From: Chrysomallon squamiferum
Taxonomy: Eukaryota > Animalia > Mollusca
Length of the DNA: 64,000 bases
Reading direction: 5' to 3'
Assembly (NCBI GenBank): GCA_012295275.1
Contig: CM022676.1
Coordinates: forward strand, 13,206,001 to 13,270,000
Of the stretch, positions 1 to 64,000 are shown one piece after another. Every line of letters starts with the position of its first letter. Position 1 is the first letter of the stretch. The notes under the pieces are model-generated. The model worked only from the letters and a program-made list of their open reading frames with translations, did no database searches and was not told the origin of the DNA. The translations under genes were made by a program, and so were the position numbers.

Positions 1-708
1 ATTATGGATAGTAAGTGGTCATGCCACTAGGTTGTAAGTGAATATTTGTTGATGCCAAAAAGTTGTGACTGCACTAATGATATTTTGGTTTCAGTGAAAT
101 TAGTATGTTCACATATTACATTGTTTTGCCAGTAATGTTATAATGAGACTAAAGACATTATGGTCATGATTGTTTGGTAAATATATCAAAACCAAAAAGA
201 CATGAGTGCACTTGCGATGTTCTGTTCCTATATACATGTCTCAATTCACTTTATGACAAAAGGACTTATTTACACTTAAGACTTTTTTAAGTCTGTGATT
301 TTCATACACCAAAATGTTGTAAGCGATTCTGGGGGTGGGGTGAGCTAATGACTAGAACTGTTGTCAAGAAAAATTCTGAATAGATGAGTCTAAAAACAAG
401 CAGTAAACGTGTGATTTCAAAAACCTGTGTCAATACATATACAAATGCCAGACAACTGAAACTTTGTTTTGCATTTTTCTCAGTTTGGCAAAAATGCAGT
501 TACAACCTCATAGCTCTAACCCCTCAATTTATTTATGATACTGATCTATAAAAGAACATAGAAAATTACAAGAGATAAAACATTTAAAAAAAAGGTATTT
601 TAAGGGTGGACTTTTGTCTATAGTTATAGATGTTCTATCTTAACAGTTTCCATCCTTACATAACTCTCAGTCAATGATTAGTCTCTTAACACTTTTCTTC
701 TTTGACAG

Positions 709-1349
709 ATAACAGATCAACAAGTGTTCCTACAGTGCTACCACAATCAACTTCTTCCTGTAATTTAGTTTGTATTATCCTGATTACTGTTGTCAGTGTC
801 ACAGGTGTTTGCATAATCATAGTATGTTGTTTGATATCACTAAGAAACAAAAATACAAAAAAGAACAATAAAAATGAAAATGTACAACTGGGCAGTGAAA
901 TGAGCATTGAAAAGACTCACACGAAAGCAGCATCTTCTACTGATAACAAAGCAGAAGAAAACTGTAACATCCAAGAGAACATTGACAAAAAAAGTGATAC
1001 TGAAGATGTAGAAAGTTCACTGTCTTTCAAAGAAAGGATTCCTAATAAAGCTGGTTCAACCAATACATCCGGTTACCATGGAAATCCTGGAGCAGATGAA
1101 ATATCTGAAGATTACTCAGATAATCAGACCAATGTGCAGCCTGCAAATCAACCAGTTAGTAATGATGTCTGTGAAGAACACACAGAATATGAAGTCTGTC
1201 AACAGACAGTCAGTGATTCACTGAATAAAACTGATGATATGAGTGACAGTACAACAGTGAACCAACATCCTGTCAGACAGAATCACAATGATGTTGATCA
1301 TCAGATTAAAGAATGTTCAGGGATACATGTTACCATCATTAATGTTTAG
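709..1349 (+). CDS. Terminal exon of a type-I membrane receptor (gene 0): stalk, Cys-rich TM, ~170-aa acidic/polar cytoplasmic tail
   Basis: Acceptor cttttcttctttgacag|AT (phase 1). Open frame (D)NRSTSVPT...LVCIILITVVSVTGVCIIIVCCLISL-RNKNTKK...HVTIINV-TAG. The hydrophobic run is followed by a basic stop-transfer stretch. Upstream exons are not in the window. Confidence 0.8.
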
Positions 1350-2861
1350 TACACATAGCTACTACACCACATGATAGCTTATTTTAAATAAATTCTAGAT
1401 GCCAGTGATTGTTTGTGGATGCTGCTTTACTAATCGAGGAACAGCTTCATTTCTGTCTTTTATCTCTGATATAACAAAATGATAGCTTTTAAAAATGTCT
1501 GTATTGTGTTGATGGTTTTTATTCCAGACTGAGTAATAGGCTTATTAACATGGATAAATGTACAACTTAATGCTTGTCCTTCACAAAATCTTTTATAAAT
1601 ACATTTTAACACTTTTGATTATGATGTTTGCAGTAAGAACTTGTATGATTGGTTAACAGTATGCTATCTGTGCTGTCAGGGTGTTTTATTGTGGAATGTC
1701 CTGTATGGATGTTTTAATGAGACGGAAAAGAATATTTACATTTGATCTGATTATATTTCTGATTTATTATCTGAAATTATAGTTTGTAAATTAGATATTA
1801 CTGTTACTTGTCTAGTTTTAGTAATCAGATTATACTTTTTACATCACCTTGTCCTTTGATATTATAATAATAATAATATTATTATTAACATTATTATTTA
1901 TTGGATATTTTTCTTTTTCTTTTTTAAAATGTATTTTCTCCACTTCACTTGTTTTTACCATACTAAAGCTTAATTCCTACACATTTTTATTTTATTCATA
2001 TTAATATGTTTATATTAGAATCGACAACAACAGAAACAACACCATCAAGCAGCAAGTAATGTAATCACATTGTTAGCCCTAACCTTGTGCTAATCATTCA
2101 TGTAACCTCAGTTCCCCTTCCACTGTTCTTAATAAAACCATCTGAAATCTTTATATGCAAAAACACTAATCAGAAACTAGTCAAGAATGCATGAAAATTA
2201 TTCTTTTCAAAATATAATATGATCTCATCTAATGAACACATTTCATTATTAAATTAACGTAAATTATGCAAGTTTATGGAATCTGAGTAAACACAGACTT
2301 AAGACAGCCATAACGAAGGTGTTGACTCGGGCAAAATGATGGATACCACTGACATGGATGATAGCAACATAGTGGTCATTGCTGACATCCTAGTCTCAGT
2401 AAAAGTCCCAGCCAATGTTATATGCATTCACTTTAACTGGTTAGTGGTAGACAGAGTTCAGCCAGTCAGTGCAGAATCAATGTTTTTTAACCTCTGTTAA
2501 TTTGGCTTACAAGCAGACAAAAACTTTATGAATTGCATGGAGAAAAAGATAAAGATTTGCTCATAAACGGAGTGTTGTTGTTTCTTTGATCGTGAGTTTT
2601 TCTGTGAATTCATAACCTGTATGTAAAACAGGATGTTTTAAACACTCAACAGTGAAAACCATGTTAAATATTTTGCAAGCATCAGGCTCTGGCTGCTTTT
2701 AGCCCCATTGGAAAGCTATTAAAATATGTAAAAACGGTGACCATTATAGTAGGTTCAGTTGATTATTTTCAGTGAAAAACATTGGCTGCTGGCGGTTATA
2801 AACCAGTGACTGCACAGAACAGCTCATTTAAAGAAGGAAATGCTTTTGTGTGAATTTGTGG

Positions 2862-2901
2862 TGGGATTTTGAACAGCTGACTGTTAGACGAGTTTCGACT
2901 G
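2862..2901. mobile_element. Terminal inverted-repeat-like end of a Tc1/mariner(pogo)-type DNA transposon fragment (copy at ~37036-37075)
   Basis: Ends ...ctgttagacgagtttcgactg; the reverse complement begins CAGTCGAAACTCG, a CAGT terminus typical of the Tc1/mariner-pogo group. Partner TIR not found. Confidence 0.35.
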
Positions 2902-4042
2902 TGTGTATGTATGTACAGACACAGATACACCTTGATAATTCAAAACTGAAAAGTATCAATAAAATAGGTTAACTTTCAGAGAATTCAGACATTTACAGCA
3001 GTTTCTTCTAATGAACATACATGTACAGGTCTGTATATATAAGCATATATCTGTATATCTAGCTATCTATCTATATATGAATGACTGTATGTATTCATAT
3101 TTACAAGCATAATTCGTACAATTCTCTTAAATCACATTTAAATTGCAAATAACATGTTTCCCACAATACACTTTTGTAAATACAAAGAAACACTAATGAG
3201 AAGAGTTAATGGTTCACTATGGCAGTTCTTTGAGGACTGTATACAATTATATATTATGTAAATTCAAAAGCCTTACATAGACAGATGACCTATAAAAAGT
3301 TAATTTTATTCCGCTTAAAGAACAACTTAAATATTCTCTGCTTTGAGTTTTTCTAAGGCTAATTTCAATTAAATCAATAGTCTAGGACCGAAAAAAAACT
3401 TTGAGAAACAAGTTTTCAATCAGGATATATCTGTTGTCAGCATTTGAATTTTTGAAGGTCATTAAGAACGAATATAAGTGCTTGACTGGGACAAGACTTT
3501 CACTTCTGGAGATAGACGTGATTGAAAGATATGAGTATATGTGTGCTGCTAGATATTTGGTAGTAATTAAAGGATTATTTATTTATTTATTTATTTATTA
3601 ATTTATTTTTTTATCCAATAAGCGGAAGCGATTCCACATTTTCTTCAATGATTTATGCAATAATCACGTAAGTAGTCTTGTAACTATTTTCTTTTTATTA
3701 GTTATTTTATTGTATTATTAATTTTATCAGCTTTCCTCTCAGTATATCTGCATGTATCATCTGTACCTATGTCTAGTATCGCTCAGTCTGTATGTTTCTG
3801 TGATTCTGTATATCTACTTTTCTGTCGGACTGTCTTCAAGTACTTGTGTATGTATGTGTATATGTATTATCTATATGTACATGTAAAAATGTGCCTGTAT
3901 CAGTGTATGTAATGATGTTTATCTACATATGTTGTCTTTTTTTATGTCTGTATGCCTTTCTTGTCTGTGTCTGTGCTTATCTATTTCCGTGTGTCTAATA
4001 ATTCTTTGTTTATCATTTTATCTTTATTTTATCTTTCTTCAG

Positions 4043-4154
4043 GTTTATCAACACTTTAGTCATCACTGGTTTGCTGTAGATCTACAGACTCCTCAGAGAT
4101 AGATAAACACGGAGATATGAGATGTATAAAATATTGACAACAATCTAAATTATA
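4043..4154 (+). other. 112-bp conserved exon-like element, copy 1 of 3 (others 25269-25380 +, 35811-35922 -)
   Basis: Preceded by polypyrimidine tract and cag acceptor (tctttcttcag|GTTTATCAAC). One mismatch to each other copy over 112 bp. Confidence 0.6.
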
Positions 4155-4186
4155 TTCTTGTTTCTTTCTTTGGGTTTTATCCTCAA

Positions 4187-4222
<36 letters not shown>

Positions 4223-5485
4223 TGTTGTTGTTATTATTAGTATTATATATATTTATATATGTATTAAAATGATTCTTTTGTTTTTAAGTTTTTCTAAATG
4301 AAATATAATACATATGTATATTTCTAGAATTTAATTTGCAACTAAATACAATATTTTATTTAGTGTGAAAGACTGATCTTATAACATTTTGACAGTTACT
4401 TTTAGAATAATTGGAAAGAATTTAAAACTGTGTTTCTTTTTATCATTTGTAATTAAACAGTGTATTAGTATACATGTGCCAAATACCTGTTAGAATTACA
4501 AATCAGAAGTAACTCATCAGTTAGAATGCTGGTATATTTTCAGTACATTTCAAAGCATTTCAGAAAGAACACATTTTTATAAGAAAAGTGTTGACGTTGG
4601 TTGTTAGTATTCTTACAGTTATTAAAGTGTTTTAATATTTATAAAATTATTGAAATTCATTGTTAAACGTTAAGTGCTTTAATGTACTTTTTTTTGTTCC
4701 ATATTTAAACAGTTTCAAATTTCAATTGTGGTGTTTATTTCTACTTTATTTATTTTAATTGAAATTTTTCTCTGTTTGAATTTAGTCTGTTCAAAGTTAA
4801 ATTTTCGTTTGAAGATGTCATTAAAACACTCTGAATTTTGACGTGTGCCTAACTTGTATTTTATGTTCTTTCACGCACTCGTACAGCATGGCGTGCCTTA
4901 CTAAGATGCCAGGTTTTCGCTATTCGCGTTAAAACGGCTAAAATAAACTCATCTGTATTATGAGACTAATCTTTAAAATAATACAATGATGCAATATATT
5001 AATTTCAAAGGTTATTATTTATTTAGTTAGTTATCTATTTATTTATTATTATTATTTCTGCTAAAAAATTGGAGACGGTTATCAACCAGAGCTTATGGTA
5101 AGATAAAGATAAAAACATAATTTTTTATTTTGTTTTTTTTTGTTGTTTTTTACGATTTTGTTTTTTTTGTGAAAACGATCTGTGAAAAAAAAAAAAATCA
5201 AAAATTGTTCGAGATTAATTCTGGGCGCGAGTACATTTCATAACATTATAGAAACTATGTGTGAAATGCTTTAATATCCATGCTCCATGTAAACGTCTTA
5301 ATTATGCACATACGGAATGTTTCAAATTTCAACACTGACAATAACGCTTTTACTTTTTTCTTTTATTCTTTTAAGTGAATCTTTTATGTTTAAAATAGTT
5401 ACATTTGTTAATGATTTGTATATAAATCATTTTTAAAATTATTAAAATGTTCTCCTTTCTGTATGTTCAGTTTGTTATTTTAAAA

Positions 5486-5591
<106 letters not shown>

Positions 5592-6515
5592 AGTTATCTT
5601 AGAGAGCTGTAATAAAGTGACAGTGTAATAATATTAAATAGAATGTTGTTGTTTTTCATTATTGACTGAACTTGGGTCTATAAGGCAACATATGATGTCA
5701 TCCTCCTTTTTACTATCTTATTTGCTGAAAATAATAACGAAACGGATATTTTCACACAGTATCTGTAATACTGAGATATTTTCACAAAAGATCTGTAATA
5801 GTGAGATATTTAAATATGATATTTACTGTAATAAAAAAAAATGATCATTGTAAGCTGGTTTTAATTTTATTCAGCTAATTTGCTATATTACTTTTATTTA
5901 CATTTTGTTCTAAACGACAACATGATTCCGCTTCAGTTTGGAGTTGGGTTTTGATACAAATAGAAAACGTAATTAAGAAGATAATCTTTTGTAGTTCTGA
6001 TATCTCTACAGTCACTTTCTAATTTTTACGAATTAGATGCCTTACGTTAAATATAGACAATTAAGTGATAAAATAATGTGTTGATTAATATTTAATATTT
6101 TGTTAGAAAAAGTACATACATTAGATATAAAATAATGAGTTACTGACCTATTCATTAAACAGTCACCATGTAAACAGCTGTAGATTATTTGCTACATTCA
6201 AGAATGTAATAAATGTTGTATACGTTTTGCTGAGTTAGGGGAATGATGTAACCTTCGACAAGAAATCTTCTCTCGTTTTATAAATACAAATATTTTATAA
6301 AGATATGTCACAAGATATGATTTACTAACAAACAATTAAAAAAAAAAAAAAAAAAATAACATTCTTGTGAAATGTAATGAATAAATTGAAATAAATATAC
6401 AAAAAATAGACACATTAATATAATGCAGCGCTATAGAAACGTGACACAATAACCTAACCTAGATAAAGTACAACTCGTGTACCCGCAAGAAACAAGTTTA
6501 GTCAAAACATTCACA

Positions 6516-6570
6516 ATGGCGCCATTGAGATATTTACTAGTTTCTGTCATGATTGTTACATGTAGTACAG
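6516..6570 (+). pseudogene. Inactivated duplicate signal-peptide exon (MAPLRYLLVSVMIVTCST-G)
   Basis: 55-nt ATG exon, same length and phase as the leader at 6927-6981, but the donor reads G|ggaagt instead of G|gtaagt. Confidence 0.7.
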
Positions 6571-6658
6571 GGAAGTTTCATTCATTTATTTTTTTATTTG
6601 GTTATTCATTTATTTATTTATTCATTTGTATTATTCAGATTTATGCCGGTTAGAGCCG

Positions 6659-6718
<60 letters not shown>

Positions 6719-6926
6719 TAGTTATTCATCTTGTTTATCTGTTTTTATTATTTTTGATTTTAGTCTTGACAAGAATGAGATATTTTATACCTTAACCGAG
6801 ATAGAAGTAGACGCTTTATTACAGTGAGAGCGCTGAAGTAATAACGTGACCGAGTAAGATAACCTAGATAGACTGGCTATAACTTGTGTACACACGAAAG
6901 AAACAAAGTAAATCACAACATACACT

Positions 6927-6981
6927 ATGGCGATAGTGGGATACATACTTGTTTCTGCTTCGATTGTTGGCTATTGTTTAG
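6927..6981 (+). CDS. Gene A exon 1: signal peptide MAIVGYILVSASIVGYCL-G
   Basis: ATG, hydrophobic core, phase-1 donor G|gtaagt. Confidence 0.85.
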
Positions 6982-7215
6982 GTAAGTTTTATTGTTACTA
7001 TGTAATTCATACATTGAAACAAATATGTTAGATATTACAGATAAAAACTGTGTACTGAAAAGTTATTCAGTCTGTGCCCTGGTTAAAACTAGTTTGGTGT
7101 ATATTATTTAAACTGCACGTCGTCTCTGTGAAAAGTGAATGAATCGGACTATGAAGTCCCATAAACTGTAAGGAACGTTAAACATATCAGATTTGCGACG
7201 TATATTTTTATGATA

Positions 7216-7258
<43 letters not shown>

Positions 7259-7945
7259 GAATAAGAAGAAGAACAATAATAATAATAATAATAATAATAA
7301 TGATATTAATAATAATAATAATAATAACAATTATGTAATAAATATATAAATAACAGAAAGAGATGCGATTAAGATTTTGTTTTATTTCGATGTTGTGAAG
7401 TGCAGTGTTCTACAGTGATAGTAAAATATATAGTGACAGCTAGTATAGTGTTATAATGTTACAGCTCATTGATACACTGAGTATGAAAAGTCTTGTATGT
7501 GATGTAAATGTTTTAAATGTATACTCTGTTATTAGCAGATATACGTCCTTATATTAATGTTGAATATTGTTATCAGTGCATTTGCAGAATTACACTGTAC
7601 AGCTATCTGAATTATTCATTTCTTCATTTGTTCTTCAAGGTGAATGTTTCTTGTGTTTATATATTTATATATAATTATTTACCTATATTGGTAATTAATA
7701 TAAGCTAAATCGTACACTAACAATTAATCACTTGCAATACCATTTAAAGAATATTTTAGTCAAAACAAATATTTTAGAAACATGTGACAGAGACAGGAAG
7801 TATTATTTTTGTAGAAAGAAAGAGCTAATTTTCTATAACAAATGAAAAGTAACTACACTGACTGTACTTCATTCAGTTTTATCTAATTTATCGTGAATGC
7901 AGTTAATTAATTAAAAGACTGAAAGACATAAACAAATTCCCCGAC

Positions 7946-7976
<31 letters not shown>

Positions 7977-8650
7977 GACTCACGCTTAGATTATATTTCA
8001 CATAATGGAGTTGTCGGAAATGATCTACTGAAATACTTCAAATTGTTACTCTAAAAAATTATCTTCGAGAAACAAAAAATCATTGAATAATTAAGAGCAA
8101 GAAAACAAATCTACGGCAAAATGTGTATAACAGTTATTCTTATCACTATTGCAATCCGGACACCATTTGTAATATATCTATCTATCTATCTATCTATCTA
8201 TAATTTTGTTTTCGTGAATAAATTTCCTTGTTCAAACTAAAGTAATGTACGTAACAGTATACCAAGTGAAATTATTAGATAACCAATTTTATAATTACTG
8301 ACTGTACAATAGCACATAACACATTAAAATCAAATTGATATACGTACTCTTACACTGTTCTTTATTCAGAACATTATATATCTTTATAATATCTGGTTTC
8401 AGTTGACAGTTATCACTGTAGTGACCAGTTAGTACAGTGTGTAATGAATGATAATTAAAATCGTGAATAGTTTCATAGATTTTTACTGTGAATCACTAAA
8501 TAATTCAAACTTCTAGAGGACTGTATGGTAGTATACGTGCAAAATATATCGTATTATGTCAGGTTGACGGCCGAATACATTGGAAAAATGTTAGACACTG
8601 AATATCTGAAATAATTAACATGCGGTTTGAATCATTTTAGGTAAGACAGA

Positions 8651-8693
<43 letters not shown>

Positions 8694-8800
8694 TAATAAT
8701 TAAAAAAAAATAATTTAAAAAACTATTTAATTTTTTCAAATCTCCATTTTTTTTTTTTTGAATAATGTATTCATTTATTATTTAATTGTTTTCCGTACAG

Positions 8801-9160
8801 GTGTATCATTGAAGATATCTGGTTCTTTGTCTTATGCAGTGTTGAATGAGAAATTTACATTTACTTGTTCTGTGTCACAGGCTGCTGGTCTTAGTGATCT
8901 GATACTATTTTATAAACTAAAACCTGGAGGTCATAAACAGCTGCTAGGTTCTCTCTATCAGACTGTTGATAGTTGTTCTTTATTCAATCGTGCTACTGGC
9001 TACACTCCAGTGTGTGGAGAAGGGATAGACGTTGGATCATCAAGTGTAAAGAACTACACACTGACCATAAACAGAACTTCAGCTGATGATGAAGCACTTT
9101 GGTGGTGTCAACTGAATACAGCTTTAAACAAGAGCAACAATTTTACTTTACCTGTTTACT
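8801..9160 (+). CDS. Gene A exon 2: V-like Ig domain
   Basis: ttccgtacag|GT...ACT|gtaagt, 360 nt; FTFTC...NYTLTINRTSADDEALWWC. Confidence 0.9.
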
Positions 9161-9331
9161 GTAAGTAATTATCATATTAACTAAACAAGTATTGGAATTT
9201 TAATCATTTTAAACATTAAACTAAATAAAATGATATTAATTTGTGTCCGTGTAACATCAAAAAAAAATTACATTTCCATACGTAGACTGTAGATAATGTT
9301 TATTAAATATTATTCTAATTTTATTACTTAG

Positions 9332-9592
9332 ATGGTCCAGACTCTGTTACACTCAGTTTAACATCACCTGTTGAAGTGGTAGAAGGACACAGTCTCAGTG
9401 TTGACTGTGTTGCTGTGTGTAAGCCAAGCTGTTCCTACTCGTGGAAGCTGGGAAATGATGAACTCACATCAAACTCTCAACTGAGACTGTCAAACATCAG
9501 CAGGAATGAAGCAGGAAATGTTTACACGTGTACAGTGACAAACTCTGAAACAAAACAGTCTGAAAGTAACACTGTAACACTGACTGTCTTCT
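9332..9592 (+). CDS. Gene A exon 3: C2/I-type Ig domain
   Basis: ttag|AT GGT CCA...TTC T|gtgagt, 261 nt; YGPD...VDCVAVCKPSCSYSW...VYTCTVTN. Confidence 0.9.
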
Positions 9593-10043
9593 GTGAGTTA
9601 CTCAGATTTTTCTTTGATATTATTAACATCGTTAAAATTTAATAGATAGCATTTAAAAATCAGCATAAGTCTAAAACAAAAGAGACTAAAAGTAACCAGT
9701 TGACACTGACAGCTTATTGTGAGCTATATTTTTAAATATCTATTTAATTTTGAGTCTCGTTTTCACTAGTATTAAATTACAGTAACAACACCGAAACAAA
9801 ACAGTCTGAAAGAAACAACTTCGGACTGACAATTTACTTTGAGTTATTCAAGTTTCATTGCAAAACATGAATGTTTAATAGTATTTACCTCTAATTGACT
9901 GAACTTAATGGAGTATTGATTTTAATCTCTTCTTGTTTTAAATTTAAATGCAAAGCTTAGTTAATTGTTACAAGATTAGACTCAATAATTTTAGTAATAC
10001 ATAACAGTGCTTTTGTCACATTTATTATTATTATTATTATTAT

Positions 10044-10117
<74 letters not shown>

Positions 10118-10768
10118 TGTTTTGTTTTTGTCACAGTTAAATATTCTTGAATCTTGTTTGATAGTGTAAATTACGTATATCAAAAAGTTATAAATTATAG
10201 ACTAGGAATAAACATACGTAATATTAAGTATAAGAAAAATGGGAACAACGTGAATAAGAAACCTTATGATGGGAATGCTAATCATAATTACATGAAGAAA
10301 AGAAAAGTATACATAAGTGGAAAAAAAAAAACGAATAAATTAAAATATGCTTAAGAGAGATCTAATCAGAAGATATTAATTAACTTCATTAAATAAGCAG
10401 CAATGAGAAGAACAATATTTTTGTGATTAAGTAATAAATTTAATTATTATATTTTCTTGGTAATTTTCTTACAAAATATACTTTTATATTAATAATTAAC
10501 CAATTAATAAATTATTTGTCTTGTTTATGGCATCAGATAAATATGTGTGTTTTTGGTGCAAATGAAAATATTCCCAATCTCTTACTGCTTTCAACAAAAC
10601 AGTCGCCTTCCAACATTCATAAAAACAGTCTACAGTTATGTCAAGAGCAGAATGAAAAAAATCACAGAAATTAGACGTGATATTGCTCGTACGAGTTTAT
10701 GCCGAAACTATAATATATTTTTCAAACGTAAAGTGTAATAAATTACTGATTTGCTCTTTCATTTCCAG

Positions 10769-10978
10769 ATCCACCGAGTTCATCTCCAGCTGTTTCAGGA
10801 ACAACGTTTCCTGTGTTTGAAGGTGACACTGTCACACTGAACTGTTCTACAACTGGTGGGAACCCAAAACCAAATCTGAACTGGACATGTTATAATCCTG
10901 TACACTGCTCTGACAGAGAAGAAACCAGAACGTGTACAATATCTTTCATAGCTAACAGGACTCAGCTAACTGTTTACC
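10769..10978 (+). pseudogene. Gene A exon 4: truncated Ig domain
   Basis: tttccag|AT CCA CCG; VTLNCSTTGGNPKPNLNW...SFIANRTQ jumps directly to LTVY. The F-strand Cys region is missing and there is no phase-1 GT donor. 3' coordinate approximate. Confidence 0.75.
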
Positions 10979-11523
10979 ACAGTAGAAATCAAAACCAGGA
11001 AAATAAGACAATACGAAATGATGAGAAAAACAAGAAATAACAATAAAACAAACAAACAAACACGAAAAGAACAGTGAAGATTTTTTTATTTAAAAACATA
11101 AACACACACACAAACACACACACACACACACGAACAGAAAGACATGGAGAGAGAACACGCACAGATAGACAGATACATAGATCATTTCCAAATAAGGAAT
11201 ATTAATAAAGCATTCAAACAATTTTATTGATTATTATTCATTTAAACAGTTACGTTTGGTATTTGTTATTTATTTTTGTTTTATGTATATGTTTGTGTTT
11301 GTGTGTGTGTGCGCGCTCGCGCGCGCGTATGTGTGTGTGTGTGTATTTCTAGACAGACAGAGAGATAGATGTAGATAGTAATAAAATTTCATATTTTTCT
11401 ATTTTTCTTATTTCTTTAGTATAATTTAATTTAATGTTATTTTATTTTATTTTATTTTATTTTATTTCATTTTATATATCGTGTCTTTACTTTATTAATA
11501 TAATTACTGAAAATGTTTTTTAG

Positions 11524-11829
11524 GTTTTGTAAACCTTTCTGGTTTTCCCTCTGCTGTGTTCAGACAAAGCTACACATTCCAGTGTTCTGTGTCAGGCAGC
11601 ATCACTTTACCTGTCAGCTTTGTAAGAAATAAAAATATTATTTGTACAGTTCTGTCATCTTGCCATCAAGTTGATCCTGATCCTGGTTACTCTTGTACAT
11701 GTGCTGGTCAGACTGGAACTTCTACACTCTTCAATCTGACAATAAACAGTGTCAGTCTTGTAGATGAAGCTAAGTGGACATGTACATATGATGGAAGTAT
11801 TAGCAACAATTGTTATTTACAAGTTTTCA
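11524..11829 (+). CDS. Gene A exon 5: second N-terminal-type V-like Ig domain
   Basis: tttttag|GT TTT GTA...TTC A|gtaagt, 306 nt; YTFQC...FNLTINSVSLVDEAKWTC. Confidence 0.9.
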
Positions 11830-13062
11830 GTAAGTTATTTGTTTTTAATTTGATTAAGTACTTTTTATTATTTTATGTTGTACTTTAGTGTAGTAATTAT
11901 TAGTTGCAATTTATACACAATAACAATTTTATTCAACAGATACATCAAAAATTTCAAAATGAAAAGATGAATATATTCACTGAAATTTGTTAGGCAAACA
12001 TTTATCAGCAAACAAAAATAAAATAATTAGGTTTTTTTTTTGTTTAAAACTTTTTAAACAAACTATAAATTTATGATCACACGAATAAAAAACAAAATCA
12101 ATCATTATGTGTCATAATAATGGAAATATTAAGCTGAACATAGTATAGTTAAATAGAATATTTTGTATTCTGATATTTAATCTATGACATTTTATTAATT
12201 TATGTCAGAAAAAGAAACAATTGATATAAACTATACATATCTGAATCAAACAACAAAACTTTTTAAAAGAAGTGGTGTTGTTTTTTTTGCACTGAAATTT
12301 AGTATGTTTTGACAAATGTAAGAACATTTGCTCCTGAATTATTAAATGAAGTAGATTTAACTGAGCTTCATAAAAGGCTGTATTCTTTCTCAATAGTGTA
12401 CATCAGTCTTTATGTTAAACTCAGTGTACTAAAGAGAAGGTGATAAAATGACTACTAGTTCAAGGCTGTGCAAAAAAAGAGAATATATTGATGAGCTGCA
12501 CTGAAAACAACTGATAATTTCTCTCAAGAATAATAGTTAATGGTGTTAGGTGTTCAAGCATAGTTTGTCAATTGCTTTAATAATCTTGACATACTAAACA
12601 CTTACACAGTTGTAGATAGTGCATGACTAATTCACCAGCAAACATCAAGTAAATTATAAGCAAATAGATGTTCAGCAATGAATGCAGGAATAAAATAACT
12701 CATACTTAGCTATTCAGTTTTGTTTTGTTTTTGTGTAATGGATTATAATTCAAATTAATGTTCATATATTTCCTGGGATTTTGTGGAGGTAGATTGAAAG
12801 CAAACAAACTCTATGACTATGTAGGTCTTATTCAACAACCAGTCCGGACAAATTCCAAGACAGCTGTTGATACACTAAGAAATCTGAGCAGCTCACAGAC
12901 CGAAAGACCTAGACATGAGCTGATCACTTGGACCAGTGAAAACTGACCACTGGTGAAAACCTGTTAGCTGGAAAGATAATGATGAATTTGCCATTTTGGT
13001 TCCACCGAACTGCATGTACAATGACTTGCCTCATAAACATTCCATATATTTATATTTTTCAG

Positions 13063-13401
13063 CTCCAGTTAATTATACAATCACAGAAGTTTCTGGATCA
13101 AGACCAAACTCATTTAACATCACTGAGGGAAACTCTGCTGTTTTTACCTGTGTTGTACAGGGAGCCAAACCAGCACCGACTGTTTCACAGATCTTGTGGT
13201 ACGTAGACAGTAACAAGCTTCCTGTCAGCATCACTGGATCTCCCACTACTACTGACAGACTGACAACATTAAATGTGACGTACACAGCCAGCAGAGAACA
13301 TGATGGTCAGAAAGTTTTCTGTGCTGCTGAAAATAACTTGATGATTGACCAAAGTATCCCTGCTGTCAACTCAAGCAACAAAATTGGATTAGTAATTCAA
13401 A
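13063..13401 (+). CDS. Gene A exon 6: CD80-like C2-set Ig domain
   Basis: tttttcag|CT CCA GTT...CAA A|gtaatt, 339 nt; FTCVVQGAKPAP...W...REHDGQKVFCAAEN. Confidence 0.9.
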
Positions 13402-14342
13402 GTAATTATTTATTTTATTTTTACAAATTTAGAAATCTCCCATTTATTTCAACAAATGAAATATGACTGACATTAACATAACATTAGAAGTGCAAATTCA
13501 CATCAGTAATTCATATCTTAAAGTTTAGTCAAAATAATTATGAAGATTGTTTAAAATATCTGTTTGGTGTGTGTGTGCGTGTGATTTCTATGTGAATGTA
13601 CTTGTAACATTGCCGTATGTTTTTATTTCTATTAGTACAGTTACTCGAGTTAAACAGATTACAAAACATGATTGAACATAAACTGTATTATATTCATAAT
13701 TATTCACTGTTGTGAAATTTTGTTATGTCATGAACAAACTAGGACTGCCCGAAAATACAGTTAAATAATTAAAAAAAAAAACTTTAACCGGAATTAACTT
13801 TTTCATTTTCTAGTACTGCTTATGATAATGAAACTAAATAAAGTATGAAAATATTTTTCACTTGATCTGAACTTGAGAGTTATGAATTGAATACCATTGT
13901 GTTTTAAGTGTCAGTAGTTTAAAGGATTCTTGTTTCAAAAAAAAAAAAAAAAATGAATAGTTTTTGTTACTTGTTAATTATCAGTAAATTCTATCAGGAG
14001 TATTACGATCACTGCATTTAACTGAATTAATAATTTCTGTTACATATCAGTTTTATTATATGAACAAAATTATCGTATTATAATAAAACTTTTATAAACT
14101 TAGTTCATTATTAACAAACTAACAAGAAAAGAGGAATGATCACTGTTATCACCGTACATAGAATACACTAACTAATATGTGAAGAGTAGATTTCTGTAGA
14201 TATTTGACTTCATTCTGGTTCAGAAGTGACAGAACTGAACTGAAATAACAGTTTTCCTATGTTTATTTAACAGTCAGGTAATTATTAAATAATTCAATTA
14301 AATTTAACATATTTTTATTAATATGAAATGTTCTGCTTGCAG

Positions 14343-14608
14343 GTCCACCAGACTTTCCTTCTACAAGTGGTGAGTGTCCAGATACTTACATAGAGTCAGG
14401 ACAGAGTGGAACTTGTGTGTGTAACACCACTTTTTTCTAGGAACACCTGCTGGCACAGTAAGCTGGATAACTCCTGATGGAACTGACACACACAAACAAA
14501 CTCTTGTCTTGAAATCTATTAATAGAAAGTACAACAATCAGAATTACACTTGTCAAGTCAGAAACTACGTGGAGATCAGAAACTTGACATTTACAACAAA
14601 ACTAGCAT
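14343..14608 (+). pseudogene. Gene A exon 7: Ig domain with homopolymer frameshift
   Basis: cttgcag|GT CCA CCA...GCA T|gtatat, 266 nt (not a multiple of 3). T6 at 14431-14436 gives in-frame TAG; shifting frame restores LGTPAGTVSW...NYTCQVRN. Not in the ORF track. Confidence 0.82.
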
Positions 14609-14913
14609 GTATATCATTGTTAAAACTTTAATAACATTTTTTTTATCTGTTTGTAATTATTTTATTCAGAATTTATTGTATATTTATTTTTTCTATTTTA
14701 TTTTTTAATTAAATTTTTTTATTTATTTTTTTAAAAAGTAAGAGCGACACAAAATAAGATTATTCTTAAAGAAAATGAATTTATTTGTGACATTTTATAA
14801 TTTACTAACAGAGTTTAACTGTTATCCTCTACTTCCTTTTTTGTTTTCACATCTTTATTTCCATTTTCTAAGATTAAAGAACCAGTATAGTCTTATAATG
14901 TTATACATTTTAG

Positions 14914-15234
14914 TTGGTCCTGATAGAACTGATATAACTGGCAACCAAGCAGATTTTGATGCTGATGGAATCAGAAAATTGACCTTGACCTGTATTAGTG
15001 CATCATCAAGTCCCAGTGTGAACTTTACTTGGAGAAATGTCACTAGTGGTCAGATTCTGATTTCAAACGAACCAATCAGAGAACAAGACGCTGGTGATGG
15101 AGGAAAGCTGTTTAGTTAGAATCTGGTTTTGGTTCCACAGTGGTATCAAGATGGAGATGAAATAGAGTGTGAAACTAAGAATTCTCAGATATCTGACAAA
15201 AACTCAAAAACAAAAACTACACTGAGTTTGATTT
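14914..15234 (+). pseudogene. Gene A exon 8: Ig domain with in-frame TAG at 15117-15119
   Basis: ttttag|TT GGT CCT...ATT T|gtgagt, 321 nt; LTLTCISASSSPSVNFTW...GKLFS*NLVLVPQWYQDGDEIECETKN. Confidence 0.85.
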
Positions 15235-15547
15235 GTGAGTACAATGTAAAATATTATATAATAACAATAACAATAACAATAATAATAATAATAATAATAA
15301 TAAACTGATTTTGAATATTTACTCGTTTTGGATAGAATTAGGTTCAGGTGCCATAATATGATTTGTTTACCATAGTTCGGGCTCAAACACAATCTAGATG
15401 TATTTAACTCATTCAATGAAATTAAGAGTAAGGATAAGCTGTGTGAGGTGTGATCACGTACACCCTGGAACGTGTACACAGTGTTGACTGTCCTGTGAAA
15501 AACATCGTGAACATTAACAAAACAGATAATGACAATTTTGTTTTCAG

Positions 15548-15813
15548 ATCCACCTGTGAATCCTCCAGAAATAAGAGGATTCAAGACAGGACAAGTGGTT
15601 TATGAAGGAGACACACTGAACATTCGCTGTGTTGTGTCAGGTGGTAAACCTCTAGTGACATCAGTAAGTCTGTCTTGTGACACAGATCACAGGAACACTT
15701 CATCTGAGAGAGATGAAAACAGTGTTTTTGTAGATTTGTCATTTACAGTTACAGGAAATCTTAACTCTAAGACTTGTCAGTGCAGTTCAGTTCACCAGAC
15801 TCACATATATACT
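15548..15813 (+). pseudogene. Gene A exon 9: Ig domain with G-strand deletion, ends out of phase
   Basis: ttttcag|AT CCA CCT; LNIRCVVSGGKP...TCQCSSVHQTHIYT|gtaagt. 266 nt, phase-0 end where all sister exons end in phase 1. Confidence 0.78.
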
Positions 15814-16083
15814 GTAAGTATATAATAATAATAATAATAATAACAATAACAATAATAATAATAATGATAATGATAATAATAATAAAATAAAAATAATGAT
15901 GATGATGATGACAGAGATTATATTTATGCTGCTCATGATATTGATAATATAATTGACAATAACCAAGGTAACAATAAAAACATGGAAAATAAAATAATGA
16001 TTAGAACAGTATAATACTTTGTTGTTCTTCTTAAGGTTTTAAACTAAGCGTTTTTAATAAATTATTTATACTGTATTATTTAG

Positions 16084-16368
16084 ATCCACCATCATCTCCA
16101 GATCTGGTTCTAAGTTTGAGTTTTCCGTGGTTAGAAGGTCAGAGTAGAAACCTGACTTGTGCAGTGTCTGAAAGAGGAAATCCTCCAGTTGTCATTGTCT
16201 GGTTTAAAAACGGAGTGAAAGATTCCACACACACAAACTCCTACTGGCTGTTCAAACATCTGTCCTACACAGACAACAGACAGACATTTATGTGTCAAGC
16301 TACGAATAACTTCACACTCCACAACAATGATCCAAAGTCATCTGAAAATAAAACACTAAATGTTTACT
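16084..16368 (+). CDS. Gene A exon 10: Ig domain
   Basis: tttag|AT CCA CCA...TAC T|gtgagt, 285 nt; LTCAVSERGNPPVVIVWFKNG...FMCQATN. Confidence 0.9.
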
Positions 16369-17274
16369 GTGAGTATTGTGTGTTTTAATCAAACAAAATT
16401 TTAGTATCTTGGAAATGTTCATTTCATTTAATATTGACAAATGTTATTCTAGTCAGTATTGAATATTTTGAAAGAAAATTAAAAGCTTTCTGATATTTAA
16501 ACATATAAACTGATAATGTAGATATGACTGTTATTTTATTTTATGTTGAATTTTCCTAAATATTCTATTTACTAAAATAAATATGTTTTTTTAGTATTTA
16601 CATCGTGATTAACATTATTTCACTATTTCTACAGACTGCATCTTTCAGTTCAGCACAAGTATCCATTTAATTATTTTACATGGTTAATTTTCTCTTTCAT
16701 ATTCAAACTGCTACAGTTACAATTTTTCTTCAAACTTCATATTTATACATTATTTAAATACAGCCATAGTAAGTTGTTTGTAAAAGTCAAAAGTGTGCAT
16801 CTTCCTGCAAATTATATACGAGAACAGTTATGAAAAATATGACTCAGTAATTAGAGGAAAAGTGTTCAGTGCAATACAACATTCACTATTCAGTAGAGGA
16901 GAAGTCAGTATTAATGTAGCTGGTAACTTTTGATTAAAATACGAAATGTCTGGTGATGCATTACATAACATTTTTGTACGAATAAATACATTTACACAAA
17001 GATACACAAAAGTGACTTTCACTGAAAGTAATTAAAATTGATTTTTTTTTCATACTAATTCTACAAATAAAATCTGTTATACTACTAAAATAATTTGGAT
17101 ATTAATTCTGAAAATAAAATTCTAATACGGAAGTCGAAGAAAAGTGAACACTGAGAAAAAGTTATCTCATAATATGAATTTATAACAGAATGATTGTTGG
17201 AAAAATATGAATGATACACCATGTTTACATACTTTAAATTTCACATTTACATCATTCTTATTTTTTTTTATCAG

Positions 17275-17541
17275 ATCATCCACGAGTGAGTATTGATAAA
17301 TCTGGACCAGTCACAACGCGGGAAGGACAAAGTCTGGATGTAGTAAACTGTTCAGCAGACAGCAATCCTCCAAACACAATACTCAACTGGACATCAACCT
17401 CACCTCACTGGACTGGTGGTTTCCCTTTACATATTGCAGTACTTGACAGAGACCACCACGGTACATACACATGTACAGCGACAGTGTCATCTTCAGTAGC
17501 AACACTAACTGGAACATCTCAGATTAAAATTATAGTTAACT
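17275..17541 (+). CDS. Gene A exon 11: Ig domain
   Basis: tatcag|AT CAT CCA...AAC T|gtgagt, 267 nt; VNCSADSNPP...W...DHHGTYTCTA. Confidence 0.9.
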
Positions 17542-17876
17542 GTGAGTATTTATATGTTAAAACACTAATTATTTGTTATTTCCGTTAACTTTGTATGTAA
17601 ATTATGTTTTAATTCCTGGTTAAGTATTTATCAGTGATGTTTTTTTTTTTTTTTTTTTGTTGTTGTTGTTTTTTGTTTTGTTCTTCATTTATTATATTTT
17701 ATTTTGTGTAAAATGGAATTGTAATTGTGTATATAAAATATTTATAAAACAGTGTTTTGTTTTGCTTAGTCTAGCCTAGTCAGTGTATTCTGTTAACGTA
17801 ACGAAGATAGTTAGATTATCAAGTGTATGACAATAATGACTTGATTTATTACTGTAAATTTAGTAATTGTTTACAG

Positions 17877-18173
17877 ATGCTCCTGATCTGACTTTTCCTT
17901 CTTTAAACACAACTGAAAACACGTCACTGAATATCAACTGTTCTGCTGATGGTCGTCCTGACAACATGAACTTCAAACACTTCAAACATTACTGGAATGA
18001 CGTGTTTATTCAAGATGTGCCAGGAACAAAGGTAACAGGTAATCAGTACAGATTGAAGTTTAATCCTGTTACGTTTGAAGACAGTGGAACTTACATCTGT
18101 AGTGTGGAAAATGGAATCCCAGACAGGAATGGACGTTTACTACAAAACAAAACCAGCAGTGTTTATGTTAAAG
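17877..18173 (+). CDS. Gene A exon 12: Ig domain
   Basis: tttacag|AT GCT CCT...AAA G|gtatca, 297 nt; INCSADGRP...EDSGTYICSVENG. Confidence 0.9.
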
Positions 18174-18404
18174 GTATCAATCTATAATTTAATAACAAAA
18201 CAATAATGTTTACTGAACTTCCACAACCTATATAATAATACCTCAGTTAACATCTGTTCACTATCATGTTCAAAATTTGTATGCAGGTTTCATAAATGGC
18301 TACTGAATTCTAAAATGTATTGTGTAATATAGTTTTCCATATTTTGTAATAGTAATAATTTTTAAATATGCTAATTGTGAACAAAATTATTTCACTGTAT
18401 ATAT

Positions 18405-18462
<58 letters not shown>

Positions 18463-20607
18463 ATACAACTTTTTTTCAAATATATGATAAACTCAATTTT
18501 AAAATTTTATTTCCTTAAAACTGTCCTAACAGCTGACATAGCAATCACTATTTATATTAAAAAAAAATGTAAGGGTAAAAAAGTAAAAAAAAAGATAAAT
18601 CATATTCCTTGTGAATCAAATTAATGAAGTAAACTTCATCCAAGATTTTATTTGTTACTCCATATTTATAGAAAAGAATTGATAAACATAAAGTTAGTCA
18701 CTTTATATGTTGCCAAAGATTGAGGGGTCAAACATGGAGTCTACACATCAACACATTTGATTAATAATCAGCGAATTCATCACTGGCGCTGAGAGATTTC
18801 TTTCATCTTTGTCTCATGCTGTAACAAATTGCATTCGTGCAACAAAACTAATCTTTTAAGAAGGACTTGTATACTGGTCTATAATTGAACTAACTTTTAT
18901 TATCCATGTAACAATACATTTAACACCCGTATGACTTCCACATTTGTCAGTCTGTCTATGTTTTCTTTGTTCAACAGTAACCAGAAACAAGCTTTGACCT
19001 TGGACTGGTGTGATATTTGTAGATGAGTGATATAGACAAGTCAACACTGGTATATTTGGTATTATGAGTGAAGCTCTGGAAAGAAAAAAGAAAGTGTTGA
19101 TGACAATAACAATGACAGTGAGTTTATTCTAATAAACTGTGGGATTACAGTACTTAGAAGAATGTATTACAGCTACATAATAACAAAATTATAATACACA
19201 TGCGTGGAATTTTAAAGTGGAGGACATACTCTCACATACAGTTCTTATTACCAAACATAGCTTTTTTAATAAAAATATATTTTTACTGTTAAACAAATTA
19301 TTATATGAAATTACATTTGAATGTCTCATATATTTATCTGTGATACCTTTTGTTTCATTTAATAATACAGGATCATTACATTCATCTCCAATTTTGTTAA
19401 GATTACAGATACAACATTTTCTGTTGTCTCTTACTAAGAGTCTTAGAATATTATACCATCGTCCAGTTTCAATAGGAAGTTTAGCATTCGCGGTTCTAAA
19501 TTTACATAAGATATTAGCATTCTTCTAAGACAGCTAAATAAGATGGTTTTCTAATTTCAGTTCATTTTTAAAAATATTATAATTAATACCCTTTAGAGAT
19601 GTTTCAGTTTGATTTTTCTATAATTGTTAAAACTGATCATGTAATATTTTGGATATGTAACCATTTAACATTATCTTAGTTGTAATACGTCCATATATAT
19701 CTTAAACCACAATCATCTTCAATATTTATTACAAATTTGTTCCAAGGAGAATCGATAACATGCATTAAATAATATAGTTGTGAGGAAATCTTGTTTTGGG
19801 TTTTGCAAATTAGGTTCCCTCAAAACGTTATCATTCTTACTTTTATAGAAATACAAAGGGGATGCCGTCCGAGTTCACCATAGATCATAAAACCAGGGGT
19901 ACATTTATTAACATTTAGTAAATACTTACACAATTTCATATGAAGTCTTTCTATAAGTTGTATATTTGTAAAGCACCGCATTTCACAACCATACAATAAA
20001 ATTGGTTGTATTAATTTATCAAATAAATCAACTACACAGTCGATGGGGAGATTTTTCTGTTAGGCTGTACCCAGCTTTCACTGCTTTGTTATATAGTTTG
20101 GGAGAAAAAACATTTATGAGATCAGCATCAATTTTATGACCAAGAGATTGAATGATAACTAAACAGTATTGGTTCAGAAATTAAAAGTTCGAAAGAAGAA
20201 CAAATATTCAATAATGTATAAAATTGAGTTATACTTAACAAAGAACGCAGCAGCATTCATGTGTTTTAAAAATTCAGATCTTTTTATTTCTTAATGTTGA
20301 ATGTCTAAATTTTTTCATGTATTGTAAAAATTGATTAAATCCTCTGGAACACTACAATATTTCAAATTACTTTTGTTAAGAATTATTACTCTTCACATAT
20401 TTAAAATAAACACATATTACAATACAGTAGTTAAATCTTTATCATTAATATAATTATACTTTCAGCTGCATTCAAATATAATCTCTTTTTAATAATACAA
20501 TAGTTTAAATGTTTATCATTCATATAATTACACTTTCAGCTTCATTCAAATATTTAATATTACAGTAGTTTAAATGATTATAATTAATATGATAATTTTA
20601 CTTTCAG

Positions 20608-21246
20608 CTGCACCTAAGATCATTAACAAAACAGACAACATTGTGGGAGCTGAGATAGGAAATCCTGTTGTATTACACAAATCTGTGTTTTGTAAACCAA
20701 GTTACACAAATTTTACCTGGACTAAATTTGATGATCAAACTGATTTTAACAACACTCAGGTCACAAGAGAAAATATCACATTTCAAATACACAGTAAAAC
20801 AGTGACAGATTCTGGTTACACATTTTCTCTCAATATCAGTAATTTTACTCAAGATGACATTGGAACATACAAACTGACTGTCTGTAATGAAGTTGGATGT
20901 TCTCAGTTTTCAGTGAACCTAACTGCAGCAGGTCCACCTCTTCCTCCTAAAGAGTTCCAACAAGAAAGAGAATCAACATCACACACAGTGTTCTTGTCCT
21001 GGCTACCTAACTACCCAGGTGGTAATTTCAAACAAAGATTTATTCTGTAGTACAAACCACAAAGTGACTCTAACTGGATTACTTGGCAAAGTGAATGGTT
21101 TGATTACTCAACAGACAGACATAAAATAATTTTTAACATCACAGATCTTCAGTCTAAACAAGTTTACGATATTCGACTGTCAGCTCAAAGTAACAGACTT
21201 TCAAATAACACCAGCAACTATGCTACACTTGAAGTTACAACACAGG
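20608..21246 (+). pseudogene. Gene A exon 13: membrane-proximal Ig plus FN3 domain, in-frame TAG at 21048-21050
   Basis: ctttcag|CT GCA CCT...CAG G|gtaagt, 639 nt; DDIGTYKLTVCNEVG (Ig), then GPPLPP...VFLSWLPNYPGG...FIL*YK...ITDLQSKQVYDIRLSAQS (FN3). Confidence 0.85.
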
Positions 21247-21259
21247 GTAAGTAAAGATT

Positions 21260-21437
21260 AACTGGATTACTGCTTGGCATAGTGAATTGTTCGGTGACTA
21301 AACACAAGGACAGAAAATAATTTTTAATATCAGCAATCTCAAAGACAAAACACTTTATAGTGTCAGAATTTCAGCTGAAAACACAAGAACTCAAGACAGT
21401 ATGAACAATTACGTCATCTTTCAAGTAATTACAAAAG
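21260..21437 (+). pseudogene. Diverged tandem duplicate of the 3' half of the FN3 exon
   Basis: Translates NWITAWHSELFGD*TQGQKIIFNISNLKDKTLYSVRISAENTRTQDSMNNYVIFQVITK-G|gttatc, colinear with NWITWQSEWF...KIIFNITDLQSKQVYDIRLSAQS...LEVTTQ-G. Confidence 0.75.
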
Positions 21438-21925
21438 GTTATCTTTTATTAAATTTTATTAAAACGATGAAAATAAATACGTATGAAATATTTATATGTT
21501 CTACAATTTGTCAGTATAAATATATATAGCCTTAAAGTTAAACCATTTAATTGAATTGTTTCATGTTTGTATAATATTGAATTTATTACCTTTTTATGTT
21601 TTATTTCAGTTACAGAGTATAAACGTATTAGTGTATTACTGTGTATACAGCTCTGAGTCTAAGATTGCATGTGTGTTTTGGTGTATCTCTATGCTAATGA
21701 GTATATTTATTTTCTTGTGTTACAGAATTTTATTCAGTTTCAGTGGAAGCATCTTACAATGATCATCGAGCCATTTCATTCATTTCCATATAATATTTAT
21801 CACTCTCCTCTCTTCTGATTTTAGTATAATCCAATCACACATTTGAAAGGTTTTCTTTCTTTCTACTAACATTAGAAATTGTCTTAACAAGCAGGCGGAA
21901 AATTATATATATATATCTATATATA

Positions 21926-22004
21926 CAGTGGTACCTTGACTTACGAGTTTAATTCGTTTCATGACCGAGCTTGAGTTGGGGCAATCGTAAGTCGAGGTAC
22001 CCTG
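21926..22004. mobile_element. Short Tc1/mariner(pogo/Tigger-like) MITE
   Basis: TIRs CAGTGGTACCTTGACTTACGA ... TCGTAAGTCGAGGTACCCTG, preceded by TA within a (TA)n tract. A related end occurs at 61081-61100. Confidence 0.7.
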
Positions 22005-22450
22005 CGCGCGCGCGCACACACGCACGCGCGCACACACACACACGCACACACACACACACACACACATTAATACATTTTACGGTTTTATAATCAAAAGATG
22101 AAATTTTTTATATTTATTTTGTAATTACAATTATAATAATTGCTTGTATTTATTTATTAATCACCTTTCCATGATAATATTAAAAAAATAATAATATCAA
22201 TCATCATCAAGCAATGATAATAGTTACTGAAGAACGAAGTGTTACTATGGTATTTAATTACTATTAATAGTACTACTACTAATAATCAAATATTATTTCT
22301 TTCGTTTGCAAAAGAACAATTATAAATGAAATATTAATATCAGTTAATATCTGTAGACCGGAAAATGGTATTATATATGTTATTTATCAATTACATCTTT
22401 AGAAGAGCAAAATGATATTATACTTTTCAGTTGTTATTTACCTGTTACAG

Positions 22451-22588
22451 CTTCAGAAGAACAGAGTGGTTCTAGTTCTCTGCTTGGTGCAGCTGTAGGA
22501 GGAGCTGTTGGTTCTTTGACTGGCATTGTTGTCATAGTGATACTTGTTTTTTTGCTTAGAAGACGTGGACCATTTTCAAACAAATCTG
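22451..22588 (+). CDS. Gene A exon 14: transmembrane exon
   Basis: gttacag|CT TCA GAA...TCT G|gtatct, 138 nt; ASEEQSGSSSLLGAAVGGAVGSLTGIVVIVILVFLL-RRRGPFSNKS. Not in the ORF track. Confidence 0.88.
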
Positions 22589-22925
22589 GTATCTTCTTAA
22601 CCAATCTGCAAATTGTGATAAATTAAACAATAATACTAACTGTCTTGTAGGTTATTTCCTTCATTGTGAACCCTTCAATTATAATAATCTATACCTGAAG
22701 AGTCTTACCTTTTAGCATAACGGTAAAAAAAACAAAAAACACACAAAACATACGATAACATCTTTCACAAATATTACATAAAATTACGTTGTAGTATTAA
22801 TACTTGTAGTACCAGCAGTAGTAGTGGTTGTTGCTGTTTTTGTAACAGTTCAGTATTTTCCTGGTCACAATTCTAAATGTTGTAATGTTTTGTCTATCAG
22901 TTTCTGATTTCTATTACCTTTACAG

Positions 22926-23036
22926 TTATGGAACATCCAAGTCCAGTTACAGACCAAACATACGAAGGACTTCAACAAAACAGAGAAACTACTGAATACT
23001 CAAGAATTGGGATGTATGAAAATCTGAGACAAACTG
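22926..23036 (+). CDS. Gene A exon 15: cytoplasmic ITAM exon 1
   Basis: tttacag|TT ATG GAA...ACT G|gtaaac, 111 nt; VMEHPSPVTDQT-YEGL-QQNRETTE-YSRI-GM-YENL-RQT. Confidence 0.85.
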
Positions 23037-23125
23037 GTAAACATAATTATATTTCTTAACCTATAATGAAATCAGTGTTATTTTAAAGAGATTACATTTT
23101 ATTTAAACATTTAAAATTATTTCAG

Positions 23126-23244
23126 GTGCTGTAAATAACACTATAACAGCTGACCACACGTATCAAGGTCTGCAAGAAAGCAGAGAAGAACCACACTACA
23201 CTAAACTGAACCTGTATGAAAATCTGAAAAAAGGTGACAAATGA
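23126..23244 (+). CDS. Gene A exon 16: cytoplasmic ITAM exon 2 and stop
   Basis: tttcag|GT GCT GTA...AAA TGA; GAVNNTITADHT-YQGL-QESREEPH-YTKL-NL-YENL-KKGDK*. Confidence 0.85.
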
Positions 23245-23739
23245 TATTATTATAATGAAAGTAACTTTACATTGTGTACGTTTTTAATCAATATTATAGC
23301 TACTATATTATACCTACTTACACTGATATTTGACGTTTTCTTTGAAAGAAGCTAAATTCAATAAACAGAAACTAATTGTTTAACTGTTATATAATACAAT
23401 ACAAGAAAATATTTTCTAGTGAAAAGAAACACCAATCGTGTCAGACGTTTTCTGGAATTGCTTTTCTAAATTGAAGATAAAAAGAGAATTCTAACATTAT
23501 TATGAATAAAGGAATTGAAAATGAAATGTATAAGAAAAACAAATTCATATGTTGACTATATCGTGCAGTCTGTCTTATTCCATATATTTTCACATGAATA
23601 CATAAAATAACAGACTGATTTCATCTTTCATTTATTTATTTATTAAGTAAATCAGCGTTTGTTCTATTTCGTAAATGTTGATTATATTTCTCGATATTTG
23701 CTTTCAAAATAAATATCATGTTAGATTTTAACTTATTTT

Positions 23740-23939
23740 NNNNNNNNNNNNNNNNNNNNNNNNNNNNNNNNNNNNNNNNNNNNNNNNNNNNNNNNNNNNN
23801 NNNNNNNNNNNNNNNNNNNNNNNNNNNNNNNNNNNNNNNNNNNNNNNNNNNNNNNNNNNNNNNNNNNNNNNNNNNNNNNNNNNNNNNNNNNNNNNNNNNN
23901 NNNNNNNNNNNNNNNNNNNNNNNNNNNNNNNNNNNNNNN
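23740..23939. other. Assembly gap (200 N)
   Basis: Run of exactly 200 N; a round size suggests a scaffolding join of unknown true length. Confidence 0.99.
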
Positions 23940-24240
23940 CTGATCTTATAGACCTTACACTGTGATCACATCAAAGATTATTCCAGAATTTTACAATTAA
24001 GTAAAATGATTGTGTTCTCAATGTAAATTATATTGATTTTATTGATTTATTTATTTACACGATCGAACAGTGAAATTTTTTTTTTTCATATTTTCATAAT
24101 CGACTGCCTAGACTAAAAGCAACTGAACACTGAATATTGGTGTAATCAAGAACATATTGCTTCTAAATTATCAGTTCAGTAAATGTAAGCTCATGCCAAA
24201 CATGTTGGTCGTTGTGTACTAGTTCGTAGAAAACAACTAC

Positions 24241-24284
<44 letters not shown>

Positions 24285-25059
24285 CAGTCACTATTTTTGG
24301 AAAATTACTTTAAAAGTTCTTGTTAAAGTTAGCCTTCATTTTCATTGTTTTTTATTATTTATTGACACCTTTCCCGCAGTATTTTCCTGATTATTGTTAA
24401 GTAAAACAAAGCAAATAAATAAATAAACAAATAAACAGAACAAATGAATGGTATAAAACCATTCATTTTAATGATGTATACTGAGGATTTTGTTTCATCC
24501 ATATCCAGAAAAATCTAACAAACAGATTCTGTCATCTTTTCATGTATCTGTTCAAAGTTTATTTTGTCTTTCGCATTTACACATTTTAAATCATAAAGTT
24601 ATTTTTATTCCTTTAACTTATCGGCTTTTGAAGATTAAAGGACAGTTAATCTTTCAAACTGATATTTATTATCAAAGCCACTTTGATGAATAAACTGGAA
24701 TTTTTTTTTAAAAGCAGTATTACTACACAGTTAAATAAAAGAAAAGATGTTTTTACTTGTTGCAGGTGCTGCAGGCATTATACACTTGATCTCTCAGCTT
24801 TTTTTCGCTGCGAGATAGTTTCAACTTTGTTTATGTCGCAGTTTTGTTGTTTTCATGTTAGATTTCTGTAACTAAATACAATACATTCAATGCAGGGGAG
24901 AAAGATCTAGTCATAATTTCTTTTTAAAAAATACTTTTAGGTGAAATAAAGGCTAACGGTTACATAGCTTCTTCTATGTTTTATGTGACAATCACGTAGG
25001 AGTCTGAAACCGTCTTCTTTTAATTAGTTATTTTATTGTTCAATGTAATATTAAACTTA

Positions 25060-26270
25060 TCGTCCCTCCTATCAGACTGTCTTCTTTCTAAAGGATTATG
25101 TATGTGTGTGTATGTGTGTGAGTTATATGTATGTATGTATGTATGTGTGTGTGTATGTGTGTGTGTGTGTGTATGCAAAGGTATGCATATATTGGTGCAT
25201 CTACTATGTCTATATATGAGGGTGTATAATACTTATTTTTATTTCATCTTTATTTTATCTTTCTTCAGGTTTATCAACACTTTAGTCATCACTGGTTTGT
25301 TGTAGATCTACAGACTCCTCAGAGATAGATAAACACGGAGATATGAGATGTATAAAATATTGACAACAATCTAAATTATATATGTATATAGTGGGTTTTT
25401 CGGATTTATTTATATATTTATTAAAATGATTATTTTTTGTTTTTTTGTTGTTGTTTTTTGCTTTTTTACTAGACTTATGATATATCTCTGTCTGTGTTTC
25501 TAAAATCTAATTTCTAAGTAAATAAAGTATTTTATCTAATATGAGATACTGATGTTATTATATTTTTACAAATAATTGTATATAATATAAACTCTTTTAG
25601 CAGTGACAGAAAGTTTGTTATGCAAATTATAATTATTATTAATGTAATAGTTATGAATGTTCTCTTTATCGTTTGTAAGGAAAGAGTGAACTGGTATGTA
25701 TATCTGTAAAATACTGCTTAGAATGATAAATCACAAGTAACTGCGTATTGAGAATGCTGGTACGTTTTCACTACATTTCACAGCATCTCAGAAAAGAGAC
25801 ATTTTCAAAGAATATGCTAATAGTTTTTTAAGCTGCTTGTCTTGTATGAACACAGTTAAAACTAAACATGTTTTGCAGCTTTTATTAATTAATATTATTA
25901 TGAAATTCGTTGCTGAGTGTGAAGTGCTTTAATGTGACTTTAATTATCTATATTTAAATAGTTTCACATTTCAGCTATTATATTAACTCTTTTTTCTCCT
26001 TCTTTCTAATATTTTAACTGAGTATTTTCTCTGCTTCAGTTGTATTACTGTTTAATGGTATATATTATTTTGAAAATGCTAATAAACGTATGTAAATTTT
26101 GGTAACAAATTTGAAATAAGGTTATAAAATTACTGAAATTCTTTGTTAAGTGCGAAATGTTTAAATTTCCATGATCCATGTATACGTTTTAATGATAGTT
26201 TCACATTTCATCTTTGATGTTACATCTCTCATTTATTTTTTTCTATTATTTTAATTGACTCTTTTCATTT
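25060..26270 (+). repeat. Older, diverged direct paralog of ~3820-5340, containing the 112-bp conserved element at 25269-25380
   Basis: Colinear shared words (agaatgctggta...ttttca, tacatttca, aagtgctttaatgt, tccatg.tccatgta) with many substitutions; the core is nearly identical. Boundaries approximate. Confidence 0.75.
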
Positions 26271-27805
26271 TTATGTTTAAATTTATCACATTGTATAATG
26301 CTCTATATTTGACATTAAACAAATACCTCTTAGCTTTCATTAACAAACTAAATTAACTGTGTTTGTTTTTGTTCCATTAACCATCATAATTTCACGGGTA
26401 CTGCACTGACAGACATATATACAGATGAATTACAACTGAAATTTCTCGCTTTGAAAAAAAAAAAAAAAAAATAATAATAATAATAATAATAAAACAAAAA
26501 ATAATAAGAATAAAACATAAATAAAATACAAAAATAAAATAAAATAAAATAAATTACATCAAAACAATAAAAGGATGTCATATTTATGACGTTAAACTGA
26601 ACAAAATAACAAAGTAATGCCAGTTTTATGCATCGAAAAATTCGCATATTTTTCATCAAAAAGCTAAATAAACACGATTTCAGGTTCATTGCATGAAAAT
26701 AAAATTCTACATTAATTTACAGCTAATTAATTACACACGGATGTCATAATAAACATTTAAAATACTGAAGTAGCATACAAATAAATACACAAACTACGTG
26801 CGTGTAAGAGGTGATAATAGTTTGTTTACCAATTCATATACACAATTTAGGTATTTGCTGAAGCTAGAAATACTGTTGCCGCTCGACTTAATTATTTTCA
26901 TAATATTTTACACAAATAAAGGTAAGTAATGATCTACATTTAACACAAGTCCTATAAGGAAAACTATTCATCTTTTGTCTTATGCCTGGATGATTGTGTG
27001 AAAGCATTTCTAATCTGAAAATTATAAGTACTTCTATAACAACAAAACGCAAACGTTTCTTATGTTATTTTAGTTAGGAAATAAAATAAAATTGTAAGTG
27101 GTTTATTTATGAAATAACTAAGTACATATAAACGTAAAAGAAATATTTGGTTCAATATCGGGTAGTTCAATATAAAAAAAAATATAAACAAAATAAATAA
27201 ATACACAAAATAATAATAATAATAATAATAAATAAAGAAAGAAATAAAGAAATAAATAAAGAAATAACGTATATCAAAGACAATTTTTTTTTTTGTTGCA
27301 AAATTTCAAATATAGAGCCTGATTCCCTACAAAGCAATTAGACTCGTCCACGACGTCTTCCGGTATCAAACGTAGCCTTGAAGTGTGCTTATTATAGTAA
27401 GATAGAAAATAATTTGTTGAGTTAGTTTATTTATTTATTTATTTATTTTAAACATGGATTTTAAGCATGTGATTTTTAAATAAGTGTTCGAAATGGACTA
27501 CAGGGACATGAGCAAAGATGGTTCTCTGTCGTTCGTTACTAATATTTAAAAAAAACGGAAAAAAAAAAGAGAAAAAACAAGAACAAAACCCTCCCCAAAA
27601 AAACCCCAGTATAATGACAGGAAAGATTTCGAATAACTCCCCCTTAAGCTTCTAAAGAGGAAGTTGACGCGATTGTATAAGAAAGTGGTGCTTGCCTTAT
27701 GAAAGAAAGATGTATATGTATATGTGTGGTCTAGATGTTTATGTCAACTCTCGTAATTATTATTTGTATTAGATTCAGTTTGTGTTACTGTTACTGCCAA
27801 CACAA

Positions 27806-27872
27806 TGACGTCATATTAGATTTGTAAGTATGCCAGAATGACGTCAGAAATCATTAAGTAACACTTACGTAA
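27806..27872. promoter_or_regulatory. Cluster of palindromic bZIP sites: TGACGTCA x2 and TTACGTAA
   Basis: CRE palindromes at 27806-27813 and 27839-27846; PAR/NFIL3-type palindrome at 27865-27872; ~2.1 kb upstream of the gene C leader exon. Function is inferred. Confidence 0.4.
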
Positions 27873-28165
27873 TGAAGTTTGCACTTTGTTGAGGTATTTA
27901 AAAAAAACCCACATGATCTGTTTACGAACAGTGATAGAACTGTAGGTATAATGCTTGATTAATGTGAAATGTCATACAGTTGCTATGCGCGACCATACCT
28001 TCTTTAATTTCAAATTTAAAAAAAAAAAAAAAAAAAAAAAATTGAACGGAGAATTTATAGTAGGTACAAAATTGTAATTTCCGCCACTAGGGCCTATCCT
28101 TGTTCCAGTGTTGTTTGTCCGTTTCTAAATTTCGAGTTACTTAATTATATCATCAAAATTTAAAT

Positions 28166-28166
<1 letters not shown>

Positions 28167-28225
<59 letters not shown>
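28167..28225. repeat. (CT)n microsatellite
   Basis: Direct observation. Confidence 0.95.
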
Positions 28226-28235
<10 letters not shown>

Positions 28236-30012
28236 CAAATGAGCGATCGCGCGTTTTCTTATATTTTGATACATTTATCGATTATTTTCACTCTGTTACA
28301 ATGTTTTCATTCTTAGATAGTTATGATTACTTTAACTGCATATCTACTAGAAAATAGACATACTTTTCTCTACACATTTGTATTAAAATGAAAACCAGAT
28401 TTTTAAACACTGCTGAAACAGTGATTAAGTATAAAACTTCACTTTCATACCAGTTTTCTTTTTTAAAAAACAAATATACTGGCCCAGTTTACTAGACATT
28501 TTCATTAACAAGGAATTATTGTGATGTACATTTTTTTTTTTTTTTTTGGTTAATAATACAGGATAAAAATGGTTGATTTCAGTGGTTAACAATCAAAAGT
28601 TTCATCCTATGTCAGTTCACCCAATGATTGTTTTTTTGTTAGTGGAAACCACTGAAGTTAAGTTTACGATACAAAAGGAAAAAATCTCCAAATTTGGAAT
28701 AATTTACATATTAATGAGCGACAGCTGTGACATGATTTGTACATTAAAAAAAAAAATGGTTATGTGTGTTTGACAAACAAAATTTGCACTGTTATAACTT
28801 CAGTTTTGAATCTAAAGAACAATTCTGTTAGATCACTAGGTAATTTTGCACTGATATGAAAGAAAATAAGTAAATAACACAGTTGACCGAAATATAATAA
28901 TTTAAACAGTGATTATTCAATAACTCCATGGTGGATACAACATTTGTTTCAGTAAGCACATAAAAAAGGTGATATCCTATTAACAGAGATGCCATGCAGT
29001 GGTTGTTGCTGTTGGTGACAACACAAGTTATTGATTTCAAAAATACAAAAGAAGAACAACAATTTTTGTTTTTTTGGTGTCAGAGGACATTTGATGAAAG
29101 GACATATTTTTTTTTTTTTTAACTTTCTTAAGTGTGAAAAATCAACTTATATCTGTTAAAAAAAGGTATTCAGTGTTATTTAAAGTTCTTGTGTGTTTAT
29201 TGTAGATATTAGTTGACTCCATAGCGCTCATCAAGAAAAGTCTCTGTTGTTTCATAAGAAGGTTACTCTTAAGGACCAATAAAATTGTATTTTGCTTAAA
29301 TTGGTACTTTTAGAACTTTATAATGGTTTACTTTTTCTCAGAAATGTAAACCGTTCTAGAAACTAGACATTAACAGTTTTCTAATCATACCACAAAAGAT
29401 TATGTAATCCAAAACTGGAATTTGTTTCCTGAATGTTGCATTTTACTTGATCTTGCTCAAAAGTAAATGTCATGTAAGTGCCTTTTGCCATTTCTTACTA
29501 AAATTAGTTAAATATTAACATAATTCAAGATAAAAAAATGTATGCACAAGGAACAAGGGTGTGAAGATTTTTGTGTCTGTGGTAAAGATTTGATTCATTG
29601 TTGATTTTTGATTAAACATAATGAAGAAAAAAATGTCAGGTGTATAATAATTTTATCATATTTTTTTACAGTTTAATTTTTAATTTATTACTTTTATTTT
29701 CATTGTAGTCAACAAATAACATGAAATGCTTTTCTAATGTGCTGACTCAGATTATGATAAAATTTTGGAAACTAAAGGTTGGACGATTTGAACCAAAAAT
29801 GTCGTAATTTTGAAGGTCCAAAACAAACTTGTAAAACATTTTTTAACAGAATCTGAATCATTCAGGTTAAAACCAGAATATGATTTTGAATATGACATAT
29901 TCAAAAATATATCTGTTGTAAATTAAATCAGGTTGCATATTCAGAATATTTTTTTTTTTTTGCTACAAATATTGCATTTCATTTGTTGTTTTTTCCTTCT
30001 CTTTTACAGATT

Positions 30013-30079
30013 ATGAAGATTAACAAATTTATAATAATTCTTATTTTTGTCTGCATTGCATTTTCTAGAAGTATTTTAG
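30013..30079 (+). CDS. Gene C leader exon: signal peptide MKINKFIIILIFVCIAFSRSIL-G
   Basis: Acceptor cttttacag 3 nt before ATG (implies an upstream UTR exon); basic-hydrophobic signal peptide; phase-1 donor G|gtgagt. Confidence 0.85.
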
Positions 30080-30734
30080 GTGAGTTAAATCCTTTTTCAA
30101 TTTATTTATTTATTTTTTTTCCTTACTTTTTAAGTCAGAATATAAACCTGTATATATATTAAATAATGAGGATTATTACTTGCATTACACTTTTTCACAG
30201 AAATGTAATCTGACGTACTTGTAAATTTTAGTTCAGTGAATGCTGGTTGTATTTATTTAAAAAAAAATTATATTTGGTTTTCATCTATGTTAAAATTTTA
30301 ATTGAAATATAGACAATTGTGTTCTCATAAACTGTGGCATTAATCAAACAGAAAATGAATTGAGGACAAACTGTTGTTTTTATTTATTTTTGACTGGTGT
30401 ATATCAACTATCTGTTATGAATTTTGTAGGAAACAGTACTTGGTTACTGCTACTACAAGTGTGTCATCAGACTCCATGCCCAGATGTTAGAATCTTAGGC
30501 TGTTACTTAGTAGTTGTGTCTAGGTCATAAGCACTTAGTCCATAACCATGGTTTATTATTAATACTATTATAATTTTATTTTTATTTGTATGTTTCTTTA
30601 TAGGAAAAGGTGAAAAAAAGAAATAAGAAATCAGTTTTATTTATGATTGTATTTAAACTGAAATAAAAATGCTAGAAAACATAACAAATTGTAAATACAC
30701 ATACAAACATTCACACTTACAACTCTTATTTCAG

Positions 30735-31043
30735 GTCAGTATGTCATTGCAAAATCTAAAGACACAGTTCTAAATGGATCATCATTAACAATTACATGTA
30801 ATACGAGCAGAAAAGTAGATGGAATAGCTTGGACACGGGGTGATAATAGCTTCCTTGTTTCACAAGGATCAGGTACAAGTTGTACTGGAGATATGCCACC
30901 ACAATACGACTTCACATGTTCCCAAGGGATTTTATACAACTTAACAATACCCAGTATTACGTTCATTGAAAATGGAATAGTTTGGAGATGTCAGGGTGAA
31001 TTTGGAGGAGATGACAGTAATACCATTATTGTAAATGTTACTG
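30735..31043 (+). CDS. Gene C exon: V-like Ig domain
   Basis: tttcag|GT CAG TAT...ACT G|gtaagt, 309 nt; LTITCNTSRKVDGIAW...TSC...FTCSQGILYNLTIPSITFIENGIVWRC. The ORF track shows only its antisense shadow. Confidence 0.9.
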
Positions 31044-33088
31044 GTAAGTTTTGATAATTATAGTTGTTTGTATGAGGTTAATAGTTTTATCTCATCCAAA
31101 AGAATTATAAAAATTATTTCATACATTTTAGCAGATATCTTAACTTGTAATAAAGGAAAGAAAATATTTTCTAGAAAGCATTTATATTGTTGTTCTTTAT
31201 GTGCGTCTGTTTCGTGCTAGTTCAGTAAGGAAGAAATTTAACACATTGCTAGTTTACATCAAATTAATTTAATTCCTCAGATTTTCTGATATAATTTTTG
31301 ATATTTTCTGGAATTACAATACACACTTCCTTTAACATACAGTTAACCTTAGTTAACTCAAGTGTTTATTTGTTGATAACCTCATTCTCTCAAGATGAAG
31401 CTCTGGTCCTGTTTAAGTTAGTCATAATTGGTAATAATAACCTTTGAATAATCAAACATCCAAATAATCAAAAACCTCTATTTATTCAAAGTTGTTTATG
31501 GTCACAAACAGCTGATTTAATAGTGTTAATTAATGTTTGAAAAGTCATAGTGCTGGAATTGTTAGTCTATTGTTTCACTTGTTAAATATGGAACAATAGA
31601 TCATTGATTAAGTGAAATAAAATATGCCCCCTCCATTTCTGTTTTTTACAGTATCTTTACATAATTGCATAAAGTTCACTGATAGATGTTAGCTTTTGCT
31701 GTTTAAATGCCAGTTAATGTTTAACATCTGTTGAATTGTGAAAAATCGCATCTTTGTAAACAAGGTCCCTTTTCTGCTTTACGAGCCCTGTCTAATGTTT
31801 TCCAATACACCTCCTTCGGTTTCAGGTGCCAGTGTTCTGACTGTTGTTCTTTGGCTGTTGGATTCTCAAAGGCTTGGTATAACACTTTGTATATAAGTAC
31901 TGATTCATTTCATACTGGGATATCACACCACCGATGTTATGGTTAATTGGTGACATCTTCAGTTGAGAAACCAACGTGTCACATTTATCAGTGATGATCT
32001 GGCCCTCATAGGCCAGACATTTATGTGCACATTTTCACATTTCAGGTGTCAATTTTTTTTGTCAAACAGAATACTTTTGGTGGTTCTGATGAGCAGGTCA
32101 TGATTTTGACAGATATACAAGATAAATAAAGATAATCATAAAAGAGAAAACAAAAAAAACAACAAGAAAATTCTGAGTAGGGTGAATGTACTTTAGAGGA
32201 TGGACAGTCAAACTTCTCTTTTGTTGTTTCTAATATATTGCATAATGGATTGTTATCACTGTAGGAGATCCTTTAATCCTTATCATATTCTTTTCAGAGA
32301 AAAAATATTACAGATATATATAGATATATGTCGGTATGTTAAGAAAACATTCAGCTCTAGGACACCAGTAAATGACATGTTTTATTGGATTGAGCCTTAA
32401 GAAAGAAACAAAATAAGACCAACATTTTTGAAATTCCTTGAAAATTGAAGGAGTTGAGGCAATTTCAAATGCTGGAAAACGTACCAATTTTTTTCTTTTT
32501 GTTTTATTATGTCATTTGGCCAAATGCTATGATCCTGAATAAAAAATTAACATGATAAAAATGCCTATATCACCTGAAATAGTGGAAAGTGCATAATTGT
32601 ACATATCTGTCTTCTGTTTTGCATAACATTAAGACTTTTGAACTACAATGTATATACTAACTTAATTATACATCTGATGATAAACATTTTTCACAAAGTG
32701 ACTGAAATCTTACAGTAATAAACTTTACCTAAATATTCAAAGAAGTGATTGATTTCCACATAAATTTCACAAAGTATGTGAAACCTTACAGTAATAAACT
32801 TAATATTTTGTGAAACTCACAGTTTGAAAATAATTATTTTTACATAGGCGCCACTTCAGCAGTTGTTGTTTTGTTACACAACCCTATTACTAATATTGAG
32901 ATTAACACAGTATTTCATATTACTAATAAATAAAATACAATGAAATAAATATAAATAATAATAATCTTCTTTCTTTTTTAAGATCTATGTTTCTTTCCAT
33001 TTGGAAGTAAACGTTTTACAATGGTAAAAATTAGTACTTATTAATTTTCAAGATTTCAATCTTTATTGTTTTATTTTTCATTTTCAAG

Positions 33089-33399
33089 TTCCTTTGCAGA
33101 AAGTCTCTATAACAACTGGGTCAACTCCAGTAAAGCCAGCAATTCTTACACAGATGAACTGTTCAACCAACCCTTGTTATCCAGAAGCTGTAATCATATG
33201 GACTTTAGATGGTACAAAGATAACAGAGGGCATTATCAGCTCCACTGAGACAATTGTTGACTCTGGTATTGTAACAAGGAGCAATTTAAATGAAAAATTT
33301 AATACATATGATAATGGAAAAAGTTTGGTTTCTTCAGTTACTTCAGTTTCTCTCTTATATCAACATTGTTACAGAACATTCAAGTCTAATAATTGTTAA
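33089..33399 (+). pseudogene. Gene C exon: C2-set Ig domain with degenerate 3' end; gene truncated
   Basis: ttttcaag|TT CCT TTG; QMNCSTNPCYPEAVIIW...YDNGKSLV, then TCT where the F-strand Cys is expected. The frame runs to TAA without a donor, next to (TC)n and the inverted arm. Confidence 0.78.
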
Positions 33400-33438
33400 T
33401 AATAAAATATTACACATTTGGTGAACACTGTATATTGC

Positions 33439-39516
<6,078 letters not shown>

Positions 39517-41369
39517 AAGATAACAATAATCAATCTTTTATCTGAGCTTAAAAACTGATAATGTCTGATAAATATTTATGTTTCCCAAAAGATAATGGGC
39601 TGATTTTTAAAAACTTGTATACTTATATGCTTAAATGCCTAAACTGTGCCAAATAAAAAATTATTGGAAAAGATCAGAGAAATTTATTTCATCTTTCATT
39701 TTTTTATTTTAGTTATAATTCCATAACAGGAAGTAAATTCATGCAAATGAATGAATTTGTTCATCTCTTGTACATTTTCAACATTAAAATATGGTGCCTA
39801 CAAATATGTGAAATTAAATCTGTCACTTCCCTTTCCCTTCCACGGAAATCTTTCATGTTGAATTCAGAATAATTATGGTAATAGTAGCTGTATCTGCTTA
39901 TTTTATATTTTAATTTGGAAAGACAGCAAAAATAGAATATTCTTTCTTCAATTATCCATCTTAAAAATACTCAGTAGGCTGAGTAAAATGTATCCTCTAA
40001 GTTATTATCCAATCACTTAACATTTACATACACATTGTTCAAAAACTAAATATATTTCTTATTGTATTTTTATTAAAAAAATATTTGATATTAGACGTCC
40101 ACAGTTTTCCAAGTGATCAAAATTTAATACAGTTTAGCTGGATTACTTGATTATATGACTTGATTATAGTCCTGTCTAATGATGACAGGTGTTCCGACCT
40201 GTCTATTAATTTACCAAAACTTATGCTAGGTTACTTTTTTAATGATAAATTAACAGACATTTTTTTGAGTGTCACAACTCATGACCTTGCAGTGTGACCT
40301 GTTTCAGTTTTGGAACAACTAACCAGCTTTGTGATATAACAGAACCCAGTGCAAGGGTCACTAAGTGGTACTAACATCAAATAATTTTTGATAAAAATAC
40401 AATAAGAAATACATTTGTATTTTAAACAAAGTTTATGTAAATGTTTAGTGCTTGGACAATAACCTATAGGATACATCATGATTATAATTTAGTGATTTCA
40501 ATATACTGCAGCTAATGCAAATTTAGGTTTCATCACCTATTATTAGTCTGCCAACACAGGTAGTGGCAGACAGTTACATATCAGCCAGTCACTAGACAAA
40601 CTGTGCTTACATGCTACCTGTAACATTATGAATGGCATGGAAATAAAGAGGGATATCTGCTCTTGAATTTTGTGTGGTTTGTTTCATCTGAGTCATTCAG
40701 TGAATCTGTAACCTGCATCTAAAAACTGCTACATTTGAACACAGTTGGCAGCAGATACATTTTTAAAATGGACAGCTAAAACCATACCCCAACTTCTGTG
40801 GCATCCACCTCTGATATCATTCAAAAGATTGTTCAATTTCATTTTGAGTGGCATTTTAAACTAAGCATAATATTTACTGGAGCAGCAGCCATTTCCAATG
40901 TAACAACTGCTACCACTAACCAGATTACATTTTTTGTTTGTTCAAAATCCCATCAGTCGCACAGTACAGATTATAAGCGAATTTGATCTTGGTTTTTGAT
41001 CGGATTTTGCACCATCTCAATAAGTCAGTTATTACAGTTGTTTAACTAATCTTTCTTATAAATGTATTCAAGAATTTGTTTAATTTTTATCTGATTATTT
41101 TGTATACTCTACTCTGAAAAAGATTTGCATCACTGAAACTTAAAAGAACTTGGCAAATCCAGTTCTGAAAGGGACTGTGATATCTACAATGCTACCTTTA
41201 TTAAAATAGCTGATTATATGCAAAATCATTAATTTATGGCCAGAAATAAATTTTGAATAAATTCTTTCAAATAAATAATAGTGATTAAGTTAAGGCCTTC
41301 AACTTTATTACAATATCTTACTGTAAATTAAATTACAATCACTGAAATATAACAATATACAAAGTTCCT

Positions 41370-41392
41370 TCAATGTCTCTGGTTCACTCTGG
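41370..41392 (-). CDS. Candidate alternative terminal exon of gene B ((A/S)RVNQRH*)
   Basis: Acceptor tttttgcactgctgtctctccag|CC AGA GTG AAC CAG AGA CAT TGA, phase 1; AATAAA ~60 nt downstream (41304-41309). Confidence 0.35.
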
Positions 41393-41561
41393 CTGGAGAG
41401 ACAGCAGTGCAAAAATCACGCAGATACATATATATATAATGTGACAGAATAATACAATACAAATTGTTATAGGATGTAACATTAATGACTTCATTCATAA
41501 TAGACATGGCACACCAAAAATTTTAATTTCTTGCTATTTCTTTATTTTAAGTGACTATTGT

Positions 41562-41602
<41 letters not shown>

Positions 41603-41804
41603 TGTTACTTAAATAAATAAATATAATTAAATGTATCCCCCCCCAAAAAAAAAGCAACATACAAAATACCCCAGCCAAAAAAACTGGTCAATAATTTTTG
41701 AAATAGCAAATGATCCTATTTCTTGTGCACAATTTAAAATAATGTGTCAGTAAAAATTCAGTTCTGAAAGTAAGTATAGCTTATTAATGTTTCTAAACTT
41801 TTAC

Positions 41805-41876
41805 ACAGTGAGAATAACCCAACAGCAACTGATCACAGAATGATGATGAGCTCATCGTTCATCATGTGATTACTAA
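41805..41876 (-). pseudogene. Candidate short TM-like exon of gene B with in-frame TGA
   Basis: gtttcag|TT AGT AAT...CTG T|gtaaaa, 72 nt, phase 1/1; VSNHMMNDELIIIL*SVAVGLFSL. Weak splice sites. Confidence 0.35.
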
Positions 41877-42280
41877 CTGAAACTGTTCAATTACTGCCAA
41901 AAATGGTATGAAAATAAACATTCAAAAAAACAAACAAATAAACAAACAAAATAAAATAAAATAAAATAAAAAATTGATTAAAAATGAAACAAATATGAAG
42001 AATAGATTTTTGAACATTATATACCCAGTGTTTATTCATACTGCAACTGCCATCTTAGTGACAATAAGGTTATATCTCTGAATTTATGAGGATAAACATT
42101 TTATAAATTAGTAGAGATTATATAAATGATGCTAATACCCAAGATACAACAATAATTTAGCTGCTCAGGAAATAAATAGACTGCATCTTTTGATTTATAA
42201 AAGACAGAATAACATGACAGTCTCAAAATGTTTGAATTTTATAATAAAATAACATAGCTGGTATTTTTGTTTTTACACAT

Positions 42281-42840
42281 GGGGCATTCCATGTCTAATC
42301 ATCCAATGGATATAAACCATCTAGGAATCTGGCTGAAGGCTGGTTTTGGTATCACAAGCCAAAACAGACTGACCGACACTTTTTAACTACTGAAATTTTG
42401 AAAACCAGTGGGTTCCATTTTGATGACACTGGTGTCATTGGAAAGCTAATTCATTAATTATTTTCTCTGATATGTGCAACATAAATTTTGGTCAAGTTTG
42501 ACGTTTTGTTTGACTTTTAATATGACTAGGGTCTTGAAAGCTTGTCAAGCTAAAATTAAACCCTTAAAATGTTAACATATACAAAAATCCAGATCTGTAA
42601 TATTTTTAGTTTACTAGTAAAATACACTTGAAGTGGATGTCCTTGAGCACAAAAGTGCATATTCCAACACTTCTAATGAATTAATGTATACAAAATGCAT
42701 TATAATGCATTAGTTTCAGTACTTTATTATAGCAGTATCCTGTTTGGTGATTTAGGAAAATACATAGAATTATGAAAGAATTCTGAGTCACAAAATACCT
42801 AGCGAAAAACGTTGTAGTGTAAACAAGGCAGAAGGTTAGG
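42281..42840 (+). mobile_element. DNA transposon fragment, family shared with 54580-55300 (GGG terminus, possibly Sola2-like)
   Basis: Both copies start GGG(G/T)CATTCCATGTC(T/A)AATCA and share colinear blocks (tgtcaag..aaaattaaaccct; tagtaaaataca..tgaagtgga; ggtgattt; gcagaagg). The superfamily is a guess from the GRG terminus. Confidence 0.6.
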
Positions 42841-43151
42841 TTAAAATTTTACTTTTTGGGAGGTGATATGATATAAAATGATATCTGAAGTAAAATGTAT
42901 ATATGCATTTAATCAAGGTTTAGATGCTAAACTTAGCAGATATTTCATGCATCTGAAAACATTCCAATGTAAAGATTATATCAGTTATGTTTCTTAATTT
43001 TAAACTAAACACATGCAAAACACACACACAGTGAAAATAAAAATTTTACTTATTTCTATAAAAGAATGCTATGAACATCATTGATAAAGGGAAGATGATG
43101 TTAAATATTATATAAATGTTTTAATTGGATAAGATATATGTTTGTATTTAC

Positions 43152-43377
43152 CTGGAAATGTAAGTTCGCGACTTTCAGTTTGCAGTGGACCAGCATCTCC
43201 TAACGAACGGTGGTTGATTAACAGGATTAATTTAACTTTTTTACCAGCAAACTCAGATGGTATTTGGTCAAATGACAAAGTACACGTTGATTGTTCATCT
43301 CCAGAGTTACATGTATCTTTGTTACTGGTTATCTTTGTCAGAGTGTCTGGAACATTATTCTCGGTGCCACTGGATAT
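43152..43377 (-). CDS. Gene B exon: second half of Ig domain 2
   Basis: tttgttatgcag|ATA TCC AGT...CCA G|gtaaat, 226 nt, phase 0/1; ...STCTLSF...KVKLILLINHRSL...ELTFP. Confidence 0.82.
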
Positions 43378-43596
43378 CTGCATAACAAAAACTGCACAGA
43401 TAAGGACATATATGAAGTAAATTTTAAAAATATATATATATAAAAAATAAGAAAAAGTACAACATTAAGTATTATATTTATCTAAAATTTTGTCCACTAA
43501 ACACTGTTTATAAAACAGGTATATATACCTGCACTGATATATGCCATCTATCATTTATTTATTGATAATACACTGTTGCTTATTTGTATCATACAA

Positions 43597-43825
43597 GACA
43601 ACATACAATACACACACTATTTCACAACATACTGCAAGCACAGATATTATGTCACAAGATTGTATTTACTGACACTACCTGACAACATACTGCATGACCA
43701 GACACAATATCAGAATACAATGCACATACAAGCACTGTATCTCAAAATACTGGACATATACACACACTGTGTGACAACATACTGCATATAAAGGCATTAC
43801 ATGACAACATTGCATGTACAGACAT
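43597..43825. repeat. Degenerate intronic minisatellite, ~28-30 bp period
   Basis: Recurrent core (g/c)acaacatactgca at ~43624, 43681, 43774 with degenerate intervening units. Confidence 0.6.
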
Positions 43826-44994
43826 TTTTTCTGTGTAGTGCATAACAATATAAAACATATAGTTTGCATATTAAGACTTTTTGTATTTGATTATACTTAG
43901 TGACTGGCTATTTAAGTTAGTATCATGTTCACCATCATTAAGAACAAAAATAAAAAATAAAAAATAAAAACAGAGGTCTCATCTAATTACTTCACATGTG
44001 TTATGTGTAGGTATTCTTTTTAATAGCTTATATTTGATCTTGTCTCAGATCTGTTGTATTCTATTGAGTATTTTATTGCTGAAAGCTTCCTTGGCTGAGA
44101 TTTCATCCAGTCTATGCCCCCAAAATGCTCAAGTGTGCACTTTGCCGTTAGAATGTAGTTTACTATATTTTCAGCATTGATAAAAGTAAGCACTTCTCTA
44201 ATCCCTGAAGTATTCATGAGGCACCCAAAGTGAAAGTTATCTCACCTAAGTTTAAGACCACTGATTTAGGCTCACAACATGGTGATTTTATGTTAAAATA
44301 AGCCCAGACTGTGTGCTACAGTTAAATCAGTAACATCAAATCTTTTAAACAACAAACAAATGTTTCTGTTCTTAGAGCATTTCAGTTATTATACATATTG
44401 CCTAAATATGACTTTTATTTACTTTTTAATTTTTTTTCAGTATTTCATTAAATGAAGAAGATCTTAGGCATTATGTGAAAAAATATTATCTGAAATTAAA
44501 GAACATTTCTGGCTGATTTTTAAGAATATTACATACAAGATATTTCTTCAGATAATGTAATATCATTTTCACTTATTTACTTATTATAACAATAAGATAA
44601 TTAACTTAATATTGTTTTAATATATCTATGCTGTTTTGTAACAAAAAATAGCATCTGTACATATCTACAAGCTATTACCAATCTGGTCATTTAATTAACA
44701 TTATTTCTTCATTTATATTTCTATTTATTATAAAAAGAAATTAAAAATTTTAAAAAATTTAAAAAATAAAAAATTAGAAAAATAAGAAAATATCCACATA
44801 TAAAGTAATTTATTTATTTGTTTTATTTTTTATTATTATTAATATTGTTATTGTTGTTATTATTATTATTATTATAATTATTATTATTATTATTATTTTT
44901 TTTTATTTTTTTTTTTTTTTTCACATACTATTTAATAATATATATAAAGTAAAGATGTTTGTAAAAAACAAAAAGGAAATGATTTGATACAAAC

Positions 44995-45113
44995 CTTGTA
45001 TTTCCAGGTACAGGTAGGTAACAGGTAGGTACAGTTACCTGTCACAGACACACTGAATGGAAGTCTTACATTAGTTAATGAGGTCAGTTCATTCTGTTTT
45101 ATTTCATACTTAG
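44995..45113 (-). CDS. Gene B exon: first half of Ig domain 2
   Basis: atttcag|CT AAG TAT...TAC AAG|gtttgt, 119 nt, phase 1/0; AKYEIKQNELTSLTNVRLPFSVSVTGNCTYLLPTCTWKYK. Supplies exactly the phase needed by the next exon. Confidence 0.78.
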
Positions 45114-46566
45114 CTGAAATATAAAAGGAATTATTAAAACAGCAGTAACAATAATAATATTTGTTAAATTTATTTATTTTGTTTTATTATGTTTTAAAAA
45201 TATTTTTAGGACTAAATTCCAGTGTGTATATATGAAATTTGTTTCAGTACACAAAAGAGTCATGTTAATTTCAAGTCAGTGTTAGTGAATTGATATTGTC
45301 TGATTTATATATTTTAATTTTTGATGATAAAGTATTGATCTGCATGTTTCTTCCAGTGTCAGAATCAGGTTGCTTATTAATTGCTCAAAATAACAACAAA
45401 TAACTAAATTTCAAACAAACTGTTACCATGTAACAAAAAAATCTAAATTACAATGTTTTTGATCAGTTGAAGATGTTTTAGAAAATCTTAATTTGATCTG
45501 GACAATACAGCACAGCTATGTTAAAAAATTCCACAACTTTATAAAATGGTAATAATCTTCTGAGACTGCTGCCATGCCATTTTTCATAAATCTGCTTTAT
45601 ACACGATATTGTTGAATCATTTTGTGCTTTTCACTATGTTTAAACTAATTGAACAGTAACTTGAATATAAAATGAATACATAAAAGCACCAAACTATACT
45701 GGGTACTAGGTGTAATAACAACAGAAAAATATGAATAAATGCATTTACAGTTCAAACAATGTAAGGCAAGTAATATAGTTATCTCAATTTAAAATCATAA
45801 AGTAGGATATCCAATTTGGTAGGAAACATTTCAAAACAGAGTGGGAAGATATTTTACATTTTCAGTTTGTATCCATGTTCTCTCAATTCAGCATCTGTAT
45901 GAAAGAGTATATATGTGATGGGAAAAATCATTAAGGTATCATGTTTTGACCTAACAATCTCTATTTAAAACATGTTTTAAAGTGCTGGTTCCAATAATTT
46001 TCTAATCTATTTTAAATATCATTTGAATCCTAATTTCATCATAACTATAACAATTTCTACTTTGTTCAATCTTTTACATTTTCTAGTAGTGTCACAAATA
46101 TCTATATTCTTGTTTCTGTAAATTAAGTGAATTCTACAAGATACTTATGCCCAGATCCAACTATAATTTTAATTTTAGCAAATGTTACATAAACTCTTTA
46201 TGAACCAGTCATCCATCTGATCTGTAAAATCTATTTGTTAATCCTAAAGGCATGAAAGTCTCTTCACAATTTAAATACTTCTCACATTAGACTGAAAATT
46301 TTATTTTCCCAGTTAACCAGATTTATAATTAACAAAATTAGTTATGACAAAAATGAAAAAAAAAATGAAAAAAAACTTGATAATATAATTTCATAAAATT
46401 AAAAAATAAGATGGAAAGAAAAAAAGAAAAATGATTTTCAGAATTCATTACGTTGAAGAAAAATATATCACGCATTTTGTTAAAAGTCAAGTCTTTTTCT
46501 TTTTCTAAAATTACTTTTTTTTTTTTTTCCTTTGTGTCAGTTATACAGAATGCTAATTATGTTTAC

Positions 46567-46884
46567 CTGACAAACCAACTATGCATGATGCTGGTGTGTT
46601 TGATGGAGAAGCATCCATACACTCCCATTTTGTGGCATCATCAGATCCACTGAAACTCTTTATCACTGCAGTCATAGATCCTGAAGCATTTCCAATTACC
46701 TCATATTCTATTTGGTGAAAAAAACATGAGCCAAAAGTACTGTTACACTGCACAACAGGTGCACCCTTCTTTAAAAAATACACCTTTGTATCAATGATTC
46801 CACTTTTGTAAATACACGTCAAGTTTAGCGGTATTCCCTCAAACCAGTTTGCAACACATGGACTGATTTCAAAAATAGCTGATC
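46567..46884 (-). CDS. Gene B exon: V-like Ig domain
   Basis: attttag|GA TCA GCT...TCA G|gtaaac, 318 nt; IPLNLTCIYK...VQC...GSC...MTAVIKSFSGSDDATKWEC. Confidence 0.87.
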
Positions 46885-48931
46885 CTAAAATAAATGATTT
46901 TTAAAATTAAATAAAAAATATTCTGTTAATTATTGAACTAAAATAGCATGTGAATAATATGATTTCTTTTAAAAGTCACTTCAAAGGGGTTTTACCAATA
47001 TATTTTACCCTCTGCATGATATTCAAATAGAAAAAAAAAAGAAAAAAAAAAGAAAATAGTAGCTAAATTAACTTTGTAGATAGTTGATTGTAGACTATTA
47101 TTTACTTCTGCAGAGCTTTAAAGTAGATACGATCCATTTTCTCTTTTAAATATTTTTAAAATTAAAGTAAGAGTCATATAAACATTTTATACATACAAAT
47201 TCATACTCTGTGGTAAGCCTATTCTGATACCACTTTCATCTTGGCTCTTGAAAATCCCAGCCAGGAGAGAAATTCTAAGCAAGTTATATGTGGTTACTTT
47301 TTTTACTAAAATGAATCCTTTAAACAATAATTTGTCTAAACTGGGCTTATATTTGCATATAATCAGATTGGCATATGTAAGTGTGTGTGTGTATTTTCTT
47401 GAAAACATTTCTATAAATGCTATTCTATTTTATTTCTAAAACTAAAGAAATTAGATTCTGGATATTAAAGGTTTGTCTAAAAATGATACAAAACAGTTCT
47501 CATCCATTATTCAAATACTAACCTTAATACTTTTCAGTTAACTAAAATCAAATAAAAGAATGAAAAATAGATCTCTACTGGGTGTCAGAAGTATGAAAAT
47601 TATTAATATAATGTTAAATAGTAAAGTAATATAAAAAATTAGGATTATAAAATGTGGTGTACAGAGCTGTGTAAAATACAAGAATCACATTTAAATGGAA
47701 TGTAAAAGAAGTTTGCTTCAAAATGTCAATAAAAGATCATGTAGAATCTAAATAGTTCCACCATTTACAACTATAAAATATGTCCACTGTCTCGGCAAAA
47801 ATGTCTGCATTCCATAAAAGGGTGCCAAACCCTCAAACTACACTGATAATGGTTACACTAAGACAGTGGATCTTTCTTGTAAGATATATAAACGGGTACA
47901 GTATATATATATTTGACTGGTGCTGACACAACACAAGATAACTGTATCCTTCCTGCACAGTCTATACAACTGCCAGTTACACGGGACTGGTTTAACAGAA
48001 TGAAACTTGTTTTAACTGTACAGTAAAAGTCATCTTGCCAAGTGGAAATGATATACTGGCTGATAGTATAGTAACCAGTCTTAGAATGTGGCAAATCCAA
48101 AACAGAAGTTGCAACAGAGTCTGCAATTCCATTACCCCTTGTGCCAACAGTTGGGTACCCAACAAAAATTAAGTTCTTATTGAAAATATTTTAAAAAGCA
48201 CATTTTAATATCTAAATCATAATTAAAGGATGTTGTAGCACTGTATGTTATAAAGTGTAGAGACACAAAGTGAGTCAACAAAACTTTGGATGAAGATGCT
48301 TTATTTATTTCATGCTTTAAAGATTGCAAACATTTGGCAGTGAATATAGATGGCGAACTGCACAATGTCATGCAAATTTCAATGTCTGATGGTAAAAGAT
48401 TGCAGCACATACCACAGAATTTCCTTCCTGTGATCTGCCTGTATAAGCAGAAATGTATATTATGATTGAGCAGATAGCATGGAATCATCCTTTTACAGTG
48501 TAGGAAACATGTATGAGCAATTTGCAGGACTCCAGGTATTACACAAACATGTGATTGATCACATGTTCAATGGTTTTACAACTGATTAAGGAAATAGGGT
48601 AATAATTAGAGGATTCATTGGATTCTTAACAGGCTTCTGAAAAGGAATGATAGTCACTTTCTGCCAATCAGAAGCAAAGCGAACAGAAATCCAGGTTAAA
48701 AGACAGAAGAATTTGGGTAGATATTTAAGTAATCAGTAATGCGTTTCATTTCATCCATGATCCAGCTACAGTATAATGAGCTCTTTGTACAGCATCCTGT
48801 AACTCTTTAAGGGTCTATTGTATACTTCAGATGTAAAAGTTAATATTTTCTTTTCTGCTTTAACCCTGAAGTATTGGTGCTGAAAGCAAAAGTATTATGA
48901 GAAAAGATATCTATCACAATGTGATGGCAAA

Positions 48932-49625
48932 TTATTATTATTATTATTATATCATATTTATATAGCACCTTTTCCATACTAGTCCAAGAGTGTTTTAGTG
49001 TAAACAAATAAATTAAAATATAAAAGACAAGAACATAAACATATCAAAATAATGGTGAACATGTTAAAATGGTGGTAAGAATAAATGAGTCACATTTAAA
49101 AACTGTATAAGATAATTAATAGACTAACTTGAACATTTAAAAAATGGAAAAATAAAACATAACAATGTGGATTTGAAAAATATGGGCTTTTAGTAGTGTT
49201 TTAAATGTAGTAGTTGTTTCTGATTTTACTTGAAAGTCAGTGCAGCATAACTCAAACATCTCTGGATATGTAGTTGTTCTTATTCTTAATGAATTCTGTG
49301 ATTGTTGATTCTTACTTGCCCTGCACACTTCCATCATGCCCTTGATGCACTTTGGGGACTGATCATTTAAGACATTTTTATGTATGGACCACGCATTTGT
49401 CCTGTGTCCAACAGTGAACCTCCTTCAGTACTGGGGATATATGACTGTGACATCATGTTCTGGTCACAATGCATGCTGCTGTATTCTTGACCCATTGTCA
49501 CGATTGTAGTTTGTTCAGCAAGATGTTAGTCAAATCGTGTAGTAGTCCATTGTAATAGTCAAATGCTGAAATCTTAAGTCCATTCACCAGTGTTTTTGTG
49601 GCATCACTTGTTTTTCTTGGTTATC
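48932..49625 (-). mobile_element. Decayed 3' end of an L2/CR1-group LINE
   Basis: Minus-strand peptides DATKTLVNGLKISAFDYYNGLL (cf. L2 ORF2 ktLVhalVxSRLDYCNsLL) and FKTLLKAHIF (ORF2 C-terminus), then a ...gctatataaat tail and (AAT)n. Confidence 0.72.
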
Positions 49626-50242
49626 CATGTACCCAGTCCATCAATATTCACATAACAATCCATGTGTTCAAAATGCATGAAGTGACCATGGTGACTTGAT
49701 GTCACCAGATGCACACATGTGGCAGTTTTGTAGATGAGTGCAATACTGCCTCATTTTCTACCAATTCTTTTTCCAATAGGAACAAGTTCTCCAACACATA
49801 TTCTGTCAACAGTACTTCAAAACCACATCTGAGTTGATTCAACAAGATAAAAGTTGTTAGAAAGTATACAATCACAGAGGGAGAGCCTCTTGCAGATCTG
49901 GAGACCTTTCTCTGTTGTTACTTTATAACTAGGAGCATGCTTTATCTTGAAAGAATTCCTTGGTTTTACATGGAATCAGACTGATGTAATATTCTTGTTA
50001 CTTTAAGGTGTATGGCAACATGAGGCTGCATAATGAATACAAAGTCCCGTCATTGTTTGTCTAATTGCCAGGAGTTGTTGGCATTCAAATTACTCTAGGT
50101 TATTCAAAGGGTTTAAAAATAGCCACATCTGTAGTCATTTTTATGCTCAGTGTTTTATCTTTAGTCATAATTAGAGTTCTAAAACAAACGAGACAAATCT
50201 AGCTTTTTAAATATTCATCACTTTGTTAATGCATAAAATTTC

Positions 50243-50281
<39 letters not shown>

Positions 50282-50553
50282 TGGCAGTCAAAAATAAACA
50301 TTATATATTTCACAAATAATAACGTGTAAGATGTGGAACACTAAACTCCATATATGCAGGCTTAGTTACCTGTGCTATATGAAATGTTTTGCTAATGACA
50401 ATAACTGTGGTATTCAGAATGTAATTTTTTTCTTTGTTTTTAATAAATTATTATTAATATTTATTATTGTTGTTGTTGTTCCTCATTTTTGGGTTTACTC
50501 TTTTTGCAGATATTTATTTATTTATACATTTTGTAGATATACATTTAACTAAC

Positions 50554-50629
50554 CTTCTGCCTTCCACACATGTGAAAAAACAAACAATGCTATGGAAATC
50601 CAATGACACCAGGCGATTACTCCATTCAT
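50554..50629 (-). CDS. Gene B leader exon: signal peptide MNGVIAWCHWISIALFVFSHVWKAE-G
   Basis: Exon 50554-50653 with acceptor catttttcag|GAT and phase-1 donor G|gttagt; hydrophobic core. Not in the ORF track. Confidence 0.82.
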
Positions 50630-51249
50630 TTCCAGTATGTCCAAGTGCTTATCCTGAAAAATGTAAATTACTCTGTTAATTATTTTAATATCCTTTTTTT
50701 TTTTTTTTTATTAGTGTTCTATTATTATTTTCTTTTCTTTTTTAAATGGGGTTATCGTTATATATTAAAGTTACGCCTACTCCAACCATTATTTTGTTTT
50801 TTTCTAAATTAAAATTATATTATTATTACAGAATATATTAATGATTTTTAAGCCTTCAAGAGCAAGCTAATCCTCTACAAGATATTAACTATAATTATGC
50901 CTTCAAATCTATTAAATTCTTAACACTATTTACATAAACAAAATAAAATTAAATTAAAAATAATGATAATAATACTTGTAATAATAATAATAAACAGAAT
51001 AACTGCATTATTTGGTATATTATTTAAAATTTATGAATGTTTAATTTTTGTTTTAATTTATTTATTTATTTATTTACTTGAAAGAAAAGTACTAATTAAA
51101 AACTATGTATTAAACTGTTTGGCAAGGGATGTTCTTGTAAAGTTTTCTATCTTTTTTTCGAATATTTTTGGGGGTTTAATTATTTTACATATACTGTAAC
51201 TTATTTACAGGCCATCATAATAAATATTAAAAATTAGAAGGAATATGAC

Positions 51250-51290
<41 letters not shown>

Positions 51291-51810
51291 CCCTTAAAAC
51301 TTGAGTAAAAAGTATAAAGAGAAATTTAAAAAACAAAAATGTAAAGAACATATTTTTCTTTCACTCCAAATAACAAACTGCATATCGTACGGTAAAGTGA
51401 CGTTTCATATGAAAGTGTATACTAAACACTATTACTACAGTGTATTACACACTAATATATAAATTTATTTATTTCCACCTGCTTTATAAAACCGAAAAAT
51501 ACTTTTATAAAAAAAGGGGAAAATGGTCAATTTACACTTCAAAGTGACTGATTTATGGTTGCAGTAATAGCAAAATATTCGACTAATGAAGGCGCAGACA
51601 TTACTCTGAGTGATTATAATGCAAACGTCAGTCCTCCCACAATCCCAGTCGCCCAGTCGATAATAACAGTGCCAACAAAATAAAGCGCTATTCTTCAGTT
51701 TTTTGAGTTTATCCAATATTTTAATCATCCAGCTTAGTTTAAATAAAGGCAAAATAAAACATGAAAACAACGTAAAGAAGCAAATAAAAACATAAATACT
51801 AATTACGTAC

Positions 51811-51930
51811 CAGGACTGGTTTTCTTAACTCTTTACCAAACTTATCCTCGACGAAATAAATGGGCTGTTCATAGTATGGACCAACAGGAACGATAACTCG
51901 TAACGGCACAAATTACGTCACCGGAAAAAA
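51811..51930 (-). promoter_or_regulatory. Probable non-coding first exon and promoter of gene B
   Basis: Donor CTG|gtacgt at 51811/51810; locally CpG-richer; CRE-like TGACGTAA (51913-51920) adjacent to an ETS-like CCGGAA (51921-51926). Confidence 0.45.
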
Positions 51931-53317
51931 TGCCTCCAGAATTTAATGGGTGCAAACTACACCTGAACGTTCTTTTCTGTTGGGTTCTGACACGGAGAAT
52001 ATTGCCAGTTAGAAAACTTAATACATTAAATTTATACCGAATTATAATTTTAGTTTATTTTGCATGCATTTGCACAAAAATAATCGAGTTTGAAAAAGTT
52101 GATTAAGCTGAAAAAGTAGCTACGAAAGACACGTGACATCATGTCTTGGTAATAGGAAAAACCATACTTATCTTCATCAGTGTAAATCATAAAAAGTTCA
52201 CAAAACAGACGTAAAATAATGGAATCTGGAAGTTTAAAAACCACAGCGTCGAACGCCGATCAGTGTTTACAAACTTTTAAATACGAATATATTTAGAAAG
52301 ACACACAAGCAATCTAGTAAAGCTGATTAACTAATATCTCTAAATATACATATCAAAAGCTATCATTGCCGAAGCTGTGGCTCTATGGACATCCTCTAAA
52401 CACACCAACACAGCAAACATCAATCTCTGAGCTGGAAGAAGAGTACATCTCATCTAGAATATGCTTCCACAGCACCGATCACAGCAATAAAAATACCCCA
52501 CTAAGCCAGTATGGAAAATATCCAAAATGTCAGCATGAATTCTGAACGTGTCTTGTGAATGAAGACGAAGAAAAAACCATTTCGTATTACAATTAATCAT
52601 TTGTCTAATCGATGTGCTTTTTAAAGCTATTATAAAATTATATATATTTATCATTTTAATACCTTTGTTTTTACATATTTGATTATTAAACTGTTTTTCA
52701 TTTTTTCAAAACTACTATAATCATGCATATTTAGAAAAATAATGTGTTTAGTTGGGATTTGTGGGTATGTTTCTCCTGGCTAAATGTAGTCATTATCAAA
52801 AAGTTTAAAACTATTAGTCTTCTAGAAGACAATGTTTTTTTTAAATTAATTTTTATGTTTATTTCTATCTAAATGTACTGAAAATACAACGCTGTTGCTA
52901 ATGAGCTGATACAACTAGCAGAAATTTACAACGATCTGCCGTAACCAAACTATTTATGTCTGACCATTTGCATTAGCGGGCTGCTAACACATTTCCATGG
53001 AACTAACCGTCAGTTTGACAATTATGATACAAAGCATATTTCAGTGAATTAGGCCGCAGTCTGTATGCCAAATTGGTGAAAAGGTCCATTGTGGATATTA
53101 ATTAATTTTGTATGATGTCTGAAAGGTCCGATATAGCTGGTTGGACATTCCAGATTGGCAGTGAAGTATAACTGAAATATCTTCAGACCTATTTTATGTA
53201 TTTATTTATTTGTTTTCATCACCATCTGGTGTTGTTTATTAGTGTTCCAAATAATAAATCAAGTCCCTTATTTATTTATATATATATATATAAACAGTCA
53301 ATATAAACAGTCGTGCA

Positions 53318-53350
<33 letters not shown>

Positions 53351-53545
53351 GTCATTTTTGTAACTTGAATTTTTTTATAATATCATGCAACCATTTATAC
53401 TTTTTATTTATATCCGCGTCAGTTTTAGGCTCATTGTACCAGAAAATCCAATTATCCTAAACTGACCAGTTTATAATATGATAGAAAGCAGTTTAATTAT
53501 ATTATGTTATATCGTATACATGGGAAGATAACCATTTGGATAGAG

Positions 53546-53570
53546 CAGGGGTAGGCATTCTACGGCCCGC
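53546..53570 (+). mobile_element. hAT (Charlie-like) left-terminus fragment
   Basis: CAGGGGTAGGCATTCTACGGCCCGC resembles the CAGGGGT.GGCAA.CTACGGCCCGC start of hAT-Charlie elements; no partner end seen. Confidence 0.4.
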
Positions 53571-53662
53571 AGACTAAACGCAACAGTTTGCAAATGGTGG
53601 GCTGTGATGTACTTCTGAATATAATATGATCAATTTTATAAATATTTATTTCAGCATAACTA

Positions 53663-53727
<65 letters not shown>

Positions 53728-53744
53728 TAATTTTTAATTTAAAA

Positions 53745-54579
53745 AACCAAGAGAGAAAAATCGAAGATGCTACCTACACGAGCCTTGATGACAGAGAAAG
53801 ATATAAGCAAAAAGATAACAGAGGAGCACATTCGGACGTGGTGTCAAAAGATCATATGTGAATGACTGTAGCATCAAGGAGCCTAAGGAAAATTAGAAGA
53901 GCCTAGATGACAGGCCTTGACAGACTGATAACAGTCCTAGATGCAATGGGTGCAGAAATCTATGATAACATACGATCATAGAACGAAACAGACGGTTTCT
54001 ATCAGAGCTATATGACAGTGAACAGATACCGTAAGTCACAGCATCTCGAAACACGAACCCGATATAAAACCATGGGAAGCTGATAAGAATATGATCATTT
54101 AATAACCGAAACACAAAAGACAACGCAAGGATGGTAATTTTCTTCATAAAATGAAATAAGAAACATTTCAAGGACTAGAGTCCCATATGTTTATTGTCAG
54201 ATATGTATACAAATACTAACAAAGAGACTAGATACTCAACTAAATCAAGATAAATTCAGGGCGTAGGTACCCAATGACAGACCACAACTATATCAACTGA
54301 AGACGTGCCAAGAATACTCTTTTCGTCAACTATGGAAAGGCTTTCCAGTCAGTACAGACTCAGGCAGTACCGACCTCGCACCAAGTACAGGAGCTAGAAG
54401 ATGTGTATATTGAACTCTTGAAATACATCGATATGAACACCTCAGTGATGGTTAATCTCTATGAAAAAAAGCAACAGAATACAATTAAAGACAGGTGTAT
54501 GAGAGGGAGACACCATATTAATAAAGTTGTTACCGCAATACAAGAGAGCATATTTAGAAACTTTAACTGCGAAACGAAA
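53745..54579 (+). mobile_element. Decayed RTE-clade LINE reverse-transcriptase fragment
   Basis: Peptides PICLLSDMY, ILTKRL, TDH and YIELLKYIDMNTSVMVNL...VTAIQESIFRNFNCETKG follow the order of non-LTR RT motifs (YRPIxLL ... STxDHI ... GVRQGDxxSPxLF region). Many stops and frameshifts. Confidence 0.75.
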
Positions 54580-55300
54580 GGGGTCATTCCATGTCAAATC
54601 ACCCACTGAGTTTAACCTCACCATCTTCGATTTTCCTGAAATTTGGAATATAGCATTGATTGACAAAATAGACGAAAATCTCAAACATTAATTCATCGGA
54701 GCAGTTGTGGAGCTATGAGACCTCGAATTTTGGCTTTCTGCAAAAAAAAAAAAAAAAAAGGAAACAAAATGAAAAAAAAAAGAAATTGGGCATGACCTCC
54801 ACTCTATAAACCCTTGGTAACAAGATTCGATTTTGATGAATCTGCTATTATGGAAAACTTATTTGATAAGGATTACAAATTTCTTATTATTTTCTTGATA
54901 GGTATATACTAAATTCTGGTAACCTTCTGACCTTTTTGAAATAGAATTTGTGGCCAAATAAACTTGAAAGATGTCAAGTCAAAATTAAACCCTCAAGATG
55001 CTATCCAAAATATTAGAAAAAAGAAAAAAAAAAAAAGAGAGAGAGAGGTGTAACATTTTTATTTTAGTAGTAAAATACAACTGAAGTGGACATACCTGAA
55101 CATAAAAAGTTCATTTTGACATTTCTAATGCTTTACTGTACGTACACAAAATGCACTGTAATCCAGTAGGGAAATATGACATATTTAGTTCTTTATTATA
55201 CCCTTATTCTGTGTGGTGATTTTGGGATATAGGACTACAAAGTAATTCGGAGCCACGAACAGCCTAGTGTAAAAAGTTGTCATATCAAAAAAGCAGAAGG
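54580..55300 (+). mobile_element. DNA transposon fragment (same family as 42281-42840) abutting the RTE remnant
   Basis: Starts GGGGTCATTCCATGTCAAATCA exactly where RT homology stops; colinear blocks shared with 42281-42840. Confidence 0.6.
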
Positions 55301-55591
55301 ATATATTAGGACAAGGAGTTAGAACTAAGGCAAAAACTTAGAAAATGAGATTATTAGTTCTTATGAAAGTGATGAAAATAGGAAAATGTTCAGGAAAGTC
55401 AATTAGGTTAATTTTAAATTGTTTTTTAATTTTCCTTTTTTAAACTCATGCTACAAAAATTACAAACTGCGTCAAATGAAGTGTCAAAGGAAATTTGGTA
55501 CGGACGATTTCAAAGGCATAATATTCTTATGTTTGGGTCGTTTGTAGCCCTCAAATTATGCCATATGTGCTGAAGTCAGAACCATTATTAA

Positions 55592-55622
<31 letters not shown>

Positions 55623-58600
55623 TGTTTTTTTTGTTGTGTTTTTTAAAATAATTTCACTGTGGATTAACATATTACAGCATATTATGCATAAGTTGTATTA
55701 AAGAATTAAAGAAACGGAAAAAAAGAAAAAACGAAAGAAGGACAAAGCTAATAGTCGAATCATTTACATTGCATATATTTTAGTCATTTACTTATTCTCC
55801 AAGAACTGCATGATAGATGTTTATTTTGAATGCACTGGTATCAGGGAATCAACAAGTTCGAATCCTGTTTTGCAAAACAGGCTGGAGATATTTCTTTAAA
55901 TATTTATCTATAAAATTACCAAATCACGTAGAATTTTTGATGAGCAGCTATTAATGTTTCAAAATAATAAAACTATTAAAGGAATAAAAACATCAACAAC
56001 AACATGAAAAAATGAAAGAAACAAAAATAAACAAAGAAACAAAAAACAACAAAAATACCTCTTATTTGTTTACTGCGACGCAGGAGGCATACGAGTTGTC
56101 TTGTTAAACATTCAGTAAAAGAACATTTAGCAATGAAGACATAACAAATCGTAGTCAGATAACATTAAGATACTATGTTGATCTCCTCTGGAATTTTTGA
56201 AAATAGTTACAGAGGAAAATGTAATTTTTATTCATTACATACGATACAACATGTCCCTTGGTTTGCTTGATGATTTGTTATAGATTCAGGGGAGGATGAC
56301 GGAAGGGAAATTCCGAGTACACAGTAGCCCCCCCAGCGAAAACAACACAAAAAACTTAATTAATAATAATAAAATAAATAAAATAGATGTCCACATGTTC
56401 TGAATGATGTTGAAACTAAACTGGATGGCACCTGAACAGTTTGGTTTCCTGATACAATGGCTATGGCGACAAGTACTAGCCATGAGACAGCAATGCCAAG
56501 AACTTTCAAAATACAAATACTGTAAAATTTGTAATTTCAAATATTAAATATTTACACATTGTTTCGGAAACTGCCCTTATTTAAGGCATAATACTTACCA
56601 GCGTACCCGAGTTAATATCTATCGGTCAACATCTCAATAACAACAAAATCACAAATCCTAATATTATGTTCCTATATATATTTAGTCTAAAGTTATCGCC
56701 ATTTTACTAATAACGAATATATTATAGATAATAATAATAACAACAACAACGCTACCAATCTGAAATATACATCATCTGAAGTTGAACACTTCAGACAAGA
56801 TACTAACTAAACATTCAGAATGGATCTGTTCACCAATTTGATTTTCATATTTGGCCTGGCTCATGCACTAAAAATAACATCTTAACCAATACCAAGATGC
56901 ATTTGTCGGAATTTTGTTTGTTTTGGTTCTTTTAATGATATATATAATAATTTGGGCGAGGGGCCTGGGACCGCCAAAGGCGCAAAATTCTCGATTCTAG
57001 CCATTTCGTGTCTGATGTCTTTGAAGTCACTTATGTCTTTCATCACAGCGATGTAGGTAGACTTCATACGGTAACCGTAGACATAAATAAATTCATTCAG
57101 TCGATATCGTTTCTATCGGAATAGAGATTTATATGTTGTTGGGTTTTTTTTTTTTTTGGTTTTTCATTAAATAAAATCTTTGTATAAAGAAAAAAATCGT
57201 CAATTTCGGTATGAGGTATTTGCCTCATTTGCCTCAATGTAGATACGGCCATGCTTTGTTGATAAACTTTTAAAAATAAAAATATAGGACGCACTTTTCA
57301 AAAGTACTTGTTTTTTTGTGATTGTTTTTTTTTTTACTCCCAGTGCAATGCTTGTTTCGTGCAGGTGTATAATTTTGTCCCAACATTTTGGAATTAAATT
57401 GGTGATAAAAAAATTAAAAAAAAAAAATAAATAAATAAGTATATCATTCACATGTTAAACTTTCTTATATGCTATTTTGCTCTGTTGAATAACATAATTT
57501 TGAATAAACATTTTCTAAATGTTGGTATTAAAGTATTAATCCTATTCTGATTATTTCGACTCCATCTTTACATTAAAATGTTTTCTGACTTAAGGAAAGA
57601 TAAATATTCGTTATTTAATATATTTTACAGCTAGCAGTTTGTTCCATTTTAAACTGCAGAAACACTTTTGCGTTTTTTCCATGAATATGAAAAGAGTACT
57701 AAGTTTTGCTATCGTTGCTAAGAGAAAGTGTTTACAGCTGATCTTTGCAATCGTCAAAAAATATACACCAAGGGTCATGATCACGAAGATATCGGTCGTT
57801 AGATCATAACGCACGAGATGTGCATTTCGTGCAGCGCCTGTGCACGAGAGTAAATTTTACCCCTACCTTTGGATTCTGAGTAACAAATTGGTGAACATAT
57901 GCATTTATTTTTATGTATTTTGTTGATTACATTGTACTTTTACAGAAAATTGTAGTCATATAAAATCTAAGTACACCATTTATATATTAAAACCTGTAAG
58001 ACAACTGACAAATATGAATAAACATTTTCCAAATACTGGTACTATAACAGTGAAAGCTTTGTGTTCTCTGTTGTTTTCTAATTTCTTTTTGATCAAATTG
58101 TGGGGAATGTAACTAGAGAGAAAGGTATTGGTTGATCTAGAGAATAAGAACGACAACCTGGAATTAGTTTTTATTGTGGACGGTTTTTACATCTATATTA
58201 TTCGGCCTTTTACTAAAACTATTCTAAATCGCTTATGTGATCATCTAATGAGAATTTAATAGCTACTATTTCTTTGTGCCATAATAGTTTATGAAACTTC
58301 TGGCATATTTGTTACCTGTTAACTTGCTTATTGTATTGGTAGATCGGATTGTAAATTGTTTCTTTCTGTTAATTGTCAGGCTGGCAGTTTTTATTTTTAC
58401 CAGTATTTACTTATCCAAGCAGGCTTGTTGTTTAAAGCATAATGTGTGTTTTATTGTGTTTGTTGTTGATAATCAGCTTTGCCCTATGACAATGCTATAA
58501 TATTAATTATATTCTGATTACATTAATTTCATCTGCTTATATCTAAAAAGCTTTTCTGACATAGGTTTTCGTGATATTTACATGTATCCTGTAAAAAAAA

Positions 58601-59417
58601 CAAAATCACCTACTGAATATAAAATATAATATAACAAGATTAAAATTTATTAACTTTATCTAACTGTATAGTGCATATAATTCAAGTTTATTCTCTTTGA
58701 AAACAATTACTATTATTCAGGGGTTAATTTGCAATCTTCGGATTTTCCTGCATAATGCCCATACAACCAACTCAGACATGAAATTATCTAATAATAGTAT
58801 AATAATAATAACAGATTTTGAATCATATTATTCTGAATGCACAGAGCCACTTGCAAAACTGTAAACTCTTTATATCATGTTGGTAGAAAAATGTCGAAAC
58901 TTTCTATGATAAATTCTTATATTAAAAACAATCTATGCAAGTTATAAAATGTCTCAAGAGCTAGATTTGACCAATTGCTTCATAAACCTCTCATTCAGAA
59001 AGACAATTGGCCTGAACATGTTTTAATTTAAAACGACAGAAAATTCTTGAGCTATGTCACGAGAAAAGAAAAAGGCGAAAAATTCCGTCTTTTTCAGCCA
59101 GATTTATTGATTTTAGTAAATGCATTATAAAGAAATATATATATGTGCAGAATTTTATATAGAACAATATAATCGGAACTGCATGTTCCTAGGTACATTG
59201 GATCGAAAGTTATAAGATATTTTACCTACATCCATACTGGAACTGTTCTTCAATATAATACCCAAATTCGACCTATCTCATGGACTAATAGTCATTTATC
59301 AAGTAAACATGGCTGAAAAACTTTAGAAGACGGTCCAAAATGAAAGACTAGAATCAAAAGAATAAAAAATAGTATACTTCTCAGAATAAAACTTCTTATT
59401 TGAATTTACGAACCACG

Positions 59418-59462
<45 letters not shown>

Positions 59463-61044
59463 TACGATAAAAGAATCCCGTTACCGGTCGAATAGCCAGG
59501 GCTAAATTAATATTTTGAACATATCAGTGTCATGAGAGTTATTTCCCATCCCATATAGTATTTGTGTAGCCTGCAAGTCGAGTCAGTAACGGTGGTTGCA
59601 TTTTCCAGAGACCAAGATTTTTTGATTGGAGGATGTATTATTCCTTGATTAGTAGTCTTGGTTCTTATTAACGAAACTGTTATATTTATTTTATTTTATT
59701 CATATTTTAATTGAAAAATTATTATTACAAAGCCTTCACGCTCCAAACAATGAAATCAAGTAATTCGGTAAGAAAAGCCAGTACAACAAGGGGACCGCTG
59801 TCACATGTTTGGAGAGTGTCTGTGGTACTTACTTTGTTCTTCAGCCGACTGCAAATTATTTCAGGTATTACGAACATAATTATTCAGCTGTTGAATTATC
59901 ATACTGAAATTAATTTTGAGTGAAAGTAACAGTAACTTTCAGTAAGCTACTAATTTGAGTAAAACTAGATTCATAAGCATGATATTGATAAGGCAACAAA
60001 ATCAAAACTTTAATTATTTATTTGTATCGTTATCATTATTATTTTTTCTTATACCATGAAAGATTATGCACACAGAATAGTCAACAGAAAAAAAACGAAG
60101 ATTTTAACCCATTTTTTACCACTGCACCTTCACTGAAAGTAATTACTAATAGAGTGCATTCATCTTAGCTGTTCTAGTTAGAGTCACAATATGCAAATGT
60201 TTCACACTTTTAATGATTTCTGTTCCTGAATACATTTTACTTTTGGACAATACCGTGTATTTCTTGGAGTTTTCAAAGAAGAGAAAAAAATGAATGAAAA
60301 CATTTCAGGATGAAAAAGGTGAGTTTACTCATTTATTACTAAACCTTAATTTAGTATTTTAGAATTGTAGGAGTGTTGACATTAATTTCATTGTTATTTT
60401 TGTATTATTGAAGGTTTAAATATTTTCAGTTTTTTAATTTATATTTTGCTTCACTCATTGCCTGCAACTCCTTTTGTTTAAGAGGTTTTTTTTATATAAA
60501 AATATTAAATTAGTATAATTCTAATTCAACAGAAGAAAGTTACACCCAGAGTCCATGTATGCTTACCTGTTAACAGACAAACACACATTTGAAGCATACA
60601 TGTGAAAATATTGAATACAATGCTTGTTAATTTACTTTTCTGGTTACAGCAAAAGGCCATGGTTAATCATGTACCATCTGTTCTTGAAGATGGTGATTTT
60701 CAAAAGCAGCAACTTACCTTACACCTCCAGTTAATGGTTCATAGCTTCTTGTCTAGCAGCAGTGTTCAACAAAAGACAACAGGAGCTGCCATTGAATTTG
60801 AATATCAATATCTTTCTTCAGAGTCAACAGATCAGGTCCTGGCTGCAAAATAAAGCAAAGCATAACATGGCAAAATACTGCACAAAATGCAAACACAACA
60901 CAACAGAGATTCTTTCACAGCAAGGTAACAATGTAAAGTAAACAAGGGAGACACAGGATGTAGGGTGGAAATTATCTTGTTCATTGCACCAACTAGTGGT
61001 GATGTATCTGGCTTGCAACACAAAGAAAAAAATCGACCGGGCAA

Positions 61045-61100
61045 CTGCTTGTAACTTGGAAAACTCGGAAGTTGGAGCACTCGTAACTCAGGTACCACTG
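61045..61100. mobile_element. Right end of a pogo/Tigger-like element related to the MITE at 21926-22004
   Basis: Ends TCGTAACTCAGGTACCACTG followed by TA; matches the TIR of the 21926 element. Confidence 0.55.
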
Positions 61101-61110
61101 TATATGTATA

Positions 61111-61155
<45 letters not shown>

Positions 61156-64000
61156 TCCTGAGAGATCAAGCTTGTGAGTATGTATAACCTAAATTGTTTA
61201 GGGAAGTGTGGAAACCACTCATTCTAATTACTGTGTCTTTGAAATATTTTTAATAATTCCACTATATTTCTTTAGGTCTTTATATAGAGCCAGGTGAAAT
61301 GTAAAACAGGTTCTGTTTGTCATTTTTCTACTTTTGCTCGATTATGCCTTCCTCCATGTATTACGTGTGTCATGGCATTCAGATTGCGTAACAAATTTAT
61401 ACTTCAATTACATCTGCACTTTTTATTTTTGACATCAATTTTTCAACTTTTTAAAATGGCTGGCACTTCGTAATTAAGCAGAAAAGGAAAAGGCCAACAC
61501 AAGAGCTTAGCCAGGTGGGGAACTAATGTTTTTGAATGACATTGTCTTTAAGACAAGTATGGTAAGCAATTGTCTATTGTTATTTTGATAGGGTGTAATG
61601 TGCAAGTAGCCTGTGTCAATAACATTTAATATACATAAAATTTTAATTGTTTAATCTGTCCTGCATGCAGATGCTTATTTTGTCTTGGTTCCTGATATGA
61701 CCTTACTCTTATCATTAATAAAATTACTTAAATATATGTTTTATTGATTGTATAGTGTATTATTACCAAGTAACCTGTATATCGTAATTAAATAATTAAC
61801 GTGAACCTTAACTGGTGTTGTGTTTATTTCTCTGGTGGGTAGATAGACTTATTGATTTATATAGACTGCTGTCAATTTAGTGTTTTTATTCATTGGTAGG
61901 TGGCCATTAAAGCACCTTGTTACCCTACACTGAGCCTTAATAAAACATCCAAGATGTTTAATGGTGCGGGCAGTGTAAGTGTGTTAGAGAGATATCTTTT
62001 AATTTAAAATATTTTATTTGATTCTTTATATAACCTGGGTCTAGACTATAATATTAAAGTTTTTCATCAACTAAAACTCAAAAATTTTTTTAGGTCACCA
62101 GGCTACATGACCAATCTCTAGGATCTGTCTGTGCCTTACCCTGGAGCTAACTGTTGAATACTGTGTCTGAGGTCCTGTCTGAATAAAAATCGTGTTTTAA
62201 GTTTTATCTTTGTTTTTATTGCACAAATGTTACCTTGTCTTGTGAAAAAAAGGTTTAATCTCAAAGGACACGTCTTGGTTAACAGCCACCTTGTTAGTTT
62301 TAACCAAACATGTTTCACAAATATCATTTATACACTTTAAACTCAGTGTTTTATGAGTTCTTGACCAAACAGATTCAGTATCTTAGCTTCATTTGTTTGT
62401 CTAGTATAAAAAACTTATGCCATATGAATGCAGTAGAAAATGTTGATGAAAAACTCTGGTAAAGTCTCTTTACTATTTTTAGACAACAGTTTGGTTTTAA
62501 AAATTATCACTGGAAAGAGAAACATTTTGTCTTCTAAAGAACAGTAGCATTGAAGCACAAAGTAAAAAGCTTTTGTTTCTGAGCCAAGTTGTCATTGTTT
62601 TCATAAGATGTCATAAAATTACTATTTAAGTGATCAAATCTTGATTGAAATGATTACGAAACTGATTACTTACACATTAGCTGACTTTGTCTCCACCTTA
62701 GTAACTAAATCATCAACATTATTTAGGCAATTCACTTCATGGCAAAATGTTTGTTAAAGGCTCTATGTTGAAAGCCTTTGGCACAAAATCTGTGAAGGTT
62801 TTGACCAGTTTATTTATTTCTGATGCCCCAAATAGAAAAAATAGAAATCACATGACTTCAATATCTAAAGTGTTGTGATCTAAATATGAAGTTTATAGTT
62901 CTGTCATATTTACCTTTTTATTTGATTTTTCTGTGTTGTGGCAATGCCATGAGAATAATATTGGAAATGAAGATGGAATAAAGGTGTTTAGTTAATGTTA
63001 GTGGGGAAAATTAAGCTTCTTATGCTTGAAGCTTGTTTAAAAACATACTGCTTATACAATAAATGATAACATGGGTAATTCACTACAGATTTTCTTATTC
63101 AGTCTCCTCATTCATTTGACATTTGCTTTATTATATCCACTCCCCCATTCAAACAGGTTCTCAGAAATATGTATTCAAAAGTCATTTTGAAGATCTTATC
63201 CAAGTGAAACTCAGCTTCTGCACCATTTACATTCACATCACCAAACTTGTAACTGTTCCATCCAATTTTTGTCCGTGCATTCTCATTGTAAAGTGCTTTG
63301 AAACCAACTGTTAGGAGGAAAGGGTACTCAACAAGTCATTTTTATTGTTATAACCTTTACAGGCACTATGATGCTGAAAAAAACTGCAGTTTGTTAAAAG
63401 AAAACAGAAGACTCCTAAAATTTAACATTGTAGTTTTTCTAATTTATCCCTTCTAAATATATTTTATCATTTAGATCTTTTTACTCTGATTAATTTGATT
63501 ATACAACTGTACTTATAGTAAAAGTAGAACTGAAATTATGAATTTTCAAAGATTTTATTTATTTATTTATTTTTATTTGTTGCAAATGATTGGTTTTATG
63601 TTTTTTTGCAATTTACAAATAATAAAAGTTTAAAAAGAAAAACAAATAACTTTTAAAAAGAAATTACAACTGCAGAAAAACTAGTTAATGTTAGAAATAG
63701 ACATTTTGAATAGAAACAAATTTAAATATTATATGTCCTGTTGGTATCTATGAGGATAATAATTTAAATAAATAGCTATTTAACTGTTCTTTAATGAATA
63801 CAGTGAACTTAAACGTTTCTATTTTTTCAGTGACCAACAAGTAATTCAATTTCTTTAAAAGATTGATAAAATGATTACATTATCATTCTGTAAATCATTG
63901 TTGAAATGTTTAATATGAGAAGAAAATAAATTTCAAATATTTTTATAAAGTAATCTTAGAAAAAATATATCTGCCAAAAAACCAAAATAATAAACCTTGG

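What the first reader, a model, noticed from the sequence alone, without database searches (positions are those of the whole stretch)
22926..23244. Two paralogous cytoplasmic exons, each a three-tyrosine cassette: canonical ITAM plus YENL
Seen: YEGL-x8-YSRI-x2-YENL and YQGL-x8-YTKL-x2-YENL, each on its own phase-1 exon and both invisible in the ORF track. TEYSRI also fits the ITSM consensus TxYxxI. Established: YxxL/I-x6-8-YxxL/I is the ITAM bound by tandem-SH2 Syk/ZAP70/Shark kinases, and pYxN is the Grb2-SH2 preference. Inference: a modular, exon-duplicated signalling cassette wired directly to a multi-Ig ectodomain, making this an activating receptor with expandable ITAM number in an invertebrate. 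A possible donor at AAAG|gtgaca hints that more cassettes could follow in paralogs.
Basis: partly seen in the sequence, partly recalled or inferred. Interest (0 to 1): 0.82.

Follow-up and report, generated by a model that had tools for sequence, protein, structure and literature searches.

The report
Snail receptor's duplicated three-tyrosine signalling exons
Two short sister exons end a snail cell-surface immunoglobulin-type receptor gene, each encoding a conserved three-tyrosine motif that likely switches on immune-type kinase signalling; RNA from related gene copies splices them onto the membrane anchor, but the copy assembled here is broken upstream and is likely non-functional.

Summary
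Exon A (22926-23036) and exon B (23126-23244) encode YEGL-x8-YSRI-x2-YENL and YQGL-x8-YTKL-x2-YENL. Exon A passes Pfam's ITAM cut-off. RNA contigs in 2 of 2 RNA runs (one study) join TM to A to B in frame and read through the proposed extra donor; they differ from the window by about 5-16%, so they come from other copies. Gigantopelta aegis homologs carry the same cassette, twice in the two proteins with a full tail. All three Tyr and the Y3+2 Asn are invariant in 9 of 9 cassettes, which are partly redundant.

It is likely a disabled member of an expressed family. The ITSM match is not conserved, and no protein with more than two full cassettes was found.

Best reading: an activating Syk/Shark-type receptor family with a built-in Grb2-type YxN site; binding is untested. 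Invertebrate ITAM-bearing Ig receptors are known (oyster CgIgR, Hydractinia Alr). The exon-packaged ITAM+YxN unit did not turn up in my literature searches. New variant of a known kind; interest 0.42.

The parts
6927..6981 (+). Predicted signal-peptide exon (55 nt, phase-1 donor); a decayed twin at 6516-6570 has GG in place of the GT donor
   Evidence: resembles the N-terminus of P0008 by eye
8801..9160 (+). V-type Ig exon, intact
   Evidence: Pfam V-set E 4e-4, below cut-off; 55% to P0008
9332..9592 (+). Ig exon, intact
   Evidence: Pfam Ig_2/Ig_3/I-set; 51% to P0008
10769..10978 (+). Truncated Ig exon: lacks the second Cys strand and has no GT at the expected donor (lesion 1)
   Evidence: 64% to P0008 231-289, then the match stops
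11524..13401 (+). Second V-like exon (11524-11829) and C2-type exon (13063-13401), both open
14343..14608 (+). Ig-like exon of 266 nt, frame-breaking (lesion 2)
14914..15234 (+). C2-type Ig exon with in-frame TAG at 15117-15119 (lesion 3)
15548..15813 (+). Ig exon of 266 nt, frame-breaking, last strand shortened (lesion 4)
16084..18173 (+). Three open Ig exons: 16084-16368, 17275-17541, 17877-18173
   Evidence: Pfam Ig hits; splice sites
20608..21246 (+). Juxtamembrane Ig+FN3 exon with in-frame TAG at 21048-21050 (lesion 5)
   Evidence: 63-67% to 8 homologs; all laid contigs of 4 runs read C at 21048
21257..21437 (+). Tandem duplicate of the second half of the FN3 domain, with its own stop and donor
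   Evidence: DNA contigs cross the junction
22451..22588 (+). Transmembrane exon (hydrophobic stretch without a charged residue, then RRR)
   Evidence: RNA contigs carry FN3-end letters directly before it
22926..23036 (+). Cassette exon A, phase 1-1: YEGL-x8-YSRI-x2-YENL
23126..23244 (+). Cassette exon B, terminal: YQGL-x8-YTKL-x2-YENL, stop TGA 23242-44; GT at 23234 is a likely relic donor
23245..23510 (+). Likely 3' UTR; a poly(A)-type hexamer at 23505
   Evidence: RNA contig X8 record 23 runs 23125-23481 without a joint; hexamer scan

Best explanation
The two exons are duplicated signalling cassettes at the tail of a gastropod multi-Ig/FN3 type I receptor family, and each likely works as an ITAM for a Syk/Shark-type kinase with an adjacent YxN site for a Grb2-type adaptor, while the copy in this window is likely a disabled family member. 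Shown: exon structure, in-frame TM-A-B splicing in RNA of other copies, conservation of D-x-T-Y-x-G-L-Q, Y2 and Y3-x-N, and five lesions upstream in this copy. Inferred: ligand-driven clustering lets a Src-family kinase phosphorylate Y1 and Y2 (12 residues apart); tandem SH2 domains of Syk or Shark dock; the kinase phosphorylates Y3; Grb2 is recruited through pYxN and couples to Ras/ERK or phagocytosis. Two cassettes would double the docking sites. The TM has no charged residue, so the receptor would signal by its own tail and not through a DAP12/FcR-gamma-type adaptor.
For: Pfam ITAM on exon A above the cut-off, and weaker ITAM hits on exon B, P0005, P0008, P0009 and P0010. All 9 cassettes have D at Y1-3; the ITAM consensus quoted for oyster CgIgR is D/ExxYxxL/I-x6-12-YxxL/I (PMC6994640, passages). 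Y1, Y2, Y3 and N at Y3+2 are invariant in 9 of 9 cassettes while Y3+1 varies E/Q/K, the pattern expected of a Grb2-type YxN site (YXN binds Grb2: PMC4263166, passages). Splices 22588|22926 and 23036|23126 appear in RNA contigs of X8 and X9. None of the 15 coding differences in A/B that I took from that table alters a Tyr or the YENL Asn; two are synonymous changes in Tyr codons. A molluscan precedent exists: CgIgR recruits CgSyk and raises ERK phosphorylation.
Against: No binding, phosphorylation or reporter data. Only 1 of the 7 sequences scanned (window A, window B, P0005, P0008, P0009, P0010, P0031) passes the Pfam ITAM cut-off. Y2+3 is F in 2 of 9 cassettes and Y1+3 is V in one RNA contig. 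The 9 cassettes are not independent: 5 are near-identical G. aegis copies and 2 are one cluster. I did not show Syk, Shark or Grb2 in this organism (no genome held). Invertebrate Syk can be inhibitory (amphioxus, PMC13344425, passages). The RNA evidence is 2 low-depth contigs from one study, none identical to the window. Only the 40 best-supported of 163 differences were shown. Y2 and Y3 are 6 residues apart, so kinase and adaptor may not fit at once (inference). No clear relative outside G. aegis and unnamed ENA records was found.
Confidence: 0.6

Rival explanations
1. The cassette is an ITAM only; the third tyrosine is an alternative ITAM half-site or a YxxL sorting signal for endocytosis, and its Asn is conserved for reasons other than Grb2.
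For: Y3 always ends in L/V at +3 (9 of 9), which also fits YxxPhi sorting signals (recalled). Three-tyrosine arrays with ambiguous pairing occur in Hydractinia Alr1B/C/D (bioRxiv 10.1101/2022.03.25.485889, passages).
Against: Neither a sorting signal nor an ITAM half-site needs N at +2, yet N is invariant while +1 varies. A further YSN[LV] ends P0005 and P0009. Y2-Y3 spacing of 6 is too short and Y1-Y3 spacing of 18 too long for the usual ITAM.
Confidence: 0.15
2. The tail is inhibitory or a switch: the tyrosines recruit SHP-type phosphatases or drive inhibitory Syk signalling.
For: TEYSRI in exon A fits ITSM; LTYEGL in one P0005 cassette fits ITIM; G. aegis has T two residues before Y3. Amphioxus SYK suppresses NF-kB (PMC13344425, passages).
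Against: The ITSM and ITIM matches are each in 1 of 9 cassettes; the residue two before Y1 is invariant only at -1 (T) and -3 (D), the ITAM-like pattern.
Confidence: 0.12
3. The family is a nephrin/SYG-2-like adhesion receptor whose repeated tyrosine motifs dock adaptors for cytoskeletal control, with no immune role.
For: Architecture of many Ig domains, one FN3, TM and repeated tyrosine motifs; NCBI labels for G. aegis homologs include 'synaptogenesis protein syg-2-like', 'hemicentin-1-like' and 'L1-like'.
Against: Those labels are automatic and disagree with one another. The family is multi-copy, apparently lineage-restricted and turns over (decayed copy, mosaic ectodomain), unlike single-copy nephrin. 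Nephrin's Nck motifs are YDxV-type (recalled), not ITAM-spaced.
Confidence: 0.13

Closest known systems
CgIgR of Crassostrea gigas (PMC6994640; passages read)
   Same: Mollusc type I receptor with Ig ectodomain and an intrinsic ITAM; reported to recruit CgSyk, raise ERK phosphorylation and promote phagocytosis.
   Different: Five Ig domains, no FN3 reported, one two-tyrosine ITAM; no YxN third site in the quoted motif and no duplicated cassette exons described in the passages seen. Homology to the window gene was not tested.
Hydractinia Alr family (PMC9546547 and bioRxiv 10.1101/2022.03.25.485889; passages read)
   Same: Clustered invertebrate IgSF genes with V-type Ig, FN3-like domain, TM, ITAM or ITIM tails, many pseudogenes; some tails hold three tyrosines or two ITAMs.
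   Different: Cnidarian; one to three Ig domains; in the passages seen the tyrosine arrays lie within one exon with about 8-residue spacers, and the quoted motifs have no YxN.
Vertebrate BCR: CD79a ITAM plus downstream non-ITAM Y204/Y210 (PMC10779339, passages) and the IgG ITT YXN-Grb2 module (PMC4263166, passages)
   Same: An ITAM with a nearby extra tyrosine that is phosphorylated and recruits an SH2 adaptor to amplify the signal.
   Different: In the BCR the YXN site is on a separate chain (mIgG) and the CD79a third tyrosine binds BLNK. Here ITAM and YxN are 6 residues apart in one exon on the ligand-binding chain. No homology is implied.
Botryllus FcoR family (PMC12582321; passages read)
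   Same: Expanded invertebrate IgSF family with exon-level swapping of tyrosine motifs.
   Different: FcoR carry hemITAM, ITIM and core motifs; the authors state that the ITT-type YxNM motif was not found on any FcoR.
Gigantopelta aegis proteins P0005, P0008, P0009 (NCBI automatic names: L1-like, hemicentin-1-like, uncharacterized)
   Same: Direct homologs: 63-67% identity in Ig+FN3 (P0005, P0008) and the same three-tyrosine cassette.
   Different: Their two cassettes are 22/25 and 24/25 identical to each other, against 13/25 for window A versus B. P0005 and P0009 add a terminal YSN[LV]. No functional description was found.

Membership tests
ITAM-bearing activating receptor | YxxL/I-x6-8-YxxL/I with an upstream acidic residue | tested here: met
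   Both exons fit, spacer 8, D at Y1-3; Pfam PF02189 above cut-off for A only; Y2+3 is F in 2 of 9 homologous cassettes
ITAM-bearing activating receptor | Motif lies in the cytoplasmic tail of a spliced TM protein | tested here: met
   In-frame TM-A-B joints in RNA contigs of X8 and X9, which are other copies; same order in P0005 and P0008
ITAM-bearing activating receptor | Dual phosphorylation recruits Syk/ZAP70/Shark tandem SH2 and activates the cell | not testable with these tools
   No phosphopeptide modelling or assay; no genome held to show the kinase
ITAM-bearing activating receptor | This window's copy has an open frame from signal peptide to tail | tested here: not met
   Two in-frame stops, two frame-breaking exons and one truncated exon. 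A product that skips all five broken exons would keep the frame and is not excluded
Grb2-docking YxN (ITT-like) site | Conserved Asn two residues after the tyrosine | tested here: met
   N in 9 of 9 cassettes with +1 variable; criterion from PMC4263166
Grb2-docking YxN (ITT-like) site | Binds Grb2-family SH2 when phosphorylated | not testable with these tools
   Needs a pull-down or binding assay
ITSM-bearing (SLAM/PD-1 type) receptor | Conserved TxYxxV/I | tested here: not met
   Only window A has it at Y2, 1 of 9 cassettes
Nephrin/SYG-2 orthologue | Orthology across bilaterians and nephrin-type Nck motifs | tested here: inconclusive
   No nephrin among hits, whose word-based search has limited reach; no tree was built
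Oyster CgIgR orthologue | Sequence homology of the ectodomain | not tested
   CgIgR sequence was not obtained; no oyster hit

The most novel reading that the evidence does not exclude
Vent-type snails use a one-exon 'ITAM plus Grb2 amplifier' module, convergent on the B-cell receptor's ITAM/ITT design, that is duplicated or homogenised separately in each lineage to tune signal strength, and that serves as the activating arm of a paired Ig-receptor cluster controlling uptake or killing of bacteria, symbionts included.
Probability: 0.2. Interest if true: 0.75.

Novelty: new variant of a known kind. Interest (0 to 1): 0.42.

Why it matters
Mollusc immune signalling rests on very few receptors with a defined activating tail; the one functional ITAM-Ig precedent my searches returned is oyster CgIgR. 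This is a compact, conserved three-tyrosine unit that can be tested directly with peptides and chimeras. If Y3 binds Grb2, an invertebrate has packed kinase docking and signal amplification into one shufflable exon. The motif also gives a handle for re-annotating a family now labelled 'hemicentin-like' or 'titin-like'. It does not show that ITAM signalling in invertebrates is new, and the copy in this window is likely dead.

Tried and rejected
No genome is held for the window, so paralogs and Syk/Shark/Grb2 could not be counted. Search with the P0008 tail region returned only P0008 itself, 1 hit among 2473 candidates. The ectodomain profile against longer proteins returned P0008 and one distant insect Dscam2 at 27%, 2 among 7994 scored. 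The cassette profile against 1.84 billion representatives gave 24 hits: 2 carry the whole cassette (P0009, P0010); P0031 is a partial tandem look-alike without the third YxN; 21 repeat a short D-x-T-Y-[EK]-G-L-K word with unrelated spacers and look like translated CRISPR-type repeat arrays (my reading), so I dropped them. The cassette profile found no meaningful PDB match (1 chance hit, E 0.44). ESM Atlas hits for the P0008 TM+tail all scored under 0.9 and are leads only. The metagenome locus scan found no relative among 203 pattern matches. Summed contig depth was not used as copy number. The idea that the TAG at 21048 is simply an assembly error was weighed: all 14 laid contigs read C there. 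However, at two other positions where every contig differs (20833, 20926), the window's residue matches G. aegis in 7 of 8 and 8 of 8 homologs, so a real diverged copy or allele is more likely; this is not settled. A bare ITAM regex on genomic frames was rejected as non-specific. No complex prediction was run: phosphotyrosine and the snail's kinases are not available to it. Literature searches that found no description of this cassette or family: (open-access library only; supplements not read).

Full report
Observation. Exon A runs 22926-23036 between AG and GT (111 nt, phase 1-1). Exon B starts at 23126 and ends at TGA 23242-44. Their tyrosine codons and spacings give YEGL-x8-YSRI-x2-YENL and YQGL-x8-YTKL-x2-YENL. 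They share 36% identity and 13 invariant columns. The three-tyrosine pattern occurs twice in the window against a mean of 0.017 in 60 shuffles, whereas the plain ITAM pattern is common by chance in this DNA (53 real, mean 21 shuffled). Pfam's ITAM model scores A at 22.5 bits (cut-off 22.2) and B at 16.8.

The gene. Upstream lie a predicted signal-peptide exon (6927-6981), eleven Ig-type exons between 8801 and 18173, an Ig+FN3 exon (20608-21246) and a TM exon (22451-22588) with no charged residue in the hydrophobic stretch. The 8 homologs found for the Ig+FN3 exon among 85 candidates are 63-67% identical; 5 are named Gigantopelta aegis and 3 are unnamed ENA records. So this is a gastropod family close to that vent snail. 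No genome is held.

This copy is broken. It has five lesions: a truncated Ig exon without its donor (10769-10978), 266-nt frame-breaking exons at 14343-14608 and 15548-15813, and in-frame TAG codons at 15117-19 and 21048-50. At 21048 all 14 laid contigs of four runs read C. That could mean an assembly error. But at two other positions where all contigs differ, the window's residue is the one G. aegis has (7 of 8 and 8 of 8 homologs), so a real diverged, disabled copy is more likely. The ends of the ectodomain match P0008 at 51-67% and the middle block at 39% or less or not at all, which suggests a recombinant. Because the Ig exons are phase 1-1, a product that skips the broken exons is not excluded.

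Splicing. Two runs on record as RNA (X8, X9; one study; contigs only) were laid. Both join 22588 to 22926 at GT..AG. X8 joins 23036 to 23126 at GT..AG; X9 makes the same in-frame joint with a few other letters at the junction. X8's contig continues without a joint to 23481 and X9's to 23260, so B is terminal in these transcripts and the GT at 23234 is not used; both carry A at 23233. RNA loose ends put FN3-end letters directly before the TM exon. These contigs differ from the window at 6 of 111 and 16 of 357 bases (X8), and 6 of 69, 6 of 107 and 21 of 134 (X9), so they are paralogs or alleles. Of 15 coding differences in A and B that I took from the table, none alters a Tyr or the YENL Asn and two are synonymous in Tyr codons; one changes Y1+3 of B from L to V. 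The table showed only 40 of 163 differences.

Conservation. Of the 8 homologs, two have full tails: P0005 and P0008 each hold two cassettes of the form YEGL-x8-YS[QK]L-x2-YQNL. The others end at or before the TM or have an unrelated end. A cassette profile against 1.84 billion representatives added P0009 (G. aegis) and P0010 (unnamed), and P0033 is a cluster mate of P0010; 22 of the 24 hits were dropped as repeats or partial matches. Across the 9 cassettes, D(-3), T(-1), Y1, G, L, Q, Y2, Y3 and N(Y3+2) are invariant; Y3+1 is E/Q/K; Y2+3 is L, I or F; the spacers vary freely. The set is redundant: 5 G. aegis cassettes are 21-24/25 identical. The two cassettes within a G. aegis protein are 22/25 and 24/25 identical, against 13/25 for A versus B and 12-14/25 between species. 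So the pair was either duplicated separately or homogenised in G. aegis. No protein with more than two full cassettes was seen; P0008 has one extra lone TYEGI. P0005 and P0009 end in a further YSN[LV] after the last cassette, which suggests (inference) that the donor homologous to 23234 is used there for a short final exon. No such exon and no third cassette was found downstream in the window, apart from an unread 200-N gap.

Mechanism. Y1 and Y2 fit the ITAM consensus, and the invariant Asn after Y3 fits a Grb2-type site. The likely sequence is clustering, Src-family phosphorylation, Syk or Shark docking on Y1/Y2, phosphorylation of Y3 and Grb2 recruitment (confidence 0.6). All binding steps are inferred. 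Y2 and Y3 are only 6 residues apart, so docking could be sequential. Rivals are ITAM plus a sorting signal (0.15), a nephrin-like adhesion role (0.13) and an inhibitory or switch tail (0.12).

Comparison with the known. Oyster CgIgR has five Ig domains and one ITAM and recruits CgSyk (PMC6994640, passages). Hydractinia Alr genes are clustered IgSF/FN3-like receptors with ITAM or ITIM tails and many pseudogenes (PMC9546547, passages); some hold three tyrosines (bioRxiv 10.1101/2022.03.25.485889, passages). Botryllus FcoR swap hemITAM and ITIM by splicing and lack YxNM (PMC12582321, passages). In vertebrates CD79a has a third tyrosine for BLNK (PMC10779339, passages) and mIgG a YXN site for Grb2 (PMC4263166, passages). 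Amphioxus SYK can be inhibitory (PMC13344425, passages). Other papers were seen as search listings only, and no supplements were read. I found no description of this family or of an exon-encoded ITAM+YxN unit (open-access library only).

Earlier notes of this scan describe paired ITIM/ITAM Ig receptors 2 kb beyond the window's end and 500 kb before its start. They are unchecked leads; I did not test them.

Verdict. A real, spliced and conserved signalling cassette in a snail Ig-receptor family, seen here on a likely disabled copy. New variant of a known kind; interest 0.42.

Noticed in passing
window 22563-22575 (RNA run X9 loose ends): RNA contigs share the TM exon's first part but continue in different sequence (one for 255+ letters), so family members with a similar TM and different tails are present; candidates for partner receptors.
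   Followed up: no
window 278-5587 versus 33441-39508: A large inverted duplication, 92-96% identical, brackets the Ig gene; each arm holds a single-pass membrane ORF with a long acidic tail (690-1349 +, about 38440-39107 -).
   Followed up: partly
window 30695-31054 + and 33028-33399 +: Two further Ig-like exons (V-like, then C2-like) of another gene or fragment, cut off by the inverted repeat arm.
   Followed up: no
window 46553-46900 - and 43108-43464 -: Exon-like ORFs with paired Cys on the minus strand; the first has no Pfam match at E 0.1. Possibly a divergent Ig-like gene.
   Followed up: partly
window 21257-21437: Tandem duplicate of half an FN3 domain directly behind the Ig+FN3 exon's donor; the FN3 end spliced to the TM in X9 RNA resembles this second copy.
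   Followed up: partly
window 6516-6570 and 6927-6981: Two 55-nt signal-peptide-like exons in tandem; the first has lost its GT donor.
   Followed up: partly
window 19189-19524 -: ORF fragment resembling the end of a non-LTR retrotransposon reverse-transcriptase ORF (recognised from memory), inside the intron before the Ig+FN3 exon.
   Followed up: no
proteins P0011-P0030, P0032: 21 database 'proteins' made of a repeated short word with unrelated spacers, likely translated CRISPR-type arrays, mimic the first half of an ITAM and contaminate motif-profile searches.
   Followed up: no
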